DNA from: Bacteroidia bacterium
GTDB taxonomy: Bacteria; Bacteroidota; Bacteroidia; Chitinophagales; Saprospiraceae
Reading direction: 5' to 3'
Length of the DNA: 64,000 nt
NCBI GenBank assembly: GCA_030430845.1
Contig: JAUIKE010000001.1
Coordinates: 3,545 to 67,544, forward strand
Shown: one piece after another, positions 1 to 64,000 of the stretch
Numbering within the stretch: position 1 is the stretch's first letter
Layout of the letters: every line of letters begins with the position of its first letter
Program-made: the position numbers and the translations under genes
Notes under the pieces: model-generated
Told to the model about the DNA's origin: nothing
Seen by the model: only the letters and a program-made list of their open reading frames with translations
Databases searched by the model: none

Positions 1-1
1 T

Positions 2-1135
2 AACCACCAACAAGATATCATAGCCCAAAACAAAAAAGACCTGGATCTATATACGGGGGAAGACCCGGCTATGTTTGATCGTTTAAAAGTAGATGAAAAG
101 AAAGTTGCCGGCATGGTAGCTGCCATTCAGCACGTTCAATCCCTTAAAGATCCGGTGGGTAAAATCCTGTATACGCATACTCGGCCTGACGGCCTGACCA
201 TCGAAAATCAAGTCGTCCCCTTCGGAAAAATTCTGATCATCTACGAATCTCGCCCGGATGTTACCATCGAGGCAGCCGTGACGGCTTTTAAGGCAGGCAA
301 TACAATTCTGTTGAAAGGAGGAAAAGAAGCCCGGCATTCTAACCTGTGCCTGGTCGAACTCTGGCATAAAGCACTCGCTCAGCATGGCCTTGGCGATGAT
401 AAGATACGGTACCTCGACATGAACCGGACTGCTACACAACAGCTGATCAAAAATAATACCGAAAAAGTAGACTTGATCATTCCCAGAGGAGGTGATAGCC
501 TCATACAGTTTGTGATGGAACACTCTAATGTGCCGGTTGTCGTCAGCGGTAGGGGAAATAATTTTTTGTTGGTCGATCGGGATTGTGATTTTGAAATGGC
601 CACTAACATTATTCTCAATGGGAAACAGCGTTTGAGTGTATGTAATGCCTTAGATAAAGTTTTGTTGCATAAAGAAATTCCGGACTTAAAGGAAAAATTG
701 AACCACCTGATACGTAAGTTACAGTCTATGGAACTGGAAGTTTACGGAGACAGCAAATTGTGTGCACTCAATGAGCAGCTTATAAAAATGCCCGGTCAAA
801 ATATGATGTCCGAAGAATTCTTATCGGCGAAGATATTGCTGTGCCAAACGGAGGGAATAGAGCAAGCCATACGAACCATAAACGCCTATTCAGGTGGCCA
901 TTCTGCGGTTATTGTAACCAACAATACCGCCAGGGCTCGGCAATTCATGCAGGATGTAGATTGTGCTGCTGTCTACCACAACGCCTCCACCCGCTTTACC
1001 GACGGAGGCCAGTTCGGACTGGGTGCTGAAATTGCAATCAGTACGCAAAAACTACATTTCAGAGGCCCGATCGGTATGGAACAATTAGTTACAAACAAAT
1101 GGTTCGGCTTCGGAAACGGACAAATCAGAAAATGA
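2..1135 (+). CDS. proA: gamma-glutamyl phosphate reductase (glutamate-5-semialdehyde dehydrogenase), 5' end cut by window edge
   Basis: The frame is open from nt 2: NHQQDIIAQNKKDLDLYTGEDPA precedes the listed Met. ProA/aldehyde-dehydrogenase-fold motifs are present (YESRPDVT, LLKGGKEA, catalytic-Cys region LSVCNALDKVL, GGHSAVIVT, NASTRFTDGGQFG). The stop overlaps the downstream kinase start (ATGA). Confidence 0.9.
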   Translation, partial: NHQQDIIAQNKKDLDLYTGEDPAMFDRLKVDEKKVAGMVAAIQHVQSLKDPVGKILYTHTRPDGLTIENQVVPFGKILIIYESRPDVTIEAAVTAFKAGNTILLKGGKEARHSNLCLVELWHKALAQHGLGDDKIRYLDMNRTATQQLIKNNTEKVDLIIPRGGDSLIQFVMEHSNVPVVVSGRGNNFLLVDRDCDFEMATNIILNGKQRLSVCNALDKVLLHKEIPDLKEKLNHLIRKLQSMELEVYGDSKLCALNEQLIKMPGQNMMSEEFLSAKILLCQTEGIEQAIRTINAYSGGHSAVIVTNNTARARQFMQDVDCAAVYHNASTRFTDGGQFGLGAEIAISTQKLHFRGPIGMEQLVTNKWFGFGNGQIRK

Positions 1136-1896
1136 AAAAGATCATCGTACTCAAAATCGGGACCTCTACCCTTACGGCCGGAACTGACCGGATTTCGAGA
1201 GGAAAAATAGAAGACCTCGCCCGACAAATTGAGGTATTAAAAAAGCAATACCATATTATCCTTGTTTCTTCAGGTGCCATTGCCACCGCCCGTCAGTTCA
1301 TCTCCATCAGCGGATGGAACAAGCTAGTACCCTCCAAGCAGGCCATGTCGGCCATCGGCCAGCCCATCCTGATGCAAATTTATAACGAGGTGTTTCGCGA
1401 TTTTAATATCAAAACCGCCCAGTGCCTGATGACTTACCGGGATTTTGAAAACCCTAACAGCCGCCGGAATACCATGAACACCATTCAGGAATTACTCAAA
1501 CACGATTACCTGCCGATTATCAACGAAAATGATACAGTAGCCGTTGAAGAGATTATCCTGGGGGATAATGACAAACTGTCGGCCCTCGTAGCTAGCCTGG
1601 TGGATGCCAAAGCATTGTTCCTGGCTTCCGACATCGACGGAGTATTTGACAAAAACCCTCATAAGCACAAGGACGCCAGGCTGATCCCGAGCATCAGTGA
1701 CTTGGAGCAAGTCTCTCAATACATCGAAGAAAAACCTAACGGCCTGGGTACGGGCGGTATGACTTCCAAAATCCAGGCGGCTCGTATATGTTTTGAAAAA
1801 AACATCGATGTATTTATCGTCAATGGAGGAAGAACTAACTTTTTAGTGGATGCGTTAGAAGAGAAGATTCCCTATACACGCTTTTCTTTAGGATAA
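1132..1896 (+). CDS. proB: glutamate 5-kinase (short form, no PUA domain)
   Basis: Amino-acid-kinase family motifs are present (MKKIIVLKIGTSTL, VSSGAIA, INENDTVA, GTGGMTSKI). ATG 1132 was chosen over the listed alternative start at 1099 because it overlaps the proA stop. This is the classical proBA pairing. Confidence 0.9.
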   Translation: MKKIIVLKIGTSTLTAGTDRISRGKIEDLARQIEVLKKQYHIILVSSGAIATARQFISISGWNKLVPSKQAMSAIGQPILMQIYNEVFRDFNIKTAQCLMTYRDFENPNSRRNTMNTIQELLKHDYLPIINENDTVAVEEIILGDNDKLSALVASLVDAKALFLASDIDGVFDKNPHKHKDARLIPSISDLEQVSQYIEEKPNGLGTGGMTSKIQAARICFEKNIDVFIVNGGRTNFLVDALEEKIPYTRFSLG

Positions 1897-1920
1897 GGAT
1901 TGGCCGTTCGGCCAATCCTT
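1895..1920. terminator. bidirectional hairpin between convergent proB and desaturase genes
   Basis: Perfect 11-bp stem aaggattggcc / ggccaatcctt with 4-nt loop gttc. It overlaps both stop codons. Confidence 0.6.
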
Positions 1921-2860
1921 ATCTTGCTTTACTCAATTCATTTAACAAACCGCTTAAATAGCCTTGGGTAATATGGGCTTTGCCTTCATATTCCTCGTGG
2001 GACATAAGCAGTTGGTGCAGTTCCGGCAGATGATAAAAAGGAACCCCTGGATATAAATGATGTTCCAGATGATACCCGACATGATGCGGTGAAATAAAAA
2101 AGCGTTCCATCAAATTCGGCTTAACCGTCCGGGTAGAAGTCAGCAAATGATCATAGGCTAGCTCTCCGAAATGCTCCGCTACCGAGCGGATATACTGGAA
2201 CATAAAAAAGGTCGTCAAATAAGGTACAAACCAGTAAAGCAGGTAATACTTCCAAAGGCCGCCCACCGTAAGAAGTGTAAACAGCAAGAGGGTGAAAATC
2301 AAGCGGTTCCGTTTATGAGAAGTATTGGTTGAAGCTCTCCCTTTAGCGGATTGAAACCTTTTCAAAAACCAAATGGCATCTAATACGCCCTGATAAAAAA
2401 CCAAATAAGAAAATACGGTGAGGATAAACTCCTGCTTGGTTTTGGGAAAACGAAATTCCCGTTTCGTCAGTTTGGCGACCCAGTCTGGGTCCTCTTCGGT
2501 ATTTAAATGCCGATGATGCCGAAGGTGGTTGTCCCGGTATTTCTCAATAGAGGTAAAAAGTGGATACATCGTAAAAATGTTGGTAATCAGGTCGTTCATC
2601 TTCCGGTTCTTCATAAAGCGAAAGTGAGAAGCATCGTGCATCAAAATGGCCAGGGCATGCATACGGGCTCCAATAATGATTACTGCCAAAACATAGGTAA
2701 AAGGGTTGAAATACTGATTGCACAGGATAATGGTTGAAAAAATAAATGCCCAATCCATCGCCATCGCCATCGCGTGCCGAACTGCATGGGTCTGAAAAAG
2801 AGGCTTTAAGGATTGTGGGTCAACACTAAATTCCAGGTCATTGGCATCATTCCGATTCAT
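1919..2860 (-). CDS. membrane fatty-acid desaturase family protein
   Basis: Three histidine boxes (HDASH, HLRHHRH, HLEHHLYPGVP) and several hydrophobic spans. Confidence 0.85.
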   Translation of the reverse strand: MNRNDANDLEFSVDPQSLKPLFQTHAVRHAMAMAMDWAFIFSTIILCNQYFNPFTYVLAVIIIGARMHALAILMHDASHFRFMKNRKMNDLITNIFTMYPLFTSIEKYRDNHLRHHRHLNTEEDPDWVAKLTKREFRFPKTKQEFILTVFSYLVFYQGVLDAIWFLKRFQSAKGRASTNTSHKRNRLIFTLLLFTLLTVGGLWKYYLLYWFVPYLTTFFMFQYIRSVAEHFGELAYDHLLTSTRTVKPNLMERFFISPHHVGYHLEHHLYPGVPFYHLPELHQLLMSHEEYEGKAHITQGYLSGLLNELSKAR

Positions 2861-3097
2861 GATTTTTTTATTTTAGGTTTTGTAAGTGGATATGATGCAA
2901 TATCTTTAGATCAATGCAGGGATAGAACAGCCTCCCGGTAAGTGGCCCAAAGGGGGCGGTAAGTGCACAAGATGGCCGGATAAGTGGAAAGGAGGGAAAA
3001 TAACTCTGCGGAACGGTAAAGAAGTCTAAGCCTTCAGTTGATTGGGTCTGGCCGCCCACTATCCCGTACTCTGAACTCTGAACTAAAATTCACCTAT

Positions 3098-3922
3098 ATG
3101 CTTAAAAAAATGCTCTTTTTTCTCCTACTGCTCCCATACTCCTTGTTCTCTCAGGAAAGTGCTTTATTCCAGGAAATCAAAGCGCATCAGGAAGGTACGG
3201 CCCTCTGGTGGTCCGGCCACAACGGCTGGCTCATCAAATCCGGTGATTTGCTGGTCTCTACCGACCTGCTGCTGGACTATGACAAAAGAGCGCTGCCTCC
3301 TTCCATCAGCGCAGAGGAACTGGCCCAGGAACTGGATATTTCCTTTATCACCCACTACCATAAAGACCATTTTAACAGGCCAACTTCTAAAATTTTACTG
3401 AAAAAATCAGATTGTATCTTCGTCATGCCGGAAAGTTGTCTGGACGTCGCAAAAGAGCTGGGTATTCCAATGGAAAGGATAAAGGTGGCCAAGCCAGGAG
3501 AGCCTTTTGAGATCATGGGCATTCAAGTCGAGCCGCTGCGGGCCTTGCACGGCAATGCTAATTTTGCTATCTACAGTCAGGCAAATCTACAGGACGTAGG
3601 CTACCATCTCAACATCAACGGCACCACCTTTTTACAACCCGGCGATACCTACCTGCTCGAAGATCACCTTTTTCTCAAACATGTGGACGTTCTCTTTTTC
3701 TCCCCCACCGAACACAATATGTACATCGACCGCTCGGTCATCCTGATCAACACGCTCAACCCTGACTACATTTTCCCACAACACCACAGCACCGTGGTGG
3801 TCAATGAATCGACCCGTTTCTGGGCCAAAGGATACCAGGACGAAGTAAAGATTCGATTGTCGAAGCCTTTGCAGGAACGATATTATATTTTAAAGCAAGG
3901 AGATAAAGTTAAGATCGAGTGA
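3098..3922 (+). CDS. MBL-fold metallo-hydrolase, secreted
   Basis: HYHKDH (HxHxDH) zinc motif. ATG 3098 gives the signal peptide MLKKMLFFLLLLPYSLFSQ, so the listed upstream start at 3038 is unlikely. Confidence 0.75.
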   Translation: MLKKMLFFLLLLPYSLFSQESALFQEIKAHQEGTALWWSGHNGWLIKSGDLLVSTDLLLDYDKRALPPSISAEELAQELDISFITHYHKDHFNRPTSKILLKKSDCIFVMPESCLDVAKELGIPMERIKVAKPGEPFEIMGIQVEPLRALHGNANFAIYSQANLQDVGYHLNINGTTFLQPGDTYLLEDHLFLKHVDVLFFSPTEHNMYIDRSVILINTLNPDYIFPQHHSTVVVNESTRFWAKGYQDEVKIRLSKPLQERYYILKQGDKVKIE

Positions 3923-3947
3923 TAAAAACGACTGAGTCGTTTTTATC
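3921..3947. terminator. bidirectional hairpin between convergent MBL hydrolase and M1 peptidase genes
   Basis: Stem gataaaaacgac / tcgtttttatc with loop tgag. A/T runs flank it on both sides. Confidence 0.6.
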
Positions 3948-5595
3948 ACTCCGTAATTTTTAAGGCCCCGGCGTAAAAATTGACATCCAGCTCGAAAGAA
4001 GCATCTTTTTCTACCTTCATACCTTCCGACCAGCGTGCGGAGGGCTTCAGCCAATGTTCTTTTCCGCCGATCCAGGCTTTTACCGGCATACGGAAGCCTC
4101 GGACGCAGTTGGCCCAGCGATAGAAAAGCTGATCATCTTTGAAATAATATTCCACGATGGGAATTCGGATGTCTCTCAGGTACTGATCAAAGAAATAGTC
4201 CAGTTCTATTCCCGCCTGCTCAGCGATATAATCTTCAACCTGCTTGGTAGTCACGGTTTGGTGGTAGAAGGTTTCATTGAGCCCTCTGAGGATGTGGCGC
4301 CATTTTTCGTCATCATTGATGATTTGGCGAAGGGTATGCAGCAGATTCCCGCCTTTGTAGTACATATCTCCTGAGCCGCTGCGGTTAACACCATAGGTGC
4401 CGATAATTGGGCGATCGTTATTGATCCTGCTACGCGTACCGCGCACGTAAGCTGCCCCGGCCTCTTTACCAAAATAATATTCGACATACAGGCATTCGGA
4501 GTAATTCGTAAAGCTTTCATGTATCCACATATCCGCTTTGTCCTTGTAGGTAATATTATTGGCAAACCACTCATGCCCTGCCTCATGGATAATGATGAAA
4601 TCGAATTTTAAACCCCAGCCCGAATCACTCAGATCACTGCCGCGGTAGCCGTTGGCATAGCCATTGCCGTAGGTGACGGCGCTTTGGTGCTCCATACCAA
4701 GGTAAGGAACTTCCACTAATTTGAAGCCGTCTTCGTAAAAAGGGTAAGGACCGAACCAGTGTTCAAAGGCTTCCAGCATCATAGTACTTTGCTTAAATTG
4801 CTCTTTAGCCTTATCCAGATTTTCCTTCAGCACATAATAATTACACTCCAAAGCACCTTTCTCTCCCTCGTAAGTTTCAGAAAAATGAGCATAATCCGCC
4901 ACACTCAGGTTGACGCCGTAGTTATTGATCGGGTTGGTCACAAACCAGTGGTAGGTTGTTGTTTTATCCTTGTTTTGATCCACTGATCTTAATTGTCCGT
5001 TCGAGACATCCATCAGGCCCTCCGGTACCGTCACACTGATCAGCATGCTGTCGGGCTCGTCGGCCGGATGATCCTTGCAGGGCCACCAGATACTGGCTCC
5101 GATGCCCTGATTAGCATTCGCGATGAACGGCTTGCCCTGGCTGTCCTTCACCCATGTAATTCCGCCATCCCATGGAGGACGAACGGCCACTTTAGGCTTG
5201 CCCGAAAAATGAACTTCTACCTCGTTTATAGAGCCTTTTGACTGTTTTTTATTTAACCAAACAAACCAGGCATTGCCGTCCTTTTCCACTTTTAAGGATT
5301 GTCCGTCCTGCACTACTTTTTCAATAGCCATGGGCGACTGCAGGTCAATTTGCATGACCCCTCCATTATCGAGAACTGTATATTGGATGGTGTTTTTGCC
5401 TTCGATGGATTGATTATCTGGGTCTACGCTCACTTCCAGGTGGTAATAGTTAAGATCCCACCAGGCTCGTTCTTTGGTGATCGAGCCACGCAGGGTATCC
5501 TGTCGGGAAAAACCAGGCGTTTGGGAAGTTAATGGAAGAGCAAATAACAAGGAAGCCAATGATAATAGTAATGGAAGGGTGAAATGCTTTTTCAT
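3946..5595 (-). CDS. M1-family zinc metallopeptidase (aminopeptidase N-like), secreted
   Basis: HEAGHEWF (HExxH) is followed by WIHESFTNY, which supplies the distal Glu ligand. N-terminal signal peptide MKKHFTLPLLLSLASLLFALPLTSQ. Confidence 0.9.
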   Translation of the reverse strand: MKKHFTLPLLLSLASLLFALPLTSQTPGFSRQDTLRGSITKERAWWDLNYYHLEVSVDPDNQSIEGKNTIQYTVLDNGGVMQIDLQSPMAIEKVVQDGQSLKVEKDGNAWFVWLNKKQSKGSINEVEVHFSGKPKVAVRPPWDGGITWVKDSQGKPFIANANQGIGASIWWPCKDHPADEPDSMLISVTVPEGLMDVSNGQLRSVDQNKDKTTTYHWFVTNPINNYGVNLSVADYAHFSETYEGEKGALECNYYVLKENLDKAKEQFKQSTMMLEAFEHWFGPYPFYEDGFKLVEVPYLGMEHQSAVTYGNGYANGYRGSDLSDSGWGLKFDFIIIHEAGHEWFANNITYKDKADMWIHESFTNYSECLYVEYYFGKEAGAAYVRGTRSRINNDRPIIGTYGVNRSGSGDMYYKGGNLLHTLRQIINDDEKWRHILRGLNETFYHQTVTTKQVEDYIAEQAGIELDYFFDQYLRDIRIPIVEYYFKDDQLFYRWANCVRGFRMPVKAWIGGKEHWLKPSARWSEGMKVEKDASFELDVNFYAGALKITE

Positions 5596-5708
5596 GTTTA
5601 CTTTTTTGTTTAATCCTTATTACCCAAAGAAACAAAAAAGCTATTTAATTCAAGTTGGGATTTGGCTCACAATTGAAAAAAATTTCAATCATAGCATAGT
5701 GTTTTAGG

Positions 5709-6206
5709 TTATTTTTTAGGTTTTCTTTTTTTCTTTATATGGTCTTTGAAAGCACCGGAAATGGTGCTGGGATCGATCCCATCCACCCGATCTTCCAACT
5801 CTGGCGGGAGATCTCTTTTTAATTGATCTGGTTCAATTGCGGCTAAGAGCTTAGCTATTTCAGCCCCTTCAACCGAGGTGTCCTCAAGCTCGTCCAGGAT
5901 CAGGTCATAAGTGATCAGGTAAATTTTATTGCCATCGTATCTGAGCCCTCCGGATATGATCAACTGGCCTTTTGCCTGGCGGTCGTTTTTTAGTTTATCG
6001 GCCAAATCTTTTATAGCTTCCATTACATTATTGCGCGTGGCCTTTTTGCCTTGCAGGATTTGCATATCAGAAGATCCCATCTCAAGGCGATTCATCCAGT
6101 CTTCCACCTTGTTGATATATTCGCTAAAATCGGGCAAATTACCCAGCTCCGGATGCTCATTTGCATTGATTATCAGAACATAAATTTTATCATATACTTG
6201 GCTCAT
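5709..6206 (-). CDS. truncated caspase-like paralogue lacking the catalytic His and Cys (pseudo-caspase)
   Basis: It aligns in register with aa 8-137 of the neighbouring caspase-like protein. Examples: KATRNNVMEAIKDLADKLKN vs EATLKNILRELKLLSEKTKN, and KIYLITYDLILDELEDTSVEGAEIAKLL vs KYYLVPYDFDLLIPEDTALEDSEFAKKI. The His motif SGHGY is replaced by SGGLRY. The protein ends before the Cys strand (no LLLIMDSC equivalent) and has a basic tail KKKRKPKK. It lies 27 nt downstream of the NACHT gene. Confidence 0.65.
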   Translation of the reverse strand: MSQVYDKIYVLIINANEHPELGNLPDFSEYINKVEDWMNRLEMGSSDMQILQGKKATRNNVMEAIKDLADKLKNDRQAKGQLIISGGLRYDGNKIYLITYDLILDELEDTSVEGAEIAKLLAAIEPDQLKRDLPPELEDRVDGIDPSTISGAFKDHIKKKRKPKK

Positions 6207-6233
6207 AATTTGGGTTTTAAGTAAAAAATTGAC

Positions 6234-9200
6234 TTACCTATCTTCATATATCTCTTCCTGTTCCTTTGTATACAAGACAGCTCCGTAATGTAGCAGCATC
6301 TCAAATTCATTATCGGTAAGCGGTTCGATCCACTGTACTTTTGTCAGATCCAGTCCTTCCACCTTCAGCCCTGTATAATTCATGATGCTTTTTTCAAGTT
6401 TCGTATTTTCCATGTTCCATTTTTTGAGGGTCAGGTCCTGCGAGGTCGAATACAGGTATTTTCCTTCATCGTCAAAGCTCAAATCAATGATATAGTCAGT
6501 ATGGCCAATAAACTTCCTGATGTTGATTTCATTAGTATCTCGATTCAAAGTAATTTCAATCAGGCTTTTATTGGTGCCGGCCATGATTTTATTCAAATCC
6601 TTATGATAGGCTGCATAGGTAAAATACTCCTCAGTATCAGAAACATCTATGATCAGCCGTTCTTCGCGAGTATCTATATTCCACTCTTTCAACTTCCCAT
6701 CCATACCTCCCGAGAGTAGATAATTTGCTAAGACATCCATAGTAAAAACACCGTCACCATGGTCAAATTCTGCAACAGGTTTATCTTCTTCCAAATCTGC
6801 ATCCCAAACAAATAAGCGGCCATTCACCTCACTGACGATAACAAAAAATCGGTTTTCGTCGACCATGATCGCTACCTGGGTAATAGATTTCCTTACAGTC
6901 CTGGTACGATAAGATCTTATTTGTTTTCTTTCTTTCAAGGACCATAGATTGAGTCGCCCATTCATATCTCCGGAAGCGACGATCCCCGCTTTATTATTGA
7001 TAGCAAGAGAGGTTACCGTGGCTTGATGCTCTTCAAATGCCCACTTCAACTTTCCCCTCAAATCCCATATTTGAATGAGACCGTCCTCCCCAGCTGTGAC
7101 GATGCGGTCGGTTTCTCCTCTGTCAGTTTCGTAATATCCAATGGCATAAGGCGGGGAAGAAGCCTGAAGCTTGTATTTAAATGCCAGGGTATCACTATCT
7201 AATCCCTGAATGTCACCATTTTCCGAACATGCCAGCACGAATGGAGAACCAGGCATTTTGCAGATGGCATTGTAAGGGATCAGATGAGGAGAAAAAGCAT
7301 GCTCGACCTGCCCAGTAGCGGTCGACCATTTTTTGATCGAGCCGTCAAAGGAGCCGGAAAAGAAATAATTTTCATCTTTCAGGTACACGATACTGGAAGC
7401 TCGCCGGACGTGCCCTTTAAACACCTGTGTGACAGAATGCTGTCGAGCCCCCTGGGGGTCTTTTAAGGCCCATTCATAGATGTAATCATCCAGTCCTGCG
7501 ACCAATAAATATTCTCCGGACGGGCTGTAAGCCACATCAGCGCTGTAAAACTGAGGATTGTTCTTAGGTGGATTGACAAAATGAAACACTTTTTGTTCCT
7601 TGTCAAAATCTATTTTCCATTCTTTAATGATCCACTCCATACTGCCCAAAGTTCCTTCCAAAGACACGGCGACGAAGAACCTGCTATCCGGGCTCAAAGC
7701 CAGTGCGACCACATTTTTGTGAGGATACACCCTGGTTTTTATTTTGGTAAGGGTAGATATTTCGATTAAAGCTTGGTTCTTCCCGCCTACCAAAATGGCA
7801 TTTCCTCCCTTGATATACCGAAAACACTGGGCTTGCTTTCCATCCGGATAGAACCATGAGCGGCACTGCCCGTCACGAGTTGACCATTCCCCCATTTTTC
7901 CATCATCATACAGAGCCATGATGGTTGCTCCATCCGGATGATATTCTATTTGGAGGATACCGGTTTTATGGCCTCGCAGAACTTTCAATGCCTGGCCGGT
8001 TTCTACCGACCACTCGATGATTTTATTATCCAGGCCTCCGGAAGCGATTTTTTGACCATCGGGGCTGAAGGCGACCGTCCCCACTTCGTCGTTATGGCGG
8101 TGAATGCCTCCTAGGTCATGGAAATGTTCCAGGGTACTCAATTTCCACAATTTCACATGCCCTGATCGGGATGCCGAAGCTAAAATCTGACCGTCAGGGC
8201 TTAGCCTTACTACGTTCACTTCACTTTCATGGCCTTCTGAGAATAATTGCTTGGGGGCCAGGTAGCTTTCGTCCCATTTACTGTCGATGGCATAGCCCTT
8301 ATCCCCAGGCACCACTACCCGGCGACAATCGATCCCATTAAAATTAAAGCCGCTCAGGTGTAGGTCAGACAGATCGACTCCTGCAAAGCTCCCCCTCAAT
8401 TTTTTCCAGATATGCAGGATGTTCCACACACAATGGCCTATTTTTTCTTTTTCAAATATACCCCGGCAAAGATCAACCACATGGCCCAGGCTGGTTTTTT
8501 GTCTGTAATCCTCCCATTTCAATTTAGGGTTTGCAAATTCAGGCTTGTTGTAATGCTCGCCGGCCAACTCCCCCAAAGTTTTTTGAAGGTTCTCAGGAAG
8601 GACCTGATCCCTTAAAACAGAAGGGATCTCTCCTTTTTCCAAAGAAGCATTTATCTCATTCAATACATGCCGGGCTGCGAAGTATTCCTGAAAAGACTGG
8701 TGGGTAAACCTCAGGACCCAACCTTCCTTGGCAACCGGAAACAGCGCTTTGGCCAGGTCCTGGGCCAGGCGTTCAAAGCGACCAATTTCTTTGACCAAAG
8801 ACAATTCTCCGATCTGTAAATACTGGATACCCATCCGATATCTTTTGATATGACTCCGGAAACTAAATTCTTTGAAAAAATCCGGTTCGCTGAATCGATT
8901 AAAAGCTACTCTGACGATTTGTTCCAGTTCTTTTTCCGTAATCTCCTGGACTTGTGCTTTTTCCATATGGTAAGCAATGAAGGGCAGCACGTAATGAATG
9001 GTAAAATGGCATCGAGTGCGCAATTCAGCCAGTTCCTCTCCTTGAGATTCTTTTTCAAATTTATGCAACTGGATCTCCAGGTAATCCCAAATGAGCTCAG
9101 CCGTACTGTTGATCGGCCGAAGGGTATTAGGCATATCTGCCAATTGCTCATTTTGCAGGCCGGCGTATAATCGCAGCATCATCGGAATGGTCAGCAGATC

Positions 9201-10202
9201 TTTGAGATCCTCATTGATCGCATTAAATTTCTCCTCCTTTTTGTCATCTTCGAGGAATAAGTAAGCTTTGACCTGCTCTTCTGATAAAGGTATGACCTCC
9301 AGTTTTTCAAAACTTTCGGTAAATGGGTGGTTCGATTCAAAACGAGAACTAACGATCATCCTAAGGTGGCCTTTATTGGCCAAAGGGGCCCATTTTTCAT
9401 TCAGATCGATCAGTAATGGGGTAATATCCGTAGTGATCTCGTCCAATCCATCTAAGATCAAAAGCACATCTTCCAGACCGGCTTCCTTTCCTTTTATTGA
9501 ACCGTTGTTTTCACCGCTCAGCCATTTCCGTAAATTTTGTTCCGACTCACTATCCAGGCGAGGGCGTCCCAGGTAGTATTCCGCAATATATTGTGTAATG
9601 AAGTTTTCGCGAATCAATGGAGAAACCCTGTTGTATTGATTTAAGGCAATGTAAATAGGGATGATATTTTTCCCGGCTCGATTTTTCCCTTTCTTCTTAC
9701 CGCTTGAGTCCTCTTTTTCTTTACCATGTCCTATCAATTGCTTCCAGGCCCACAACAGGGATACCGTTTTACCCATTCCCCCCTCTCCGGTTAGGAAGGT
9801 ATTACGCTCGGTTTCCTGAAGGTGGTCCATCAAAGAAACGACGGCTTCTGTCTCTTCTCCTACGGTAACATTGGCCAGCAGATGCTCGCTATACTCCAAA
9901 TGTTCGAAACGACCATCAGGGCCTGTAATTCCTTCATAGAAGAAATAAGAACCTTTATTCAATAACTTAGCGATCTCCTCTACCTTCAGTCCTTGCTGCC
10001 CCTGAAAGATCTGGGTGATCTTATTACCGCCTACAATATCACCGACTGATAAATTACCGCCTCCGGTGCTGATATTCTCAAAAAAATGCCCTTTCGATTC
10101 CTTCTTGATGATGGTTTGGGAATGGTCGTGAAAATCTCTGCCGGCGACCTTATTATGATCGCCTGTTACATTTTGGTTTACGGATTGGTCTTGTTTTAAC
10201 AT
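6234..10202 (-). CDS. NACHT-family STAND NTPase with about 14 C-terminal WD40 repeats and an N-terminal Gly/Asp-rich motif (bacterial NLR-like protein)
   Basis: Walker A GEGGMGKT (aa 139-146, nt 9765-9788) and Walker B VLLILDGLDE (aa 246-255). Helical NACHT-associated region extends to about aa 640. About 14 blades end in xxxW motifs (VKLWKL, IIEWSV, MGEWST ... LKKWNM; roughly nt 6333-8240). The N-terminal 70 aa are homologous to the caspase C-terminal region. Confidence 0.9.
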   Translation of the reverse strand: MLKQDQSVNQNVTGDHNKVAGRDFHDHSQTIIKKESKGHFFENISTGGGNLSVGDIVGGNKITQIFQGQQGLKVEEIAKLLNKGSYFFYEGITGPDGRFEHLEYSEHLLANVTVGEETEAVVSLMDHLQETERNTFLTGEGGMGKTVSLLWAWKQLIGHGKEKEDSSGKKKGKNRAGKNIIPIYIALNQYNRVSPLIRENFITQYIAEYYLGRPRLDSESEQNLRKWLSGENNGSIKGKEAGLEDVLLILDGLDEITTDITPLLIDLNEKWAPLANKGHLRMIVSSRFESNHPFTESFEKLEVIPLSEEQVKAYLFLEDDKKEEKFNAINEDLKDLLTIPMMLRLYAGLQNEQLADMPNTLRPINSTAELIWDYLEIQLHKFEKESQGEELAELRTRCHFTIHYVLPFIAYHMEKAQVQEITEKELEQIVRVAFNRFSEPDFFKEFSFRSHIKRYRMGIQYLQIGELSLVKEIGRFERLAQDLAKALFPVAKEGWVLRFTHQSFQEYFAARHVLNEINASLEKGEIPSVLRDQVLPENLQKTLGELAGEHYNKPEFANPKLKWEDYRQKTSLGHVVDLCRGIFEKEKIGHCVWNILHIWKKLRGSFAGVDLSDLHLSGFNFNGIDCRRVVVPGDKGYAIDSKWDESYLAPKQLFSEGHESEVNVVRLSPDGQILASASRSGHVKLWKLSTLEHFHDLGGIHRHNDEVGTVAFSPDGQKIASGGLDNKIIEWSVETGQALKVLRGHKTGILQIEYHPDGATIMALYDDGKMGEWSTRDGQCRSWFYPDGKQAQCFRYIKGGNAILVGGKNQALIEISTLTKIKTRVYPHKNVVALALSPDSRFFVAVSLEGTLGSMEWIIKEWKIDFDKEQKVFHFVNPPKNNPQFYSADVAYSPSGEYLLVAGLDDYIYEWALKDPQGARQHSVTQVFKGHVRRASSIVYLKDENYFFSGSFDGSIKKWSTATGQVEHAFSPHLIPYNAICKMPGSPFVLACSENGDIQGLDSDTLAFKYKLQASSPPYAIGYYETDRGETDRIVTAGEDGLIQIWDLRGKLKWAFEEHQATVTSLAINNKAGIVASGDMNGRLNLWSLKERKQIRSYRTRTVRKSITQVAIMVDENRFFVIVSEVNGRLFVWDADLEEDKPVAEFDHGDGVFTMDVLANYLLSGGMDGKLKEWNIDTREERLIIDVSDTEEYFTYAAYHKDLNKIMAGTNKSLIEITLNRDTNEINIRKFIGHTDYIIDLSFDDEGKYLYSTSQDLTLKKWNMENTKLEKSIMNYTGLKVEGLDLTKVQWIEPLTDNEFEMLLHYGAVLYTKEQEEIYEDR

Positions 10203-10219
10203 AAGGTATTAGACTTGTA

Positions 10220-10250
10220 AAATCGTAAGCGCTGGTGGCGCTTACGATTT
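10220..10250 (-). promoter_or_regulatory. intercistronic stem-loop between the caspase-like gene and the NACHT gene
   Basis: Perfect 13-bp stem aaatcgtaagcgc / gcgcttacgattt with a 5-nt loop. It fills most of the 55-nt gap. On the minus strand only 4 T follow it, so it is a weak terminator at best. Confidence 0.5.
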
Positions 10251-10257
10251 CTATAAA

Positions 10258-11730
10258 TTACTTAAACCATTCCCCGACTTTTCCAGCGATCTTCTTCAAA
10301 GCCACGGCGGCACCTGCAGGCGGGTTGATGATCGTGGCAGAGATGGTTTCCAGGATATCAGGGGCATTCTCTTTTAGGGTTCCGATCCATCTTTTGAGCT
10401 TGCTTTCCTTAGGCTCGGGCTTTTGGATCTCTTGTTCGATTTTTTCGACGGTTTCCTTTAATTCTTCCCGGTCGATGTCTTCATGATCTTCGGGCCACTG
10501 CTCGACCTTGGCATAGGCTTGCTGGAAGATCTGCGCCAGCACATCTCCCGAAACGCCCTCGGTGATGGTGTTGCCCTGACCGCCCAACTGCACATTGTGG
10601 CCGCTGATATCTCCGGTTTCAAACTTATCTCCTCCGACATGATCTCCTATAGTAAAGTCTCCACCGCCCGTATTCACTCCTTCTATCATGTGGCCTCCAG
10701 AGGTTTTGCTATTATCTGTTGTAGAATTATCGGTCAGATCTCCGCCGGCCACTTTATTATGATCTCCTGCGACATTAATGTTCAGGATCTGCTCTACAGA
10801 AGGCGGCTCCTCTCCTTCCGGGATACCTTCTCCGCCCATCAGCATGGAGATATCGAATAGCTTGCCGTCGAAGCCAAAGTCGGGCTCCTGATTGGCATTG
10901 TGGAGTTCCATAGTGGTTCCGGGAACTTTGGAGCCTACATAGCTCATCACATCAAACACATTCACCATGGTCGGTTCGCCGGCTTCGGCGCGCTTGCCGT
11001 GTCCGTTCAGGGCTTCGATGAGGTGGTAGGTAAAGACGCTCATGCCCAGTCTTTCATGCAGGTAAGAGAGCTGATGCCCTTGCGAGGAGGTCAGGACGGC
11101 GCGGGAGGGCTTTTTGGGATCGGGCTCTTCTTCGCCGTTGCCACCGCCGGGTTTAGAGCCTGAAGAGCTACTACCATCTTCCTTGTTTTTTACTATTTTT
11201 GCTCCGCTTACACCAAATGCTTCCAGATTGGCTGCATGGACAGTGAAGCCTTCCGGTCCATCCGATTGACCTCCGCCGGCGGTAGTGCCTCCTGCATAGC
11301 AGCTATCCATTATCAACAATAGCCGTTGAGCCTTAATCTGATCAATTTTTTTAGCGAATTCGCTGTCTTCCAAAGCAGTATCTTCTGGAATTAGCAAGTC
11401 AAAGTCATAGGGTACTAGATAATATTTTTCGGTTTCTGAGTTTAAATAGCCATGTCCTGAAAAATAAACTAAAACTGTAGAATCAGTCTGGTTCTTAGTT
11501 TTTTCACTTAACAGTTTCAGTTCACGAAGGATATTCTTTAAAGTTGCTTCCGTTCCTGTCAGCACAACCACATTCTCTGATTGATATCCACATTTTGCAG
11601 GATCAATCAAGACTTCTTTAAGCCGAATAACATCTGTGGCTGTCTCTGGCAAGGCTGGCGCGTCGGCCGTATTTTCCTGATCGCTGACGCCGATCAGCAA
11701 AGCATATCCTTTTTCAAATGTATTGCTCAT
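10258..11730 (-). CDS. caspase-like (peptidase C14 family) protease with C-terminal Gly/Asp-rich motif and helical tail
   Basis: The caspase/metacaspase catalytic dyad context is intact: VLVYFSGH(93)GY and LLLIMDSC(144)YAGG, followed downstream by AVLTSSQGHQLSY. A Gly/Ser/acidic linker covers aa 146-205. The motif covers aa 311-404. The C-terminal 85 aa are charged and helical in character. Confidence 0.85.
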   Translation of the reverse strand: MSNTFEKGYALLIGVSDQENTADAPALPETATDVIRLKEVLIDPAKCGYQSENVVVLTGTEATLKNILRELKLLSEKTKNQTDSTVLVYFSGHGYLNSETEKYYLVPYDFDLLIPEDTALEDSEFAKKIDQIKAQRLLLIMDSCYAGGTTAGGGQSDGPEGFTVHAANLEAFGVSGAKIVKNKEDGSSSSGSKPGGGNGEEEPDPKKPSRAVLTSSQGHQLSYLHERLGMSVFTYHLIEALNGHGKRAEAGEPTMVNVFDVMSYVGSKVPGTTMELHNANQEPDFGFDGKLFDISMLMGGEGIPEGEEPPSVEQILNINVAGDHNKVAGGDLTDNSTTDNSKTSGGHMIEGVNTGGGDFTIGDHVGGDKFETGDISGHNVQLGGQGNTITEGVSGDVLAQIFQQAYAKVEQWPEDHEDIDREELKETVEKIEQEIQKPEPKESKLKRWIGTLKENAPDILETISATIINPPAGAAVALKKIAGKVGEWFK

Positions 11731-11758
11731 TTCTTTTGAATTTGGAGGTTTATAAGTG

Positions 11759-13942
11759 TTATGAAAATAGTTTAGATTTTTCGTCCCGGAGTTTGAAAGG
11801 CAAACGGATGATTACCCTGGTTCCCATACCTTCTCCATTGGTATCTTTTAGATCAATAATTTCGATTCGGGATCCTTTAATGTTACCTGATGCCTTCAGA
11901 CGTTCCTCTGTGATCTTCATTCCGTGGGACTGGTGTTTGAAAACGGAATTAGCTTTCATTTCTCTCGACCTTTCCCGTCCGATCCCGTCATCTTCGATGA
12001 TGCAGACCAGTTTTTTATCGTTCCTTTCAATTTTGATGGATACTTGTCCTTTGCCCTCTTTGGGTTTAATCCCGTGCCAGATGGCATTTTCTACATAGGG
12101 CTGTAGGATCATGGCGGGTACTTCGATCCGGTCGGTTTGTAAGCCTTCCGAAACGGCGATATCGTAGTGCAGCTTATCCTGAAACCGTAGTTGCTCAAGG
12201 TCCAGAAAGTTTTTAATGGTTTTCAGTTCATCTGTCAAACTGATATTTGGCGCTCGGGAGCTGTTAAGGATTTGTCGGTTTAATCTCGAGAATTTGATCA
12301 GGTATTTGGAAGCCGCTTCCTTATTCCCTCGATTGATCAGGCTTTCGATAGCATTGAGACTGTTGGAAATAAAATGGGGGTTGATTTGGGCTCTTAGGGC
12401 TTCCATTTGAGATTTTAATCTTTTCTGCTCGGCTCTTTGTAGGAAAAGAAGGAAAATTAGACCGGCTACAGACAATACACCCAGGCTAATCAATAATAAC
12501 TCCCTTCTCTTCCGGGCACTGGTCCGGTCATTTTCCAATCTTTCCATTTCCCGTACCCGGTAATTTGCCTCGGTAAGATTACGTGTCATTAAGTCAGCAA
12601 CTTTTTTGTAGCTTTTTGCAACATACTCTATAACATCTCCCCCAAAAATTTCATCACAATTGCCTTGCCCCTCCAATTGTTTGTCGATGCAATTTGCCAA
12701 AATATTATATGAGAGATAATCCATCATTGAAAGCACACCTTTCTCCTTTGCATCCTGGAGCGCCTTCTTATAAAAAACCAGAGCACTATCTATATAAACG
12801 TAAGCCTGATCATAATAGAAACTCGCTGAGTCTGAGTTCTCGAACTTAATGGACTTAAGATATTCGACATACGCACGTTCCGAATAGGTAATCCCTAGCC
12901 GGCCATAACTATGATATAAATCTTCATTTTGGATGGCTATTCGGTCATGAAGCACTTTTACAGCCTTTGAAAACAGGTCATTATCTCCAATTAGAAGATA
13001 TTGCCCAATTAAGGATTTGCTTTGGATTCTGTAAACCTCATTCAACAAGTCATTCTTTCTTTTAAGACTAGCCGTTGAGAAGCTTAAATCTAGCAATGAA
13101 TCAGCCTTATTATACTTCTCTTCATTTACCCAAAGCATGGCTTCATGTGCATTTAGCCTTGCTAAGCCTATTTCATTTTTGCATCGTATGTAATTTTTTC
13201 TACTTTCCCCATAATACTTTCTTGCAATCTCAACGTCCTCATTTTCAAAGGAAACACCTATATCATGTTGGATTTCTGCCACTAGATACAACGAATCTAT
13301 TTCCTCTAATCCAGAAGTTTTTAATGTTTCCAATGCTTTTTGGAAATATCCCCTAGCTGTATCCAGCTTCAAAGGCCTATCTTCCTCATACTGTCTATAG
13401 TGAATAATCCCAATCAAATCATATACCCTCACCAACCACTTCTTCTCACCTAATCGATCAAACAATAAGCGACTCATCTCCGCATCTACCAGAGCATCCT
13501 CGATTCCTCCGCCCCAAATTTGTAATCGCCGCTTCATTAGGGCGATGTAATACAGGCTAATCGCCCGTTGCAGGTCCCAGTTTTGATCAGTGGCCAGGTC
13601 ATAGGCCTGTTCGGCATAGAACAGGGCCACACCCGGGTCAAAGCCTTTTAAGCGGTCGGTCATTACCAGGAGGCTGTCTACTTGCCTGGCTTTCTTGGGC
13701 AGCTTGAGAACTGCCTCCATTACCGAGACGGTATCCACTAGGTCTTCCAGATCTTCGGTAGCGTAGTCCACTTGTCGGAAGAGCTCGTCGTCTATCCTGG
13801 GTTGTGGCTGGCAGGAGCAGAGCAAGATGAATAAAAGAAGGTAAAGCAGTTTCAACAAAAGCCCGATACGCTTGTAGCAATCGTTCACTGGAGTAATTGC
13901 GGTGGTGTGATCATATACTTGCGTAGGTGCTTCCTTGGGCAT
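11759..13942 (-). CDS. sensor histidine kinase, TPR-like N-terminal region plus LytS/YehU-type kinase core
   Basis: Lipobox-like N-terminus (LLFILLCSCQ), a long helical-repeat region and a TM segment LLLISLGVLSVAGLIFLLFL. The His_kinase motif INPHFISNSLNAIESL and HATPase_c motifs (YVENAIWHG, EDDGIG, GMGTRV) follow. No response regulator is nearby. Confidence 0.85.
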   Translation of the reverse strand: MPKEAPTQVYDHTTAITPVNDCYKRIGLLLKLLYLLLFILLCSCQPQPRIDDELFRQVDYATEDLEDLVDTVSVMEAVLKLPKKARQVDSLLVMTDRLKGFDPGVALFYAEQAYDLATDQNWDLQRAISLYYIALMKRRLQIWGGGIEDALVDAEMSRLLFDRLGEKKWLVRVYDLIGIIHYRQYEEDRPLKLDTARGYFQKALETLKTSGLEEIDSLYLVAEIQHDIGVSFENEDVEIARKYYGESRKNYIRCKNEIGLARLNAHEAMLWVNEEKYNKADSLLDLSFSTASLKRKNDLLNEVYRIQSKSLIGQYLLIGDNDLFSKAVKVLHDRIAIQNEDLYHSYGRLGITYSERAYVEYLKSIKFENSDSASFYYDQAYVYIDSALVFYKKALQDAKEKGVLSMMDYLSYNILANCIDKQLEGQGNCDEIFGGDVIEYVAKSYKKVADLMTRNLTEANYRVREMERLENDRTSARKRRELLLISLGVLSVAGLIFLLFLQRAEQKRLKSQMEALRAQINPHFISNSLNAIESLINRGNKEAASKYLIKFSRLNRQILNSSRAPNISLTDELKTIKNFLDLEQLRFQDKLHYDIAVSEGLQTDRIEVPAMILQPYVENAIWHGIKPKEGKGQVSIKIERNDKKLVCIIEDDGIGRERSREMKANSVFKHQSHGMKITEERLKASGNIKGSRIEIIDLKDTNGEGMGTRVIIRLPFKLRDEKSKLFS

Positions 13943-14107
13943 GGGTGGCGATTTTCTTAAAAATAGTAATTCATCTAATTTTTTCTAATCTTTCGTTTAA
14001 AAACATACTTAAATGTATTACATATATTTTAAAGAAAAGGCGTGGTTGTGGTAAGTGGTAAAGATTGGGTGGTAGGTGGGGAGGATTAGCGGGTAAGTGG
14101 AGAAGTT

Positions 14108-14296
14108 GACACTGGGGGCACTGTTTTTTTTGGACACTGGGGACACTGGGACCACTAGGGGCGCTGTTTTTTTTGGACACTGGGGACACTGGGACCACTG
14201 GGGGCACTGTTTCTTTTTTTGGACACTGGGAACACTGGGACCACTAGGGGCGCTGTTTTTTTTGGACACTGGGAACGCTGAGAACACTAGGGGGTT
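14108..14296. repeat. tandem repeat, about 4.5 copies of a 43-46 bp unit, in a divergent intergenic region
   Basis: Units at 14132-14174, 14175-14220 and 14221-14263, with partial copies at both ends. Consensus: GGACACTGGGRACACTGGGACCACTRGGGGCRCTG followed by a T8-10 tract. Each unit contains 9-bp sub-repeats (GGACACTGG / GGACACTGG / GACCACTAG). Confidence 0.9.
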
Positions 14297-14388
14297 GAGG
14301 GGGAAAGGGAAGTCAAAATTTCAGGATGTCAGTTAATTTTTATAAATTATGCTATTCATCAATTTTCTAATCTCAAAAACCAGATTAC

Positions 14389-14598
14389 ATGGCTATTGTA
14401 AAAGTAATTGAAGTCATTGCTTCCTCAGAAAAAGGCATTGAAGACGCCGTTGAAAAAGCGGTCAAAGAAGTCAGCAAAACCGTCCGTAATATTGATTCGG
14501 TGTATGTCAAAGACATCAAAGCCCATGTGAAGGATGGGAAGATCAGTACTTATGGAGTCATCTGCAATGTTTCCTTTAGGGTTCAGGATGACGATTAA
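14389..14598 (+). CDS. dodecin family flavin-binding protein
   Basis: The 69-aa protein MAIVKVIEVIASSEKGIEDAVEKAV...KISTYGVICNVSFRV matches the dodecin pattern: a beta strand, the SSE(K/E)G motif, a helix, then two strands. Confidence 0.8.
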   Translation: MAIVKVIEVIASSEKGIEDAVEKAVKEVSKTVRNIDSVYVKDIKAHVKDGKISTYGVICNVSFRVQDDD

Positions 14599-14602
14599 AA
14601 AT

Positions 14603-14638
14603 AAAGAAGGCGACCGAGTGGTCGCCTTCTTTATTTTA
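14603..14638. terminator. bidirectional intrinsic terminator between convergent genes
   Basis: 10-bp GC-rich stem gaaggcgacc / ggtcgccttc with loop gagt. It is flanked by an A-run upstream and tttatttt downstream. Confidence 0.75.
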
Positions 14639-15670
14639 ATTTTTTCTTCGCTTTACCGTTGTTTTCTTTTTGGCTCCTGCTGCCCTTTTATTCCCACTTT
14701 TTCCTCTCACCTTGGTAGTGGAAGTTTTTGCCTTAGCAGTTCCTTTCTTTCCACTGGCTTTAGCACTCTTCGTCGTTCGTGTACCCTGGATTTTCTTGTT
14801 ACCATTTTTACCCTGAACGGTAGTAGTTGATTTACGAACGGTAGCGGACTTATTGCCCTTAGTGACAGTAGCAGTTTTGGTATTGCGAGTCACATTAACC
14901 TTCTTATCTGCCCGGTATTTGGTAATGGAAGCGGAATGACGGGTTTTGACCGTCACGGAATGCGTGCGACGAGGCGTATAAACACGATGAGCTCTTACCA
15001 CTCTGTGGGTTGTCACCACATGGTAGTTACGAGGGTACCATACTCGTTTAACAGAGAACCAACCAAACGGACGAGGCTTCCAGGGACGCCACCATCTGGG
15101 ATAATAGCCCCAATAGTAAGGAGACCTATACACCACATAGCCAGGCCTGTATAGGTAACGGACGCTCGGCCAAAAGTATACATTGACCACTACGCGGACA
15201 TAATCATCCATTTGCGCACCACCGTGGCCGCCCCCATTTCCTTCTTCTTCAAAAGGTTCGACAATCTTGGATTCTCCAAAAATATCTTCATCTCCAAGGA
15301 TTTGGAGAATGGCTGATTCGGCGCCGTTTTTCTCGATTTCGATCACTGCGATATCCTGGGATTCTTTTTCAGAAATGACGGCTTGCAGTACAAGGGCATG
15401 AGCATCCCCATCCGCATTATCGATGACACGGATATAATCGATATCTCCATCTTCATTCAAGTCCAGGTTGTTGACGATCTTATCTTCGGTATTCAGTGAT
15501 TTTTCAAAATCTTCGAGTGACCCAGATTTCTTAAACAATTCCAGTGCTCCTTCCAGGCTAAAACCATCGCCCGGTAAGCCTGTGGCTTCTTGTTGAGATT
15601 GACCGAAAGCAAGGGCAAAAGAGCTTAGGAAAAAAATAAGGGTGAAGGAAAAAAGATGCAAAGTTTTCAT
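14636..15670 (-). CDS. secreted hypothetical protein with EF-hand-like loop and Lys/Thr-rich basic tail
   Basis: Signal peptide MKTLHLFSFTLIFFLSSFALAFGQ. Calcium-loop-like DLNEDGDIDYIR. Aromatic/Arg-rich middle (YYWGYYPRWWRPWKPRPFGW). C-terminal ~110 aa are K/T/A/G-rich and low in complexity. Confidence 0.7.
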   Translation of the reverse strand: MKTLHLFSFTLIFFLSSFALAFGQSQQEATGLPGDGFSLEGALELFKKSGSLEDFEKSLNTEDKIVNNLDLNEDGDIDYIRVIDNADGDAHALVLQAVISEKESQDIAVIEIEKNGAESAILQILGDEDIFGESKIVEPFEEEGNGGGHGGAQMDDYVRVVVNVYFWPSVRYLYRPGYVVYRSPYYWGYYPRWWRPWKPRPFGWFSVKRVWYPRNYHVVTTHRVVRAHRVYTPRRTHSVTVKTRHSASITKYRADKKVNVTRNTKTATVTKGNKSATVRKSTTTVQGKNGNKKIQGTRTTKSAKASGKKGTAKAKTSTTKVRGKSGNKRAAGAKKKTTVKRRKN

Positions 15671-15912
15671 GTTTGATTTTTTTTCATTTTAGACTATCAG
15701 AAAACTTATTGGTTTAATTCGATTCATTTTTTTTATACATAATTACAAAAATCTGGAATTTTTTTTCGTTTTTGACATCTAATTACGAATTATATTAGCC
15801 TTATCAGACCTAAGCATTAAAAAATATTAAAATCCACCCGCCGAAGATGGGATGATTTTCTATTACTTTTTAATATCGGAGCTAAAAAGGCCGAACACAT
15901 ACTACAAAACTC

Positions 15913-16785
15913 ATGGAAGCAAATTTTTTGACGACTGTATTACTGCCTGGTTCTCTATTTATTATCATGCTCGGAATGGGTTTGTCTTTGAGTATTGATG
16001 ACTTCAAAAGAGTGGTTCAATATCCCAAAGGAGTCATGGTAGGTTTATTCAATCAAATGATCCTGCTCCCCATCATTGGGCTGTTACTAGCCATTACATT
16101 TAAGCTCTCTCCTACTATGGCAGTTGGATTGATGATCCTGTCGGCCTGCCCGGGAGGAACAACCAGTAACTTGATCACGCACGTCGCCAAAGGAGATACC
16201 GCCCTGTCTATTAGTCTGACCGCCATTGCCAGTTTTATTACGGTTTTCACGATACCCTTGATCACGAACTTTGGTCTGAATTTCTTTTTAGAAGAATCGT
16301 CCAGGATCAGTCTGCCATTTTTAAAGACTATTGCTCAGATAGTTGGTATCACCGTATTGCCTGTATCTATCGGCATGATCATCAGGAAACGCAACAAAAA
16401 TTTTGCCGACCGGATGGAGAGGCCCGCCCGCATTGCTTCCACCATTATTTTTGTAACGATTCTCATGCTCATCGTTGTGAGCAATTGGACTATGCTGATT
16501 ACTACCATCCAGCAAATAGGCCTGGTTTGTTTTGTCTTGAATGCGGCTACTATGCTCACCGGTTATCTGGCCGCCAGGTTATTTAACTTTGAGTTAAAAC
16601 AAGCTTTGTCCGTAATAATAGAAAGTGGCATACAAAACGGCACCCTGGCGATTGTGGTGGCCAGTTCTATATTGCTACAGCCCGAGATGGCTATTCCGGC
16701 TGCTATTTATTCCGTGTTTATGTTTTTATCGGGGGGCCTGATCATGTTTGTTTTTGGAAGGCGTAAGGCACCGGCACTGGCCTAA
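15913..16785 (+). CDS. bile acid:sodium symporter (BASS/SBF) family transporter
   Basis: About 9-10 hydrophobic helices and the family-typical SACPGGTTSN motif. Confidence 0.85.
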   Translation: MEANFLTTVLLPGSLFIIMLGMGLSLSIDDFKRVVQYPKGVMVGLFNQMILLPIIGLLLAITFKLSPTMAVGLMILSACPGGTTSNLITHVAKGDTALSISLTAIASFITVFTIPLITNFGLNFFLEESSRISLPFLKTIAQIVGITVLPVSIGMIIRKRNKNFADRMERPARIASTIIFVTILMLIVVSNWTMLITTIQQIGLVCFVLNAATMLTGYLAARLFNFELKQALSVIIESGIQNGTLAIVVASSILLQPEMAIPAAIYSVFMFLSGGLIMFVFGRRKAPALA

Positions 16786-17048
16786 ACAGCCTAAATAAGG
16801 CATCTGGTTTTCTATAATTCAGTCGATTTTAAAAAAAATAAAATTAAATTAGGTATATTAGGATAACACTATTTTTTATTCCCCAAAAACATGGTTATTG
16901 TGAAATATTATTTTCATAAAAAAATGCAATAGGTAAATCAACAGGAGCCTCGCAAAAAACACATCCACTACAGATTAAAGAAAGGTACCCCAGGCAAGAG
17001 ACAGAACTTAATACAATCCATATTCATTACCTTATCTCCCATTGATTT

Positions 17049-17636
17049 ATGAAAAGTAAAACCGATAAAAAAGAGAAAAAATGGATTAAAAAGCTGGCCA
17101 AAGGAGATGAACGGGCTTTTCAAAAGATATATGAAAAGCATTGGGAGCAATTATATCTGGCTGCCTACAAAAGACTAGACTCCTCAACAATTGCCGAGGA
17201 ATTGGTCCAGGATCTTTTTATGGACCTTTGGACCAAAAGAGCTTCTGTCAATATAAGAAGCTCGCTTGGTGCCTATCTCGCCGGTGCCCTAAAATATCGA
17301 ATACTAGACCATATGAGGCACCAGCTTGTAAGGGAAAAATACATCCGCCACCTTACTCAGTATTACATTACTGAAAAAAATGAGGTACTGGAAAATATCT
17401 ATTCACAAGATTTGCAAGAACAACTGCAACTTGCCGAAAATCAGCTTCCTCCACGCTGCTATACCATTTATCAATTAAGCAGAAAGCATCACTTCAGCAA
17501 TAGAGAAATTGCGGAGCATCTGGAGATTTCCACTAAGACCGTCGAAAACCAGATCACCAAAGCTTTGCGGATGCTGCGCACCCATCTGACAAAGGTGTCT
17601 ACCCTATTCTCTTTAATAGGAATGCACTGGTTCTAG
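17049..17636 (+). CDS. ECF-type RNA polymerase sigma-70 factor
   Basis: Sigma-70 region 2 (FQKIYEKHWEQLYLAAYKRL ... DLFMDLW) and a region 4 HTH (FSNREIAEHLEISTKTVENQITKAL). It immediately precedes the FecR-like gene. Confidence 0.9.
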   Translation: MKSKTDKKEKKWIKKLAKGDERAFQKIYEKHWEQLYLAAYKRLDSSTIAEELVQDLFMDLWTKRASVNIRSSLGAYLAGALKYRILDHMRHQLVREKYIRHLTQYYITEKNEVLENIYSQDLQEQLQLAENQLPPRCYTIYQLSRKHHFSNREIAEHLEISTKTVENQITKALRMLRTHLTKVSTLFSLIGMHWF

Positions 17637-17734
17637 AAAGACAAAAACACATTTTTTCATTTTTTTTTACTTCTGCATAGGGGTACGCCCCTATTTAGCC
17701 GACTATTTAATAAACCATACAAACAAAGTTCTTC

Positions 17735-18694
17735 ATGTCATTAAAAGAATTGGAGTCCAGGATTAGAAAGTTTTTAAGTGGCCATAACAGCCCACAAGGC
17801 CGAAAATTGTTCGATCAGTGGTATGACTCATTCGACAATCAAAACGCATCCCTCTCCCATGATCAGAAACATCAGATAAAAAAACGGATGTATCAAAACA
17901 TTCAAAGCCAGATGGAGGCTTCAAAAACACGAAACAAAGGCTCTCAAGCATTAAGAAGAAGACTTATTACCGCTACGAAGGTTGCCGCAAGTATCGCTTT
18001 GATCGTTTCAGTCCTTTGGGGTGTCCAGCGGTGGAGTGCTCAGGAAATGCTCATTCACCAAACAGCATTTGGAGAAACCAAACAGCTACAATTACCCGAC
18101 GGCACCATCGTCAACTTGAATGCCAACTCCAGTCTTCGTTATGCTGGCAACAATCCGCGGGAAGTCTGGCTGGAAGGGGAAGGCTTTTTTGAGGTAAGGA
18201 AAAAACCAAGGACAAAAGCCGTTTTTTTGGTTCATACTCAAGATCTCGTCATCGAAGTATTAGGAACGGCCTTCAATGTCAATAGTCGACATGAAAAAAC
18301 CGAGGTCGTACTGGAAGAAGGTAGTATTAAACTCAACCTTGAAGATGGAAAAGAGGAGATGATGGAGCCCGGTGATCTGATTGCGTATTCCGGTAAAGAG
18401 GCCAGGATATTGGAAAGGGATACAGCCGTATCAACTGAAGTGCACAGCTCCTGGAAAAACGGCACCATTCTCTTAGATCTGACTACATTAGATGAGGCTA
18501 CACAAAAAGTGGCGGATCATTACGGAGTAGCCTTCAAATTCGGCACGAACAGCCTCAAAGAAAAGGTGATGAACGGAGGGGTGCCTATGGACAACCTTGG
18601 TGTAAGTCTTCAGATGTTAGAAATAACCTTCAGTATACAAATTGACCAAAAGGGCTCCTATTACCTGATCACACAGGATGAGGGTCCCCAATAA
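17735..18694 (+). CDS. FecR-family anti-sigma factor / transmembrane sensor
   Basis: Cytoplasmic N-domain, a single TM (VAASIALIVSVLWGV) and a periplasmic FecR domain (LPDGTIVNLNANSSLRY ... GEGFFEV). It sits between the ECF sigma and STN-SusC genes. Confidence 0.9.
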   Translation: MSLKELESRIRKFLSGHNSPQGRKLFDQWYDSFDNQNASLSHDQKHQIKKRMYQNIQSQMEASKTRNKGSQALRRRLITATKVAASIALIVSVLWGVQRWSAQEMLIHQTAFGETKQLQLPDGTIVNLNANSSLRYAGNNPREVWLEGEGFFEVRKKPRTKAVFLVHTQDLVIEVLGTAFNVNSRHEKTEVVLEEGSIKLNLEDGKEEMMEPGDLIAYSGKEARILERDTAVSTEVHSSWKNGTILLDLTTLDEATQKVADHYGVAFKFGTNSLKEKVMNGGVPMDNLGVSLQMLEITFSIQIDQKGSYYLITQDEGPQ

Positions 18695-18770
18695 GCTTTA
18701 CCCCTGTAAGGATAAAACACTGTTTTTACCGTAAAGAAGGGATAGTACTTAAAATCTAAAATCTTTGTGT

Positions 18771-21700
18771 ATGAAAACTTTTAAACCGTGCTACTTAAGC
18801 ATTTTGCTTATCTTTTTACTGGCGCAGCTGCCACTGCAGCTACCGGCCCATAACCATGAAGTTCCCGAAGAGGGCACCAAGCCCCTTATCGAAGCTTTAA
18901 AAGAATTAAGTGAAAAATTCCAGGTATTTTTCACCTATGATGTTTCCTTGGTCAAAAATATTGAGGTAGCAGACAAGCCCCTGGAGCAGGCTAACCTCAA
19001 GTTTATAATTGATGACCTATTAGCAGATACCGGCTTAAAATACGAACTGCTCGATACCCGGTATTATGTAATTTATAAAGACACAAAGAAGGGAAAGGGC
19101 AGCGTCAAAAAGATCCGCAAAAAAATGAAGCAGATCAAAAAACTGGAGGATTCCGGCAATCTGCGCCTTCAAAGGACCAGCCCAAATGATCCGGTCAACC
19201 AGCTGACGAGCCTTCAAACAAGCTTAAAGGAGCTTACCTCGGACGTGACCATTACCGGTACTGTTACGGATGAAGAAGGCGTTCCTCTGATCGGAGCCAC
19301 CGTTCAGGAAATTGGCACCACTAATGGAACACTGACCAATGCCGATGGCGATTATTCTATTGATGTAGCGGACGGAGCTACCCTCGTTTTTTCCTATGTG
19401 GGATACAATCCACAACAGGTACGGGTAACGGCTGGGACCACCGTTATCGACATCACGATGACCGAAAACGTTTCTGCGCTTGATGAGGTTGTAGTAGTTG
19501 GATATGGCCGCCAGCAAAAAAGAGATATTACAGGCTCGGTAGCCACTCTATCCGCTCAGCAAATTGCAGACCTTCCGCTGTCCAATTTTGAAAATGCTAT
19601 CCAGGGGCAATTAGCCGGCGTGCAGGTGAGTGAAACCAGTGGAGAGCCCGGTGCAGGACCTACCATTCGGGTAAGAGGAGTGGGTTCCATCTCCGCAGGA
19701 AATGAACCCTTGTATGTTATTGACGGCTTTCCTATTTCAAAAAATGTAGATCTTGGGGTGCAGGGAGATAACTTCCGCCGCGGAACCGGGCGTTTCCGTC
19801 CTCCTTCTCAAAACCCACTGGCCACCCTCAGTCCCAATGATATCGAATCTATCCAGGTACTCAAAGATGCCTCCGCTGCCTCTATTTATGGCTCCAGAGG
19901 GTCCAATGGGGTTATCTTAATTACCACCAAAAGAGGAAAACGCAAAGGAAAACCGCGTGTTTCCTACGATGCCTTCGTAGGAAGTCAGTCGGTAGCGAAC
20001 CGCCTGGATTTAATGAATGCAGAAGAACTGATCGATTATAACCGAGACGCGACTAACAACGCCTACCTCGATAATAATCCCGGAGCCAGCCCCAGTGATC
20101 CGAATTCAATGAGGTCTAATGCCGCCTGGCGACTGTCCGATGATGTACTGAACCCGGATGGGACGGATACCGACTGGCAGGATGAAATGTTCAGTACTGC
20201 CTTACTTCAAAGCCACAATCTTTCCGTAGCCGGTGGTTCAGACAATATGAGCTACTACGTGTCCGGCAACTTTTACAATCAGGACGGCATTATTAAAGGT
20301 TCCGGCTTTGACCGATACAGTTTTCGTCTGAACCTGGAGGCGGATCTTTCACAAAAAATGAGATTGGGTGTTAATCTGAATCCTTCTTTCACTACTTCAG
20401 ATAAACTACCTGCCGGATCGCCCTACTTTGCCCGTCCTCCGGGAATCGTTTATTCCGGTATCGTGCATTCACCAACCGTAAAGCCCCGCAACCCAGATGG
20501 GACTCCTAACCAGTTGGATAATCAGAGTTACTTGCTGACACCCGAAGGAGAAGCTTCTTCTTTCACCTCGGCCAGTAATCCTCTGGCTATTATGGAAGCT
20601 ATTGATGACCAGTTGAACCAATTTAGGACCTTAGGTAATCTTTCACTTGAATATGATCTGGCAGAAGGCTTGACCTTTAAAACTTTCCTTGGCATCGATA
20701 TAAATAACTACAAGCGTAACTTCTTCCGCAAGAACAGCCTGTTGTATAGAGAGGCGGCCACCGGAGAGCCCTATGGCCAATCCAGTTCTTCAGAAAGTGT
20801 CAACTGGCTGGCGGAGCAAACTCTGACCTACAGCACCACTTTAGGAGACGGTCACAATATCACCGCTTTGGCTGGCTATACCGCTCAAAAAGAAAAGATC
20901 GACATTAATAATGTGATTGCAGATAACTATCCGGATGACCTCGTACCGACTGTCAGTGGAGGCCAGGTAGTAAATGGTTCGGCTGACCAGGAAGAATGGT
21001 CACTGGTATCCCTACTCGCTCGTATCAATTACGATTATAATGACCGCCTCTTGGTGACTGCCTCTTTCCGTTCTGATCGTTCTTCCCGTTTCGGAGCGGG
21101 TAATAAAACGGGGATATTCCCGTCTTTCTCCCTGGGTTATCGAATATCTGAGGACATTGGCGCCACTTGGTTAAGCGATTTGAAATTAAGAGCCAGTTGG
21201 GGAAAAACAGGGAACTTCCTGATCCCGAATTATGCTTCTATCGGTTTGTTAGGTACTTATAATTATACCTATGGAGGCACTCTTAACAATGGAATTGCAC
21301 CATCCACGATCAGCAACCAGGATCTGAGTTGGGAAAAGACCAGTTCGTACGACATTGGAATTGATTTTGGTTTCTGGGATGACAGAGTTTACGGTTCTGT
21401 AGAGTATTATAATGCTACTACCTCTGATCTCCTGCTGGAAGTCCAGGTTCCTGCCGCACTTGGTTTCACCAATGCTTTGACCAACATAGGCGAGGTGGTG
21501 AATAAAGGGATTGAGTTTTCTTTGACCAGCCGCAATACGGTCGGCAAATTCAAATGGACAACGGATATCAACTTCTCCACGCTAAACAACGAAGTAACCA
21601 AATTAGGGCCGGACGGAGCACCTATCCTGAGTGCCGGTGGAGCAGGCAACCGCCACATCACCATGATCGGAGAGTCGATCGGTAGTTATTTCGGATATGT

Positions 21701-22355
21701 AACTGATGGTATTTATCAGACACAGGCAGAGATCGATGCCGGGCCGGTGGATCAGATCGCTACCCCACGCCCTGGCGATTTTCGCTGGATGGACATTAAC
21801 AATGACGGCGTCATCAATGCCAGCGACCGGACCGTAACTGGTAATTATTTGCCAGATTTCACCTGGGGTATCAGAAATACCTTTGAGTATCAGAACTTCA
21901 CCTTGAATTTCCTCATACAAGGGGTGGAAGGATCAGATGTATTGAACCTCACAAGGCGACATATGGGTAACGGAGAGGCCAACTACAATAGTTACAGAGA
22001 TTGGGTGAATCGCTGGAAGTCTCCTCAGGACCCCGGAAATGGAGAAATCCCAAGGGCCAACCGCCAGACGGGCAACAGCAACAACCGGCCTTCTAATTAC
22101 CAGGTAGAGGATGCCTCCTACATTCGTCTGCGGAATGTAACCTTAGGGTACACCTTCCCGACCACTGCATTTGGAGGAACTTTCTCCGGGCTTCGACTTT
22201 ATATATCAGGTACCAACCTGATTACCATCACCGATTATCTGGGCTTTAATCCTGAGGTAAACAATATTGAGGACAATGTGAATGTCCAAGGTGAAGATTA
22301 CGGAGCTTACCCACTTTCAAGAGTATTTACCCTCGGTGTAAATGCATCCTTTTAA
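18771..22355 (+). CDS. SusC/RagA-family TonB-dependent outer-membrane transporter with N-terminal STN signalling domain
   Basis: Signal peptide, then an STN-like region (LKELSEKFQVFFTYDVSL...YELLDTRYYVIYK). Carboxypeptidase-regulatory-like domain (ITGTVTDEEGVPLIGATVQ...). TonB box/plug (DEVVVVGYG, SIYGSRGSNGVILITTKRG). The C-terminal barrel ends in an aromatic residue (VNASF). ATG 18771 is preferred to the listed TTG at 18765. Confidence 0.93.
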   Translation: MKTFKPCYLSILLIFLLAQLPLQLPAHNHEVPEEGTKPLIEALKELSEKFQVFFTYDVSLVKNIEVADKPLEQANLKFIIDDLLADTGLKYELLDTRYYVIYKDTKKGKGSVKKIRKKMKQIKKLEDSGNLRLQRTSPNDPVNQLTSLQTSLKELTSDVTITGTVTDEEGVPLIGATVQEIGTTNGTLTNADGDYSIDVADGATLVFSYVGYNPQQVRVTAGTTVIDITMTENVSALDEVVVVGYGRQQKRDITGSVATLSAQQIADLPLSNFENAIQGQLAGVQVSETSGEPGAGPTIRVRGVGSISAGNEPLYVIDGFPISKNVDLGVQGDNFRRGTGRFRPPSQNPLATLSPNDIESIQVLKDASAASIYGSRGSNGVILITTKRGKRKGKPRVSYDAFVGSQSVANRLDLMNAEELIDYNRDATNNAYLDNNPGASPSDPNSMRSNAAWRLSDDVLNPDGTDTDWQDEMFSTALLQSHNLSVAGGSDNMSYYVSGNFYNQDGIIKGSGFDRYSFRLNLEADLSQKMRLGVNLNPSFTTSDKLPAGSPYFARPPGIVYSGIVHSPTVKPRNPDGTPNQLDNQSYLLTPEGEASSFTSASNPLAIMEAIDDQLNQFRTLGNLSLEYDLAEGLTFKTFLGIDINNYKRNFFRKNSLLYREAATGEPYGQSSSSESVNWLAEQTLTYSTTLGDGHNITALAGYTAQKEKIDINNVIADNYPDDLVPTVSGGQVVNGSADQEEWSLVSLLARINYDYNDRLLVTASFRSDRSSRFGAGNKTGIFPSFSLGYRISEDIGATWLSDLKLRASWGKTGNFLIPNYASIGLLGTYNYTYGGTLNNGIAPSTISNQDLSWEKTSSYDIGIDFGFWDDRVYGSVEYYNATTSDLLLEVQVPAALGFTNALTNIGEVVNKGIEFSLTSRNTVGKFKWTTDINFSTLNNEVTKLGPDGAPILSAGGAGNRHITMIGESIGSYFGYVTDGIYQTQAEIDAGPVDQIATPRPGDFRWMDINNDGVINASDRTVTGNYLPDFTWGIRNTFEYQNFTLNFLIQGVEGSDVLNLTRRHMGNGEANYNSYRDWVNRWKSPQDPGNGEIPRANRQTGNSNNRPSNYQVEDASYIRLRNVTLGYTFPTTAFGGTFSGLRLYISGTNLITITDYLGFNPEVNNIEDNVNVQGEDYGAYPLSRVFTLGVNASF

Positions 22356-22402
22356 AACTCTTGGAAAGGCATAGTTTTTATTCAAATAAAAAAAGATAAA
22401 AA

Positions 22403-23776
22403 ATGAAGTTCAAATATATTTTTTCCATCCTTTTAATATTCGGGATGATGTCCTGCTCAGAGGATTTCACGGATCTTTCCCCGATATCACAGCGGAACGT
22501 GGGGATCTTTTACAAAACGGCCAATGACATGCAAGTGGCCACCAACTCAATTTATAATGTATTGAAGGCGGACGGCACGTACAACCAGAGTTACTGGGTG
22601 CTTTTTGAACTCCGTTCGGACAATACGTTCTGGGATGGAACAGGCCTGGCCGAAGAGATCACTGTTTTTGATAAATTCACTGACATTCCAACCAGCGATA
22701 TTTCAGAAGCGGCCTGGAATGACTCCTACCTGGGCATTGCCCGAGCTAATATTGTCCTTTCTCGCTTAGACGATATTGACATGGACGGAAGCACCAGAGA
22801 ACAACTAAGAGGAGAAGCTTTGTTTCTGAGGTCTTTATTTTACTATCACATGGCAGTTGCCTTTGGCAATGTCCCACTTGTTCTTACAGAAACACAATCT
22901 GTTGGAGAAGGCCAGGAACACACTCAGGCATCTGCTTCAGAGATTTTTGCCCAGATCATCTCTGATCTGACGGAGGCAGAGTCAAAGCTGCCGCAAAGCT
23001 ATTCAGGGGGCGATATTGGCAGAGCTACTAAAGGGGCTGCAGCAACCTTACTGGGAAAAGTTTACCTGGCCACCGGTAATAACTCCAGCGCCGAGGATGC
23101 CCTTAGAAGGGTGATGGGTTACGGTTACAGCCTGGTTGACAATTATGCCGACCTCTGGGGCGTGGCCAACGAGCACAATTCGGAATCCATTTTTGAGGTA
23201 GAATTTGAAGGCGGTTTTGCCGATCAAGGCAATAATTTTACCAGCCAATTCAACGGCGACCTGTCGTCAACGGTTACCTCCGGACTACGGAATATCCCGG
23301 AATGGGATCTGGTCAATGCTTATGAAGACGGAGATGCAAGATTAGCAGCTTCCATTGACGGCACAACGGAAACTGCCCCCGGCTGGACCATCAAGTACGG
23401 CACCGAAAATCCTTTTAATGACGATGATGCTCCTAATAACTGGGTGGTTTTCCGCTACGCTGACGTTCTTCTGATGCTGGCTGAAGCCCTCGGAGAAGGG
23501 ACAGAAGCCTATGGATTCATCAATCAGGTAAGGGCCAGGGCCGGACTCGATCCGATCGATGCGAATACCCCCGGAACTTTTGCAGAAAAACTGCTTCAGG
23601 AAAGACGAGTAGAATTAGCATTTGAAAATCATCGCTGGGCGGATCTGCTGCGCTTCGGTATGGCCGAGTCCGTCATGGCTGCACATGGCAAGCCCGTGAA
23701 CGGCAAGCTTTTGTTTGCTATCCCGCAGCGTGAAATGGACCTGAACGCTAATTTTGTTCAAAATTCCGGCTATTAA
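22403..23776 (+). CDS. SusD/RagB-family nutrient-binding outer-membrane lipoprotein
   Basis: Lipobox (IFGMMSCSED). TPR-like SusD motifs are present (RAEALFLRSLFYYHMAVAFGNVPL-type region, FRYADVLLMLAEAL, ERRVELAFENHRWADLLR). It directly follows the SusC gene. Confidence 0.9.
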   Translation: MKFKYIFSILLIFGMMSCSEDFTDLSPISQRNVGIFYKTANDMQVATNSIYNVLKADGTYNQSYWVLFELRSDNTFWDGTGLAEEITVFDKFTDIPTSDISEAAWNDSYLGIARANIVLSRLDDIDMDGSTREQLRGEALFLRSLFYYHMAVAFGNVPLVLTETQSVGEGQEHTQASASEIFAQIISDLTEAESKLPQSYSGGDIGRATKGAAATLLGKVYLATGNNSSAEDALRRVMGYGYSLVDNYADLWGVANEHNSESIFEVEFEGGFADQGNNFTSQFNGDLSSTVTSGLRNIPEWDLVNAYEDGDARLAASIDGTTETAPGWTIKYGTENPFNDDDAPNNWVVFRYADVLLMLAEALGEGTEAYGFINQVRARAGLDPIDANTPGTFAEKLLQERRVELAFENHRWADLLRFGMAESVMAAHGKPVNGKLLFAIPQREMDLNANFVQNSGY

Positions 23777-23785
23777 TTATATAAA

Positions 23786-23906
23786 CATGAGTCATCTTCG
23801 TTGCTCGTTGTTCGTTGTTCGTTGCTCGTTGTTCGTTTAATTGCGAGCAACGAACAACCAATAACGAACAACCAACAACGAACAACGAATTGAAAGATGG
23901 CTCATG
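23786..23906. repeat. ~120-nt imperfect palindrome built from CGTTGYT heptamer repeats (copy 1 of a dispersed hairpin element)
   Basis: The left arm has 5.5 heptamers (cgttgct cgttgtt cgttgtt cgttgct cgttgtt cgtt). The loop region is taattgcg. The right arm is the complementary aacgaac/aaccaa repeats. The outer clamp is catgagtcatctt / aagatggctcatg. It lies between the SusD stop and the PIG-L start. Confidence 0.85.
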
Positions 23907-23940
23907 TACCTTTTACTTTTACTCTCAAATCAAATTTTTT

Positions 23941-24831
23941 ATGAAAAATATCATTTCACTAATTTTCTTTATTGCCGCTCTAAGTGTCTGGAGCTTTGCC
24001 CAGGAGCCTTTGCGCATCATTGCCATCGGGGCCCATCCGGATGACTGCGACTCCAAATTCGGGGGTACCGCTGCCATGCTGGCCAAAATGGGCCATCAGG
24101 TTAAGTTCCTGGCGCTCACCAGCGGTGATGCCGGTCATCAAAGTCAGGGAGGTGGAGCCCTGGGCAACCGCAGGCGGGCCGAAGCCAAAGAAGCAGGGAA
24201 AAGGCTGGGCATTGCGGAGTATGAAACCCTCGACAATCACGATGCCGAACTAATGCCGACACTACAGGTACGTCATCAGGTCATACGCGCCATCCGGAAA
24301 TGGAATGCCGATATCGTTCTGGGGTTACGCCCTAACGATTACCATCCGGATCACCGCAACGCTGGTAAGGTCGTCATTGACGCCTCCTACATGGTTATCG
24401 TGCCCAATGTGTGCCCCGATACGCCGCCATTGGAAAAAAATCCGGTTTTTCTTTACATGCAAGACCACTTTCAGCGCCCCTACCCTCACATCCCCGAGAT
24501 CAGCGTGATCATTGATGATGTGATCGAAAAAAAGATTGACGCACTAGACGCACACGAATCACAAATGTACGAATGGGGCCCCTGGACCAACGGGCGCAGC
24601 CAGGATAAGGTACCAAAAGGGAAAGCCGAACGCCGCGAATGGTTATCCAAACGCATCAAAGGCAGAACGAATAAATCAGAGGCCGTAATGGAATCGCTGA
24701 AAAAATGGTACGGAGAAAAAGCAGCCAGGGATGCCAAATATGTGGAATCCTTTGAGATTGCCGAATACGGGTACCAACCTACAGAGGAGGATATTCGAAA
24801 AATGTTTCCAATGCTCAAAATAAAGCCCTGA
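23941..24831 (+). CDS. PIG-L/LmbE-family N-acetylglucosaminyl deacetylase, secreted
   Basis: The AIGAHPDDCD motif with downstream His/Asp ligands is typical of the PIG-L family. ATG 23941 gives the signal peptide MKNIISLIFFIAALSVWSFAQ. The listed start at 23815 would translate the hairpin repeat. Confidence 0.85.
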   Translation: MKNIISLIFFIAALSVWSFAQEPLRIIAIGAHPDDCDSKFGGTAAMLAKMGHQVKFLALTSGDAGHQSQGGGALGNRRRAEAKEAGKRLGIAEYETLDNHDAELMPTLQVRHQVIRAIRKWNADIVLGLRPNDYHPDHRNAGKVVIDASYMVIVPNVCPDTPPLEKNPVFLYMQDHFQRPYPHIPEISVIIDDVIEKKIDALDAHESQMYEWGPWTNGRSQDKVPKGKAERREWLSKRIKGRTNKSEAVMESLKKWYGEKAARDAKYVESFEIAEYGYQPTEEDIRKMFPMLKIKP

Positions 24832-24963
24832 TGAAATGTAAAGGATCGTTGATTCAATAAAATTTTCTAAAACAACATAAAAACCAACAACAACCAACAA
24901 CGATCCGAATGGGGAATTTTTGAGTAAATTTTTCATCATCACCAACTTTGAACAATACTAATC

Positions 24964-27630
24964 ATGAAGAAAACGGCAAGAACGATCATCAAGTTTGCCC
25001 CCTACTACTGTTTGCTCCTACTAGGCCTTTGGTCTTGTGATGTACCGGTCAATATTGAACAAAACCGGGTTCCCATACAGATAGAAGAGGCCGCTCCGGG
25101 TGCGCCCATCACTATGGGTATTCCGTTTCCGCAAGGGGCCTTATCCTCTACTGATCGGGTGCGATTGCTAGACAGTAAAGGGAAAGAAATTCCCTGCCAG
25201 ATCACCGAGGTGACCAGTTGGGAGCCGGTCGATTTCAGCGTCAAATGGCTGTGGGTATTCTTCTTCGCTACCGAAGACGAAAAATACGAACTGGAATATG
25301 GCGAGGGCGTCAGCAGAGCCCCGCTGACCGGCCCCACCATCAAGTTTAAAAACTCCCAGCGTTCGGGCCTGCGCGGCTTTGCGGAAATCGATACCGGGCC
25401 CTTGTCCTTCAAGGTATCTAAGGGAGTCAGCGGTTTCATGGAGTCCGTTCACCTGGATGTAGCCGGCGATGAAGTCCAGCAAAAGGATACCATCGCAACC
25501 AGCCCGGCAGGGCGCGGCTCCTTCCTGGACATGCTCGACGATGCAGGTATTGACCCCTCCAAGGCCGTCATTACCCGCACCGTCAGAGAAAAAGGCTCCG
25601 GGCCCCTACATGCCATTTTAAGGATAGAAGGGCATTATGAATACCAGCGGGCCGACAACCCGGCTTCTCCCTTTATCATTCGCATTCATGCTTATGCCGG
25701 AAAGTCTTATGTGCGGGTTTTCCATACCATGACGTACACGGGTAAACCCGATAAGCATAAAGAACGCTCAGGTATGCATCCGGCCATCGCCACCGCCGAC
25801 AGCGATGTCTGGATTACCGAAAACGTCTCGACGGATGAAGGATGGCTGGAACCCAATGACCGAATAGAAGGGACCGGCCTATCTATGCATTACCGCTTTG
25901 AAGGTACGCCCACCTATCGGGCCGCCTATCATCAAGGCAAATGGTACGATCCGGGGGAACAGACCGTTACCAGTGGTTCGGTTCCGGAACAGAGCACCCT
26001 CAGTGTTTTCCAAACCGGCCCCAAGCCTAGCCGGGTGCCTCCTTTTCCGAATTCGGATGGAGAAAAAAGGATCGATGGTTTTGAGGGGAAAATATTGGCC
26101 GGGAATGAAGCCGTCCAATCCTTTGAAAGAGCAGCCGGCTGGATGGACGTGTCAGACGATAAGTGGGGCGTGGCCATCGGGATGCGGTACTTCTTCGAAG
26201 AATACCCGAAAGATCTGAGCTTTGATCCAGGAACTAATAACTTCACGGCCAACGCCTGGTCTTCCAAGGCCGGCCCAATGAGCTTTGAGCGGGCCAATCT
26301 GCGGTCCGATGCCGGCCTGCTCGATAACTATGCTACCGGGATCACCAAAACCACCGAAATGATGTACCACTTCCACGATGCGGGAGTAGCAGATGAAGAG
26401 ATCGCACAGGTCATGAACTATGTGCTCGACCCTCCAACCGCCCATGCTGCGCCGGAAGTGTATGCCAACAGCCAGGTCTACGGCCAGTTTGCCCCTTATC
26501 GAGCGGATCATGAAGAATTCGAGCGCAGCCTCGAATACAAATTTGACTGGATCGGCTACAACACCAAATGGGAACCCTGGTACGGCCTGCTCGACCATGG
26601 AGACCATATGCGCTTTTTCTTTAACGACGACTGGCGTAGCTGGACCTGCAACGAACCGGCCGTCGATTACATGTATTGGTTGCAATATATGCGAACCGGT
26701 AATCGGAAATATTACCTGGCCGCAGAAGCCGCCAGTCGCCATTCTATGGATGTTGATAATATCCACTGGCCGGCCAAAACACCTTTCATAGGAGACACGA
26801 ATGAAGCCAGCGACTTCTGGATACACGATAAGGGCCAGGAAGCCACTCCCTATCTGGGTGTGGGCAAGCGCCATGCCAACCAGCATTATTCCGCCTTGCT
26901 CAGCGCGCATGTATGGGTAACCGGCTGGGTGGCCTCTTACTATCTGTCGGGCTATCACCGCGGGCTGGACATCGCCAAGCTAAGCGCCGACGCCTATACC
27001 CGCCGTATCTGGGGGGATCATGGGCTCACGGGCCGACGCCTGTATCTTTCGGTCTGGAACCTGGTAGAAGTCTGGGATGCCACTAAAGATGACAAATACA
27101 AGCAGGAATTGGATGACAGAGTTCAGCGGATGCTTAAGCTGCAGGCCGGGCCTGATCAATACAACAGCCTCGTGATCGATCGCTACGGCTACTCACAGTG
27201 CTATACTGCTCAGGGCTTTCGAAAATACTATCAGCTGACGCAGGATGAGAAGATCAAGCATGCCGTCATCCTACATGCACAGGCGCTGCGGGACAATGCC
27301 GGATGGAATCACGAATATGAATCGTATTTTGCTTCAATTTCAGGCCTCGTGCTGGGCTATGAAATGTCGGGTGAAAAAAGTTTCCTGGAGGAAGCCATCA
27401 AAAGAGCTGAAAAACTTAAGACGGATCAACTGGAAAAATCTTTCGAGGAAATCGGCAATCAAAAAGATATCGCCATTGCCCTCGAAGGTGCCAGTAACCT
27501 GCCGGGAGCCGAAAATTATGCCGAAGGCTCAGGCTGGAATGCCACGATCTGGGGTATGACCATGGGTCTGCGAATTTTTGGCTGGACGCATATTTATAAT
27601 ATTCCATGGCTCTTAGAACATATAGAATAA
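24964..27630 (+). CDS. large PUL-associated lipoprotein of unknown function (possible glycan-active enzyme)
   Basis: An 888-aa uninterrupted ORF with a lipobox (LLLGLWSCD), coding-like composition and a position within the PUL. I recognise no catalytic motif with confidence. Confidence 0.75.
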   Translation: MKKTARTIIKFAPYYCLLLLGLWSCDVPVNIEQNRVPIQIEEAAPGAPITMGIPFPQGALSSTDRVRLLDSKGKEIPCQITEVTSWEPVDFSVKWLWVFFFATEDEKYELEYGEGVSRAPLTGPTIKFKNSQRSGLRGFAEIDTGPLSFKVSKGVSGFMESVHLDVAGDEVQQKDTIATSPAGRGSFLDMLDDAGIDPSKAVITRTVREKGSGPLHAILRIEGHYEYQRADNPASPFIIRIHAYAGKSYVRVFHTMTYTGKPDKHKERSGMHPAIATADSDVWITENVSTDEGWLEPNDRIEGTGLSMHYRFEGTPTYRAAYHQGKWYDPGEQTVTSGSVPEQSTLSVFQTGPKPSRVPPFPNSDGEKRIDGFEGKILAGNEAVQSFERAAGWMDVSDDKWGVAIGMRYFFEEYPKDLSFDPGTNNFTANAWSSKAGPMSFERANLRSDAGLLDNYATGITKTTEMMYHFHDAGVADEEIAQVMNYVLDPPTAHAAPEVYANSQVYGQFAPYRADHEEFERSLEYKFDWIGYNTKWEPWYGLLDHGDHMRFFFNDDWRSWTCNEPAVDYMYWLQYMRTGNRKYYLAAEAASRHSMDVDNIHWPAKTPFIGDTNEASDFWIHDKGQEATPYLGVGKRHANQHYSALLSAHVWVTGWVASYYLSGYHRGLDIAKLSADAYTRRIWGDHGLTGRRLYLSVWNLVEVWDATKDDKYKQELDDRVQRMLKLQAGPDQYNSLVIDRYGYSQCYTAQGFRKYYQLTQDEKIKHAVILHAQALRDNAGWNHEYESYFASISGLVLGYEMSGEKSFLEEAIKRAEKLKTDQLEKSFEEIGNQKDIAIALEGASNLPGAENYAEGSGWNATIWGMTMGLRIFGWTHIYNIPWLLEHIE

Positions 27631-27635
27631 GTTTT

Positions 27636-27671
27636 TTATTGATTGACCGGCAGTGGCCGGTCAATCAATAA
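27636..27671 (+). promoter_or_regulatory. 15-bp stem hairpin between the 888-aa gene and the MFS transporter gene (possible attenuator/terminator)
   Basis: Stem ttattgattgaccgg / ccggtcaatcaataa with loop cagtgg. The following T-tract is weak. Confidence 0.45.
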
Positions 27672-27686
27672 GTAAAAATTTCTTAT

Positions 27687-28946
27687 ATGAAACGTAACGT
27701 ATACATCATAGGACTCATCATCCTAACCTTCTTCGTCATCTCCTTTTTGACCAATATCATCGGGCCGCTGGTACCGGATATCATCGACAGCTATGATTTG
27801 AGTTTGACGGTGGTAGCCCTGCTGCCTTTTGCTTTTTTCATTGCTTACGGAGTGATGTCTATTCCTTCGGGTATGCTGGTAGAGCGGTTTGGAGAAAAAA
27901 CCATTATGGTCATCGCCTTTTTTGTTTCTTTTTTGGGCGCCTTGCTGTTTGCCTGGTCTCCGAAATTTGAGATGTACCTGGTGTCCTTGTTTTTGATAGG
28001 TTCCGGGATGGCAATGTTACAGGTGGCAATTAATCCCTTGCTAAGGGTAGCCGGCGGAGAAGAGCATTTTGCCTTCAATTCCGTGATCGGGCAATTGTTT
28101 TTTGGACTGGCCTCCTTTTTAAGCCCATTGGTTTATTCCTATCTGGTGTTGAATATTGGCCGGGAAGGCGCAGAAGACAACTTTCTTTTGAATACGCTTT
28201 CCGGACTGGTGCCCGCCAATTTGCCCTGGATCTCGCTTTACTGGGTGTTTGCCATCGTATCGCTGATCATGGTGTTCATCATAGGCATGACCCGTTTTCC
28301 GAAGGTGGAATTAAAAGAAGATGAGAAAGTCGGCGCCTTGCAGACGCATCTCGACCTGCTGAAGCGGCCTATGGTGATCCTGTACTTTCTCGGCATTTTT
28401 GCCTACGTGGGTACGGAACAAGGCGTGGCCAACTGGATCTCAGAGTTTTTACAAACCTATCACGGCGTTAATCCTCAAACGGACGGCGCCAGTACCGTTT
28501 CACTATTTTGGGGCTTAATGACTGCCGGGACCGTGCTCGGGCTGATCCTGCTGAAGTTTGTGGATAGCCGAAAGGTCCTCATCGGGTTTACTTTGGCTGC
28601 CATGGTCTGTTTAGGAGTTGCGCTATTTTCCTCTAAATCTATTGCCATGATCGCCTTTCCTTTGGTCGGCTTTTTTGCCTCGGTGATGTGGTCGATCATA
28701 ATTTCCCTGGCCCTCAACTCGGTGGCGACGCATCACGGGTCTTTTTCGGGCATACTCGTTACGGGCATAGCCGGCGGGGCCATCCTACCCCTGATAGTCG
28801 GTTGGCTGGGTGATTTGCTGGGTCTACGCATGGGCATGTTGTTCCTGTTTCTTTCGCTGGGGTACATATTGAGCATCGGATTTTGGTCAAAACCGCTGAT
28901 CAATAACGAGATCATCGGACAAAAGAAAAATGAAGCCGGGGCATGA
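27687..28946 (+). CDS. MFS sugar transporter (FucP/GluP-like)
   Basis: 12 predicted TM helices, with length and N-terminal motifs typical of glucose/galactose/fucose:H+ symporters. There is a 4-nt overlap with the ROK kinase gene. Confidence 0.88.
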   Translation: MKRNVYIIGLIILTFFVISFLTNIIGPLVPDIIDSYDLSLTVVALLPFAFFIAYGVMSIPSGMLVERFGEKTIMVIAFFVSFLGALLFAWSPKFEMYLVSLFLIGSGMAMLQVAINPLLRVAGGEEHFAFNSVIGQLFFGLASFLSPLVYSYLVLNIGREGAEDNFLLNTLSGLVPANLPWISLYWVFAIVSLIMVFIIGMTRFPKVELKEDEKVGALQTHLDLLKRPMVILYFLGIFAYVGTEQGVANWISEFLQTYHGVNPQTDGASTVSLFWGLMTAGTVLGLILLKFVDSRKVLIGFTLAAMVCLGVALFSSKSIAMIAFPLVGFFASVMWSIIISLALNSVATHHGSFSGILVTGIAGGAILPLIVGWLGDLLGLRMGMLFLFLSLGYILSIGFWSKPLINNEIIGQKKNEAGA

Positions 28947-29794
28947 GCGAACAAAAAATTATCGGTGTAGACCTGGGTGGCACGAAGGTTTTGGCCGCCC
29001 GGATCTGCGACCAGCATATTGAAGAGAAAGAAAAAATGTTGATCAGCTCTCAGGGAAGCCAGGAGCAGGTGATCGACGAAATAGTAAGTACGATTACACG
29101 CATATTAGATTCTAAGGTAGCTGGAATAGGCATAGGTGTACCAAGTGTGGTCGATGTCAGTAATGGCATCGTGTATGATGTTCAAAACATTCCTTCCTGG
29201 AAAGAAGTCCCTCTCAAAACCATCTTGGAAAACCGCCTCCGGCTACCTGTTTTTGTTAACAATGATGCGAACTGCTTTGCGCTGGGAGAAAAGCACTTTG
29301 GTAAGGGCCGGTCCTATACCAATATGATCGGCCTGATTGTTGGCACGGGCATGGCTGCCGGCATCATCATCGACAACAAGCTCTACAACGGCCGCAACTG
29401 CGGAGCCGGCGAATTCGGCATGATCCCCTACCTCGACCAGTTCATAGAGTATTATGCCGCCGGCCAGTTTTTCCAAAATGTTCATCATACGGATGGACTA
29501 GAGGCTTATCAAAGAGCACAGGAAGGAGATTCCAAAGCCCTTAAAATGTATGAAGAGCTGGGCTTCCACCTCGCCAACGGCATCATCAATATCCTGTATG
29601 CCCTCGACCCCGAGGTAATCATCATGGGCGGCTCGGTCAGTCAGGCCTATCCCCTATTCAAAGAAGCGCTTTGGAAGCAACTCCAAACCTTCCCCTTCCG
29701 ATCTGTTTTAGCTAATCTGAAAATTGAAGTATCTGACCATCCGGAGGTGGCGGTTTTGGGGGCCGGGGCTTTGGTGTTGGATGCGGGAAAATGA
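28943..29794 (+). CDS. ROK-family sugar kinase
   Basis: N-terminal ATP motif IGVDLGGTK, DANCFALGE, and the ROK signature region GTGMAAGIIIDNKLYNGRNCGAGEFG. Confidence 0.9.
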   Translation: MSEQKIIGVDLGGTKVLAARICDQHIEEKEKMLISSQGSQEQVIDEIVSTITRILDSKVAGIGIGVPSVVDVSNGIVYDVQNIPSWKEVPLKTILENRLRLPVFVNNDANCFALGEKHFGKGRSYTNMIGLIVGTGMAAGIIIDNKLYNGRNCGAGEFGMIPYLDQFIEYYAAGQFFQNVHHTDGLEAYQRAQEGDSKALKMYEELGFHLANGIINILYALDPEVIIMGGSVSQAYPLFKEALWKQLQTFPFRSVLANLKIEVSDHPEVAVLGAGALVLDAGK

Positions 29795-29819
29795 TGTTTT
29801 TACCTGGAATTTTTGAGCA

Positions 29820-31298
29820 TCACTCAACCGGCACCAAACTTTTTCCGGTTTTAAAATCATACAAGCAATTCCTTCTGATTTCATGATATTTCAGATTGGC
29901 CTGAAGGATAGAACGATAGTACTCCAGAAGTGCCTGATCCCGTTCGGTAGTCACGACATTCAATTCGGTATAGCTAAGACTGCCAGAGAGGTATTGACGT
30001 CGGGTAAGCTCAAATACTTCTTGTGCCACTTGCATGGCCTGTTGGTTCAAAGTGATATTCTTATTGAGTAGTTCATATATAGCCACATCTTGAGTGACGG
30101 TTCTAACTAAATCCTTTTTTTCTACCTCAATACTCGTCATTTCTCGAAATAGTTGCTCCTGAGCAATTTCCTGATTAAGTTGCCGACTTTTTCCACTATT
30201 GATCGGAACACTTAGCCCCAAAGTGATGGTTTGACGATCTTCCATATTCCGCAAAATCGATTCTAGTTGGTCTGTACTATTGTTGAGACCGACCGTAGCG
30301 CTAATATCGAATAAAATCCCTCGTTCTTTCTCTGCCCTTTCGATTTCCATCTCCGCTGTTCGCAAACGGCGATTGATATCAGCCAACAGATACGCATTGG
30401 TCAGGGCTAGTGCTCTCGCCTTATCCGGATCGATGGTTGCATACTGCTCCGGTGGTGGTGGGTACAGGCCTTTAATTTCACTATGATCCAGCCCCAAATA
30501 ATCACATAACTCCGTCCGTTGTCCTTCCCAATCAACCTCCGCCTGTTCGAGGCGTTGGCGATTATTAGCCAACTCCAGCTCCAGGCGTAGTGTTTCCACC
30601 TTGGTAGCTTTACCAATATTAAACAGTCGTTGCTTAATGCTAAAGAGGGAATCCGTCTCCGCCAGTCTCTGGGTCGCCAATTCTAGCTCTAGTTGTGCTT
30701 CAAAAACCTTGGTGTAGCGGGTAATAGCATTTTGTAAAACCTCTTCTCGAATTACATATTGTTGAGTGGTGAGTTCCTGATTGAGGAGGATCCCCTGTTC
30801 TTTTTGCCATTTTATCTCATTAAATTGAAATAGAGGTTGCGTAATCCCCAAAGCTATCGGAGTAGCAAAATAGTTCCGCGAATAGTCTAATTGGTCCGTT
30901 TGGAGGATATCCAGTCGATTCAGCGATGATTCCGCATAAATTGCTCCACCCGTGCTTTCTAATTGATAGTTCACTCGCAAACTCATGCTATTGGACATGC
31001 TCGAACGGTTCACAAAAGCATCCCGTCCATCCGGCAAAGTAATCGATTGGATAGAACGAGAAAGATTGGGCAGTGTAGCATCCAAAAATATCTGAGGTTT
31101 GAATTGTTCCTGTAACAACTCCAGAGACAACTGACTTTCCTGTAATGAGGAATTGGAAATCTTCAACTCCGGCGCATTGATCAGGGCCAGCTGTAAAATC
31201 TCCTCTAAATGGAAAAAACCTTCCTTTTGCTGCCCCCACATGAAATGACTTTGGATGATCATAACCATTAGAAAAAAAAACGAATGCTGCTGCTTCAT
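29820..31298 (-). CDS. TolC-family outer-membrane efflux protein
   Basis: Signal peptide from Met17 (MKQQHSFFFLMVMIIQSHFMWGQ). Two tandem coiled-coil/beta repeats are typical of the OEP family. It is the last gene of the RND operon. Confidence 0.85.
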   Translation of the reverse strand: MKQQHSFFFLMVMIIQSHFMWGQQKEGFFHLEEILQLALINAPELKISNSSLQESQLSLELLQEQFKPQIFLDATLPNLSRSIQSITLPDGRDAFVNRSSMSNSMSLRVNYQLESTGGAIYAESSLNRLDILQTDQLDYSRNYFATPIALGITQPLFQFNEIKWQKEQGILLNQELTTQQYVIREEVLQNAITRYTKVFEAQLELELATQRLAETDSLFSIKQRLFNIGKATKVETLRLELELANNRQRLEQAEVDWEGQRTELCDYLGLDHSEIKGLYPPPPEQYATIDPDKARALALTNAYLLADINRRLRTAEMEIERAEKERGILFDISATVGLNNSTDQLESILRNMEDRQTITLGLSVPINSGKSRQLNQEIAQEQLFREMTSIEVEKKDLVRTVTQDVAIYELLNKNITLNQQAMQVAQEVFELTRRQYLSGSLSYTELNVVTTERDQALLEYYRSILQANLKYHEIRRNCLYDFKTGKSLVPVE

Positions 31299-31323
31299 CT
31301 TTAATATTTTTTTCTCAAACTGT

Positions 31324-34300
31324 TTATTTTCTATAAATGAGTGCATAAAGGAGTGGGATCAACCACAGACTAACTATTGTGCCAACCGTCATTCCCCCGA
31401 TAAGCGCCAGGGCTAAAGGTTTTTGCAGACTAGCCCCGAGATCCTGTCCCCACAAAAAAGGAATCACCGCAAGGATGCTTGTCAAGGATGTCATGATAAT
31501 GGGGTTTACTCGCTTTTTTCCGCCTTCATGAACGGCCTCCCGAGTGGAGTATGCCCCACTACGCCGAAGGCGATTAATCGTATCGATCTTGATGATGGAA
31601 TCATTAATAATGATGCCAGCCGTAACCACCATGCCGATAAAGGCCATGGCATTGAGACTTGAGCCTCCCAGGTATAGAGCGATCAGAGAGCCACTTAGGC
31701 TGATCGGAATTTCCAAAAGGATGATCAATGGTTGGAGGAGCGATTCAAATTGGGCGGCCATTATAAAAAACAATAAAAGTAAAGAGACCAAGAGGACCTT
31801 AAGTAACTCATCGAACAAGCGTTGGTTGTCGAGGTAGGGACCACTTAGTTCAAAATTTATTTCTGGCCTTTGTCTTTCATACTGATCCAAAAAAGCGATT
31901 AGCTGCTCCGGTCCTAAACCCCTGATTTGAATGGGAAGGTACTGACCGTTACGGGAAGCATAAATACGCCGCAGGCTTTGTTGTTTTTCCTGCCTGATCA
32001 AATATTGTACCGGAATCCTTTGACCCTCTGAGGTAACGATCTGTAATTCCCGCAACATTTGATCCAAATCTCGGCCACTGTTACTCACCACCACCGGTAG
32101 GGTATTATTTCCCTGATATAAACGCAGTAGGTTCCTGCTGTTCAATGCGCTTTGAAGTTCTTCGAATAACTGATCACTGCTTATATCGTAAAGGAGTAAC
32201 TTCTCCCGATTGGGAACCAAAACCACCTGCTCTTCGAGTACAGGCGGTTTTAAAATTACTTGTGGATAGGCGCTTTTAAGGGACTTGGAAAAGGCTTGAT
32301 ATGCTTCAAGTTGTCTGGATTCCGAGCTCCCGGCCGGTAGCCGAAGGCCTATGTTCAGGCTGGTTTCGCCAGTGGGAAATAATTGCTCAAAGATGGTTTT
32401 TTCTGCCAAAAAACGCCGGGAACTAGTTGGGAAATTTACTTCAAGCAAACTATCTAAGTAAAACTGTAAACGCTTACCATCCTCTTCATTTTCATGTGCA
32501 ATATAGATGTGAACCACACTTGACTGCTGTTCAGGGTCGTAATTGAGTAAATACTGTTGTTGGCCGATGTGGGCGTAGTAAAGAGGCCTGGGGTCCGGCA
32601 ATTTTGTAAACAGCTCCAGAAGACGCTCCTCGGCTACCTCCGGCCGGATGGGCTCATTCCAATCCAGGTACATTTCAAAAGCGGTTTGCGGGATCTCAGG
32701 TAACTGCTGAAAAGCAAGGTTTCGGCCGAAAAACCAACCTCCAAATACGAATAAAACTGCAAAGGAAACAATTAAAACCGGATATCGAAACGACCAACGG
32801 AACCCCCAATGATAGACCTTCTGCCAAAAAGAAGTCCGGCCTATGGACTGGTTTGGTTCTGCTTGTTTTTTTATCAATACGAAATACAAGACCGGAAGCA
32901 AGGTGATCGAGATCAGGTAGGAAATCGTTAAGCCTATACTCACCGCTATGGCCTGCGACCAGAATAAAGCGCCCGCCAGGCCGCTTAGCAAGATAAGTGG
33001 TAAAAATACAGAGCAGGTGGTGAGCATAGAAGAAAGAAGCGGTCGGATCATCTCATTGGTCCCCTGAATGCAAGCTTGTGCAATCGACTGCTCCTTTTCA
33101 GAAAATTGCCCAATATTATCCAATACAATGATCCCGTTGTCGATCATCAATCCCAAACCAAGAATAATCCCTGACAAGGAAATAATATCAATTGATAAGC
33201 TAAATAGATCAAAAAATAACAGGCTTAGTAATACACTCAAAGGAAGGATGACGGCAATAACAGCAGGTATCCTCCAGTTTCGATAAAATAGAAAGATAAT
33301 CAGCGTGGCCAGGAAACCACCTAATAAAAGGCTTTGTCGCAAATTACTGATAGAGTAATTGAGCAGGAAAAGTTGGTCTCGGTTTTTCTCAAAGCGTATA
33401 TCTGGGTTTTCATTTTGCAGGACATGGATGACTTCATCCACCTCCCTTTCCAGGTCTTTTGTTCGGGCTTCACTATTTTTAATGACGGCCAGGTTAATAC
33501 CCGGCTGTCCGTTAAAAAGATAGGTGCCGCGCGGCGACTGCTCCAGCAAGCTGACCTCCGCTAGCTCTTCCAGGGTAAACACTCGTTCACCGATGCGAAG
33601 TGCGCTTTTTCGGATATCTTCCAACGAAGACAAAGGCTGACCAAGCCGCATAATGTATTCGTATTGGCGCTCCTTCACCCGTATGGTACCCAGACTAAGA
33701 TTGGCCGTTTCCAGGGCCTGCTGAATATCATGCTGATCTAGTCCAAGGCTAACGAATAGGTCGCGCCTGGGGCGGATGACTATTTGCTTCGCCCTGAGAC
33801 CATTTATATCTACCAAAGCCACAGCTTCTAATTGTTCCAGCCGCCGACGGACTATCTGATCTGCAAAGTCACTTAATTCAACCATCGAGGAACTGCCCAG
33901 GCTATCTGATTGTCGATAAGAAAGACTCAGGTAAAAAGCAGGTAGTTCGCCTGCACTGGCCCGGACAACCCGAGGACGGGAAACACCTTCCGGGATTTGG
34001 CTCAGACTTAAATCTACTTTTTCATTCACCTCCAAAAAGGCATAATCAATATCCCGTCCGTAATTAAATCTCAGCCGGATCACGCCTGTCTCATGGCCGG
34101 CTGCACTTTCCATTTGGCTAATTCCACCTACCTGCAAAAGGCGTTGCCGTAGAGGTTGCAACAGACGATTATCAATCTCTAAAGCAGTATAGCCTTCCTG
34201 TTCTACCAAAATACTGATTTCAGGAATGTCAATGTCAGGTAGCAGGGAGACCGGCAATTCACCTAGTCGCCAGATAGCCAACAGACAGCATGCCAGATAG

Positions 34301-34344
34301 ATAACCACCACCGAAACCGGCCGATATATAAGAAAGCGGATCAT
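31324..34344 (-). CDS. RND efflux permease (AcrB/MdtC-like), second of two tandem permeases
   Basis: AcrB-type N-terminus (YRPVSVVVIYLACCLLAIWRLGELPVSLLPDIDIPEISI), 12-TM topology with two large periplasmic loops, and conserved TM4-like GLMIDNGIIVLDN. There is a 4-nt overlap with the upstream permease. Confidence 0.9.
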   Translation of the reverse strand: MIRFLIYRPVSVVVIYLACCLLAIWRLGELPVSLLPDIDIPEISILVEQEGYTALEIDNRLLQPLRQRLLQVGGISQMESAAGHETGVIRLRFNYGRDIDYAFLEVNEKVDLSLSQIPEGVSRPRVVRASAGELPAFYLSLSYRQSDSLGSSSMVELSDFADQIVRRRLEQLEAVALVDINGLRAKQIVIRPRRDLFVSLGLDQHDIQQALETANLSLGTIRVKERQYEYIMRLGQPLSSLEDIRKSALRIGERVFTLEELAEVSLLEQSPRGTYLFNGQPGINLAVIKNSEARTKDLEREVDEVIHVLQNENPDIRFEKNRDQLFLLNYSISNLRQSLLLGGFLATLIIFLFYRNWRIPAVIAVILPLSVLLSLLFFDLFSLSIDIISLSGIILGLGLMIDNGIIVLDNIGQFSEKEQSIAQACIQGTNEMIRPLLSSMLTTCSVFLPLILLSGLAGALFWSQAIAVSIGLTISYLISITLLPVLYFVLIKKQAEPNQSIGRTSFWQKVYHWGFRWSFRYPVLIVSFAVLFVFGGWFFGRNLAFQQLPEIPQTAFEMYLDWNEPIRPEVAEERLLELFTKLPDPRPLYYAHIGQQQYLLNYDPEQQSSVVHIYIAHENEEDGKRLQFYLDSLLEVNFPTSSRRFLAEKTIFEQLFPTGETSLNIGLRLPAGSSESRQLEAYQAFSKSLKSAYPQVILKPPVLEEQVVLVPNREKLLLYDISSDQLFEELQSALNSRNLLRLYQGNNTLPVVVSNSGRDLDQMLRELQIVTSEGQRIPVQYLIRQEKQQSLRRIYASRNGQYLPIQIRGLGPEQLIAFLDQYERQRPEINFELSGPYLDNQRLFDELLKVLLVSLLLLFFIMAAQFESLLQPLIILLEIPISLSGSLIALYLGGSSLNAMAFIGMVVTAGIIINDSIIKIDTINRLRRSGAYSTREAVHEGGKKRVNPIIMTSLTSILAVIPFLWGQDLGASLQKPLALALIGGMTVGTIVSLWLIPLLYALIYRK

Positions 34345-37300
34345 AGTTTTGGGGAATTTAATAATTGGGCAGATTTCAAATCAGCAAATCGGTCTTTTCT
34401 TCGGAGAAACAATATTGGAAAAAAGAGATATACTGCCAGTGTTGAACAAATCATCCCCCCAATGCTACACATGGCCAAAGCATACCAGAAAACCTCATGG
34501 CTCTCAAACAGGATAAAGGGAAGCAGCCCCAGAATGGTAGACAAAGCGGTCAGTACGATTGGGATGATTTTGCTGTTAAAGGCTTTGGTGAAAACCTTTA
34601 TTGCAGTTCGCTTTGGGTATCTGGAGCGGTAATTATTATAGTCATTGATGAGCAATAAACCGGCATTTACCGACAGACCTGCTACCAATAAAAAAGCTGC
34701 AAAGCCCCCCTGATCAAATCGAAAATTAAAAAAATAGACGGTGAGAAAGATCCCGATAAAACCTGGGATGATCAGCAAAAGTGGCACAAAAGCCTGGCGC
34801 AGGGAGTTAAAGAGAATCGCATTGATCATGAAGATAACAACCAAAGCAATGCCCAAAATACCGATCATTTTAGATTGATTTCGTTGGAAGTCCCAGAAGC
34901 GATTCCGCCCGTATCGCCCGACCTCATATCCAAGTGGCAGGTTTTGGTTCAAGGTATCTATTTTTTGTTCCATCACTTCTCGTCCGAGTTCGTAATTGCC
35001 GATAAAATCATAGGCCAAAACCAATTGATATTGCTGATCAACCCGAACGATCTTCTGTTGTCCTTTGGTCTGTTCCAATTGAAGATAAGCCCCGTGTTTG
35101 TATACCTGATTGCTATCCAGCAGGTAGGGAGCATTACGAAGATTCCACAATTGACTGCGCCCCTGTTGGTCAGTCAGCAAATTAATCGGATAAGTGTTCC
35201 CTTCTGATAGCAGAGATGCTGCCGGAAGAGCTTCTTCCCTGTTTTGCTGCAACAGGTCTCCAATATTGGCTGGAGATAGGTTATTTTGCTGCAACTGTGA
35301 AATCTCAGGCAAGCGCACCAGAAAATAGGTCTCCTTAGGTGCATAATAAGTCAGTTCAGCATTGATATAGGCTTCCTGAATCCGAAGATGCTGTAGAAAC
35401 AGATCTTTGGCTTGCTCTGCCAGGTGCCAGAGTTGAGCATAATTGTATCCCAGAAGTTGTATTCGATCATTCAAGGGATTCCCTCTTAAGGCATTGCTAA
35501 AGCCTTGCCCGACCCCATAGACGCTAAACTCTGCACTACCTGTCTCAACGGCTATGGTTTCAAGTTGTTTTTTCAGTTCAAAGGGAAACCTTCCCTCTTC
35601 AAATGCCTCTTTGAAAGTAATTTCAATAGATGCCTCATCCGGCCCGTTCACTCTTGATAAATATTGGTCAATTTGCTTATAAAAAGCTAATTGTTGTTCG
35701 ATGGAAAGGATGACTTCGTTCAGTTGTTCTATCGTACCACCATACGGCATATTTGCCCTTAGGAATAATCGTGTTTTCTCTGGTTTTTCAGTTTGTAGAT
35801 AAAACCGGTCCTGCTCCTTATAAAACAGATGGAAACTCCCCCCCAGGTAATTATCCAGCGGAGACTTTAATGTTCGTTGGTAATATTCCGATCCAATCGT
35901 GCGGTTGTACCAATTAGCTGCTGAATGATTGGCGTCCCATTCTTCGGGTAATAAAAAAATGGGAAGGCCAAAGGCTAATATTAGTATAAGCAACATGATT
36001 TTCCTAAACCTCAGCCCCAATAGAATAAATCCTCTAAAGTATCTGGTGAAATGAACGGCCATTCTTTTTCTACGGATGGAATATGGCCCTTGCTGTTTTT
36101 CTGAATATAAAGCCCGGTACAATGAGGGAACAAAAAAGAGCGCAACCAGCAAAGAAACCAGCAAATTAACCATAAAAATACCACTGAAATCTCCGAGGCT
36201 CTCCCGATAAGTTGCTTCAATGAAAAATACAACGGACAGAGCCCCTACGGTGGTAAGCGTAGCCGCCAAAATAGCCGGAAAAATACGCTGATTCCCCTGA
36301 TTTCGAATGTGATCAGCCATCACGATCAGATTATCCAGGATAATGCCGATAGAAAGCGTCCAACCTGCTATGGAATACAAATGTAATTCCAGTTCCAAAA
36401 AGTAATAGGCGATGATCGCCAGCAAAAGGGTAGCCAGCAAGCTTCCTCCAATGAGCAATAAATATTTGAATTTAGGCCGAACGGCGATCAGGAATAGTAG
36501 CAGCAATATTAAGGAAGCTCCGGTACGGCGAGCAATCTTATTTAGTGAATCGCTAAGAAACTGCGATTCATCAAGTACCAATCTAAATTGAATTGGGTCG
36601 CCCAGGCTGGTTTCAAGCTGACTGACCTTTTTCCGCATAACTCGGGCCAGGCGGATTTGGTTGACCCCAGGAGTCGTATATATCATCAAAGTGGCTGATC
36701 TTTGTCCATTCACGCGGAAATATCTATCCGGATGACTTTCTTTTTTTTCTATATCAGCCAATTCAGATAAATAAATGATCCGGCCGGATCGTTCTGCGAC
36801 AGGTATCCTGGCTAAAAGCCTTTTCGGAAGTTTAATATTAGAGGTATTGCCATATCGAACTGCCCGGATGGCAGCCTTCGTTGGTTCCCGGACGATCGTC
36901 AATCCTAATTCTCGGGCTGTGAACTGTTCTTGGATGGCATTCTGGATTTCAAAAAGCTCTATATCCAATGACTTTCTTAGCGTTTCATGAATGGTGATCC
37001 TGAATTCTTCATTTGGTATCCCGGCCAGGCGAACTTCGCTTATGCCCTCCTCCAGGGCTAGCTCAGGAATAATTTTTTCTTCAATGGTTGCCTTCAGTGA
37101 GGGGGCGTTTTGAGAAGAAGATAAAGTATACAGTAAAAGGAGTTCCTGCTCCGTGAATTCACTCACAAAATTAATTTCAGGGTAACTGATGGGGGCTTCT
37201 AACTGCTGGTACACTTGCCGAAGCATCGTGGCAACTTCCAGCCTCTTTTTTTCCATATCAATACTGCGGTCAAATACCAGCCCAATACTACCATACCCCA

Positions 37301-37535
37301 GATCAGATACTGATCGAATCGACTGCAGGCCTCTTAGAGTTGCCAGGGTGCTTTCCATCCGGGAAACGACTTCTTGTTCCACTACCTCCGGACTTGCTCC
37401 CGGATAGTTGAAACTGATGGACAGCCGCTGACTTCGGGGGGAGGGATGTAATTGAATGGATACATAGGGAAGAAGGACCAATCCAATCAGGACTCCCACT
37501 ACCAGGACGATATTTCGGCTAAAGGGGCTCCGCAT
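34341..37535 (-). CDS. RND efflux permease (AcrB/MdtB-like), first of two tandem permeases
   Basis: AcrB-type organisation (SISFNYPGASPEVVEQEVVSRMES, GIILDNLIVMADH). The start is taken at Met8 (MRSPFSRNIV), which overlaps the MFP stop by 17 nt; the listed start is 37556. Confidence 0.88.
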   Translation of the reverse strand: MRSPFSRNIVLVVGVLIGLVLLPYVSIQLHPSPRSQRLSISFNYPGASPEVVEQEVVSRMESTLATLRGLQSIRSVSDLGYGSIGLVFDRSIDMEKKRLEVATMLRQVYQQLEAPISYPEINFVSEFTEQELLLLYTLSSSQNAPSLKATIEEKIIPELALEEGISEVRLAGIPNEEFRITIHETLRKSLDIELFEIQNAIQEQFTARELGLTIVREPTKAAIRAVRYGNTSNIKLPKRLLARIPVAERSGRIIYLSELADIEKKESHPDRYFRVNGQRSATLMIYTTPGVNQIRLARVMRKKVSQLETSLGDPIQFRLVLDESQFLSDSLNKIARRTGASLILLLLFLIAVRPKFKYLLLIGGSLLATLLLAIIAYYFLELELHLYSIAGWTLSIGIILDNLIVMADHIRNQGNQRIFPAILAATLTTVGALSVVFFIEATYRESLGDFSGIFMVNLLVSLLVALFFVPSLYRALYSEKQQGPYSIRRKRMAVHFTRYFRGFILLGLRFRKIMLLILILAFGLPIFLLPEEWDANHSAANWYNRTIGSEYYQRTLKSPLDNYLGGSFHLFYKEQDRFYLQTEKPEKTRLFLRANMPYGGTIEQLNEVILSIEQQLAFYKQIDQYLSRVNGPDEASIEITFKEAFEEGRFPFELKKQLETIAVETGSAEFSVYGVGQGFSNALRGNPLNDRIQLLGYNYAQLWHLAEQAKDLFLQHLRIQEAYINAELTYYAPKETYFLVRLPEISQLQQNNLSPANIGDLLQQNREEALPAASLLSEGNTYPINLLTDQQGRSQLWNLRNAPYLLDSNQVYKHGAYLQLEQTKGQQKIVRVDQQYQLVLAYDFIGNYELGREVMEQKIDTLNQNLPLGYEVGRYGRNRFWDFQRNQSKMIGILGIALVVIFMINAILFNSLRQAFVPLLLIIPGFIGIFLTVYFFNFRFDQGGFAAFLLVAGLSVNAGLLLINDYNNYRSRYPKRTAIKVFTKAFNSKIIPIVLTALSTILGLLPFILFESHEVFWYALAMCSIGGMICSTLAVYLFFPILFLRRKDRFADLKSAQLLNSPKL

Positions 37536-38619
37536 CTTTATCCAGGGCTTTAACAACTTCTATTTTTTCTAAATGGGATAAATGAAAGTTATTATTGATG
37601 ATCACCTCATCTCCTGTTTCCAGTCCTTCTGTGATGGTATAAGATTCACTGTTTTCCAGCCCAATCTGCACATATTTCCAATGAGCCTGGCCGTCGCGAT
37701 GAACGAAAACGACTAAACGACCTTGACGATCCACCACTGCGGATTTAGGAACTACTAGTTGTTTCCCTTTCTGATCACGGATAATAGCAGTAATGTTCAT
37801 TCCATCCAGCAGACTCCCGCCAGGGTTTAACAAACGGGCGAACACCTTAACCATACCATGCTGGTCGACTTGCGGCATGATAGCCCTGATGCCGGCCTTA
37901 TAGTTTTTGCCAGTCTGATTAAGAGGACGGACAGATACGGTTTGGCCCTTTTGTACCATTGGAAGTTCCTGCTCCAGAATAGGGAAAACAGCATCTAGTC
38001 GTTGGTCGTCAATAATGGTACATAATTTTTGATAGGCAGAAGTCAGGTTACCAGCCTGAGCTTCCACTTCTCCTATAATACCCGCTATGGGCGCTTTCAC
38101 CTTGGTGTTCTCAAGTTGGTACTTTGCAAGGGAGTGATCTAATAGGAGTCCGTCCAGATTACTCTCCAGGCGGGCTGTTTTCCAAATGGCCGGCGGAATG
38201 TCGATGCTATCTGCGAGGGTATAACCCAATGAAATAAGCTTGGCTTCGAACTGGATCTTTGCCTGCTCGATCTGATAAGCTAACTTTTGAAGTTCATGTT
38301 GTTGTTCAAAATCATTTAATTGGGCCAGCATCTGGCCTTTGGCCACTCTTTGCCCGGTTTCGACCATTATCTTCTCAATGCGTCCGGAAACTTCGAAGGT
38401 AACATCAGAGAGGTAACGGGCTTCTATTTTACCCTGGCTGATAATTTCTTTGGAGAAGGAGCGTGGTTCTAAACGTAGAATGGAGACTTTTGTAATGTCC
38501 GGTTCATTGACACCTGCCGATATGGCGCCTTTGGTCGTATCAACTGCATCCGCATTAGGATTCTGGCAAGCCAGACAGCAAATTAATACTATTACCAGCA
38601 TGTAAAAGAGGCGCGCCAT
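37519..38619 (-). CDS. RND efflux periplasmic adaptor (MFP/HlyD family) lipoprotein
   Basis: Lipobox (LICCLACQ) followed by barrel-sandwich, coiled-coil hairpin and beta-barrel segments (GRIEKIMVETGQRVAKGQMLAQL ... APIAGIIGEV). Confidence 0.9.
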   Translation of the reverse strand: MARLFYMLVIVLICCLACQNPNADAVDTTKGAISAGVNEPDITKVSILRLEPRSFSKEIISQGKIEARYLSDVTFEVSGRIEKIMVETGQRVAKGQMLAQLNDFEQQHELQKLAYQIEQAKIQFEAKLISLGYTLADSIDIPPAIWKTARLESNLDGLLLDHSLAKYQLENTKVKAPIAGIIGEVEAQAGNLTSAYQKLCTIIDDQRLDAVFPILEQELPMVQKGQTVSVRPLNQTGKNYKAGIRAIMPQVDQHGMVKVFARLLNPGGSLLDGMNITAIIRDQKGKQLVVPKSAVVDRQGRLVVFVHRDGQAHWKYVQIGLENSESYTITEGLETGDEVIINNNFHLSHLEKIEVVKALDKDAEPL

Positions 38620-38730
38620 ATGGATTTAGTTTGGTAGACTTCTAAAGTTATATTAGAAAATGAGAATTCTCCTAAATTAGGATAAAAATCTAATCCCAAA
38701 GAGTTCCTAAGTATGATTTTCTAATTAATT

Positions 38731-38989
38731 TAAGTTGCGATAGGCCCGTGCATTAATCAGTTATATTATTTTCCGACGCTCCAACACCTCAGGCTTGTTA
38801 AGTTCGTAGACAACAAAAGCTTCGGAGAAGTCTAATGCTTGCCTGCCTGCGAGGCAGTCAGGTAGGACGCTCCGCCGGAGCTTTAAACCGAAGAACTTTA
38901 CAGATCTTCCTATTTAAGTCCATACTGAGGGCGTCAGAAAAAGATCTAGCTAATTATAAGCAATCAATGCACGCCTTTAATGCAACTTA
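38731..38989. repeat. ~260-bp long imperfect palindrome (MITE-like or structured-RNA element)
   Basis: Termini taagttgcgataggcccgtgcattaatcag / caatcaatgcacgcctttaatgcaactta. Inner pairs ttttccgacgctcc..cctcag / ctgagggcgtcagaaaa. Central hairpin cctgcctgc gag gcagtcagg. It lies between the propeller gene stop and the RND operon start. Confidence 0.7.
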
Positions 38990-39025
38990 CGTAGAAAATA
39001 GAAAGTAGCAGGTAGTTAAATACTA

Positions 39026-40129
39026 TCAATTTTTGACCAACTCATCTAATTTGAAGGTAATAATATAGGGATTACTTTCAGGATCAATCTCCCCTTCAAT
39101 AAGGATTTTACCGGTTTCCTTTTGAAAATTATCTAAGTCTTCTGGCTCAACTACTGCATAAAATAGATCATCTTCAGCTATCCCTCTTACCGTACATGGC
39201 GGAAGCATATTTTTCCCAACATATTCATTGATTAGATAGGGCTTTTGGTCTTTGAAGGAATAGGCAAAATCTAAAGCTTCAGATTTGAAATATACTCGAA
39301 AGCTTAAAAAAGACTCACCTTCTGAAATATCATGTAGGCTTGAGACCCTTTTACCTTCTGAAGTCAAATTCCAACTTCCATGCATACCGTTTTGCTCTAT
39401 ATCTTCTCTTGTGAGGTTATACTTTCCAAAATCAACATAAAATACACTATAAAGGTCACCATCTTTTAATTTGTAGATATCATATTGATAAGGAGCTATA
39501 ACTAAGACTCTATCCTTTATGGATATTGATCTAAAAATACTGATAACACCTGGATATTTTATATCAGGAATAAATTCCTTCTCAACTGTTTCATTATCGG
39601 GGCCATATAATTTATAAACGAAATCTTGAGAATAATGCGTATGGATCAGGGTTTTGTTATTATCGAGGATAGCAAAATTTGTTAAAGGATGATTAAATAC
39701 TTCTTGGCCTAAATATTCTAAGGTTGAGCTATATTTCATAATTAATTTTAAGCTTTGGTCCCATACATAAACCAAATTTGAGCCTTTATCCAGGTAAAGA
39801 TCGAATGGATTTATCAACTCACCAGGGCCTCTACCATATTTTGTTTTACCAATAAAAGCACCTTCCTCTGAAAAGGCATATAAGGCTTTGCTCTTATCCA
39901 CATCAAGAATATAAACCTTTCCGTTATGCCATTCAATACGATTTACATTTCCAACCAAAGAAGATTCATTGATTTCGAGTTGGATTGTTGAATTTATTTT
40001 TAAATCAGGGAGAGGCTCACCTCCTAGCATATCCAGGTCAATTTTAATGATATGATTAGTATGGTCAACAATATCTTTCTTACAACTAAAATGAGTTAAA
40101 ATGACAGCAATCACTAGCAGATATCTCAT
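39026..40129 (-). CDS. six-bladed beta-propeller (TolB/NHL-like) lipoprotein, paralogue 1
   Basis: Lipobox MRYLLVIAVILTHFSC. It is homologous along its full length to the next three genes, with repeated GxGPGE-type blade motifs (YGRGPGELINPFDLY). Confidence 0.8.
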   Translation of the reverse strand: MRYLLVIAVILTHFSCKKDIVDHTNHIIKIDLDMLGGEPLPDLKINSTIQLEINESSLVGNVNRIEWHNGKVYILDVDKSKALYAFSEEGAFIGKTKYGRGPGELINPFDLYLDKGSNLVYVWDQSLKLIMKYSSTLEYLGQEVFNHPLTNFAILDNNKTLIHTHYSQDFVYKLYGPDNETVEKEFIPDIKYPGVISIFRSISIKDRVLVIAPYQYDIYKLKDGDLYSVFYVDFGKYNLTREDIEQNGMHGSWNLTSEGKRVSSLHDISEGESFLSFRVYFKSEALDFAYSFKDQKPYLINEYVGKNMLPPCTVRGIAEDDLFYAVVEPEDLDNFQKETGKILIEGEIDPESNPYIITFKLDELVKN

Positions 40130-40278
40130 GTATTATCATTTGTGTGTTTCAGAAAATTGATCTCATAGAATAAGGATGGAGGAAAAAATTTTATAAACAA
40201 TCTGCGTAGGATCTATTATAAATATTCTTCTGAGAAATATTGCTTAATTCTTTCAAAATATGGCATAGTAAGATATTA

Positions 40279-41388
40279 TCAATTTTTGACCAACTCACCT
40301 AATTTAAAGGTAATGATATAAGAGTTACTTTCAGGATCAATCTCTCCTTCAATAAGGATTTTACCGGTTTCCTTTTGAAAATTATCTAAGTCTTCTGGCT
40401 CAACTACTGCATAAAATAGATCATCTTCAGTTATCCCTCTTACCGTACATGCAGGAAGCATATTTTTACCGACATATTCATTGATCAAATAAGGCTTTTG
40501 GTCTTTGAAGGAATAGGCAAAATCTAAAGCTTCAGATTTGAAATATACTCGAAAGCTCAAAAAGGACTCACCTTCTGAAATATCATTTAAACTGGACACC
40601 CTTTTTCCTTCGGAAAACAAGGCAAATAACTCAGATAGGCCATTTTGTTCGATGATATCCTTACTTAGCATATACTTGCCAAAATCAACCTGGTATTCGA
40701 TACTGAGAGTATTATCTTCCAATTCATAGATATCATATTGGAAGGGAGCGATTATCAACAACCTGTTATTCTTAGAAATTGACCTAAAAATACGATAACT
40801 GTATGGATAATTAATATCAGGAATAAATTTTTGCTCGACTGTCTCATTATCAGGGCCATAGATTTTATACATAAAATCCATATAGTAATGTGAGTTGACG
40901 AGGGTTCGACCATCCTCAAGAATAGCAAAATTTGTTAAAGTGTGATTGAATTTTTCTTGGCCTAAGTATTCTAATTTTGAACTATATTTCGTTATTAGCT
41001 CTAAGCTTTGATCCCATAGATAGATCAGATTAGAATCTTTATCCAAATATAAAGCATAAGGTTTTATCACCTCTCCAGGGCCCCTACCATATTTTGTTCT
41101 ATCAATAAATTCACCCATTTCAGAAAAGGCAAATAAAGCTCCACTTTTATGTATATCAAGGAGATAAATATTTCCGTCATACCACTCAATACGATCAACA
41201 TTTCCAACCAAAGAGGATTCGTTGGTTTCTAGGTGAACAATTGATTCTATTTCTAAATTTGGCAGTGGATCCGGATCCTCGCCTAACTTATCCAAGTCAA
41301 TATAGATGATCTCTACTCCTGTGTCGATAACATCTTCTTTGCAGCCCAAGAGTGTCAAAAACATTAGAAAAAATAAAGGATATCTCAT
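40279..41388 (-). CDS. six-bladed beta-propeller lipoprotein, paralogue 2
   Basis: Lipobox MRYPLFFLMFLTLLGC. The start is taken at Met3 by analogy to the paralogues; the listed start is 41394. The C-terminal 110 aa are 95% identical to paralogue 1. Confidence 0.8.
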   Translation of the reverse strand: MRYPLFFLMFLTLLGCKEDVIDTGVEIIYIDLDKLGEDPDPLPNLEIESIVHLETNESSLVGNVDRIEWYDGNIYLLDIHKSGALFAFSEMGEFIDRTKYGRGPGEVIKPYALYLDKDSNLIYLWDQSLELITKYSSKLEYLGQEKFNHTLTNFAILEDGRTLVNSHYYMDFMYKIYGPDNETVEQKFIPDINYPYSYRIFRSISKNNRLLIIAPFQYDIYELEDNTLSIEYQVDFGKYMLSKDIIEQNGLSELFALFSEGKRVSSLNDISEGESFLSFRVYFKSEALDFAYSFKDQKPYLINEYVGKNMLPACTVRGITEDDLFYAVVEPEDLDNFQKETGKILIEGEIDPESNSYIITFKLGELVKN

Positions 41389-41427
41389 TAGCAATATTGT
41401 TAAATTTGTAAAAGGCTATTTGCTCCT

Positions 41428-42639
41428 TTAGATGCTTTTAAGTTTTACAATCATTACAATCGGGTTATCTTCCGTATTAGACGCTTCTATGAGTTGAATG
41501 AAGTCCGCATTTTTATCTTTATCCTTGATTTTCACTGCTGAAAAAGTCTTGTCGGAAAGCAAATTTTTCATTTCAAAAGGTAAAAATATACCGTAGGCCT
41601 GATCTCTTGAAATGAGTCCTAACGGCAGAAAAGGATAGCCGCCATCCAGATCATTGATAAATCCTGCATTTAATCTGGTTCCTGGATTTTCATGCTGAAC
41701 TTGGAAAGCATTCACTGTTTTGTTGACCTTATCATATAAAACATGATACACATCTTTTTGGTAAAGCCCTTTTGTAAGGAAAATAAATCGACTGCTTTCA
41801 ATAAGATCAGAAAAAACATATTTATCTTCTTGAATCTGCGAACTGTTTAAATCCCCTATTTCAGGCTCAAAATTATTAGTGATCTTATATCGGGGAATAA
41901 TCCTCCCTTCAGCTATACGGCAAATAAATGGATAGTTAATTTCCCAGTAGGATAAGGTATCATTAAAAAACTGAAACCTGGTTCTGGAAGTGGAGGGTAT
42001 GTAGCCGACATTTTTTTCTGTGATATCTTCATCAGATCGGTTCAACATCTTTTGACTAACCTTCCCATTATCATCATAGGAGTTAATTGCATAATTTTCA
42101 TTGTAGAAGAACATAGGGAGCACCCAGGAAGCATTTAGGTTTCCTTGACTGTCAAATGCAATTAAACTCGGGTAAGATTCGATTTGAAACTCATTTAAAA
42201 AATCGCCTTCCAGACTATAATTAATAATCTTGGATAATTCATTATCATAAACCGATAATTGACCGGCTTTGGCGTTAATGGCAAAATCGGCAATACGAAT
42301 ATATTCTCCCGGCCCTTTCCCAATAGATCCAAAGGCTCTGATAAAATGGCCAGAAGTATCAAATTGAAAAAATTGACTTTTATTGCTGATGAATACCCAG
42401 TCTTTGAAGCGTACTAACTTTTCTATTTTTTCAATGATACATTCTTCCGAGGTTTCCAATTTAATATAGTTAATCTCCTCAGCCACCTCGCTCAGGGGAA
42501 TGCTCTTTCTAATATTTTTTAATGCTGTTCCTAAGTTTATTTCTACAATTTCGTCCCTTGCCTCAGATTGAATATCCACATTACAACTAGAAAGAGTGAG
42601 AGAAATAAGTAAACAAAGTAGAAAGTAGATATTTCGCAT
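41428..42639 (-). CDS. six-bladed beta-propeller lipoprotein, divergent paralogue 3
   Basis: Lipobox LISLTLSSC. It has the same GKGPGEYIRIADF blade motif and overall pattern, but only distant similarity to paralogues 1, 2 and 4. Confidence 0.75.
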   Translation of the reverse strand: MRNIYFLLCLLISLTLSSCNVDIQSEARDEIVEINLGTALKNIRKSIPLSEVAEEINYIKLETSEECIIEKIEKLVRFKDWVFISNKSQFFQFDTSGHFIRAFGSIGKGPGEYIRIADFAINAKAGQLSVYDNELSKIINYSLEGDFLNEFQIESYPSLIAFDSQGNLNASWVLPMFFYNENYAINSYDDNGKVSQKMLNRSDEDITEKNVGYIPSTSRTRFQFFNDTLSYWEINYPFICRIAEGRIIPRYKITNNFEPEIGDLNSSQIQEDKYVFSDLIESSRFIFLTKGLYQKDVYHVLYDKVNKTVNAFQVQHENPGTRLNAGFINDLDGGYPFLPLGLISRDQAYGIFLPFEMKNLLSDKTFSAVKIKDKDKNADFIQLIEASNTEDNPIVMIVKLKSI

Positions 42640-42667
42640 AGAGTAAAATTAAATGCCGGTTTGTTTT

Positions 42668-43768
42668 TTATTGGCCTTCTTCACCTAGGGTAAAAGTGAT
42701 CAGATATGGATTACTCTCTTCGTCAATTGGCTTATCAATCAATATTTTCCCGCTAGCCTTTTGAAAATCATCTAAATCAGCAGGTTTGATTAATGCATAA
42801 AACAGGCCATCTTTTGTTAAACCATGAACAGAGCAGACCGGAAGTAAATTTTGATAAAAATATTCATTGATAAGGTAAGGTTTCTGATCTTTTAAGGAGT
42901 AAGCAAAATTCAGTGTCTCTTTTTTAAAATAGACTTTAAACGACATAAAAGATTCTCCTTCGGAGATATCTTTTAGACTGGAGACTCTTTGCCCCTGAGA
43001 GGTTAATTCATAGGGCTTATACAAATCATTTTGTTCCACATCTTCTTTACTCAGCATATACTTACCAAAATTGACTTGGTACCTGCTGTCGAGATTATTA
43101 CTTTTTAACTCAAAAATGTCATACAGATATGGGGCAATCGTTAAAATCCTCTTACTTACCGAAATTGACCTACCAATTCCTAGCCCATGCGGGTATTTCA
43201 TATCGGGAATAAATTCACGCTCGACCGTCTCGTTATCAGCACCATAAATTTTGTACATGAAATCCTTGTGAAAATGAGTATTGACCAATTTCCGGCCATC
43301 AGGAAGAATTGCAAAATTAGATAGTGGATTTTTAAAGGCCTCTTGATCCAGGTACTCTAAATTCGAATTATATTTTAGTATGGAAAGTAAACCTTGGTCC
43401 CAGATATAAATAAAACTGGAAGCTTTATCAATATACATATCGAAGGGGTTAATCATCTCGCCAGGCCCTCTCCCTTTTTTAGTTTTTCCTAAAAAAGCCC
43501 CATCTTCAGAGAATGCAAAAAGTGCTCTACTTTTATGTATATCCAGTATATAGACTTTCCCGTCATGGTATTCCATCCGGTTTACATACCCAACAAGAGA
43601 AGTCTCATTAGTTTCTAGTGGGATGATTGATTTTATCTCCAGTTCTGGAAGTGATTCATAGGTCAGATTATCCAGGTCGATATCGATGATCTGACTACCG
43701 GATTCGACAATGTCTTTTTTGCAGCTAAATTGAATGAGGACGATAAGGAATAACAGGGGATATCTCAT
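42668..43768 (-). CDS. six-bladed beta-propeller lipoprotein, paralogue 4
   Basis: The start is taken at Met17 (MRYPLLFLIVLIQFSC lipobox). It is collinear with paralogues 1 and 2 (KGRGPGEMINPFDMY; C-terminal DISEGESFMSFKVYFKKETLNFAYSLKDQKPYLINEY). Confidence 0.8.
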   Translation of the reverse strand: MRYPLLFLIVLIQFSCKKDIVESGSQIIDIDLDNLTYESLPELEIKSIIPLETNETSLVGYVNRMEYHDGKVYILDIHKSRALFAFSEDGAFLGKTKKGRGPGEMINPFDMYIDKASSFIYIWDQGLLSILKYNSNLEYLDQEAFKNPLSNFAILPDGRKLVNTHFHKDFMYKIYGADNETVEREFIPDMKYPHGLGIGRSISVSKRILTIAPYLYDIFELKSNNLDSRYQVNFGKYMLSKEDVEQNDLYKPYELTSQGQRVSSLKDISEGESFMSFKVYFKKETLNFAYSLKDQKPYLINEYFYQNLLPVCSVHGLTKDGLFYALIKPADLDDFQKASGKILIDKPIDEESNPYLITFTLGEEGQ

Positions 43769-44041
43769 AAAAAATGGTTTATGCGTTTTTTCAAAAAATC
43801 GATATTCACCACCCATGCGGGTAGTTAGAGCAAGATAAATTGAAAACTGCCTGGTTAACTACAGAAGTTGTTTAAAGTTAATAAATTTCTTTAAGCTGTT
43901 TTATTATTTTTGTTAAATATAGAACGGATTTAAACATTTGGGCCGGCAGCTGCCCCATGTCTTCATTAACTTCGATCACAAAGCATTAAATAGCACTATA
44001 CTATGAAATTATTTCAAATCACCTGCCGTAAAACCATTGTT

Positions 44042-44806
44042 ATGAGACCAATTCATTTCAAAAAAATATCCGGAGGAAAGGGCCTGCTTCTCTTTATGCT
44101 GTCAGGCTTTGCGTTCCTGTCATTTACCGGTACACAGCAAGCGCCCGATACCGAATCAAGCGCCTGGCAACAAGTCGTTTCCACCGACAACGGCCAACTC
44201 ACCCACGTTCTGCTCTTTAGCGGCCCCTACTTTTCCTGGACGGTTTATGAAACGGACGGCGGCTCCTTTCAATTTACCAAAGGCGGCAGCTGGAAAACGA
44301 ATGGAAAAAATATGGAGGTGATGTACGAATTCCACAGCGCCAAGCCTGAGCAGGTAGGTAAAACCGAAACCTGGACGGCCAAACAAAAGAAAAAAACCTT
44401 GTCTTTGAAAGGCGCGGAACTGGAAGGCTCCTGGTCTAGCATGGACGGAGCCGTCGACAGTCCGCTCGACGGTCCCTGGATCTTCTCCGGCCGTAAACGT
44501 GACGGAGAAATTCAACGTGTGGACATGACCACTCGCCCCCGCAAAACAATGAAGATCTTAACCGAAAACCGCTTCCAGTGGATCGCCTACAATACCGAAA
44601 CGGGCGATTTCCACGGTACCGGCGGAGGCAACTATACGGCCACAGATGGCGTATACACGGAAAACATCGAATTCTTTTCGCGGGATAATTCTCGAGTGGG
44701 TGCTTCTCTGGAATTCAACTTTGAAGTAAAGGATGGCGATTGGCATCATAGCGGGAATAATAGTCGGGGGGAGCCGTTGTATGAGGTTTGGTCTAAGAGG
44801 AAATAA
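44042..44806 (+). CDS. secreted hypothetical protein with internal duplication
   Basis: Signal/TM from Met14 (MRPIHFKKISGGKGLLLFMLSGFAFLSF). There are two similar halves (FSGPYFSWTVYETDGGSFQFTKGGSWKTNGKNMEVMYEF vs ENRFQWIAYNTETGDFHGTGGGNYTATDGVYTENIEF). Confidence 0.65.
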   Translation: MRPIHFKKISGGKGLLLFMLSGFAFLSFTGTQQAPDTESSAWQQVVSTDNGQLTHVLLFSGPYFSWTVYETDGGSFQFTKGGSWKTNGKNMEVMYEFHSAKPEQVGKTETWTAKQKKKTLSLKGAELEGSWSSMDGAVDSPLDGPWIFSGRKRDGEIQRVDMTTRPRKTMKILTENRFQWIAYNTETGDFHGTGGGNYTATDGVYTENIEFFSRDNSRVGASLEFNFEVKDGDWHHSGNNSRGEPLYEVWSKRK

Positions 44807-44866
44807 CTCGCCTCTACTTTTTTTCCAACAGCTGAAAAAAAGTAGCAAAAAAAAGCCGCTGCTGTC

Positions 44867-44989
44867 GAGCCTCCGCCTAAAATTTGCTTACATTCCGCTG
44901 TGCAAAATAAACTCGGACTCCTACGTCGTCCTCAAACACTATTTTGCACGGCCGCTTCATTCCAGTAAATTTTTTAACGGCGGATTCTC
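44867..44989. repeat. ~120-bp imperfect palindrome downstream of the 44042-44806 gene
   Basis: Arms gagcctccgcctaaaatttgcttacattccgctgtgcaaaata / tattttgcacggccgcttcattccagtaaattttttaacggcggattctc surround a ~30-nt centre. Confidence 0.65.
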
Positions 44990-45099
44990 TAAGGCAGATT
45001 ATTTTATTGAAGCTCAAATAAGAAGGCTTTTCAGAAACCGAAAGAGTCAATTTGAAGAAGGTCAGCATGCATTTCGATTTATTTTAAATTCGACCTTAT

Positions 45100-45346
45100 G
45101 CGAATTTGGCTAACAGTTCTTGCCGAAGGTTTTAGCTCAGATGGCCGGCTTAGTTTTGCTATCTAAGTCCTGTCTCGTTTCGGAAAAGCTAGCCAATAAT
45201 GCAAGCAATCCAAAAGTGAGCCTGTTAGCAATGCTTAAACCACAAGCTTAAAGATGAAGCTTAGAGTAAGCTTCCCAGGTTTATACTTTCGTGCGAACGG
45301 CTAGGATTGCGAATCAAAACCAAGGCTTAGAACTGTCCAAATTGGC
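45100..45346. repeat. ~250-bp segment flanked by ~32-bp imperfect inverted repeats, upstream of the APC permease gene
   Basis: Left gcgaatttggctaacagttcttgccgaaggtttt and right aaaaccaaggcttagaactgtccaaattggc, about 27 matches by hand. The interior is not obviously palindromic. Confidence 0.55.
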
Positions 45347-45412
45347 ATACAGTCTTGTTTTTTTGTTTCTTTTGTAACAAGACAAAAGAAAAAGTAACAT
45401 ATTTAGATTAGT

Positions 45413-46909
45413 ATGGAAAAAACAGACACCCCCAACTCATCAAAAGGCCTCAGCCGGCAATTAGGCCTCGTCGGACTGGCGGCCACGGGCATTTGTTCGA
45501 TGCTGGGCGCATCGGTTTATGTGGTGCCCTTCATGATCCAGCGCAATGTGCCGGGCATCGGGCCGAATGTACTGCCCGCCTTTTTATTCGCTGCCCTGCC
45601 GGCCCTGCTGGCCGCTATGGCCTATGCGATCCTGTCTTCGGCCATGCCAAGGGCAGGCGGAAGTTATATTTTTGCCAGCCGAGGCTTGAGTCCTTATCTG
45701 GGTTTTGTGGCCAGTTTTTCGCAATGGTTTGGGCTGTCGATCGCTATTGGAGTGATTTCTTATATCATCATTCCCTTTATCAGAGATGTGGTCGATGCGA
45801 TGGGCTGGGAGGCCTGGGCGCAGTGGCTGGAGACCGGCTACGTGCGAGTGAGCCTCGCCATTATATTGTTATGGACCTTTGTTTTGATCAACATCATCGG
45901 GCTGAAGTTCTACGAACGGACGCTTATCCCCTTGATGTTCGTCATGTTTGCCCTCGGGGCCATCGTGATCTTTGCCGGATTTTCCTTTAACCAGGCGGAC
46001 TTTGCTGCTGCCTTGCTGGAACAAGAAGGCCGGACTGTTCCCAATCAAAGCAGCCCGTTCCAGTTTGGCACCTTTTTGACGGCTGCGGCTTTGCTATTTT
46101 CCAGCTTTATTGGATTTGATTCCATTGCTCAGGCCGGTGGGGAAGCTAAAAATCCGCAAAAGGCCTTGCCTACGGCCATTGCCATTGCGGTGTTGACAGT
46201 GGGAACCTACTATTTCGTTTTCACAGCAGCAGTTTACCATACCGTCCCCTGGAGTTTTGTGGCCGAAGAGGCCATGCAGAGAGACATCACAGCTCCGGGC
46301 TTATTGAGTTACGTATTGTCGCCGGGCTGGGCCATTGCCATCATTCTCGGCGCGGCCATCGCGCTGATCAACGATCTGCCGGCCATGCTGCTCTCGGTTT
46401 CCCGGCTGATGTTCGCCTGGGCAGAGGATGGAATTTTCCCTAAGCAGGTGGCTCGCATCCACCCCAAAAAACATACGCCCTACCTGGCTATCCTCATCAG
46501 TGGCGGCATGGCCACGGTGGGCATCCTCGGCAGTCACCTGGCGGGGGATTTCTTCCTCGGCATCGACATCATGGTGACCTCCATGCTGGTCAACTTCCTG
46601 CTGATGTGTATCACCGTGATCAGTCTGCCTACCTATAATCCGAAAGTAGTAAAGGATATTTCCGTTTTTAAATCCCGAAACATTCAGCTTATTTTCGCAG
46701 GCCTGGGAGCGGCCCTACTTAGCCTTTTTCTGGTCGTTCACACCTCCAAAGACTTGAATGCAGAGGTGGGAGCCTGGTACTTCCACTCGACCTATGTTTG
46801 GTTGATCGTCATGGGTATTGCTTCGCTGATCTTTTTCTGGAAGGTCAGGCAGTTGAGGAAAAATGGGATGGAGGTGAAGGAGTATTTTAAGGAATTGCCG
46901 GAGAATTGA
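45413..46909 (+). CDS. APC-superfamily amino acid permease
   Basis: About 12-13 TM helices. N-terminal APC signature region (GLVGLAATGICSMLGASVYVVPF, AMPRAGGSYIFASRGL). Confidence 0.88.
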   Translation: MEKTDTPNSSKGLSRQLGLVGLAATGICSMLGASVYVVPFMIQRNVPGIGPNVLPAFLFAALPALLAAMAYAILSSAMPRAGGSYIFASRGLSPYLGFVASFSQWFGLSIAIGVISYIIIPFIRDVVDAMGWEAWAQWLETGYVRVSLAIILLWTFVLINIIGLKFYERTLIPLMFVMFALGAIVIFAGFSFNQADFAAALLEQEGRTVPNQSSPFQFGTFLTAAALLFSSFIGFDSIAQAGGEAKNPQKALPTAIAIAVLTVGTYYFVFTAAVYHTVPWSFVAEEAMQRDITAPGLLSYVLSPGWAIAIILGAAIALINDLPAMLLSVSRLMFAWAEDGIFPKQVARIHPKKHTPYLAILISGGMATVGILGSHLAGDFFLGIDIMVTSMLVNFLLMCITVISLPTYNPKVVKDISVFKSRNIQLIFAGLGAALLSLFLVVHTSKDLNAEVGAWYFHSTYVWLIVMGIASLIFFWKVRQLRKNGMEVKEYFKELPEN

Positions 46910-46919
46910 GTATAAAAAA

Positions 46920-46961
46920 AGTATATTTTGAGGCCGCCGCTGGCGGCCTCAAAATATACTG
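46920..46961 (+). terminator. intrinsic-terminator-like hairpin after the permease gene
   Basis: About 19-bp stem agtatattttgaggccgcc / ggcggcctcaaaatatact with a 3-4 nt loop. The stem itself carries A/T runs, so it could act in both directions. Confidence 0.65.
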
Positions 46962-46974
46962 AACACCAATAACT

Positions 46975-48429
46975 ATGAATAAAAAGATACCCACCACCCA
47001 GCTCGCCCCCAAGCTAAAAATCTCCAAAATCCTCACCGGCCTTTGGCAGATCGCGGATATGGAGCGCGACGGGAAAAGCATTGACCTACAGGCCGCTGCC
47101 AGGGACATGCAGCCCTATGTCGATGCCGGCCTGACCACCTTTGACATGGCCGACCATTACGGCTCCGCTGAACTTATCGCGGGGATATTTAGAAAATCCG
47201 CGGGAGAAGATCAGGTGCAGTTGTTGACCAAGTGGGTGCCCACCCCCGGGAAAGGGACCAAAGAAGAGGTTCGAACAGCCATCCAACGATCACTCGACCG
47301 ACTGCAGATGGAGCAGCTGGACCTCTTGCAATACCACGCCTGGAACTATGCCGACCCGGCCTGGCTGGACGATCTGTTCTGGCTGCAGGAGCTACAGGAA
47401 GAAGGCCTCATCAAACAGCTGGGCGTCACCAACTTTGATACAGCTCATCTAAACATGGCCGTCCAAAGCGGCATCCGGATCGTTTCGAATCAGGTCTGCT
47501 ATTCGCTGCTGGATCAGCGGGCTGCTGGGCCTATGACCGAGCTCTGCCTGAAGGAAAACATCAAGATCCTGGCTTTCGGTACCCTGGCCGGAGGTTTCCT
47601 CAGCGACAAATGGCTGGGGCAAAAAGATCGGCCGGTGGATCAGCTCGATACCTGGTCGCAAATGAAATACAAACGTTTCATCGATGTGGCCGGTGGCTGG
47701 GACCCCTACCAGCAACTACTAAAAACGCTGGATCGGATCGCGAAAGAGCATCAGCTTTCCATTTCGAACATCGCCACCAAATACATGCTGGAACAAGCCG
47801 CCGTGGGAGGCATTATCATCGGGGCCCGGCTCGGGAAAAGTCGCCATATTGAAGACAACCGACGACTGTTCGATTTCGACCTAAGCGAGGAGCATAGCCA
47901 GGAAATTCAAAAAGCCCTATCCCAGTTTTTACCGATACCCGGCGATTGCGGCGATGAATACCGCAAACCGCCCTTCTTAACAGCCTCGGGCGACCTTAGC
48001 CATCACTTGGAAACGATGCCGCCCCCCTACCCTACGGAGAAAGTGTCGGATGACCGCCACAAGGCCCTGAGCGGCACGATCTGGGAAGACCTGGCCGGAT
48101 TCAGTCGGGCTGTCCGTAAAGACAATCGTATTTTGGTCTCCGGCACAACCGCTACTCACCGAGAAAAAGTTATCGGAGGAAAAGATCCTGCTGCCCAAGC
48201 ACATTTTATTATTGATAAAATTGAGGGAGCCATTCAATCTTTGGGAGGAAAAATAGAAGATGTGGTGCGTACGCGGATCTACATTCAGAACATGAACGAC
48301 TGGGAGCCCATCTCCCGGGCACATGGGCAACGCTTCGGGCATATTCAGCCGGCTAACACGCTGATTCGTGCAGATCTTGTTGGGGAAGGGTATTTAGTGG
48401 AGATGGAAGCGGAGGCGGTGGTATCCTAG
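46975..48429 (+). CDS. fusion protein: aldo/keto reductase domain plus C-terminal RidA/YjgF/L-PSP domain
   Basis: N-terminal ~330 aa match the AKR pattern (FDMADHYG, LDLLQYHAW, GVTNFD, ISNIATKYML). The C-terminal ~125 aa match the RidA pattern (RILVSGTTA..., AQAHFIIDKIEGAIQSLGG, VVRTRIYI, LVEMEAEAVV). Confidence 0.8.
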   Translation: MNKKIPTTQLAPKLKISKILTGLWQIADMERDGKSIDLQAAARDMQPYVDAGLTTFDMADHYGSAELIAGIFRKSAGEDQVQLLTKWVPTPGKGTKEEVRTAIQRSLDRLQMEQLDLLQYHAWNYADPAWLDDLFWLQELQEEGLIKQLGVTNFDTAHLNMAVQSGIRIVSNQVCYSLLDQRAAGPMTELCLKENIKILAFGTLAGGFLSDKWLGQKDRPVDQLDTWSQMKYKRFIDVAGGWDPYQQLLKTLDRIAKEHQLSISNIATKYMLEQAAVGGIIIGARLGKSRHIEDNRRLFDFDLSEEHSQEIQKALSQFLPIPGDCGDEYRKPPFLTASGDLSHHLETMPPPYPTEKVSDDRHKALSGTIWEDLAGFSRAVRKDNRILVSGTTATHREKVIGGKDPAAQAHFIIDKIEGAIQSLGGKIEDVVRTRIYIQNMNDWEPISRAHGQRFGHIQPANTLIRADLVGEGYLVEMEAEAVVS

Positions 48430-48563
48430 GAGCGCAATTACTCTCTTGTTCACCTATTGTTCACCTCTTTTCTTGCCAAGTCCAGGATTGGTATACGCCT
48501 TGTATACGCCTAAAACTTGAAGTCGGGGGTGGTTTGCAGATAACTTTGTAGAAAAAATCAATT

Positions 48564-49451
48564 ATGATCAATCTACATCAATTTATCAAAACCCACCCAC
48601 ACTTCAGAAAAGTAAAAATTAAGGAGATGCTTTGTGTGGAATATCAATGCCCTGCACAAAGTAAGTATATCAATTTTTGGATGGATACCGGCTGCCTGAT
48701 CTATTGTTTGACCGGAAAAAAGATATACAGCTCTCATGGAGAAAACTTTGAAATTACTCCCGGCAGCATCCTGTATATGAAAAAAGGGGCCTACACCAGT
48801 CATAATTTTACCGACGAAAGATACTGTGCCCTCATGTTCTTTATACCCGATAGTTTTTTCCAGGACTTTCTCCAAAGGTATCATAACATTAAGTTTTTGC
48901 CGGGCCCGGCTGCTGAAAAAAGGCAGGAGAACATTATCCCCCTTCGGGCTGAACCAAGTCTGGAAGGTTTCTTTTATTCCATACTCAACTTTTTTTTCAA
49001 TGTACCCGATGTCAATCAGCAATTATTGGAGTTAAAACTGGATGAACTGGCACTCACCTTGTTCACCCAACCGCAGTATAAGGAATTTGCCGGCTATTTA
49101 TATTCCTTGAAAGAAGACAGGCAATTTCAGTTTAAGTATATTATTGAAGAAAACTATGCCAGTAATCTCAAGCTAGAAGAGTTTGCCCAATTATGCAACA
49201 TGAGCTTATCCACCTTCAAAAGATATTTCGTAAAAGTTTATGGTGAAACACCGGGTAAGTGGCTTTTGAGAAAACGATTAAAATTAGCCGAAACGCTGAT
49301 CCTGCATTCAGATAAATCCGTTAATGAAATCAGCTTCCAATGTGGCTTTGAAAGTCCCTCCCATTTTATCCGGGTATTTAAAAAAGAATTTAAGAATACA
49401 CCTATACAGTATCGGGAGAAAACCGAAATGTTAATAGAATTAGAGGTTTAA
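48564..49451 (+). CDS. AraC-family transcriptional regulator
   Basis: C-terminal double HTH (LEEFAQLCNMSLSTFKRYFVKVYGETPGKWL ... VNEISFQCGFESPSHFIRVFKKEFKNTP) and an N-terminal cupin-like sensor domain. Confidence 0.9.
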   Translation: MINLHQFIKTHPHFRKVKIKEMLCVEYQCPAQSKYINFWMDTGCLIYCLTGKKIYSSHGENFEITPGSILYMKKGAYTSHNFTDERYCALMFFIPDSFFQDFLQRYHNIKFLPGPAAEKRQENIIPLRAEPSLEGFFYSILNFFFNVPDVNQQLLELKLDELALTLFTQPQYKEFAGYLYSLKEDRQFQFKYIIEENYASNLKLEEFAQLCNMSLSTFKRYFVKVYGETPGKWLLRKRLKLAETLILHSDKSVNEISFQCGFESPSHFIRVFKKEFKNTPIQYREKTEMLIELEV

Positions 49452-49482
49452 GTGCGGCTATGGTCGCACTTAAACCTCTAAT
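49439..49482 (+). terminator. hairpin overlapping the AraC gene stop
   Basis: 17-bp perfect stem ttagaggtttaagtgcg / cgcacttaaacctctaa with an 8-nt loop, followed by ttctttc. Confidence 0.6.
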
Positions 49483-49604
49483 TCTTTCATAATACTTTTT
49501 TTGAACTCATCAGACTATTCCTTGAACTTTTCAGGATATACCCTGCCTTTCCAATTCCTGCACCTTTGCATTGAAAACAAATAATGAACTAAAAATCAAA
49601 AACA

Positions 49605-50690
49605 ATGTGTAAATCATGTATTCCCCGTATCCCGACTGATATGGGCAAAGCAGAAGCCTTTGCCGGTCAGATGATACAAACCATCAATGCAGGGGCTTTG
49701 AGCGCTATGATCTCCATTGGCCATAGATGCCGATTGTTTGATGTTATGGCGGCCATGGAGGCGGCCGACTCCAAGACCATTGCAGAAAATGCAGGCTTGA
49801 ATGAACGCTACGTTCGCGAATGGCTAGGGGCCATGGTGAGTGGAAGGATCATCAACTACGAGCCTAAAAACCAAACCTACGAGCTCCCGGCGGAGCATGC
49901 CCTATTTTTAACCCGCCAGGCCAAAGAAAAAAATATGGCGGCCATTACCTCCATGTTGCCGGTTTGGTCTAAGGTAGAGGATCAGATCGTTGAGTGTTTT
50001 GAAAAAGGCGGAGGGGTACCCTACGAGCAATATGGTCGCTTCCACGAAGTCATGGGTGAAATAAGCCAGGCCAGTGTAGGTGAGAACCTGACCGAACTGG
50101 TCCTTCCCAATTTTCCGGAACTCGAAGCGCGCTTAAAAGAAGGTATTCAGGTATTGGATATTGGCTGCGGAGATGGGCAGATACTCCTGACTCTGGCCCA
50201 GGCATTCCCCAACAGCCGCTTCCTGGGGATCGACCTATGCGAAGAGCCCATAGCCGGCGCACAGGCTCGTGCTGCTGAACTAGGATTGAAAAACTTGTGG
50301 TATGAAGCCAGAGACTTGCTCGACTTCAAGACCATTCAAAACTTTGATCTGATCACAGCCTTTGACGTCATTCACGATCTGGCATTCCCCGACAAAGTCC
50401 TATCACTGGTACATAGTTGGTTAAAAGAAGATGGGCTTTTCCTAATGATGGACATCCATGCTTCCAGTTACTTAGAGAAAAACCTGGACAACCCATTTGC
50501 TCCCTTCCTGTACACAGCTTCTACGCTTCACTGTATGACGGTTTCCCTGTCGCAGGGAGGAATGGGCCTGGGCACTGTTTGGGGAGAGGAAAAAGCGAGT
50601 GAAATGCTTTTGGAGGCTGGTTTTGGAAACATCCGGATCGAACGCTTTGAGCATGACCTGCTTGATAGTTATTACTTCTGTAAAAAATGA
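49605..50690 (+). CDS. class I SAM-dependent methyltransferase with N-terminal helical/winged-helix-like domain
   Basis: Motif I VLDIGCGDGQ with downstream acidic-loop and motif II/III spacing (LITAFDVIHDL, LKEDGLFLMMD). The start is uncertain; the alternative is Met13 at 49641. Confidence 0.8.
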   Translation: MCKSCIPRIPTDMGKAEAFAGQMIQTINAGALSAMISIGHRCRLFDVMAAMEAADSKTIAENAGLNERYVREWLGAMVSGRIINYEPKNQTYELPAEHALFLTRQAKEKNMAAITSMLPVWSKVEDQIVECFEKGGGVPYEQYGRFHEVMGEISQASVGENLTELVLPNFPELEARLKEGIQVLDIGCGDGQILLTLAQAFPNSRFLGIDLCEEPIAGAQARAAELGLKNLWYEARDLLDFKTIQNFDLITAFDVIHDLAFPDKVLSLVHSWLKEDGLFLMMDIHASSYLEKNLDNPFAPFLYTASTLHCMTVSLSQGGMGLGTVWGEEKASEMLLEAGFGNIRIERFEHDLLDSYYFCKK

Positions 50691-50750
50691 TATACAGTAA
50701 GGCTACGGGATTGTAACAAATAATCGTTAACCTCTTTAATTTTTAAAAAA

Positions 50751-51302
50751 ATGAAAACTTCAAAATCAATTTTAATTCTTCTGGCTATCCTCTCCTTCGG
50801 CTTTTTTGCCTGTGAGGATGACAATGAACCAAGCACTGAAATACCCGAAACAATGACGCTTCACGCGATAGGCGTCGCCACTGCACAGCCGGGTAAAACC
50901 TTCATCCCGGGAATTGACCTGGAGGTTGAAGGCAATACCTTTATCATGGACTTCTTTGATAAAAACACCGGAAAAAAAATCGGAACCGCTACTGACATTA
51001 ATGTAGCCGCGGAAACCTTCGATGACGGAAGCATGAAGGGAGAGAACTACACCATTTTCACCTTTGACGAGGACCACAGTACCCTGATCCTGCACAACTT
51101 CATCGATATGACTCCTATTGATCCAACGACTCTAAAAGCTATTATTCCCGAGGAGCATACCAGCTATAATTTGATTGGCGGTACTGGCAGGTTCGCGGGT
51201 ATTAGTGGTGGGTCGACGCTGGATGCGTTGCTGGATATGACGGACTTTGCGGTTGGGACTGTAGGATTTGATTGTACGTATGGCATTAAAACAGGTAACT
51301 GA
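50751..51302 (+). CDS. small lipoprotein, unknown function (GGTGRFAG motif reminiscent of dirigent/AOC-barrel-like proteins)
   Basis: Lipobox LSFGFFACEDD. The only support for the fold guess is the beta-rich sequence and the LIGGTGRFAGISGG motif. Confidence 0.6.
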   Translation: MKTSKSILILLAILSFGFFACEDDNEPSTEIPETMTLHAIGVATAQPGKTFIPGIDLEVEGNTFIMDFFDKNTGKKIGTATDINVAAETFDDGSMKGENYTIFTFDEDHSTLILHNFIDMTPIDPTTLKAIIPEEHTSYNLIGGTGRFAGISGGSTLDALLDMTDFAVGTVGFDCTYGIKTGN

Positions 51303-51445
51303 TAGAAGTATCCGGATCTCCCTTAAAAGAATGAGTGGATGATCAATTGATTTTTTTGATGCGGCCGGCCTGGAATGGAAAGCTCCCAGAGGTATACTAA
51401 CTCATGGCGCTTCTGTTCCCAGGCCGATGCTTTGTGTTGGAGATT

Positions 51446-52174
51446 TCAATTAGCCTCTGGTATCCCTAAATCATTCATCAGCACTTCCTTAATGATGGTG
51501 GTCCACACTGCATATCCGCGCTTGTTTAAATGAACGCCGTCTAAAAAAAGCAGCTCTTCTTTCAGACTTTGATCTTCATTCAAAAAGAATTCAGTAGTGG
51601 AGATATAGTGCAGGTAAGGATCTTCAGAAGTCATTTCTTTGATTAACCAGTTTGCTTGCTGTGCTTTAGGCCAGATTTCCCATCTTTTGCTGGTTGGAGT
51701 GATCGGTATGTAATACACTGGCGTCTGGGGTAATTCTGTCCTGATTTTATCCATAAGCGTCCGAAAATCAGTTGCTATTTCTTGTGGGCTTTTATCATTT
51801 GATCTTCCTGAAATATCATTGGTCCCGGCAAAAATCACGATTGCTTTAGGGTCATAAGGAAGGATGATCCGGTCGGCATAATGAATCACATCTCTTAATT
51901 TAGCACCTCCAAACCCACGCCGAATCACCTCAATCGGGGCCATATCTTTTTTCAGCGATTTCCAAAATCGGATGCTTGAGCTGCCTACAAATAATACCGC
52001 TTTTTCCGATGGAGGCTGCTTAGCATCTACTTTTTCAAACCTTCGAATTGCCGACTCCCATACCTGGGGGTCGTCGCTTTCCAGTTTTTTGTACTCCTTT
52101 TGAACGTAATAATATCCAAGTGCTGCTGCCAGTATTATTAGGCCGAGGATAATCAAAATTATCCGAATGATCAT
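51446..52174 (-). CDS. SGNH/GDSL-family hydrolase (esterase), membrane-anchored or secreted
   Basis: N-terminal TM segment. The four SGNH blocks are present: FVGSSSI (block I Ser), FGGAKL (Gly), FAGTNDI (Asn) and DGVHLN (Asp-x-x-His). Confidence 0.82.
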   Translation of the reverse strand: MIIRIILIILGLIILAAALGYYYVQKEYKKLESDDPQVWESAIRRFEKVDAKQPPSEKAVLFVGSSSIRFWKSLKKDMAPIEVIRRGFGGAKLRDVIHYADRIILPYDPKAIVIFAGTNDISGRSNDKSPQEIATDFRTLMDKIRTELPQTPVYYIPITPTSKRWEIWPKAQQANWLIKEMTSEDPYLHYISTTEFFLNEDQSLKEELLFLDGVHLNKRGYAVWTTIIKEVLMNDLGIPEAN

Positions 52175-52231
52175 TTTTAATTTTTTAATTATTACAAAAA
52201 ACAGGCTACGGACCTGCGTCAGCTTTTCAAC

Positions 52232-52648
52232 TTATGACCAGGCTATTAAATCTGGCGCTAAATATTCTTTCCTGGCTAATTCGTCCTGAAAAATATTCCA
52301 ACTATAATGAGAAAAAATCAGGTCTTTAAAGTTAGTTTTTAAACGCGGACAGTTTTCTATTAAGTCTGCAAAGCTTTTAGGTTTCCTTTTTTGCATAAAA
52401 TGATGAACAGCCCTTACGGCCGCATGTGTGATGGTGACATTAAATTTTGTTCCATCGCCGAATTTCTGATCAAAGGCAGCAATTTGCCGGCAAATATTTT
52501 CAATCGCCTTTTCCACTCCATACTCCTTAATGTGAATATAAGCCAATCTAAGGTGAGCTTCGTGATTGAATAATTCGGGGGCCAGGCCGGCCTGTTCAAA
52601 GTGTTGTTTAAATTCAGCATCACTGAATTTCTTGTGATCATCTGCCAT
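52232..52648 (-). CDS. hypothetical protein (138 aa)
   Basis: An uninterrupted ORF with coding-like composition. I recognise no motif. Confidence 0.55.
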   Translation of the reverse strand: MADDHKKFSDAEFKQHFEQAGLAPELFNHEAHLRLAYIHIKEYGVEKAIENICRQIAAFDQKFGDGTKFNVTITHAAVRAVHHFMQKRKPKSFADLIENCPRLKTNFKDLIFSHYSWNIFQDELARKEYLAPDLIAWS

Positions 52649-52688
52649 TTCATTTTTTTTTATACGGCAAAGATAGGGGCAAAAGTTC

Positions 52689-53783
52689 TTAGGTCAAAAC
52701 TCGCTCGAGCAGCACTTCCGCCGTTTTCTCCAAAATAATCCGACAGGCATCGCCGGCGCCATAGGGTCGCCTCTCATAATTAGCTGCGGCTTGTTGCCAA
52801 ACTGCATCTACTATTTCCCGGCTTGTCCTGTTTTTCACCAAAATATTTGCTCCGGCTTCCACCGTCTCCACCCACTCCGTTTCCGGCCGTAAAGTAATGC
52901 AGGGAGTTTTCACAAAAAACGCTTCTTTTTGCACGCCACCGGAATCGGTTATCACCCGAAGGGCATGTTTTTGCAGAGTGATAAAATCGAGGTATCCTAA
53001 GGGTTTAGACAAGTGGACATTGAAAGGAATAGAGATGTCAAACTGTTGGAGGTTTTTACTAAGCCTTGGATGGGCCGCCAGTATGATCGGTTTTTCTAAT
53101 TGGGCAAAGCCTTCGAATATTTCCCTTAACACTTTGGGATCATCTACATTATAAGGACGATGAAGCGTACCCAAATAAAAGGACTTGGACTGCAGCTTTA
53201 ATTCTTCCATGATCCTTGAATTACGGGCAGCGATTTCCTGTCCGATCAACATCATGTCATACATCACATCGCCACTAAAATAAGCCCGTTCGGCTAAGCC
53301 CTCTTCTTCCAGGTTACGCATGGCCAGCTGAGTGGGTGCGAACAGTACATCCGATACATGGTCCGTTACAATCCGGTTGATTTCCTCCGGCATGGATCGG
53401 TTAAAACTTCTCAGCCCGGACTCGATGTGAACCACCGGCAAATGTAGTTTGGAGGCCACCAGCGCACCGGCCATCGTAGAATTGACATCACCGATTACGA
53501 CCATAGCCGAAAAAGCATGTTCCCCACAAAGGTCTTCCATTTTTTCCATCATCCGTCCTGTTTGTGCTCCATGTCCGCCGGAGCCCACATTCAGGTAAAA
53601 ATCAGGAGCGGGAATATCCAGTTCCTGAAAAAAAATGTCAGACATCAATTCGTCATAATGTTGTCCGGTATGCACAATTTTATAGCCTATTTCAGGGTAC
53701 TTTTTGAGAGCCAGGCAAATAGGAGCAATTTTCACAAAATTGGGACGTGTGCCTACTACAAATAAAAGGTCTTTGGTTTTCAT
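52689..53783 (-). CDS. wecB: UDP-N-acetylglucosamine 2-epimerase (non-hydrolysing)
   Basis: The sequence from Met31 (MKTKDLLFVVGTRPNFVKIAP) is the classical epimerase N-terminus. Also present: HTGQHYD, GDVNSTMAGAL, HIESGLRS, EEINR, and TDSGGVQKEA near the C-terminus. The listed longer start would translate the heptamer repeat. Confidence 0.9.
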   Translation of the reverse strand: MKTKDLLFVVGTRPNFVKIAPICLALKKYPEIGYKIVHTGQHYDELMSDIFFQELDIPAPDFYLNVGSGGHGAQTGRMMEKMEDLCGEHAFSAMVVIGDVNSTMAGALVASKLHLPVVHIESGLRSFNRSMPEEINRIVTDHVSDVLFAPTQLAMRNLEEEGLAERAYFSGDVMYDMMLIGQEIAARNSRIMEELKLQSKSFYLGTLHRPYNVDDPKVLREIFEGFAQLEKPIILAAHPRLSKNLQQFDISIPFNVHLSKPLGYLDFITLQKHALRVITDSGGVQKEAFFVKTPCITLRPETEWVETVEAGANILVKNRTSREIVDAVWQQAAANYERRPYGAGDACRIILEKTAEVLLERVLT

Positions 53784-53798
53784 TAAAAAATGGAGGAT

Positions 53799-53877
53799 TA
53801 CGTTGTTCGTTGTTCGTTGTTCGTTGTTCGTTGTTCGTTGTTCACGATTAAACGGGCAACTAGCAACGAACAACGAA
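53799..53877. repeat. six perfect CGTTGTT heptamers plus a partial inverted arm (copy 2 of the dispersed hairpin element)
   Basis: The unit cgttgtt occurs six times at 53801-53842, followed by cacgattaaacgg and the complementary gcaactagcaacgaacaacgaa. Read in the direction of wecB, it shares the core gttgct.gttg..cgtttaat...aacgaacaac with the copy at 23786-23906. Confidence 0.85.
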
Positions 53878-53931
53878 TTGAATAGTCACTTTTTCTAAAT
53901 CCCCTATTAAAAAGATAAGGGGCGACTCATG

Positions 53932-54897
53932 TTAAGCTGTAGCGATGTCTCTAACAGGCAGATGCTGCTTATTAATCTGTGCTACATGTTGACTCATATT
54001 CACCAATTCGAAGTGTTTCCCCAGTTTTTTCATCACTCTCATAAAGATCTCAATCTTGCGCTCACTGCTGATGTTCATCCCGGGGAAAAACTTCAGTTCG
54101 GGCACCTGATCACCACCAATGAGATCGAGTGGATGCAATAAATAACTGGGAGCGGTGCCCGTTAGTTTACACATCCGAATAGCGATATTGAGGTACAAAT
54201 CCATCAAAGCCAACGAATAGCCACTCAGGAAAAGCAAGTAGCTAAAATGGAAAGGTGTTTTGACAACAGGAATCGTCGTCACCGGCAGTTCCAGCAAACT
54301 TTCATCATTTTCTAATTTCCAGTAATACGGCTTAACAGGTCGAAGCCCGTCCTTGAAGGACCCAAAAAGGCCTTTGCGCTCTTCTTTCTCTTCTTTGGTC
54401 AGCTTAGCGGTCCAGAAATAGTACATACGGGCAATGGGGCCAAGATAAGTAGGCAAGGTGGACGCATCGTATTGATAACCTCTTTCCTTTAAGACTTCCA
54501 GTAAAGTAGGACTCCAACTAAAACCCGGTCCTCTGAAACCGGTAGTGCGCTGCCCGGTGACCCGCTCGATCGCCTTTTCTGTGGTAGCCAGCTCTTCGAT
54601 CAATTCCTCACGAGTATAATTCTGCAACCAGGACTCATGGTTGAATGAGTGGTTCCCGATTTCGTGGCCCCTGCGGACGATTTCCTGTAAATACTCCCTG
54701 TTCTCCTCCATCGTCGCATCTTTGCCCACCACAAAAAAAGTAATTTTCAGATCCAGTTCATCCAAAGCTTTCAGAACATGCGGCACAAAAACATCGAGAT
54801 AAGACGGATACTCATCCCAGCCTTCGTCACCGTGGATCTTCATGTAAGTCCACTGATTGTCGAGGTCCAGTGAAACGCTTGCTAACTTTTTACTCAT
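53932..54897 (-). CDS. polysaccharide deacetylase (NodB-homology) family protein
   Basis: SLDLDN..., ITFFVVGKDA and GHEIGNHSFNHE motifs. The start is taken at Met14 (MSKKLASV), which overlaps the upstream gene stop by 8 nt. Confidence 0.82.
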   Translation of the reverse strand: MSKKLASVSLDLDNQWTYMKIHGDEGWDEYPSYLDVFVPHVLKALDELDLKITFFVVGKDATMEENREYLQEIVRRGHEIGNHSFNHESWLQNYTREELIEELATTEKAIERVTGQRTTGFRGPGFSWSPTLLEVLKERGYQYDASTLPTYLGPIARMYYFWTAKLTKEEKEERKGLFGSFKDGLRPVKPYYWKLENDESLLELPVTTIPVVKTPFHFSYLLFLSGYSLALMDLYLNIAIRMCKLTGTAPSYLLHPLDLIGGDQVPELKFFPGMNISSERKIEIFMRVMKKLGKHFELVNMSQHVAQINKQHLPVRDIATA

Positions 54898-56239
54898 AAG
54901 ATTGAATGTTTTGGGGCCTTTTACGGGCGGATTCAAGGATAGCAGGGAGTTTTTTGTCGACCAGATGAAGGGTCTCGTTCACATTTAAAGTGCCGTTGAC
55001 AATATGAGCCGAGTTCAAAATGTGCACACCGGGCAGAGAGGTACTGATGTCCGGCAGCTTTTCGGAATAACCGATGGTAGAGAGTGCAAACACATGGGGT
55101 GCTCTGGCTACTTTAAAGCTGACCAGATCCTCTTCGGAGAGGTGGTTATACATGTTTTTCAAAGTATTCCAGAAAAGATCTTTGATCTCTTCATCACTCA
55201 TTTTGAATATGGAGTCCGTTTTTTTGACATACTTAGGCAGGTACACCAGCGTATGTCCGCCGAAATGTTCCGGATCGACCATGGTGGTCATTTCAATAAT
55301 ACCCGTGAAAGGCGTTTTATCGGTTACATTCGTTACATAATAAGGGGAAATACTTTTTTTCAGTAAAACCGAGGCACAGATCACCCCGAGGTACTCGATG
55401 TTTTGGAGTTTTTCTGTTTCTTCTTGTTGCAGTCCTTCACACAAATGCCCAGCCACCATCGAAGGAACGCTCAGTATGACTTCATCAAATGCCAGCGTAT
55501 TTCCTGCCTGATCTTGTACCAGTACTCCGCCGTCTTCCCCGGCCTGAATACTGCCGGCTCGGAAGTTGGTTTTTATATCTACGCCCTGTTGCTCCAGATG
55601 CTTTGTGAAAGCGTCCAGGATACGGGCATAACCTCCATCGACATAGCCGAACATTTCCTTTTTCAGGCCGGTTTTACGGGCGGCATACATACGCTGGATG
55701 GTCGACCAAATGAAGGAAGCAGAAGTGTGTTGATAGTTCTCTCCCAGTTTGGCCCGCAGTAAAGGCAGCCAGATCTTTTCGAAGGTATTTTTGCCGGACC
55801 ATTTCCTAAGCCAGTCGGCTACGTGTATCTGTTCCAGGCGTTTCCAGTTTTTCACCTTAGATGCATAAAAAATGGTCAGTCCCAGGCGAAATTTATCGGT
55901 GAGGGAAAGCGGCGGAAACTTAAGAAATTCGATGGAGTTGGACATTGAATAGAGTTTCCCGTCGGTATAAAACCCGGTTTTGGTCTCTACCCATTTCATT
56001 TCATCCTTCAGTTTGAGTTCATCCAGTAAGTCCCCAAGGACCGTATCCGAAAGAAGGATAACGTGATAATATTTGTCCCATACGGCTGGTCCGAGCTTCC
56101 AGGCGCTGGTCAGCCCACCTAATTGTGGAGCGGCTTCCAGCAGGGTCACCTCCTGTCCCTGCTGAACCAGCTTGTTTGCGATTTGCATGCCGAGCATGCC
56201 TCCCCCGACGATCCCCCAATGTTTTTTAGGTGTGTTCAT
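54890..56239 (-). CDS. NAD(P)/FAD-dependent oxidoreductase (amine-oxidase / phytoene-desaturase-like)
   Basis: N-terminal dinucleotide fold WGIVGGGMLGMQIANKLVQQGQEVTLLEA. Length and C-terminal pattern are typical of the flavin amine-oxidase superfamily. Confidence 0.8.
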   Translation of the reverse strand: MNTPKKHWGIVGGGMLGMQIANKLVQQGQEVTLLEAAPQLGGLTSAWKLGPAVWDKYYHVILLSDTVLGDLLDELKLKDEMKWVETKTGFYTDGKLYSMSNSIEFLKFPPLSLTDKFRLGLTIFYASKVKNWKRLEQIHVADWLRKWSGKNTFEKIWLPLLRAKLGENYQHTSASFIWSTIQRMYAARKTGLKKEMFGYVDGGYARILDAFTKHLEQQGVDIKTNFRAGSIQAGEDGGVLVQDQAGNTLAFDEVILSVPSMVAGHLCEGLQQEETEKLQNIEYLGVICASVLLKKSISPYYVTNVTDKTPFTGIIEMTTMVDPEHFGGHTLVYLPKYVKKTDSIFKMSDEEIKDLFWNTLKNMYNHLSEEDLVSFKVARAPHVFALSTIGYSEKLPDISTSLPGVHILNSAHIVNGTLNVNETLHLVDKKLPAILESARKRPQNIQSYE

Positions 56240-56276
56240 GTAGCATTATAAGTTTAATAGTTAGTATCCTAAAATC

Positions 56277-56440
56277 AATTAAGAATAACGTCCATGGAAG
56301 GTCGCCTGATTGGCGTTCATTTTTTAACCGCCGAATTTAAGCAAGCTAAAGCTCGCTTTCCTGGCAAGCTGAAGCTTGCTGTCCTATTAGGCAGTTAATT
56401 TTAACTTCACTTAGGCGACCTTCCATGGACATTATTAATT
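56277..56440. repeat. ~160-bp element bounded by 24-30 bp inverted repeats, inside the glycan locus
   Basis: Perfect 18-bp core gtccatggaaggtcgcct (56290-56307) / aggcgaccttccatggac (56413-56430), extended to aattaagaataac / attattaatt. The interior is partly self-complementary (gcaagctaaagctcgc, gcaagctgaagcttgc). Confidence 0.8.
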
Positions 56441-56444
56441 ATAT

Positions 56445-58184
56445 CTAACCTACCGGGCTAAAAGCATTTTTTGCACAAATAGCTAAGCGGGAACGGAAGC
56501 CATTGTATTCAGGTACTCTTTCCACTGATTGTGGATCAGTGATCACACATCCTGTGTTACAGCTGGCGGCTAGTCTCTGCACTTCTTCAAAGCGGACCCG
56601 GTTGAATTCTTCTGTTACGAAATGGTCGTTGAGAAACTGAGTCAAGCCGTTCACCTCGTTGGCCAGGCCATCTTCCATGGCTCTAAAACCATCATAAACG
56701 AACTTGGTAAAGGCTTCAGAAGGCGCTTCCTTGCCCCTGCCTATTCCTACGTAAGAAACCTCCAGAGGTTCAAAAAACGATTCTTTGAATAAATTGCAGG
56801 CATCCACGATTCCTTTCAGAGAACCAGCCTTCTGAAGGATGTCCTCTATGCCATCCATGTACGCTTTATGGGCAGTGCCAAAGAAAATGTAATCGGCCTC
56901 TTTGACGGCGGCTTCCAGGTCGTTGGTAAAGTGTTGGTTCACCTGAAATTTCAACAGGTTTTGGTCATCCGGTTTTACGTAAGGATCCTGTAAGGTCACT
57001 TCGCAGCCTTTATCTAACAATTGCTGAGCCAGCACGATGGAAGGCGAGTTGCGGGTATCCTCTGAGTTAAAGCGGTAGGCCGTTCCTAAAACCGCTATTT
57101 TTTTGCCGGAAATATCTCCGAAAGAGCGCTCGGCCAGTGCGATGGTTTCGGCCGGAGACTCATCATTGATCGTTCTGGACTGGATGATCAGACTGTTGCT
57201 GGTATCCGCTCCGGCCTCAATTTTTCTCCACCATAACAAAATGCCGTCCTTTGGCAGGCAATGCCCTCCAACCCCGACCATCGGGATCAGGATGCCGCCG
57301 CTTGGCACCGCATTCGGGTCATCGGAGGCGCTGTCTTCCTGCGCCAGTTTTTCGTTCACGGCATCTCTGACGGCATAAAAATCGATGTTGTGCTCATCAC
57401 AATAGCGAACGATCTCGGAGGAGTAGGCAATGCGCACATCCCGGTAGGCATTTTCCAGCGTTTTCGTCACCTCTGCTGTCATACTATTGGTTGGATGCAG
57501 GGTCCCATCCGTAACGATATGAGCATAAACTTCCTTGATCATACGAGGCGTTTCGGGATGCAGGCCCGCCACCAGTTTGTCCGATTCGGTGACGCGCTCT
57601 ACGAGCCGGCCCGGCATGACGCGGTTGGGGCTGTTGCCAAGCAGGATGTCTTTTCCCTCTATGAGTCCGTATTCGGCAAAGTGATCCCTCATCAGGGTAG
57701 CCATGGAAGACGGTGCCAAGGTAGATTCAAAAACGATGAGCGGAACTTTACCGGCCGGCTTCTTTTGCAATGCTTTGGCCAGGGAAGTTAGCCCACCAAA
57801 CATCGGTCCGTAGTCCGGCTCAAAGCTATCGGCCTTTTTATCCGTTTGGATACACACCAGGATCATATCGGCATCGGAAAGTTCGTCATAATCGTGACTG
57901 GCGGATAAAAGGCCTTCGGCAACGACCTCCTCTACTACAGAGTTCAGGCCCGGCTCAATCCCGCCAATAACGGATTTCCCTGAATTAATAGCGTCCACTT
58001 TCCAGCCGGAATTAAGGGAGTTCCGTTGAATAACCATGACCCTGGCGGGCTGGTCAGTACCGATCTTGATTCTGGCGTCGGCCAATAAAGCTGCCATAGG
58101 CATTCCTACGATTCCGGGGCCGATCACGGCAATTTTTTCTACTTTCCAATCGAATTGGATGTCATCGCTTAGTTTAATGTTCAT
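56445..58184 (-). CDS. nucleotide-sugar dehydrogenase (UDP-glucose/GDP-mannose dehydrogenase family, WecC-like) with ~130-aa C-terminal extension
   Basis: NAD fold KIAVIGPGIVGMPMAALLA, catalytic Cys motif GVGGHCLPKDG, and C-terminal domain KIAVLGTAYRFNSEDTRNSP. At 579 aa it is longer than the roughly 400-450 aa usual for this family. Confidence 0.85.
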   Translation of the reverse strand: MNIKLSDDIQFDWKVEKIAVIGPGIVGMPMAALLADARIKIGTDQPARVMVIQRNSLNSGWKVDAINSGKSVIGGIEPGLNSVVEEVVAEGLLSASHDYDELSDADMILVCIQTDKKADSFEPDYGPMFGGLTSLAKALQKKPAGKVPLIVFESTLAPSSMATLMRDHFAEYGLIEGKDILLGNSPNRVMPGRLVERVTESDKLVAGLHPETPRMIKEVYAHIVTDGTLHPTNSMTAEVTKTLENAYRDVRIAYSSEIVRYCDEHNIDFYAVRDAVNEKLAQEDSASDDPNAVPSGGILIPMVGVGGHCLPKDGILLWWRKIEAGADTSNSLIIQSRTINDESPAETIALAERSFGDISGKKIAVLGTAYRFNSEDTRNSPSIVLAQQLLDKGCEVTLQDPYVKPDDQNLLKFQVNQHFTNDLEAAVKEADYIFFGTAHKAYMDGIEDILQKAGSLKGIVDACNLFKESFFEPLEVSYVGIGRGKEAPSEAFTKFVYDGFRAMEDGLANEVNGLTQFLNDHFVTEEFNRVRFEEVQRLAASCNTGCVITDPQSVERVPEYNGFRSRLAICAKNAFSPVG

Positions 58185-58187
58185 AAC

Positions 58188-59045
58188 TCATTTTTTTCTT
58201 AATAAAACCCAGAAAAGATCTTCGGCCGGATAAGGGATTTCCCACTGATCCGGAATGACCCTGGATATACTAAAGATGGATTTCAGAAGAGGTTTGTCTT
58301 TTAATTTATAATTGATCAAGGATTTTGCGTGTCCTGCCCCAATCTTTTTCGAGGGACGACCAGTGGCAATGACCTCCATACCGTGTTGGGCGCCGAAAAA
58401 GCGGATGCTGTCGGGCGAAAACCAGTGCAAAACCGAAGGGGGGCTGTACTCATGCCAGTTTTTTCCGAAAAAGCGAGCCATTTTGCTATCCTTATTCCAG
58501 GTTTCGATCAGCCAATACCCTTCAGGAGCTGTTAGAGAAGCCAATTTTTCCAGTCCTTTATTGAGGTCGTACAAATGAGGCAAGACTTGTATAATGCTAA
58601 TGAGGTTAAACAGCTCTGTCGATTCAAAATCTTCCAATGGGGTCGAGTACATGTCCAGGTTCAATTGCTTCCGGCCGTACTGCACCATCTTAGGGTTTGG
58701 TTCGATGCCGGTACCCTGCCAGCCTGATTCGGTAAAACCTTTTAACAAAAAGCCGGCGGCAGCTCCTACATCCAGTATTCTTGCCGGGCTGGTATATTTT
58801 TCCAAAACCTTGCTGTAGTATTTACCTCTTTTTATCAACATATCGCCTTCGCTCAAATAATCAGAATAGCCGGCTTCTCCTCCTTCAAAATAATCGTCGC
58901 CATACACGGCTTCCACATGGGCAGGATTATAAGGCACATCTGCAAAGCGATGCCCGCACTGCATACAATCGAGAATGGGATATCCTTCTTTCTCGAATTT
59001 TTTTTCTTCCGTTCGGTCTTTCTGACAATTTTTGCAAGTAAACAT
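58188..59045 (-). CDS. class I SAM-dependent methyltransferase with N-terminal zinc-ribbon
   Basis: CKNC...CMQC four-Cys ribbon and motif I ILDVGAAAGF. The start is taken at Met9, giving a TAATG overlap with the upstream gene stop; the listed start is 59069. Confidence 0.82.
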   Translation of the reverse strand: MFTCKNCQKDRTEEKKFEKEGYPILDCMQCGHRFADVPYNPAHVEAVYGDDYFEGGEAGYSDYLSEGDMLIKRGKYYSKVLEKYTSPARILDVGAAAGFLLKGFTESGWQGTGIEPNPKMVQYGRKQLNLDMYSTPLEDFESTELFNLISIIQVLPHLYDLNKGLEKLASLTAPEGYWLIETWNKDSKMARFFGKNWHEYSPPSVLHWFSPDSIRFFGAQHGMEVIATGRPSKKIGAGHAKSLINYKLKDKPLLKSIFSISRVIPDQWEIPYPAEDLFWVLLRKK

Positions 59046-60559
59046 TAGTTGGCCTTTAAGGTATACCAATTGCCTTCTTCAGAGCTGCGCATTAATCGAT
59101 ATTTATTCCTCAATAAATCGCTCAATGCAGGGCGCTCCTCCAGGAAGCGGGGATCGGTATAACCAATTTCCAAAAATATATAAGGTACATTTCCTTCATC
59201 CAATTGATCTGCCAATTCAGACCAAAGCTCGGTCGTCAACAACTCAAAAGACCACCCAATAATAGCAGCGCCCTGGAACCTGCCGGACAGATGGTAATAA
59301 AGGGGATTCCCCCCCACATAAATAGGCCCAGGAATACTTTCCGGTGATTTGAGAAAAGCAACTTCCTGCTGTATACGACTATAAGCCGGGTTATGATAAT
59401 TATGAAATTCAATTTGATTTTCGTTGCCAATCGCCATTTTATATTTAACCAAAGGTGGTATTTTTTTGCCGGCAAACCAGCCATAGGCCGCAGCCATTGT
59501 TAACACGGCAACGAAAAAAAAGTATCGCCATCTACCTTGATTGTATCGATCTAAAAAGAAATCGAGCCCAATAGTAGCCAGGGTACCTAAGGGCACTAAA
59601 AACAACAAGAATTGATAATCCCAGTAGGAGAACTTCTGCATATAAACCACCCACATCCCTGTCAGGCACCACAGAATCATACTCCCGATCAATTCCTTGT
59701 TTTTCTTATTCAAGTGAAGCAGTCCAGCAAAAGCCATCAATCCAAGCGGCCCAAAAATGACCATAGCTTTTAAAGTGGCTTTCAAGAAGACGGAAAAATC
59801 CTTTTGGTTTACCTCCTGGATAATTGTAAAGGGAATCTCAAAATAAGTGTTTTGCACCAGGGATAAAATATCGTTTGAGAGGACGTATAGCATAAACCAG
59901 GTCGGTAGTATCACATTTCCCAGAATAATAGGCAACCAAACATACTGCAACACCTTTTTCCAGGAAAATTGAAACGAAGGGAGGGCTGAGTGAGTCAGGT
60001 AAATGGCATAAAGCCCTAATACAGGCAAAAAAGCCAACTTATAAAATAACACTACACTGAAAAACAGGCCGGCCGGCAGTTGTATTAAAAATACGTTTTT
60101 TCCCTTTTCCAAAGCGTAAAAAGGCAAGGTCATACTGACAAACAAGGGGAACCCTACTAAACCTTCTACCTGGGTAAATTTATGAGGATTCATAATCGCG
60201 TAATACACGCCAACGGTCAATAATGGGAAAAACCAGGCGACTTTGGGGTTTTTGAATACCTCTAATTTCTTTAAGATCCATACCCCATAAACCGCGAACA
60301 AAGCCCAGTAAATGAGTTCAAAGAAATGGACACCCCATTCTGAAAAACCGGCTACTTTCCCTGCTGCATAATAGAATAAGTAAATACCAGGCTGCTTCAC
60401 ATCCCAGATATCTTTGTAGGGTATAAAACCCTCATCCATCATTTGCCCAAAAAGGATAAAAAAGGCCTGATCACCGGTGAAGGGGTCATTTAAGTGAATG
60501 AGCCCCAGCAGAATTACGACTACCAGGCTTCCGTAAATGATTGCCTTTTGCTTATCCAT
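59045..60559 (-). CDS. polytopic membrane protein, possible GT-C-fold glycosyltransferase (ArnT/PMT-like)
   Basis: About 11-12 TM helices followed by a ~130-aa soluble C-terminal domain. It sits in a glycan locus with a TAATG overlap with asnB. The function is inferred from topology and context only. Confidence 0.55.
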   Translation of the reverse strand: MDKQKAIIYGSLVVVILLGLIHLNDPFTGDQAFFILFGQMMDEGFIPYKDIWDVKQPGIYLFYYAAGKVAGFSEWGVHFFELIYWALFAVYGVWILKKLEVFKNPKVAWFFPLLTVGVYYAIMNPHKFTQVEGLVGFPLFVSMTLPFYALEKGKNVFLIQLPAGLFFSVVLFYKLAFLPVLGLYAIYLTHSALPSFQFSWKKVLQYVWLPIILGNVILPTWFMLYVLSNDILSLVQNTYFEIPFTIIQEVNQKDFSVFLKATLKAMVIFGPLGLMAFAGLLHLNKKNKELIGSMILWCLTGMWVVYMQKFSYWDYQFLLFLVPLGTLATIGLDFFLDRYNQGRWRYFFFVAVLTMAAAYGWFAGKKIPPLVKYKMAIGNENQIEFHNYHNPAYSRIQQEVAFLKSPESIPGPIYVGGNPLYYHLSGRFQGAAIIGWSFELLTTELWSELADQLDEGNVPYIFLEIGYTDPRFLEERPALSDLLRNKYRLMRSSEEGNWYTLKAN

Positions 60560-62439
60560 TATTGATCAATAAATTGAAGAAACCACAATTCGATGCAAAG
60601 AGCGCCCCATAAAGTACGCCCAAAGGCTCGTTCCTTTTCAATAAGCTGCTCCATCCGCCCCATATCGAAAATGCCTCGTTCCCGGCATTTTTTCGATAAT
60701 AAAATATCTTTAATAAAATCGGCGGCTCCGTTTTTGGCCCACAAATGAAGGGGAACAGGAAAGCCCATCTTATCCTTTCTTTCCAGTATTGGCCGGGGTA
60801 AAATATTTTTAGCTGCCTTCTTGAGCATGTATTTCATCTCTCCACCCTGGAATTTCATGGCCACCGGCATAGAGGCAATCAGGTCTACAATTCTTCGATC
60901 TAAAAGAGGCACTCTGGATTCCAGGGAAACGGCCATGCTTACCCGGTCTTCCACATGCAGCAAGCCCGGCAGGCTGCCGAACATGTCAAAGTGAGTCATT
61001 TTATTGTAGTACGATAAAGTGTTGGGGTTGTTAAAGATTTTTTGAAAATTGCAAAATATCGCTTCACGATTGTACATCTGCCTGAAGTCCGCAGTATACA
61101 AGTCAAGAGCGCTCTCACTGCGATCTATGAGGTGGAAGTAGCGCATATCCATCTCTTCGAACAAGCCCTTTGTCCAGAATTGGCGCATCATGGGTACGTA
61201 TTGCTTCAAAACGGCCATGTTCGGAACGATGGACATCAGGGAGACTATGTGCTCCCCCTCATCATTGGTTTCATAAATGGCCCCTTTCATAGCCTGCTCG
61301 AGATAAGCGACCAGATAGCGGGTGTATCCTCCGAAGATCTCATCACCGCCCTGCCCGCCCAGTACCACTTTGACATTTTCGGAAGCTTCTTTGGATACCA
61401 TATACTGCGGGAACAGGCCCGGCCCTACCACCGGCTCATCCATGTGATAGATGAGTTTGGGCAACAGATCCACAAAATCTGCTTCGGTGGGGTAAATTTT
61501 GAACATTTCCGCATGGCAGGCTTTTGCCACCACTTCGGCATGTGGTGTTTCGTCAAACTCCTGCCCTTCGCGGAAAGCTCCGGTAAAGGTTCTCAGACCA
61601 TTACTTACGTGCCGGGAGGCCAGCATGGTCACCAGGCTCGAGTCCATCCCGCCGCTTAGGTAGGTACCCAGCGGCACATCACTTCGCATTTGTATCTTGA
61701 CCGTATCCTCCAACAGGCGCTGGGTTTCATACACAAAATACTCTTCGGTGTGATGGTGATCAACCCGGAAGTCGGGCTCCCAATATTTGACAGTCCGGTG
61801 GGTATGTGTCTGAAGGTCAAATACGGTATAATGCCCCGGTAAAAGTTTGTAGATATCTTTAAATAGAGTGCTCTGTCCCAAGATGAATTGAAAGGTTAGG
61901 TACTCATTCAGTGACTCCTGACTGGGGCGGGCTTCTACCTGAGGATGAACTAGCAAAGCCTTGATCTCGGAAGCGAAAAGGATCAGATCTTCTTTTTCAT
62001 AATAATAGAGCGGTTTGATACCAAAATGATCGCGGGCAGCGATTAGACGTTGATGTTGCTGATCGAAGATCAAGAAAGCAAACATTCCATTGAGCTTTTC
62101 AACGGCTTTTTCACCCCAGGCATGGTATGCTTTGAGGATAACCTCCGTATCGGAATGGGTTTTGAATTGATGCCCCTGCTGGATGAGTTCTTGCTTGAGT
62201 TCGAGATAATTGTAGATCTCGCCATTGAAAACGATGGTCAGAGCGCCGTCGGACATCGGCTGATGGCCGGTTTGCAGGTCAATAATAGAGAGTCGCTTGT
62301 GATAAAACCCGATGTTTTGTTGGATGTAGCAGCCTTCATCATCGGGGCCGCGATGATGAAGGGTATCGGCCATTTTTTTGAGCAGGGGCTCTTCGACTGT
62401 TCGGGTATTTTTGTGGTAGATGCCTATGATTCCGCACAT
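60559..62439 (-). CDS. asnB: asparagine synthase (glutamine-hydrolysing) family amidotransferase
   Basis: The sequence from Met19, MCGIIGIY, supplies the Ntn nucleophile Cys2. The GATase-2 domain (HRGPDD, RLSIIDL) and the synthetase PP-loop SGGMDSS are present. In glycan loci such paralogues often amidate sugars rather than make Asn. Confidence 0.85.
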   Translation of the reverse strand: MCGIIGIYHKNTRTVEEPLLKKMADTLHHRGPDDEGCYIQQNIGFYHKRLSIIDLQTGHQPMSDGALTIVFNGEIYNYLELKQELIQQGHQFKTHSDTEVILKAYHAWGEKAVEKLNGMFAFLIFDQQHQRLIAARDHFGIKPLYYYEKEDLILFASEIKALLVHPQVEARPSQESLNEYLTFQFILGQSTLFKDIYKLLPGHYTVFDLQTHTHRTVKYWEPDFRVDHHHTEEYFVYETQRLLEDTVKIQMRSDVPLGTYLSGGMDSSLVTMLASRHVSNGLRTFTGAFREGQEFDETPHAEVVAKACHAEMFKIYPTEADFVDLLPKLIYHMDEPVVGPGLFPQYMVSKEASENVKVVLGGQGGDEIFGGYTRYLVAYLEQAMKGAIYETNDEGEHIVSLMSIVPNMAVLKQYVPMMRQFWTKGLFEEMDMRYFHLIDRSESALDLYTADFRQMYNREAIFCNFQKIFNNPNTLSYYNKMTHFDMFGSLPGLLHVEDRVSMAVSLESRVPLLDRRIVDLIASMPVAMKFQGGEMKYMLKKAAKNILPRPILERKDKMGFPVPLHLWAKNGAADFIKDILLSKKCRERGIFDMGRMEQLIEKERAFGRTLWGALCIELWFLQFIDQ

Positions 62440-62746
62440 GGGTTTTATTTTTATTCTTTGTGAATTCTCCACAACTCTAATTCCTTTAATCAAAAAGGAA
62501 TTAAATGCTAAGCTGAGCGTTATTACCTAGGACACAAAAAAGTTTTTGGGAGGAAGAGAGGGAATGCATTAGACATTAAAATTATCCTGGCAGATCGAAT
62601 AATTTATTCACTCAAGAAAGCTGATCATTTTGCTGGCCTGAAGAAATACTTTAAACAATTTCGCAGTATGAATTTTATTATTCTTCGAAAAAAAACCACT
62701 AGTGTTTCAAAAAACGGTCACTTTTTTTTTAAAAAGCTGAATAAAA

Positions 62747-62791
62747 ATGGGGCTGTCTCATAACTTCTTTGTTGTTACAAGACAGCCCCAT
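62747..62791 (-). terminator. terminator hairpin downstream of the DUF4910-like gene
   Basis: 12-bp stem atggggctgtct / agacagccccat with a 21-nt loop. TTTTATT follows on the minus strand. Confidence 0.6.
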
Positions 62792-62835
62792 CGTCTTCTT
62801 TTTTCTATGCCTTACTGATGTATGTTTCTAGAGAA

Positions 62836-64000
62836 TCATTTGTCCATTTTTAATAGTAACTTTTTCTCAACTAAAATTTCAGCCATTTTTTTGATAACAA
62901 AAAAATCAAAGCCAGATTTTTGAGCTATGTCCAACAAGGAATGTTGCCCATCCGAAAAATTCAAAATCCACAGCATAGCCAGTTGCATATTCCGCTGGTC
63001 GCTCTGCCCTCCTATAGCCGTATAGAGGCCGCGTTTGCCTAATTGAGGTTCGCACTTAGGGTTTACATTTTGGTAATAAAAATTACCTTCCAGAACCTCG
63101 ACGATCCTTTTATATACTTCAAGTGATAATTCAAGACAAACCGGCTGGATCAATTCCAGGTCATCCGCAGAAGTGTGGTACTCCGGATATTGTCCAAACT
63201 GTGAACGGGTAAGGTTGCCAACCGGCAAATTAAAGCCGGGTGAACAATACTGCCTTTCATCATACCCATAGGGGGAGAAATCCCGAATGGTATAAGGCCA
63301 TTCCGAATGATTAAGCACATGTTCAACGACCTGGTCGATGGTCGCATTTCCCCGACGGCTTTTTTTGTAGGTAAAATCTCCTGAATCCCCCAGCAGAGAG
63401 GCGACTAAGCCGTGTTTAATTTTCTTCGTTTGGGCTTCATTGTGGGCCAACCAGGCTATCGAGCCAATGGTTCCAGGGATAAAAAGGAAACGGTAAGAAA
63501 GTTGATTTTTTTGTTTTAACAGATCTTTTGCCAAGTAAGTTAGTACCGCAATGCCTGACAGGTTATCATTCGCTAGGGAAGGATGGCAAACATGAGCAGA
63601 GAACAAAACTTCATCATCAGAGGTTCCCGGAATAAGTAATTCGCCATAAGTCAATGATCCATTTTCCAGAGTAGAATCGATGTACACCTCATATTCACCA
63701 TTATTTAAACTTTCTAATTGACGGTGGGTGAGACAGAACCCCCAGTTTTCCTGGTAATAAGAGGTTCGGTAAGGAATCCAATCTGGATTTTCAGGGAGGG
63801 AATAAAGGTGTTTCTTTAATTGAGAAAGGGATAGATGCCCATGAAAGGGGATACTATAATTAAGAAGATGGAGGTTATGATTTACAAAATCTACAATTTT
63901 TTTTCCGCCAGGATCTTTGATCCAGGCTTCATTTACATTCCATTCTTTGGGGATAGTCCAGTCAAAAACCTGGGTGCCGGTGGGGATCTCAATGAGGTCC
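62836..64000 (-). CDS. aminopeptidase-fold (M28-like) DUF4910/DUF2172-type protein with C-terminal winged helix, 5' end beyond the window
   Basis: I translated the frame by hand and it stays open from the listed GTG (63687) to nt 63999 (...DLIEIPTGTQVFDWTIPKEWNVNEAWIKDPGGKKI...GFCLTHRQLESLNNGEYEV-YIDST...). Motifs HVCHPSLANDNLSG and C-terminal SLLDIAQKSGFDFFVIKKMAEILVEKKLL are present. The family name is recalled from memory, not searched. Confidence 0.7.
   Translation of the reverse strand, partial: DLIEIPTGTQVFDWTIPKEWNVNEAWIKDPGGKKIVDFVNHNLHLLNYSIPFHGHLSLSQLKKHLYSLPENPDWIPYRTSYYQENWGFCLTHRQLESLNNGEYEVYIDSTLENGSLTYGELLIPGTSDDEVLFSAHVCHPSLANDNLSGIAVLTYLAKDLLKQKNQLSYRFLFIPGTIGSIAWLAHNEAQTKKIKHGLVASLLGDSGDFTYKKSRRGNATIDQVVEHVLNHSEWPYTIRDFSPYGYDERQYCSPGFNLPVGNLTRSQFGQYPEYHTSADDLELIQPVCLELSLEVYKRIVEVLEGNFYYQNVNPKCEPQLGKRGLYTAIGGQSDQRNMQLAMLWILNFSDGQHSLLDIAQKSGFDFFVIKKMAEILVEKKLLLKMDK

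Follow-up and report, generated by a model that had tools for sequence, protein, structure and literature searches.

The window, by which we mean the whole 64,000-nt stretch of DNA that was analyzed, contains a compact block of minus-strand genes, probably from a member of the Saprospiraceae. Three close-packed ORFs had been proposed to encode a caspase-like protease, a NACHT-WD40 protein and a dead caspase fragment; they lie exactly at the positions first given (10258-11730, 6234-10202 and 5709-6206), encode products of 490, 1322 and 165 aa in that order, and are separated by 55 nt (caspase/NLR) and 27 nt (NLR/165-aa gene). The gene for a histidine kinase stops 28 nt upstream of the caspase gene. 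As stated in the original prediction, the neighbouring genes include no gasdermin, TIR or nuclease. The block comprises the following features.

11759..13942, minus strand: LytS-type sensor histidine kinase, 727 aa (Pfam His_kinase 1.1e-22, HATPase_c 6.4e-6)
10258..11730, minus strand: caspase-like protease, 490 aa, with C14 domain, motif-bearing linker and TCAD2
10831..11730, minus strand: C14 metacaspase/paracaspase-like catalytic domain, aa 1-300 (Pfam, alignment, AlphaFold2, Foldseek)
10555..10794, minus strand: caspase linker, aa 313-392, with three Gly/Asn/Asp-rich motifs A, B and C
10276..10536, minus strand: TCAD2 helical C-terminal domain, aa 399-485 (Pfam PF19971, 9e-14)
6234..10202, minus strand: NLR-like protein, 1322 aa, with N-terminal motifs, NACHT NOD module and WD40 repeats
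10020..10190, minus strand: N-terminus of the NLR, aa 5-61, with motifs A and B that match the caspase linker
8283..9917, minus strand: NACHT-type NOD module, aa ~96-640 (Walker A/B, winged-helix motif, family Pfam NACHT)
6378..8255, minus strand: WD40 sensor region, aa ~650-1275 (Pfam WD40 1.3e-51 and many beta-propeller families)
5709..6206, minus strand: 165-aa protein with dead N-terminal caspase half, acidic linker, 'SGAFKD' and Lys-rich end

The protease carries the intact His-Cys dyad that had been ascribed to it: H93 (codon nt 11452-11454) and C144 (nt 11299-11301) are in place, Pfam Peptidase_C14 matches aa 7-249 over the family cut-off (E 9e-18), and a 24-member family alignment keeps G92-H93-G94, D142 and C144 without exception, with K193, located in a loop of the C14 domain, nearly invariant. 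Structure prediction, suggested earlier as a check, gave a confident AlphaFold2 model of aa 1-300 (pLDDT ~90, with a low-confidence loop at 182-198), and the best PDB matches in Foldseek were GSU0716, the metacaspases AtMC4 and AtMC9, and MALT1. Orthocaspases cleave after basic residues (PMC6426788). Because of these fold relatives, and because Asp142 sits two residues ahead of the catalytic Cys, the protease would be expected to cut after Lys or Arg, and autoprocessing at Lys193 is a candidate activation step.

The C-terminal domain of the caspase represents an existing Pfam family, TCAD2, whose Pfam name denotes a 'ternary complex associated domain'. This term was not found in the text or supplement of PMC7159879. 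The domain is predicted to form a five-helix bundle (pLDDT 85-94). Motif and TCAD2 together constitute a tail for which 578 representative proteins were found. In nearly all of the 150 matches listed, this tail occupies the C-terminus or a position close to it, and among these matches it follows a caspase, CHAT, TIR, kinase, Zn-ribbon or EAD (effector-associated domain) module.

The NLR-like protein contains the predicted P-loop (GEGGMGK145T, with G139-T146 at nt 9765-9788) and Walker B motif (LLILD251GLDE) as well as a winged-helix motif, RFTHQSFQEYFAA. Pfam NACHT stays sub-threshold for the window protein (19-20 bits vs. a cut-off of 26.7) and is matched by all eight members of the orthologue set (best E 2.6e-6); a relative with 40% identity, P0121, carries PF05729. 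Moreover, profile comparison aligns the FxHxSFQEFFAA motif to NLRP3 (E ~0.03). Structure prediction was of little help for this part of the locus: the NOD model is poor (pLDDT 47) and matches ORC/Cdc6/RFC along with NOD2 and NLRP3/7/14. As for the ~14 WD40 blades proposed originally, nine are scored by a self-built repeat HMM and their spacing is consistent with ~14.

Comparison of the two large proteins revealed a link that the original prediction had missed. The caspase linker carries motifs of ~20-25 aa each, A ('NINVAGDHNKVAGGDL'), B ('IEGVNTGGGDFTIGDHVGGDKF') and C ('ETGDISGHNVQLGGQGNTITEG'), located between the catalytic domain and TCAD2, and the cognate motifs lie at the N-terminus of the NLR. 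Caspase aa 313-369 and NLR aa 5-61 share 54% identity over 57 aa (E 4e-15). Motif C has no counterpart within this window; its counterpart is the N-terminus of NLR-A in locus L001. The linker reaches a pLDDT of only ~30 in the AlphaFold model between well-folded flanking domains, and Pfam has no family for the linker and no EAD match for either protein. At the nucleotide level the shared segment is 58.5% identical, with the same codon at just 10 of the 31 identical residues, so that recent gene conversion has not taken place. The likeness is maintained at the protein and not at the DNA level.

Conservation analysis showed that the motif pairs co-vary from locus to locus. Cognate tail/NLR combinations score 163 in the window (non-cognate <=79), 149 in L004 (<=58), 77 and 73 in L001 (<=61) and 73 in L002 (<=59), and one caspase of L001 has two motifs, each of which pairs with a different downstream NLR. 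When 142 loci were compared, the STAND protein of the same locus was the best N-terminal match for 20 of 78 caspase tails, with ~0.55 expected by chance. The partners of caspase tails in other lineages are likewise STAND NTPases (NACHT-FGS, NACHT with EAD7 or EAD10, NB-ARC-TPR, and nSTAND1), and direct caspase-NACHT-WD40 fusions are found in L016, L087, L089 and L090. The preference of the tails for their own STAND protein and the existence of fusions indicate that caspase and NLR work as one unit. In line with this, the proposed logic of a sensor, a switch and a protease encoded in trans is upheld, and the matching motifs most likely let the NLR sensor recruit and switch on the caspase.

In such a scheme, a ligand bound by the WD40 propellers would trigger nucleotide-dependent oligomerization of the NACHT module, and the oligomers would cluster the N-terminal motifs of the NLR. 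The clustered motifs could then capture those of the caspase by homotypic beta-type stacking, possibly with amyloid-like templating, so that proximity would activate the protease. Cleavage of cellular targets would lead to growth arrest or death, either as abortive infection or as regulated cell death of a filamentous host.

Alternatively, the shared segment might be an ordinary homotypic adaptor, i.e., an unclassified EAD that makes a defined, possibly constitutive, heteromeric contact and does not template an amyloid or prion-like assembly; in that case, the protease would be switched on allosterically or by induced proximity on the NACHT ring. We regard this as a serious but rather unlikely reading. 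Related cyanobacterial caspases do use the Pfam-defined EAD7 or EAD10 at the same positions, some portions of the linker show conservation between phyla, the motif has an internal position with a folded TCAD2 invariably behind it, and z-scores against BASS1-10 do not exceed 4.4 over many comparisons, with no clear family membership. The wide, not lineage-specific, conservation of motif C and of the Chloroflexi 'GDK' repeats of the linker is equally compatible with a structured adaptor and with an amyloid. However, neither protein matches a Pfam EAD, and the segment has low complexity, is rich in Gly and Asn, is built from units of 20-25 aa, lacks structure in AlphaFold2 and occurs in several copies on the effector; these features are defining hallmarks of amyloid signalling motifs (bioRxiv 10.1101/2020.01.06.895854).

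The histidine kinase had been described as a TPR protein and a mere neighbour. Pfam does not confirm TPR repeats in the window protein, and the one TPR match noted is a faint TPR_12 in the L002 orthologue. The sequence of the window kinase suggests an N-terminal hydrophobic segment, a region of ~430 aa and a second TM segment at ~482-502 ahead of His_kinase and HATPase_c. Far from being incidental, the kinase is the most conserved member of the block and consistently its first gene: orthologues with 31-57% identity occupy the position immediately upstream, in the same orientation, in L001, L002, L004, L007, L016, L045 and L143, i.e., the gene is present at this position in 8/8 Bacteroidota loci, while the outer flanks vary. 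This arrangement in all eight loci seems to be a new detail. L004, L016 and L045 have an adjacent LytTR regulator, and gene linkage suggests that signals from the envelope or the environment probably control the operon through the kinase and such a regulator.

The invariable linkage of this most conserved gene also bears on the purpose of the module, which might serve a filamentous bacterium in signalling or regulated cell death instead of acting against phage, e.g., in the removal of damaged cells or in kin or contact discrimination. In this reading, the kinase would provide the principal input, and the caspase would signal by proteolysis and not kill. Members of the family come mostly from lineages with filamentous or multicellular growth (Saprospiraceae, Anaerolineae, Caldilineaceae and filamentous cyanobacteria), and no relative was found on viral contigs. 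Housekeeping genes flank the module in the window, with no defence island around it, and PADLOC recognized no complete system at the locus and no Avs or bNACHT match. We nevertheless consider this reading improbable, since bacterial NACHT proteins assayed to date protect against phage (bioRxiv 10.1101/2022.07.19.500537), caspase relatives adjoin DGR-diversified NACHT-FGS sensors and a MazE/PIN pair, a typical conflict-system context, and the tail module is also found on TIR, kinase and CHAT effectors.

The 165-aa protein is, as proposed, a caspase paralogue that lacks the catalytic residues: it aligns to caspase aa 1-137 with 29% identity (BLASTP, E 4e-12), GG replaces GH, and it ends ahead of the strand with the catalytic Cys. 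Of the fold, only strands one to three remain, and no Pfam family matches the protein. In the neighbourhood survey of the trio, caspase/NLR pairs or fusions recurred, but no other stand-alone truncated caspase was detected among 83 related loci. The only close homologue is a 99%-identical copy in a second sample of the same species; the two near-identical strains differ by one non-synonymous and no synonymous change, and thus give no evidence of constraint. These observations would be expected if the ORF were what is left of a decaying, functionless caspase duplicate and the AFKD similarity were coincidental, leaving kinase, caspase and NLR as the unit. The distribution of the motif makes this doubtful. 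The 'SGAFKD' of the 165-aa protein (aa 150-155; GAFKD at nt 5742-5756) recurs as an AFKD motif in small ORFs beside NLR genes in L001, L002 and L007. A C-terminal [GA][AGP]FKD is found in 11 of 22,665 ORFs, eight of which are in module loci (8% of the sequence) and seven beside NLR genes, a strong enrichment, and it is present next to NLR genes in every Saprospiraceae locus long enough to show it. In addition, the L002 module includes a full-length dead caspase (10643-11716) with two [GA][AGP]FKD motifs, and a small L001 protein repeats 'IGGIKNE', identical to a stretch in the linker of its cognate caspase. The C-terminal motif on small downstream proteins, dead caspases included, appears to be a further new detail. 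Such proteins, including the half-caspase, most likely work via the tail; judging from gene linkage and this five-residue motif, they may bind the WD40 sensor as a ligand, or they may mimic a substrate with Lys at P1 and, as a pseudosubstrate or decoy, set the threshold for activation.

Taken together, kinase, caspase, NLR and small AFKD-tailed protein probably form a four-gene module whose core NLR/effector pair resembles a split apoptosome or inflammasome; we infer the functions of all its members from sequence and models. While the trans-protease logic and the dead-caspase call of the original prediction stand, the novelty of the split arrangement was overstated. The design follows the published principle of EAD and NLR amyloid signalling, and the kind of system is not new. 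Trans-encoded effectors that are linked to STAND NTPases through a common small adaptor represent the known 'EAD principle' (PMC7159879, PMC8195603), NLR/effector gene pairs with common short amyloid-type motifs include CHAT-metacaspase effectors (bioRxiv 10.1101/2020.01.06.895854), and inactive caspases in EAD-coupled systems (PMC7159879) and pseudo-orthocaspases (PMC6426788) have already been noted.

As in the EAD-coupled STAND/effector systems (Kaur, Burroughs, Iyer, Aravind; PMC7159879, PMC8195603), e.g., bDLD3-caspase with an AP-ATPase, a small non-catalytic element occurs on both the NTPase and the effector of the same operon, copies from adjacent genes are most alike, and caspases, some of them inactive, take part. 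In contrast to those systems, the locus has no Pfam EAD or Death-like match, no MoxR/vWA, GTPase or EACC1 core, and contains a kinase and AFKD-tailed proteins, which are absent from the published descriptions. NLR-associated amyloid pairs (BASS; Dyrka et al., bioRxiv 10.1101/2020.01.06.895854) are similar in that co-linear genes for effector and NLR neighbour each other, effector tail and NLR N-terminus bear a short Gly/Asn/Gln-rich motif whose copies may be more numerous on the effector than on the receptor, the receptors combine NACHT/NB-ARC with WD40 or TPR, and the hosts are multicellular; the effectors of these pairs are Bell, CHAT, TIR or hydrolase domains, and E. coli Bab/Agp is a precedent NLR amyloid signalling system (bioRxiv 10.1101/2024.11.07.622273). 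Here, the effector is instead a C14 caspase without Bell domain, the motifs are not clearly BASS1-10 and the host belongs to Bacteroidota. Moreover, the motif of canonical amyloid effectors forms their extreme C-terminus, whereas the candidate amyloid motif of our caspase is internal and followed by TCAD2.

The Apaf-1/caspase-9 apoptosome and NLR inflammasomes likewise pair a WD40 (or LRR) sensor with a STAND switch and recruit a caspase homotypically for activation by proximity, and the dead paralogue recalls cFLIP (PMC7586951), although only half a domain is present here. At our locus, the NOD is of the NACHT and not the AP-ATPase type, and the coupler is not a CARD/PYD six-helix bundle. The protease is metacaspase/paracaspase-like and therefore probably has basic P1 specificity. 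In the RHIM-mediated RIPK1/RIPK3 necrosome, a short amyloid-forming motif that is internal between folded domains nucleates a signalling hetero-assembly. Our motif is similarly placed, a likeness of layout and not of demonstrated sequence relationship, and it is attached to a protease instead of kinases. Finally, the bNACHT/Avs anti-phage STANDs also join an effector or adaptor to NACHT and a repeat sensor, and bacterial Apaf-1-like proteins are reported to have beta-propeller sensors and N-terminal caspase-like proteases (bioRxiv 10.1101/2022.07.19.500537; 10.64898/2026.01.04.697583). In contrast to bNACHT/Avs, which PADLOC did not match here and which are mostly single polypeptides, this locus encodes its effector in trans.

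Four co-directional ORFs fill window positions 5709–13942 on the minus strand, separated by gaps of 28, 55 and 27 nt, and re-reading them showed that the residues numbered in the original prediction (H93 and C144 of the caspase-like protease, K145 and D251 of the P-loop/WD40 protein, here called the NLR) are correct. No convincing minus-strand terminator was detected inside the four-gene block; a sigma-70 promoter scan of the locus used a consensus that is uninformative for a Bacteroidota-type genome.

Genes of the caspase-NLR locus (window coordinates)
11759–13942, minus strand: histidine kinase, 727 aa
10258–11730, minus strand: caspase-like protein, 490 aa
6234–10202, minus strand: P-loop/WD40 protein (NLR), 1322 aa
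5709–6206, minus strand: 165-aa protein

Upstream of the kinase gene lies a tandem repeat (14109–14294; a 43-nt unit in 4.2 copies or an 89-nt unit in 2.1 copies, with 88–90% matches), which might serve the operon promoter as a regulatory or phase-variable element; an 89-aa ORF in this repeat (14018–14287) is probably spurious. Beyond it, a plus-strand dodecin gene (69 aa; NCBIfam DodecBact, 2.1e-18) in the region 14389–14637 is followed by a strong bidirectional hairpin of 18 bp (14598–14637), which also borders a minus-strand ORF of 344 aa without an assigned function (14636–15670). An ECF sigma factor, a FecR-like anti-sigma factor and a TonB-dependent receptor with a CarboxypepD_reg domain (17049–22355) represent a typical Bacteroidota trans-envelope signalling cluster that appears unrelated to the caspase-NLR module.

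The assignment of the 490-aa protein to the C14 caspases is solid by both profile and model. Pfam PF00656 (Peptidase_C14) matches above its cut-off with an E-value of 9e-18, and the AlphaFold2 model has a pLDDT of ∼90 across residues 1–300; its best Foldseek neighbours in the PDB are the bacterial GSU0716, plant (AtMC4/9) and yeast metacaspases and the paracaspase MALT1, with E-values down to 6e-9, as expected from the caspase fold originally proposed. The predicted His-Cys dyad is intact as well, since G92-H93-G94 and D142/C144 are kept in all members of a 24-sequence family alignment. GSU0716, the metacaspases and MALT1 belong to the Arg/Lys-specific branch of the caspase fold, and D142, two residues before the catalytic Cys, is presumably the S1-pocket Asp as in MALT1 and metacaspases. 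The Arg/Lys specificity predicted from these neighbours agrees with the invariance of D142 and with the reported preference of orthocaspases for basic residues (PMC6426788), and we infer a basic P1 specificity for the caspase from the position of D142 and the fold neighbours. K193 is nearly invariant in the same alignment and sits in a low-confidence loop of the AlphaFold2 model that corresponds in position to the inter-subunit linker. A search for the exact caspase sequence returned no record, plasmid matches cover the caspase domain only, and no relatives of the module were found in the viral contigs scanned.

The NLR has a tripartite layout, with short motifs at aa 5–61, a nucleotide-binding module (NOD) at ∼96–640 and WD40 repeats at ∼650–1275. 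The latter region is covered by Pfam WD40, and a self-trained repeat HMM scores nine blades whose spacing is consistent with the ∼14 counted originally. Walker A (GEGGMGK145T) and Walker B (LLILD251GLDE) are invariant in eight orthologous NOD modules, and all eight orthologues match NACHT (best E-value 2.6e-6), but the window protein itself reaches only 19–20 bits against a Pfam cut-off of 26.7. A relative with 40% identity (P0121) carries PF05729, and in the family profile RFxHQSFQEFFAA aligns with the same motif of NLRP3 at an E-value of ∼0.03. The AlphaFold2 model of the NOD matches ORC/Cdc6/RFC proteins and NLRs in Foldseek, but is poor (pLDDT 47) because only three proteins, from a word-indexed homology search with the N-terminal half of the NLR, could be aligned; a profile search of PDB sequences with the NOD alignment gave nothing significant. 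By sequence comparison, membership of the NACHT clade is likely. Relatives within the NOD family carry an N-terminal caspase, phosphoesterase-like or kinase-like domain.

What the original prediction overlooked is that caspase and NLR are physically matched. Caspase residues 313–369 align with NLR residues 5–61 at 54% identity (E-value 4e-15), and this Gly-, Asn- and Asp-rich shared stretch is built of units of ∼20 aa. Motif A reads N.NV.GDHNKVAG.D and motif B [ST]TGGG[DN][FL]..GD.VGG[DN]K; motif C, GDISGHNVQLGGQGNT, is present in the caspase only and lacks a partner in the window. In the AlphaFold2 model of the caspase, the motif stretch is the only long unstructured part (pLDDT ∼30), lying between the folded caspase domain and a five-helix C-terminal domain. 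A Pfam search of the caspase tail and the NLR N-terminus at E-values up to 10 returned no EAD or bDLD family, the sole match being TCAD2. Recent gene conversion between the two genes could produce such sharing, but is ruled out by the DNA: the two copies are only 58.5% identical at the nucleotide level, and their synonymous codons mostly differ, with the same codon at 10 of 31 conserved residues. Thus, the similarity is maintained on the peptide and is not a trace of recent DNA exchange.

The matching is specific to each locus. The nearest related loci come from Saprospiraceae MAGs and from metagenome contigs, many of them truncated and with ORFs called as the longest frames. Scores between caspase tails and NLR N-termini are highest for partners from the same locus in the window and in three of these relatives (L001, L002 and L004).

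Scores of caspase tails against NLR N-termini
Window: cognate 163; best non-cognate 79
L004: cognate 149; best non-cognate 58
L001: cognate 77 and 73; best non-cognate 61
L002: cognate 73; best non-cognate 59

In the score matrix the cognate match of a further locus, L007, is weak. The single caspase of L001 carries two different motifs, each of which fits one of the two downstream NLR paralogues. Altogether, when 78 caspase tails were compared with the N-termini of 142 loci, 20 scored best with a protein of their own locus, against ∼0.55 expected by chance. Motif partners in other phyla include NACHT-FGS proteins, NACHT proteins with EAD7 or EAD10, NB-ARC-TPR and nSTAND1 proteins, one of which adjoins a diversity-generating retroelement. 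In an Anaerolineae locus (L003 7498–17281, GCA_016926595), a caspase-TCAD2 gene precedes a MazE/PIN pair and a gene for a NACHT-FGE-sulfatase protein; a diversity-generating retroelement (reverse transcriptase plus bAvd) and another FGE-sulfatase gene come next, and the NLR sensor of this relative appears hypervariable.

In four loci (L016, L087, L089 and L090), the caspase domain is fused straight to the same NACHT-WD40 module, and both the motifs and TCAD2 are missing. These fusions indicate that caspase and NLR form one functional unit, and in the unfused pairs the shared motif takes the place of the covalent link.

The helical C-terminal domain of the caspase corresponds to TCAD2 (PF19971; E-value 9e-14). 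Its meaning is taken solely from the Pfam name because "TCAD" is not mentioned in the text or supplement of PMC7159879; a search of PDB sequences with the motif+TCAD2 profile found nothing significant, so that by sequence the domain lacks a relative of solved structure. An exhaustive search with this tail retrieved at least 578 representative proteins, and in nearly all of the best 150 of these 578 matches the tail is at or near the C-terminus. The domains ahead of it in 68 longer proteins include caspase (9), zinc-ribbon (8), EAD (7), CHAT (5), protein-kinase (4) and TIR (4) domains, and many proteins of 130–200 aa consist of little beyond the tail itself. The tail module is found in at least 578 protein clusters, behind caspase, CHAT, TIR and kinase domains. 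Among the related proteins P0125–P0272 and in Chloroflexi loci such as L011 (11369–12160) and L013 (15408–16205), many small proteins have a zinc ribbon or nothing, followed by Gly-rich motifs and TCAD2. Such small proteins match the PADLOC candidate PDC-M14B. Their frequent position beside caspase-TCAD2 genes suggests either an adaptor common to several effectors or an effector role for TCAD2 itself.

A kinase orthologue lies directly upstream and co-directional in every other Bacteroidota locus (L001, L002, L004, L007, L016, L045 and L143), including the fused variant L016, whereas the genes beyond the block differ in every one of them. With an identity of 45–57% in five loci and 31% in one, the kinase is more conserved than the caspase (37–46%) or the NLR (35–46%). 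A LytTR response regulator adjoins the module in L004, L016 and L045; none was found in the window. The kinase probably provides transcriptional or signalling control. Divergently oriented just upstream of the kinase gene of L002 (1318–6033) are genes for two further large caspase-domain proteins of 690 and 703 aa, separated by a 121-aa ORF; together they make up a caspase-rich island on this 3.2-Mb contig.

The product of the third gene is, as predicted, a paralogue of the N-terminal half of the caspase that lacks the catalytic residues: the 165-aa protein aligns with caspase residues 1–137 (29% identity, E-value 4e-12), carries a Gly where the catalytic His would be and stops short of the strand for the Cys. 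It does not carry the coupling motif, a possibility ruled out by its own-locus rank of 12. Few substitutions separate the 165-aa gene from that of a near-identical second strain (L142). Its C-terminus, ...ISGAFKDHIKKKRKPKK, recurs in kind in small ORFs beside the NLR genes of those other loci whose contigs reach far enough, which end with ...GVGGFKDFMR in L001, ...SGPFKDANMA in L002, and ...NFAAFKDK and ...GFAAFKDRDLKDNP in L007. Moreover, L002 encodes a full-length dead caspase (casp353; GHG changed to GNG, DSCH to DTAH) with two AFKD-type motifs between its caspase and NLR genes. The motif is only five residues long. [AGPS]FKD occurs within the last 20 residues of 11 of 22,665 ORFs in all DNA fetched; eight of these 11 fall in the module loci (8% of the sequence), and seven adjoin NLR genes. 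The 106-aa ORF of L001 and the 66-aa ORF of L002 were independently called by the JGI and ENA gene callers. The motif is therefore what stays constant in the third gene; judged by sequence, a dead caspase fold is optional and seems to be decaying. L007 encodes, between its two NLR genes, paralogous proteins of 227 and 185 aa (7358–8041 and 8851–9408) that share an unassigned N-terminal domain of ∼150 aa, have Gly-rich tails with G[AG]FKD-type motifs and lack an NCBIfam match. Directly downstream of the 106-aa ORF of L001, the closest metagenomic relative, is a gene for a patatin-like phospholipase (18664–19479), which may be an additional effector in that locus. With Lys followed by an acidic residue, and several copies in some proteins, the AFKD tails might act as Lys-P1 pseudosubstrates or decoys, although we regard this as unlikely; they would also fit a role as peptide ligands of the WD40 sensor.

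With this architecture, matched motifs, fusions in relatives and an intact catalytic and P-loop apparatus in place, the most likely mechanism is one of recruitment and activation. A ligand would bind the WD40 propellers, upon which the NACHT module would oligomerise in a nucleotide-dependent manner. Once clustered, the N-terminal motifs could recruit caspase molecules through their matching motifs in homotypic beta-stacks, possibly with amyloid-like templating, and proximity would switch on the protease, with Lys193 as a candidate autoprocessing site. Cleavage after Lys or Arg would finally lead to growth arrest or death. On the sequence data we favour the core of this model with some reservation; its amyloid version, suggested by composition and the pLDDT of ∼30, seems to us slightly less probable than its opposite. 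If the mechanism holds, the locus would be a compact bacterial counterpart of NLR caspase recruitment in which sensor and protease are separate and joined by a short transferable motif code, and amyloid-type or EAD-type signalling would extend to caspase effectors in Bacteroidota. It would also supply three handles that present models of NLR immunity in prokaryotes lack: a single effector for several receptors, a candidate pseudosubstrate or dead-caspase regulator, and a two-component input.

A broader scheme, which we consider improbable, is a bacterial "inflammasome with brake and dial", in which several NLRs draw on one caspase through an amyloid-like motif code, [GA][AGP]FKD-tailed proteins, dead caspases among them, serve as dedicated regulators of the Lys-P1 pseudosubstrate or decoy type with a function like that of cFLIP or IAP, and a LytS-type two-component kinase gates the system. 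None of these three layers (motif code, decoy regulators, kinase gate) has been described for prokaryotic NLR systems.

The novelty claimed for the exact arrangement has to be narrowed, as the coupling principle is already published. Effector-associated domains are described as couplers between NTPases, STAND proteins among them, and trans-encoded effectors; these include caspases, of which many are inactive (PMC7159879, PMC8195603). NLR/effector gene pairs with common short amyloid signalling motifs include CHAT-metacaspase effector variants (bioRxiv 10.1101/2020.01.06.895854). The Bab/Agp amyloid signalling system has experimental support (bioRxiv 10.1101/2024.11.07.622273), and the bacterial NACHT proteins catalogued so far include ones with N-terminal adaptors and with beta-propeller sensors (bioRxiv 10.1101/2022.07.19.500537; 10.64898/2026.01.04.697583). 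Like the pairs with BASS motifs, the families of bacterial amyloid signalling motifs, our locus has adjacent co-linear effector and NLR genes and a short motif common to effector tail and NLR N-terminus; here, however, the effector is a caspase whose motif lies internally, ahead of TCAD2. Local alignment of the motifs with a BASS1–10 sample (PMC8086366, supplementary file 2) gave z-scores of at most 4.4 (BASS7, BASS2, BASS6) in 60 comparisons; the motifs do not clearly fall within these families. As in the EAD-coupled conflict systems of Kaur et al., the same small non-enzymatic element is found on NTPase and effector and adjacent copies are most alike, but no defined EAD or Death-like domain family matches. 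Neither MoxR nor vWA, as in the vWA-MoxR ternary systems to which the Pfam name of TCAD2 points, is present among the 15 window ORFs scanned (positions 71–22355). In contrast to the EACC1-caspase system, the 5′ gene encodes a histidine kinase rather than a single-TM EACC1, and the NCBIfam model caspase_w_EACC1 gives 95.7 bits, below its cut-off of 140. PADLOC returned no system-model match, only a generic "caspase" (1.4e-10), PDC-M14B on TCAD2 (∼1e-5) and a repeat match for the NLR, and nothing for the neighbouring genes. No gasdermin/CARD-like domain was found in the module or its neighbours, consistent with the reported lack of an adjacent gasdermin gene. By sequence, the locus is outside the vWA-MoxR, EACC1-caspase, Avs/PADLOC and gasdermin/CARD families, and its kinase linkage and AFKD-tailed proteins are undescribed accessories in the literature searched. 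As judged from these comparisons, it is a predicted caspase-TCAD2 effector and NACHT-WD40 receptor joined by unclassified, amyloid-signalling-like motifs.

Follow-up and report, generated by a model that had tools for sequence, protein, structure and literature searches.

The window, i.e. the whole stretch of 64,000 nucleotides of DNA analysed here, contains on its minus strand a short gene, referred to as p165, which is the third gene of a caspase/NACHT-WD40 operon (Table 1). It starts 27 nt after the stop codon of the NACHT-WD40 gene. The histidine-kinase gene at the other end of the array has been kept in every closely related (Saprospiraceae-like) locus for which the upstream flank was recovered (L003, L004, L056-L061, L063-L065). 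In L003 and L065 the motif gene is followed by further modules, a patatin and a second caspase, both of which are absent from the window.

Table 1. Features of p165 and of the neighbouring genes; positions are those of the window.
Feature	Position	Strand	Remarks
p165 coding sequence	5709..6206	minus	165 codons + stop; basis: ORF list
p165 half-caspase domain, aa 1-129	5820..6206	minus	β1-α1-β2-α2-β3, L3 hairpin, α3; basis: BLASTP, hhalign, clade HMM, AlphaFold2, Foldseek
p165 S85-G86-G87, site of the catalytic-His motif SGHG	5946..5954	minus	His absent; basis: alignments, translation
p165 tail, aa 130-165	5712..5819	minus	in place of β4-β6; first part acidic; pLDDT 51-65
p165 S150-G-A-F-K-D155, one motif copy	5742..5759	minus	common to third-gene products of related loci
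p165 polybasic C-terminus KKKRKPKK	5712..5735	minus	basis: translation, tail comparison
NACHT-like STAND NTPase with WD40 β-propellers, 1322 aa	6234..10202	minus	P-loop GEGGMGKT aa 139; Walker B LLILDGLDE aa 247
NACHT protein N-terminal adaptor segment, aa 5-61	10020..10190	minus	matches caspase mid-region
Active caspase/orthocaspase, 490 aa	10258..11730	minus	PF00656 E=9e-18; PF19971 TCAD2 E=9e-14
Caspase TCAD2, aa 399-485	10276-10536	minus	
Caspase adaptor segment, aa 313-369	10624-10794	minus	
Caspase domain, aa 1 to ~300		minus	H93 11452-11454, C144 11299-11301; dyad checked
LytS-type histidine kinase, 727 aa	11759..13942	minus	PF06580 E=1e-22; directly upstream

Operon partners of p165

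The ORF of p165 is found, with identical gene arrangement, also in two independent public assemblies (L001 and L002), i.e. in three assemblies with the window, so it is not an assembly artefact. Its codon usage is gene-like, in the 90th percentile of windows from real genes (the top 10% of the real genes of the window), and its frame discrimination reaches the 99th percentile. Between two strains p165 differs by a single nucleotide, a nonsynonymous change (Y5F) that is conservative and shifts the protein towards the family consensus F5. The NACHT-WD40 gene differs from that of strain L001 at 6 nucleotides, and all six changes (6/6) are synonymous.

The profile of the caspase family is closest to metacaspases (metacaspase-4 at E=3.7e-10). 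The tripeptide D142-S143-C144 of the caspase is in register with DS(C) of metacaspase-9 from Arabidopsis, and D142-x-C144 is invariant across the family alignment; in the TbMCA2 structure, the Asp two residues ahead of the catalytic Cys reportedly contributes to the S1 pocket of the metacaspase. For orthocaspases, cleavage C-terminal to basic residues is stated in PMC6426788. These features speak for a Lys/Arg specificity of the protease. The NACHT-WD40 protein matches many WD40/β-propeller families of Pfam, and its match to NACHT is weak (E=8e-4, under the cut-off). The two proteins share an adaptor segment: aa 313-369 of the caspase and aa 5-61 of the NACHT protein exhibit 54% identity over 57 aa (BLASTP, E=1e-17). 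Equivalent caspase-NACHT adaptor pairs are present in L003, L004 and L065, with sequences that differ between loci, and the N-terminus of each NLR has its best match in the short effector segment encoded next to it, ahead of all other copies.

A half-length, dyad-less caspase domain

An earlier note on this DNA had described p165 as a paralogue of the N-terminal half of the caspase, in which the catalytic His is replaced and the Cys strand deleted. The homology is borne out by BLASTP against the neighbouring caspase (50.4 bits, E=3e-12, 29% identity over 137 columns, aa 1-129 versus 1-137) and by an HMM built from 81 caspases of the clade, which scores p165 at E=5.4e-12. The profile-profile comparison proposed in the note also turned out positive: hhalign against an alignment of 48 caspases, from which p165 was excluded, gave a probability of 97.9% (E=3.2e-13, p165 aa 1-130 versus caspase 1-138), and the blocks that the note had aligned by hand (IYVLIINAN, ATRNNVMEAIKDL..., YLITYD...) are in the register it gave. 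On the other hand, p165 is detected only by clade-specific profiles; among curated models, PF00656 gives no match even at E<=1, and none was obtained with NCBIfam or PADLOC. It belongs to the C14 (caspase/metacaspase/orthocaspase) superfamily by homology and does not reach the curated Pfam/NCBIfam cut-off.

The AlphaFold2 model of p165 has a mean pLDDT of 77.7 (~80-93 over most of aa 11-120) and a pTM of 0.79, and comprises strands β1 (7-14), β2 (45-52) and β3 (79-84), the L3 hairpin and helices α1-3. The top Foldseek matches of this model are MALT1, metacaspase-4/9 and caspase-9/3 (~120 columns, ~3 Å); caspases of giant viruses are matched as well. Its caspase-like shape is partly circular, because the alignment from which the model was built consisted of caspases. 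The minimal caspase/haemoglobinase fold is described in PMC4357240 as strands 2-1-3-4 with α1-3. p165, with three strands and without β4 (the homology stops at aa 129-130), is thus below that minimum, and the three-strand fragment may be unstable.

The caspase residues S91-G92-H93-G94 correspond to S85-G86-G87 of p165, and at the place of the His the alignment programs give either a Gly or a gap. The alignment stops at ...DQL129, immediately ahead of the strand LLLIMDSC144, exactly where the note had placed the divergence, and there is not a single cysteine in the whole protein. With SGG for SGHG and the Cys strand absent, p165 lacks the His-Cys dyad that defines an active C14 peptidase. The catalytic His is kept in 124 of the 126 family members, and only two of the 126 lack both His and Cys, namely p165 and a pseudo-caspase of locus L004 (SGNG/DTAHAG). 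The tail, KRDLPPELEDRVDGIDPSTISGAFKDHIKKKRKPKK, contains the acidic stretch and the KKKRKPKK end in the way the note had reported, and exhibits no significant similarity to aa 291-490 of the caspase.

p165 is equally distant from all family members (18-31% identity to each) and occupies a long, unresolved branch in a neighbour-joining tree with bootstrap. It is therefore no recent copy of the neighbouring caspase, and an origin by recent tandem duplication of that gene was rejected; what the earlier note had called a dead paralogue of its active neighbour is a dead paralogue within the family, and not a simple duplicate of the neighbour. The divergence of the half-caspase part from each of its relatives amounts to ~70%; its indels are in frame and the pattern of the hydrophobic core is retained. 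A reading of p165 as a frameshifted pseudogene was rejected as well, as the other two frames after aa 129 carry no continuation of the caspase sequence. Searches of 5.8 billion clusters (word-indexed) and 1.84 billion representatives (exhaustive HMMER) returned only the copy from the same species, a single orthologue of the full-length caspase and, as a spurious match, a protein with cystatin repeats, i.e. zero orthologues of p165 outside its own species, and tblastn revealed no hidden half-caspase after the NACHT genes of other loci. p165 is a real, catalytically dead, half-length copy of the caspase fold: a translated, truncated member of the orthocaspase/metacaspase-like family of the neighbouring caspase, located in the variable third-gene slot of an apoptosome-like conflict operon of a Bacteroidota (Saprospiraceae-like) genome.

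The SGAFKD motif of the third-gene proteins

When p165 is compared with the products of the corresponding genes in related loci, conservation is confined to the motif SGAFKD in its tail. Its presence in the third-gene products of four syntenic loci is the new observation of this analysis. These third genes encode otherwise unrelated small proteins with one to four copies of S-G-[AG]-[FY]-K-D, whose N-terminal parts are unrelated to one another. Apart from p165, copies are found in a 106-aa protein of L003 (GGLKDE, GGIKNE, VGGFKDFMR), in a 66-aa protein of L004 (SGPFKDA) and in a 185-aa protein of L065 (SISAYKDKL, MSGAYKDDL, MSGAFKDDF, MSGGYKDDF), and also in the L004 pseudo-caspase (AAFKDDAF, VGAFKDDF). 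The gap between the NACHT-WD40 gene and the small motif gene is 35 nt in L003, 362 nt in L004 and 55 nt in L065, as compared to 27 nt in the window. We define the motif group by a place directly after the NACHT-WD40 gene and at least one [S/G]-G-[AGP]-[FY]-K-D near the C-terminus, and p165 has both. Among 1.19 million six-frame residues of 66 loci, G[AGP][FY]KD occurs at 9 distinct sites, of which 7 are in proteins of the caspase/NACHT-WD40 cluster, and proteins with at least two copies are confined to this cluster among all ORFs of these loci. The genome scan comprised 48 loci, few of them close relatives, and the metagenome scan two. The polybasic KKKRKPKK of p165 is not conserved among the motif proteins of other loci. 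The C-terminal motif had been missed in the earlier note.

The L004 pseudo-caspase is a full-length, dyad-less, motif-bearing protein of 353 aa, encoded between the caspase and the NACHT-WD40 genes; a search with it returned only itself. Like p165, it ends in GAFKD and is located in a syntenic histidine-kinase/caspase/NACHT-WD40 locus. The tails of the two proteins can be aligned as IDPSTISGAFKD and LPPNTDVGAFKD (p ~0.006 against shuffles), and the neighbour-joining tree did not recover them as sisters. MAFFT placed the p165 tail SGAFKDHI under the caspase helix SIFTYHLIEAL; since helix and tail motifs occur side by side in the L004 pseudo-caspase, we took this placement to be spurious. The third-gene content varies widely between loci, and the third gene is absent from L054, whose NACHT-WD40 protein is 45% identical, which argues that this component is dispensable. 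The possibility that the motif mimics the caspase-NACHT adaptor, to which a 7-mer shared by two proteins of L003 had pointed, was rejected as a general explanation, since the adaptors differ between loci and the motif is constant.

Possible roles of p165 and related systems

p165 gives the impression of an accessory protein that carries a motif, or of a relic, rather than of a cFLIP-like dimer partner, since SGAFKD alone is common to the proteins encoded at the same position in related genomes. The best explanation as a whole, to which we assign a probability of about 0.4, is that p165 is a lineage-specific carrier of the motif and probably a pseudo-substrate or regulator of the Lys/Arg-type caspase. 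It would have originated from a full-length dyad-less caspase with a motif in its tail, similar to that of L004, by loss of the C-terminal half of the domain, and the remaining half-caspase would now serve mainly as a folded carrier. Such an internal deletion is suggested only by the tail and the loss of the dyad that p165 has in common with the L004 pseudo-caspase, because the tree does not group the two. With its invariant aromatic-Lys-Asp, the motif may constitute a substrate-like site for a Lys/Arg-specific caspase; the motif proteins could then act as competing (pseudo)substrates that buffer the protease or set its threshold, or, in a variant of the same mechanism, could be the proteins that it naturally cleaves first upon assembly of the NACHT-WD40 sensor. 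We give this mechanism about one chance in three. In favour of the best explanation are the homology and fold of p165, its loss of the dyad, rare in the family and shared with the L004 pseudo-caspase, the motif family, the gene-like character of the ORF, the Lys/Arg specificity suggested for the protease, a possibly related L4 site of the caspases and the precedent of TbMCA4. Against it stand the occurrence of p165 in one species only, its single polymorphism, which is nonsynonymous versus 6/6 synonymous changes in the NACHT gene, the absence of the third gene from L054, the sub-minimal fold, and the corresponding L4 site of the clade, which is K-P without an aromatic residue.

The fallback of the earlier note, a decayed duplication that is still translated, is viable, and a relic of this kind competes seriously with the best explanation. 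On such a reading p165 would be a relic of a (pseudo-)caspase gene that has lost its 3' half and is transcribed with the operon without a function, the motif persisting as the truncation is recent; we regard this as somewhat unlikely. It would fit the orphan status of p165, which matched only the same-species copy and full-length caspases in the cluster and representative searches, the variable third-gene content, the fragmentary fold, the lack of all known interaction modules of the system and the nonsynonymous character of the sole polymorphism. It is harder to reconcile with an ORF that is intact over 165 codons despite ~70% divergence, with codon usage among the top tenth of the real genes, with a Y5F change that is conservative and directed towards the consensus, and with the retention, at the C-terminus of p165, of the one element conserved across four loci. 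Another reading, which we consider unlikely, assigns the motif to the NACHT protein: SGAFKD would be a linear ligand for its WD40 β-propellers or another conserved surface, and the third-gene products would be guardees or autoinhibitory ligands, whose loss, cleavage or displacement in infection would license assembly of the NLR, by analogy with the ligand control of the Apaf-1 propeller. In four loci the small motif genes directly follow the 3' (WD40-coding) end of the NACHT-WD40 gene, and the motif is short, present in 1-4 repeats and embedded in acidic, probably disordered sequence, as is typical of propeller-binding linear motifs. Since it is constant while the adaptors vary between loci, its partner should be a conserved surface. 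However, L054 has a related NACHT-WD40 protein without such a gene, and a protease site would account at least equally well for the invariant Lys, given that the operon also encodes a Lys/Arg-type protease.

In the cFLIP-like model of the earlier note, p165 would heterodimerise with the active caspase domain and inhibit or modulate it. cFLIP itself has kept its DEDs, which serve for recruitment, and pairs with caspase-8 via a caspase-like domain that is complete. The likeness, namely a dead caspase paralogue tied to an active caspase from the same operon and to an oligomeric activation platform, is conceptual only. Pseudo-enzymes that regulate their active paralogues are well known (cFLIP; TbMCA4, PMC3220528). 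However, p165 has no recruitment module, i.e. neither the adaptor segment nor the TCAD2 by which it could be recruited to the NACHT protein as a platform, it lacks β4-β6, and it is below the minimal fold. Caspase and paracaspase dimers form along β6 (PMC4357240). Of the relatives with solved structures, type I metacaspases are the closest, and those characterised in this way are monomeric (PMC4357240, PMC12914765). The same slot in related loci is held by proteins without any caspase domain. With no adaptor, no TCAD2 and no β6, a cFLIP-type mechanism is poorly supported, and we consider it very improbable.

Truncated caspase isoforms and CARD-only or pyrin-only decoys are short products derived from death and inflammasome proteins, which damp activation via a retained homotypic recruitment domain. 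p165 keeps the opposite part, a fragment of the catalytic domain, and no recruitment domain. Nor does it resemble the adaptor partners known from NLR amyloid and EAD systems, as it has no segment matching the N-terminus of the adjacent NLR; only the 490-aa caspase has one. Pseudo-orthocaspases, i.e. prokaryotic C14 proteins without the His-Cys dyad, were put at 8.6% of bacterial orthocaspases by Klemencic et al. 2019 (PMC6426788). The full-length dyad-less caspase of L004 corresponds to this definition. Typical members are p20-like, with the dyad substituted and no p10; p165 has lost the dyad and has no p10, but covers only approximately the first 60% of p20, and is more a fragment of such a protein than a member of the usual kind. 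As a precedent for a dead paralogue engaging a live enzyme, TbMCA4 comes closest; this inactive metacaspase is described as interacting, while it is being released from the cell, with a metacaspase that is active (PMC3220528). Unlike p165, TbMCA4 is a eukaryotic protein with the domain in full length, released extracellularly as a virulence factor, with no NLR context and no SGAFKD-like motif in that description. The remainder of the operon resembles the STAND-NTPase conflict systems, in which a TCAD2 caspase effector adjoins a repeat-bearing STAND NTPase, in agreement with what has been termed the EAD principle (Kaur et al. 2020, PMC7159879) and with the gene pairs of the BASS pattern (Dyrka et al. 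2020, preprint, 10.1101/2020.01.06.895854). Neither a truncated dead caspase nor an SGAFKD third gene is mentioned in passages of these two papers.

Bacterial caspase/NLR systems are considered to be related by descent to the apoptosome and the inflammasome. If either the protease or the sensor is regulated by p165 and the SGAFKD proteins, no brake or threshold device built into such a system would have been described before them, and a peptide of 6-8 residues with an invariant Lys would provide an experimental handle. It is a tentative and rather unlikely proposition that the SGAFKD proteins are previously undescribed operon-encoded regulators (threshold-setting pseudo-substrates or WD40 ligands), with p165 as a decoy made of a dead half-caspase fused to, or retained on, the motif. 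If that decoy reading were true, p165 would be a prokaryotic functional analogue of cFLIP and the CARD-only proteins that arose via truncation of a domain, and not via retention of a recruitment domain. If p165 is a relic, it documents the decay of a pseudo-caspase while a linear motif persists. The practical value is limited, as p165 is restricted to a single species and the metagenomic loci are few.

Two further resemblances concern the caspases themselves. A Lys in the L4 loop is conserved in the family (36 of the 41 occupied rows) within G-[AS]-K-G-L, which in this clade has the form S-G-S-K-P, where K-P is an unfavourable context for cleavage. Caspases carry a processing site at this place, and the sequence resembles S-G-A-F-K; the two may be related. 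In L003, the caspase and the 106-aa motif protein share the exact 7-mer IGGIKNE.

Homology of p165 to half a caspase

The earlier note's view of p165, the product of the gene after NACHT-WD40 (the third gene) in the caspase/NACHT-WD40 operon, as a homolog of the N-terminal half of a caspase has been borne out by three comparisons. BLASTP aligns residues 1-129 of p165 with residues 1-137 of the neighboring caspase (E=3e-12, 29% identity), an HMM of 81 members of this caspase clade recognizes it with E=5.4e-12, and profile-profile comparison with a 48-sequence caspase alignment, from which p165 was left out, gives a probability of 97.9% (hhalign, E=3.2e-13); the generic models of Pfam (PF00656), NCBIfam and PADLOC missed it. 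The neighbor comprises a caspase-family peptidase domain (PF00656, E=9e-18) with the catalytic dyad H93 and C144, and a C-terminal TCAD2 domain (PF19971, E=9e-14). The claimed loss of the dyad also holds: the position of the catalytic His in p165 reads S85-G86-G87, the protein has no cysteines, and the homology ends at DQL129, directly before the caspase strand LLLIMDSC144. No frame-shifted caspase remainder was found downstream of p165, and the arrangement is repeated in two other public assemblies, one identical throughout its 1,004-nt overlap with the compared region, the other 99.83% identical over 4163 nt.

An AlphaFold2 model of p165 (mean pLDDT 77.7, pTM 0.79, tail of low confidence) is supporting rather than independent evidence, because the alignment given to AlphaFold consisted of caspases. 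Its best Foldseek matches are MALT1 paracaspase, metacaspases 4 and 9, and caspases 9 and 3 (~120 aligned columns, ~3 Å, E from 2e-4), and those in a viral library are giant-virus caspases. According to excerpts of PMC4357240, the caspase sheet has the strand order 2-1-3-4-5-6, with His after β3, Cys after β4 and β6 as the dimer edge, and the minimal caspase/haemoglobinase fold comprises strands 2-1-3-4 and α1-3. p165, which keeps only strands 2-1-3 and α1-3, is smaller than this minimal fold, and the dimer strand is wholly missing.

Genomic neighborhood and origin

The 1322-aa NACHT-WD40 protein carries a P-loop (GEGGMGKT), a Walker B motif (LLILDGLDE) and many WD40/β-propeller matches, together with a weak NACHT match (E=8e-4). 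The 27 nt that separate p165 from the preceding gene yielded no site resembling a promoter or terminator, so co-transcription with the upstream gene would be the simplest reading; an M1 peptidase gene 113 nt downstream of p165 is probably unrelated. A LytS-type histidine kinase is encoded directly 5' of the caspase in all closely related (Saprospiraceae-like) loci with a recovered upstream flank, i.e. the window and the loci L003, L004, L056-L061 and L063-L065. It measures ~705-730 aa (533 aa in L064, a low-coverage, apparently frameshifted contig) and occurs also in loci whose caspase has neither TCAD2 nor a NACHT partner; common descent or a functional connection may account for this constancy.

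Features of the window and of other loci
Feature	Locus	Position	Strand	Length	Details
LytS-type histidine kinase gene	window	11759-13942	minus	727 aa	PF06580; 28 nt upstream of caspase gene
Caspase gene	window	10258-11730	minus	490 aa	55 nt upstream of NACHT-WD40 gene
Caspase L4 loop	window	~11110-11125 (aa 203-207)			SGSKP
Caspase adaptor segment	window	10624-10794 (aa 313-369)	minus	57 residues	
Caspase φ-Q-φ-G region	window	10561-10614 (aa 373-390)	minus		GDISGHNVQLGGQGNTIT
NACHT-WD40 gene	window	6234-10202	minus	1322 aa	stop codon 27 nt before p165 start
NACHT adaptor segment	window	10020-10190 (aa 5-61)	minus	57 residues	
p165 ORF	window	5709-6206	minus	165 codons	TISGAFKDHI
p165 model, AlphaFold2	p165	β1 7-14, α1 28-40, β2 45-52, α2 58-74, β3 79-84, hairpin 88-97, α3 104-121			
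Low-GC block	window	39026-43816	minus		four genes
Caspase with two adaptor segments	L003	10001-11479			
First NACHT-WD40 paralog	L003	11565-15305			
Second NACHT-WD40 paralog	L003	15319-19209			
Motif protein	L003	19244-19564		106 aa	VSGGLKDEL, SIGGIKNEP, GVGGFKDFMR
Patatin-like phospholipase, second caspase	L003	19664-21479			
Pseudo-caspase	L004	11655-12716		353 aa	AAFKDDAF, VGAFKDDF
Motif protein	L004	17287-17487		66 aa	ASGPFKDANMA
Motif protein	L065	8002-8559		185 aa	SISAYKDKL, MSGAYKDDL, MSGAFKDDF, MSGGYKDDFKDDF
Patatin-like phospholipase, second caspase	L065	8599-10805			
Caspase-NTPase fusion	L006	9203-12853		1216 aa	
Caspase/retroelement region	L005	7498-14792			

A recent local duplication of the neighboring caspase has been ruled out as the source of p165, since p165 is equally far (18-31% identity) from every member of the caspase family. 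In a neighbor-joining tree it lies on a long unresolved branch, and two very large protein searches found no orthologs beyond the same species. The family alignment (n=126) has His in 124 and Cys in 123 sequences, and both are missing only in p165 and in a pseudo-caspase of L004. The latter is full-length, with SGNG for SGHG and DTAHAG for DxCHAG, bears AFKDD twice within its acidic tail, and is an orphan in a 5.8-billion-cluster database. L004, described as having the same gene order as the window, encodes in succession the histidine kinase, the active caspase, the pseudo-caspase and NACHT-WD40. The C-terminal ends of the L004 pseudo-caspase (...PPNTDVGAFKDDFPRR) and p165 (...DPSTISGAFKDHIKKKRKPKK) align better than 99.4% of shuffles, and we tentatively infer that p165 derives from a tailed pseudo-caspase of the L004 kind that lost its β4-β6 half.

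A short motif in the third-gene slot

In the four closest loci whose region downstream of NACHT-WD40 is available and occupied, the third gene encodes a small protein, and the sole feature common to these proteins is a short motif of the SGAFKD type. The pattern G[AGP][FY]KD has nine distinct matches among 1.19 million six-frame residues of 66 loci, seven of them in these motif proteins and the L004 pseudo-caspase, and with a looser pattern no ORF below 450 aa outside this set has at least two copies. Since their N-terminal parts are unrelated (a half-caspase, a low-complexity stretch, a short basic segment and an unrelated ~100-aa region), the motif is the conserved element of the slot and presumably the functional one, the half-caspase part being confined to the species of the window. 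The third gene is missing from L054, a fifth related locus, and thus the component is dispensable. Behind the motif gene, L065 and L003 encode a patatin-like phospholipase and another, short caspase, which bears the dyad, belongs to another subfamily and lacks an adaptor; neither gene is present in the window, and together they may form an executioner module.

Probable caspase recruitment and specificity, and possible roles of p165

The mid-region of the caspase and the N-terminus of the NACHT protein share a Gly/Asn/Asp-rich adaptor segment (54% identical, E=1e-17) of the form …GDHNKVAG.D…TGGG(D/N)…GD.VGG(D/N)K. Such segments are matched within each of L003, L004 and L065, their sequence differs between loci, and the 57-residue segment looks like a homotypic adaptor or an amyloid-like signalling pair. 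The only caspase of this type in L003 has two consecutive adaptor segments, one per NACHT-WD40 paralog: ITVGNISGGTSQIGGRNNTQTV matches FNIGNISGGINQIGGQGNTQIV of the first and IIGGIKNEGISTGGGDF matches GIINKGINTGGGNF of the second, so that one effector appears to be wired to two sensors. The matched segments of the window fit the EAD principle of effector/NTPase pairs, and likewise the NLR-associated amyloid-like motif pairs, which show the same pattern (excerpts of PMC7159879 and 10.1101/2020.01.06.895854); homotypic pairing would recruit the caspase to the oligomerized NTPase. In addition, the NVQLGGQGN stretch of the caspase has a φ-Q-φ-G core resembling the RHIM/PP/BASS3 amyloid signature (G-φ-Q-φ-G) of NLR-associated motifs, with only a loose counterpart in the window's NACHT protein (ITQIFQGQQG).

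The caspase family profile matches metacaspase-4 (E=3.7e-10), and D142-S143-C144, of which D142 is invariant, aligns with D-S-C of metacaspase-9. In the structure of TbMCA2, the S1 pocket is formed in part by the Asp that precedes the catalytic Cys by two residues. On these grounds, and because orthocaspases cleave after basic residues (excerpts of PMC6426788), the metacaspase-like protease is expected to have Lys/Arg specificity. Loop L4, which joins the Cys strand to β5, holds a conserved Lys (36/41 occupied rows, family alignment A3, columns 318-320), in G-[AS]-K-G-L or, in the Saprospiraceae-like clade, S-G-S-K-P; located where caspases are processed, it is a candidate autoprocessing site.

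The analogy with cFLIP drawn in the earlier note is poorly supported, because such a role requires both recruitment and domain pairing, and p165, devoid of the adaptor segment, TCAD2, the dyad and the dimer strand, has neither a recruitment module nor a strand for pairing. As the motif is constant and the adaptors vary, its partner should be a conserved surface, either at the active site of the caspase, on TCAD2 or on the NOD/WD40 body. The invariant aromatic-Lys-Asp, the Lys/Arg-type protease in the operon and the conserved Lys of its L4 loop favor the caspase, and we give a probability of about one in three to the reading that motif proteins either compete with substrates of the caspase by resembling them or are its first substrates, p165 being the carrier of one such site. 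TbMCA4, an inactive metacaspase with an active one as its interaction partner (excerpts of PMC3220528), is a precedent for p165 as a catalytically dead relative engaging a live enzyme.

The motif might instead be a ligand of WD40, with which the position of the third gene next to the WD40-coding end and the repetition of a linear motif within acidic sequence would agree; we consider this unlikely. That p165 is a translated relic ranks in probability between this and the preferred reading. Compared with windows of real genes in this genome, its in-frame codon usage is at the 90th percentile and its discrimination against other frames at the 99th; the ORF is no old neutral remnant. Between the window and the same-species assembly L001, p165 differs by one nucleotide (Y5F, nonsynonymous, towards the family consensus F), which is too few to judge p165; the NACHT-WD40 gene has six differences, each of them a synonymous third-position change.

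Dyad-less orthocaspases are known in bacteria (8.6% of orthocaspases; excerpts of PMC6426788), and caspase and STAND systems with matched adaptors have been already described (excerpts of PMC7159879). Neither a stand-alone half-p20 ORF in a caspase/NLR operon nor a third gene with the SGAFKD motif is described in the portions consulted of the literature on bacterial orthocaspases and STAND systems. The p165 finding is real though limited to one species, its function is hypothetical, and the motif is a testable handle.

L006, from a Saprospiraceae MAG, has a single ORF in which the caspase domain is fused to a NACHT-like NTPase, the two-gene arrangement in 'all-in-one' form. The Anaerolineae contig L005 encodes a caspase with TCAD2 and, after it, MazE/PIN, a NACHT protein with a C-terminal FGE-sulfatase (formylglycine-generating enzyme-like) domain, a reverse transcriptase and bAvd, and appears to couple a diversity-generating retroelement to a sensor. 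Elsewhere in the window, a block of low GC content (33-38% vs ~45% elsewhere) contains four tandem paralogous genes for proteins of 367-403 aa, all four of which match DUF5128, a six-bladed β-propeller.

Follow-up and report, generated by a model that had tools for sequence, protein, structure and literature searches.

A bipartite Gly/Asp/Asn-rich segment shared by a caspase effector and the N-terminus of the adjacent NACHT-WD40 protein in a Bacteroidia bacterium is a candidate coupling motif

The window, a stretch of 64,000 nucleotides of Bacteroidia bacterium DNA, encodes a caspase effector and an adjacent STAND NTPase sensor (NLR) that have one segment in common. Sequence comparison supports the view that this segment is a specific, selected element common to the effector and the adjacent STAND/NLR N-terminus. 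With a probability of roughly 0.6, it is a homotypic motif that couples the NACHT-WD40 sensor to the caspase effector, probably via amyloid-like beta co-assembly. The features of the locus are the following.

11759..13942, minus strand: TPR and LytS-type histidine kinase gene, same strand as the caspase and 29 nt upstream of it
10258..11730, minus strand: caspase effector gene, 490 aa, with a Peptidase_C14 domain, then a G/D/N-rich tail, then TCAD2
10624..10794, minus strand: shared segment in the caspase, aa 313-369, from BLASTP, shuffle test and AF2
10729-10782, minus strand: caspase block 1, NINVAGDHNKVAGGDLTD, aa 317-334
10624-10683, minus strand: caspase block 2, EGVNTGGGDFTIGDHVGGDK, aa 350-369
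10537..10623, minus strand: extra caspase cassette, aa 370-398, FETGDISGHNVQLGGQGNTITEGVSGDVL, without a partner in the window
10276..10536, minus strand: TCAD2 (Ternary complex associated domain 2), helical, caspase aa 399-485, Pfam PF19971
10219..10251, minus strand: hairpin (perfect 14-bp stem, 5-nt loop) within the 55-nt spacer that separates the caspase stop from the NLR start
6234..10202, minus strand: sensor (NLR) gene, 1322 aa, a NACHT-type STAND NTPase followed by WD40 beta-propellers at aa ~650-1300
10020..10190, minus strand: shared segment in the NLR, aa 5-61, at its extreme N-terminus
5709..6206, minus strand: 165-aa ORF directly downstream of the NLR, resembling the N-terminal half of a caspase p20

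The caspase and NLR genes lie on the same strand and are separated by 55 nt. The caspase matches Pfam Peptidase_C14 over aa 7-249 (E = 9e-18), the columns of its catalytic His93 (SGHG) and Cys144 (DSC) are invariant in the family alignment (A3), and its core is modelled by AF2 with pLDDT > 90. The NLR features a Walker A motif, GEGGMGKT, at aa 139-146 (nt 9765-9788), a Walker B motif, LLILDGLDE, that includes D251, and a WD40 region that is matched by Pfam with E = 1e-51. Its match to Pfam NACHT (E = 0.0014, 18.9 bits) is under the Pfam cut-off of 26.7, the best NACHT match among orthologous partner proteins reaches E = 4e-12, and G142, G144, K145 and D251 are near-invariant across 30 partner proteins. 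The hairpin in the spacer folds with -20.5 kcal/mol (z = -5.9 relative to shuffles) and is not called by a terminator scan; it is possibly an attenuator or an RNA-stability element, and its membership in the system is putative. The 165-aa ORF is 29% identical to caspase aa 1-137 by BLASTP (E = 3e-12). This ORF has neither the catalytic His, with ISGGL in place of FSGHG, nor the Cys region, it does not contain the shared motif, and no orthologue was found downstream of the NLRs at other loci. The histidine kinase neighbour (Pfam His_kinase E = 1e-22, plus HATPase_c) with its TPR region is kept in every Bacteroidota locus examined (L001, L003, L004, L007, L008 and L024).

The sequence-only reading described two 51-residue stretches that align without gaps. 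The nucleotides 10020-10172 and 10624-10776 do translate to both 51-mers (NLR aa 11-61 and caspase aa 319-369), which are identical at 29 of 51 positions, and composition-adjusted BLASTP extends the match to NLR aa 5-61 and caspase aa 313-369, with 31/57 residues identical (E = 2e-16). The rest of the two proteins had been called unrelated, and BLASTP finds no other significant similarity between them. The Smith-Waterman (SW) score of the 51-mers is 163, compared with 33 ± 6.5 and a maximum of 65 for 5000 composition-preserving shuffles of the NLR segment, which corresponds to z = 20. The identity is concentrated in two blocks, NLR aa 9-26 (13/18) and aa 42-61 (11/20), that are separated by a variable spacer (6/15), as counted by eye on the alignment. 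The NLR blocks read NQNVTGDHNKVAGRDFHD (block 1) and ENISTGGGNLSVGDIVGGNK (block 2), followed by ITQIFQG up to nt 9999. Both segments were said to finish with QIFQ; the tetrapeptide is present in both proteins, but it lies 3 residues past the block in the NLR (aa 64-67) and ~30 residues further on in the caspase, at aa 400-403 inside the first TCAD2 helix.

The DNA of the two copies is just 59% identical, different codons are used at 21 of the 31 conserved residues and third positions agree in 10/31. The synonymous sites are thus saturated, which argues that selection at the protein level, and not recent gene conversion, keeps the match between NLR and caspase. Out of 1.84 billion representative proteins, a profile of the segment retrieves two, namely the window NLR and a single caspase fragment, and the concern that the motif might be generic low complexity is thereby answered. 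A tblastn search of the 64 kb window yielded no third copy, and no Pfam family was assigned to NLR aa 1-109, even at E <= 10.

The tail of the caspase contains more than the shared segment. An additional G/D-type stretch, FETGDISGHNVQLGGQGNTITEGVSGD, had been noticed and is found at aa 370-396; the cassette that contains it resembles the N-terminus of a second NLR at a syntenic locus, L001 (NLR1, FNIGNISGGINQIGGQGNT; SW score 59, z = 5.7). It is followed by TCAD2, which is detected with E = 9e-14 and 51.9 bits, above the gathering threshold of 27, and is modelled by AF2 as five helices with pLDDT 84-94. PADLOC PDC-M14B models match caspase aa 377-468. The window caspase thus carries a bona fide TCAD2 domain; TCAD2 is absent from the NLR and the shared motif falls outside the TCAD2 model. 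The earlier placement of the motif at the NLR N-terminus and after the caspase domain is correct, but it does not form the caspase C-terminus, as had been proposed, since the overlooked TCAD2 (PF19971) follows. The closest homologues (P0002, P0004 and P0010), unlike the window caspase, do end with their own motif. A G/D-rich segment ahead of TCAD2 is a family-wide trait of caspase-TCAD2 proteins. This qualifies the earlier interpretation, of which a specific, selected segment that is paired with a STAND protein, and with own pairs scoring above foreign ones, stands. The term TCAD was not found in the main text or a supplement of Kaur 2020 (PMC7159879).

The pairing recurs in related loci. Among 83 loci of the caspase family, 39, from several phyla, feature a caspase tail that shares a segment with neighbouring proteins, mostly with the N-termini of NACHT/AAA_16 STAND NTPases; this is the co-occurrence across genomes by which the sequence-only reading had proposed to judge the motif. 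The partners comprise 63 ORFs, 60 of which are on the caspase strand. For the partners of at least 600 aa (n = 27), the match falls within the first 100 aa in 21 and a Walker A motif is present in 20, and NACHT and AAA_16 were found in 16/30 and 13/30 partner proteins, respectively. The neighbour from the same locus is the best match in 23 of 79 loci. The own-pair SW scores are 163 for the window and 149 for L003, a Saprospiraceae locus; in comparisons between the two loci, the score is 95 for the orthologous N-termini, 112 for the orthologous tails, and 58 and 79 for the cross pairs. These scores indicate that the sensor/caspase pairs of the window and L003 co-evolve. In the syntenic L001, a single caspase tail contains two cassettes that are each matched by a different NLR (z = 7.8 and 7.1). 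These cassette-specific matches and the extra cassette of the window caspase suggest that the tail is a composite docking strip for more than one sensor. A caspase-NACHT-WD40 fusion in L024 joins the caspase end straight to the pre-NACHT region and contains neither motif nor TCAD2, and the motif is apparently dispensable in this all-in-one protein.

The AF2 monomer model of the caspase assigns pLDDT 26-34 and coil to aa 319-392, between domains with pLDDT 84-98, and a Chloroflexota-type segment likewise gives no confident monomer fold. The AF2 monomer models contain neither a cross-beta nor a solenoid fold, just low-confidence coil, and as modelled the shared segment has no confident fold as a monomer. 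Compared with the remainder of both proteins, the segment is enriched in G (2.4x), N (2.2x), V (1.45x), Q (1.3x) and I (1.3x) and is depleted in L (0.34x) and K (0.72x), and P is absent. Bacterial amyloid signalling motifs of the BASS type are rich in G, N, Q, V and I and poor in P, L and K (Dyrka 2020, bioRxiv 10.1101/2020.01.06.895854), and the composition of the segment agrees with the reported bias of BASS and of beta-helical proteins. The high Gly/Asp content is also compatible with a flexible linker.

The layout is that of BASS systems, in which an effector and an NLR-like N-terminus encoded by adjacent collinear genes have a motif in common, and the G/N-rich, P/L-poor composition is also found in BASS. 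BASS are reported to be associated with multicellular bacteria, and the occurrence of relatives in Saprospiraceae, Chloroflexota and filamentous cyanobacteria agrees with this. Saprospiraceae and Chloroflexota are of filamentous habit. BASS typically span ~25 aa and are located at the extreme C-terminus of the effector, whereas the window motif is bipartite, 51-57 aa long and internal to the caspase, with ~30 extra residues and the 90-aa TCAD2 after it. The effector also differs, being a Peptidase_C14 caspase with an extra unpaired cassette. The proposed comparison with published families gave no match to the sampled BASS1-10 or to the Pfam EAD models. In 174 sampled BASS1-10 sequences, the best SW score against the segment was 49, which is reached by 10% of shuffles; BASS3 (cluster C03) scored at the null level and an HMM of BASS cluster C12 did not match the window proteins. 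Pfam HET-s, RHIM and EAD models do not match NLR aa 1-109 or the caspase tail (EAD at E <= 10), and neither core of the segment, NVTG or NVAG, has the form of the RHIM tetrad (I/V)Q(I/V)G. The window motif thus has no detectable sequence relationship to the sampled members of BASS1-10. Homologous caspases do carry C09-like GERSVAVGGDVSGS..TGD and BASS3-like GKYN..IQVGD motifs at the position of the motif, and the P0010 tail, GGTFNAPVTFN, resembles C07. Amyloid signalling between adjacent defence genes has been shown for Bab/Agp BASS11, a motif that is also reported with CHAT, EAD7 and NACHT (Ibarlosa et al. 2024, bioRxiv 10.1101/2024.11.07.622273).

The fungal HET-S/NWD2 pairs (HRAM) consist of an adjacent effector and NACHT-WD40 NLR that share a motif, as in the window; two blocks of pseudo-repeat size with a variable loop between them and all-in-one fusions in relatives are further points in common. 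NWD2 carries one repeat whereas the window NLR carries both blocks, and the HET-S effector is a pore-forming HeLo domain whereas the window effector is a protease. The Apaf-1 and inflammasome NLRs (CARD-CARD, PYD) are functional analogues, in which an oligomerised STAND NTPase activates a caspase by proximity via a homotypic polymerising module. CARD and PYD are folded six-helix death-fold domains to which the segment is not homologous.

In the coupling reading, the segment would do the job of the covalent fusion seen in the all-in-one relatives. By analogy with STAND biology, the WD40 propellers would sense a trigger and the NACHT module would oligomerise. This would crowd together the N-terminal motifs, which are probably disordered on their own, and their two ~20-residue blocks may stack into a beta-rich, amyloid-like beta-arch or solenoid. 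The stacked surface would then recruit or template the matching blocks of the caspase tail, and the clustered caspase domains would be activated by proximity, resulting in proteolysis and probably in cell death or abortive infection. A bolder version, which is tentative, is that the tail acts as a 'barcode' of modular, prion-like cassettes that are each templated by a different NLR, blocks 1 and 2 by the adjacent NACHT-WD40 protein and cassette C by an NLR elsewhere in the genome, so that one protease integrates several sensors via cassette-specific amyloid nucleation.

It is possible, though rather unlikely, that the segment is instead a homotypic adaptor that is stoichiometric and non-amyloid, with the function of an effector-associated domain (EAD) in the sense of Kaur et al., and that it acquires a fold only when bound to its twin, for example by beta-augmentation. 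Each NLR protomer would then recruit one caspase into a finite apoptosome-like complex, possibly with TCAD2 contacts and with no open-ended templating or prion-like propagation. The coupling logic of EAD1-11 is the same as here, with copies on the NTPase terminus and on the effector of the adjacent gene. Adjacent EAD copies are most alike and EADs are non-amyloid (Kaur 2020, PMC7159879); the similarity of own pairs therefore does not discriminate between amyloid and adaptor. EADs also occur in loci of the window's caspase family: the homologous caspases of L026, L057 and L065 have helical EAD-like segments at the motif position, and in Chloroflexota the G/D segment and a TCAD2-like helical tail travel together on EAD7 adaptor proteins. 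The completeness of both blocks on the NLR, unlike the single repeat of fungal NWD2, is in line with an adaptor as well. On the other hand, EADs are small folded non-enzymatic domains, mostly helical, whereas the segment has no predicted fold (pLDDT about 30) and matches no EAD model. Its composition and its pattern of short strands and Gly arcs are closer to BASS than to globular EADs, and the motifs of relatives resemble BASS families that have been shown to form fibrils or prions.

It is improbable that the segment is a substrate or processing site at which the caspase cuts itself, freeing TCAD2, and the NLR N-terminus, with the similarity reflecting substrate specificity and not docking. 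The segment is disordered, lies between domains and is rich in Asp and Lys, which are typical P1 residues for caspase-fold proteases, and a degenerate caspase-like ORF adjoins. A cleavage site, however, needs few residues, not 57 that co-evolve in two conserved blocks. The caspase domain is conserved in related loci, yet the shared segments there are chemically quite different (GNIIIQDVANSTINIG and helical EADs are examples), and the L024 fusion has no such segment. Least credible is a functionless low-complexity linker, with the similarity arising by duplication or by gene conversion between the neighbouring genes. The Gly-rich composition, the predicted coil and the variable repeat numbers of the Chloroflexota versions speak for it. 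Against it, 31/57 residues are kept although the synonymous sites are saturated, the match outscores composition-matched shuffles by 20 SD, hardly any other of 1.84e9 representative proteins contains the motif, and pairing with STAND N-termini recurs in 39 loci of several phyla.

The sequence-only reading had called a caspase as the templated or recruited effector noteworthy; an effector of the caspase type is not unprecedented. CHAT metacaspase domains next to BASS motifs are on record as non-Bell effectors (Dyrka et al. 2020, bioRxiv 10.1101/2020.01.06.895854), and EAD-coupled caspases have been described, caspases being common coupled effectors (Kaur, Burroughs, Iyer, Aravind 2020, eLife, PMC7159879). 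The window motif is most likely a new sequence family within this already described kind of coupling. Because of these precedents (BASS-CHAT, EAD-caspase, TCAD2 in Pfam), its value is that of a new motif family and of a clean test system, and the principle itself is not new. Natural controls for experiments are at hand in the motif-less fusion, the orthologous pair with a diverged motif and the multi-cassette tail. Within one caspase family, one position is occupied by helical EADs, BASS-like motifs or the G/D/N-rich motif. If the coupling is true, the locus would be a compact two-gene system in which a bacterial NLR uses a short, transferable, co-evolving peptide module, and not a death-fold domain, to activate a caspase-fold protease, and it would join two published views, the Saupe and Dyrka groups' amyloid signalling motifs and the Aravind group's EADs. 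If the barcode reading were also true, inflammasome filament nucleation would have an amyloid-based counterpart in bacteria, and the system would contain the first caspase-fold protease turned on by amyloid templating.

The caspase and the NLR, a NACHT-WD40 protein, are encoded by two of three collinear minus-strand genes in the order kinase, caspase, NLR, and a 165-aa ORF comes next. The features of the locus are as follows.

11759 to 13942, minus strand: TPR and LytS-type histidine kinase
10258 to 11730, minus strand: caspase, 490 aa, with Peptidase_C14 (E = 9e-18) followed at the C-terminus by TCAD2 (Pfam PF19971, E = 9e-14, aa 399-485)
10219 to 10251, minus strand: hairpin with a perfect 14-bp stem and 5-nt loop, in the 55-nt spacer that separates the caspase stop from the start of the NLR (-20.5 kcal/mol; z = -5.9 vs shuffles)
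6234 to 10202, minus strand: NLR, 1322 aa, with Walker A GEGGMGKT, LLILDGLDE and two WD40 propeller regions
5709 to 6206, minus strand: 165-aa ORF directly 3' of the NLR, like the p20 N-terminal half of a caspase (29% identity to caspase aa 1-137, E = 3e-12)

The match of the window NLR to Pfam NACHT is weak and falls under the cut-off (E = 0.0014). The 165-aa ORF lacks the Cys region and features ISGGL instead of FSGHG, and it is therefore without the catalytic His; it may act as a decoy or regulator, or be what remains of a gene. It was rejected as a conserved third component because no orthologue is found downstream of the NLRs in other loci. The intergenic stem has no long U-tract, a terminator scan made no call there, and an Rfam search of 5-15 kb of the window gave no match; the hairpin might set the caspase:NLR expression ratio. 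All Bacteroidota loci that were examined (the window, L001, L003, L004, L007, L008 and L024) have a TPR and LytS-type kinase gene directly upstream of the caspase and in the same orientation, which may reflect a regulatory link, and no response regulator was seen adjoining the kinase gene. Upstream of the kinase gene, a 43-bp tandem repeat (14110-14293, 4.2 copies, 88% matches) gives rise to spurious repetitive ORFs on both strands.

The shared segment is a Gly/Asp/Asn-rich stretch that covers aa 5-61 of the NLR and aa 313-369 of the caspase. The two 51-residue stretches that the sequence-only reading had aligned are exact translations of the DNA at nt 10020-10172 and 10624-10776 and are identical at 29 of 51 positions without gaps, and BLASTP with composition adjustment widens the match to 31/57 (E = 2e-16). 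BLASTP finds no further common stretch, which bears out the claim that the rest of the two proteins is unrelated. The Smith-Waterman (SW) score is 163, against 33 ± 6.5 for composition-preserving shuffles (n = 5000, z = 20). There are two conserved blocks, aa 9-26 (13/18 identical) and aa 42-61 (11/20) in NLR numbering, and the spacer between them is variable (6/15). The QIFQ that was said to close both segments is present in both proteins, although in the caspase it is part of the first TCAD2 helix. The DNA of the two copies is 59% identical, different codons are used at 21 of the 31 conserved residues, and third-position identity is about random (10/31); therefore, the similarity is kept by selection at the protein level and not by recent conversion. 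A third copy of the segment is absent from the 64-kb window.

The segment is rare. A HMMER profile built from the window pair and the nearest homologous tail, the tail being the part after the caspase domain, matches only two of 1.84 billion representative proteins: the NLR of the window and a 155-aa fragment from the C-terminus of a caspase of the type found at L003 (Saprospiraceae). The segment is thus not generic low complexity. Word-indexed searches of a 5.8-billion protein set returned no match and only one word candidate for a two-copy profile, and a single match for NLR aa 1-640. The segment is not covered by any Pfam model, nor is it related in sequence to any solved structure.

The pairing recurs in other genomes. 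Eighty loci were taken from GTDB species genomes and come from Saprospiraceae/Lewinellaceae, many Chloroflexota, filamentous cyanobacteria, Desulfobacterales, Planctomycetota and Nitrospiraceae. Caspase tails were compared with the first 350 residues of neighbouring ORFs within each locus (n = 83, shared segment at E < 1e-3), and such a segment was found in 39 of the 83 loci, with 63 partner ORFs of which 60 are on the same strand. Twenty-seven partners are 600 aa or longer; in 21 of them the match is located inside the first 100 residues, and 20 have a Walker A motif. Pfam assigns NACHT to 16/30 partner proteins and AAA_16 to 13/30. When neighbour N-termini of all loci compete, the caspase tail has its own neighbour as best match in 23 of 79 loci, where chance predicts about one. 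The within-pair scores are 163 for the window and 149 for L003, whereas the window and L003 score 95 for NLR N-termini, 112 for tails, and 58 and 79 for the cross pairs; thus, partners within a genome are more alike than orthologues. The syntenic locus L001 has two NLRs that match different cassettes of a single caspase tail. The extra caspase stretch between the shared segment and TCAD2, cassette C (aa 370-398), is similar to the N-terminus of the NLR1 type at L001 (z = 5.7), and no partner for it was found in the window; this likeness suggests that a second partner may lie beyond the window.

L024, a locus in a Saprospiraceae MAG with the same kinase synteny, provides a natural control, as it encodes an all-in-one caspase-NACHT-WD40 protein of 1216 aa (9998-13648). 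At its junction (..GGEGVIPGLLRIGSKDYFNKMVGKDGRFAHL..) the end of the caspase domain runs straight into the pre-NACHT region, without TCAD2 and without either copy of the motif. The motif pair therefore occupies the place of the peptide bond in the fusion.

The best caspase homologues are only 35-47% identical to the window protein. Many feature the caspase-TCAD2 arrangement, in which the two domains flank a conserved G/D-rich stretch, IDTGGGAY.GG.V.TGGGDFVGRDK.VHGDEVHGDKVGGDKITVGDISG..G.AIGRGA.ATV, and the closest homologues P0002, P0004 and P0010 are without TCAD2 and end with the motif. In P0002, P0004 and P0005, also among the closest, the linker joining the large- and small-subunit parts carries tandem acidic repeats (e.g. 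KPVTDDDEQENNSPGS x3), and at the same position the window caspase has a low-confidence stretch rich in Gly/Ser/Glu/Pro (aa 182-201); this linker may be an autoprocessing region. The shared segment takes several forms: G/D-rich cassettes, QQGKYN.NIG...DIQVGD, GERSVAVGGDVSGS.IVTGD.NVV, GNIIIQDV.NSTI.IG and a plainly helical form similar to effector-associated domains (EADs). The second resembles cluster C03 (BASS3, RHIM-like) of the bacterial amyloid signalling sequences (BASS), the third resembles C09, and the P0010 C-terminus GGTFNAPVTFN resembles C07. A short, different motif is found in the Lewinellaceae/Saprospiraceae relatives L007 (9995-15451) and L008 (1364-12827), with GIINQDITNSEIHI in the caspase and GNIIIQDVANSTINIG at the NLR N-termini, and L008 has two NLRs of this type.

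Chloroflexota loci feature small proteins of ~260 aa beside the caspase, composed of EAD7 (PF19960), a G/D-rich segment and a helical tail (L066 11382-12257; L068 1585-2364; L045 11596-12369; and five more loci). Their tail is homologous to the G/D and TCAD2 tail of the caspase, with up to 51% identity over 167 aa, and they look like adaptors between EAD7-bearing cores and the caspase. Candidate PADLOC models PDC-M14B match the TCAD2 region of the window caspase. These matches and the EAD7 proteins place the caspase family within the conflict-system networks of Kaur et al. The Anaerolineae locus L002 (7498-16919, GCA_016926595.1) encodes, in order, a caspase-TCAD2 protein, a MazE/PIN pair, a NACHT-FGE-sulfatase protein with the G/D segment after a helical N-domain, a diversity-generating retroelement (RVT_1 and bAvd), and a second FGE-sulfatase protein whose N-terminus also matches the caspase tail.

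The segment is genuine, and it is functional insofar as it is selected, specific and recurrent; it is unlikely to be an inert linker or a protease substrate site. The best-supported reading makes it a homotypic coupling motif, which the NACHT-WD40 sensor, once oligomerised, would use to recruit and activate the caspase. The physical basis would most likely be a beta-rich, amyloid-like co-assembly, and the main rival is an adaptor interaction that is finite and non-amyloid. G (2.4x), N (2.2x), H, T, D and V are over-represented in the segment, L, A, R and E are scarce, and P is absent; a similar bias was reported for BASS and beta-helical proteins (Dyrka et al. 2020, bioRxiv 10.1101/2020.01.06.895854). 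The conserved positions of the alignment are by turns hydrophobic and G/D/N, a pattern that would be expected of short strands joined by arcs. AlphaFold2 modelling of the window caspase from a 20-sequence alignment gave pLDDT above 90 for the core, 84-94 for five TCAD2 helices and 26-34 for residues 319-392, which are coil; the Chloroflexota-type P0009 behaves similarly (aa 314-391, pLDDT 26-42). A folded beta-helix or hexapeptide-repeat domain was rejected on the basis of this coil and of non-significant PDB matches (E 0.15-2), which include left-handed beta-helix proteins for the Chloroflexota-type segment. RTX and pentapeptide repeats were rejected by eye, as their residue registers do not appear to fit.

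The gene arrangement and composition of the window pair fit BASS, and CHAT metacaspase effectors with BASS are already on record (Dyrka et al. 2020). However, the motif is twice the usual length and is not C-terminal in the caspase, and no significant similarity was found to 174 sampled BASS1-10 sequences or the C12 HMM. Block 1 has raised SW scores against C12 (INIKGGTNTIAGNTF vs INVAGDHNKVAGGDL), and this relation was rejected because the C12 HMM does not match the window proteins; a relation to BASS3/RHIM via the common GDHN was rejected with scores at the null level. The adaptor alternative has a parallel in EADs, whose coupling rule and whose rule that adjacent copies are most alike both fit the window pair (Kaur 2020, PMC7159879). 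However, EADs are folded domains and no EAD matches the segment. TCAD2 adjoins the shared motif in the caspase and is not within it, and the term TCAD was not found in Kaur 2020, Kaur 2021 or the supplement. Experiments in E. coli support amyloid signalling between neighbouring defence genes (Bab/Agp, with BASS11), and BASS11 was also found with CHAT, EAD7 and NACHT by its authors (bioRxiv 10.1101/2024.11.07.622273). Since this kind of system has already been described from two directions, its novelty is below the estimate of the sequence-only reading. The segment itself is a new, rare sequence family with an unusual architecture, being bipartite and internal and accompanied by an extra cassette and TCAD2.
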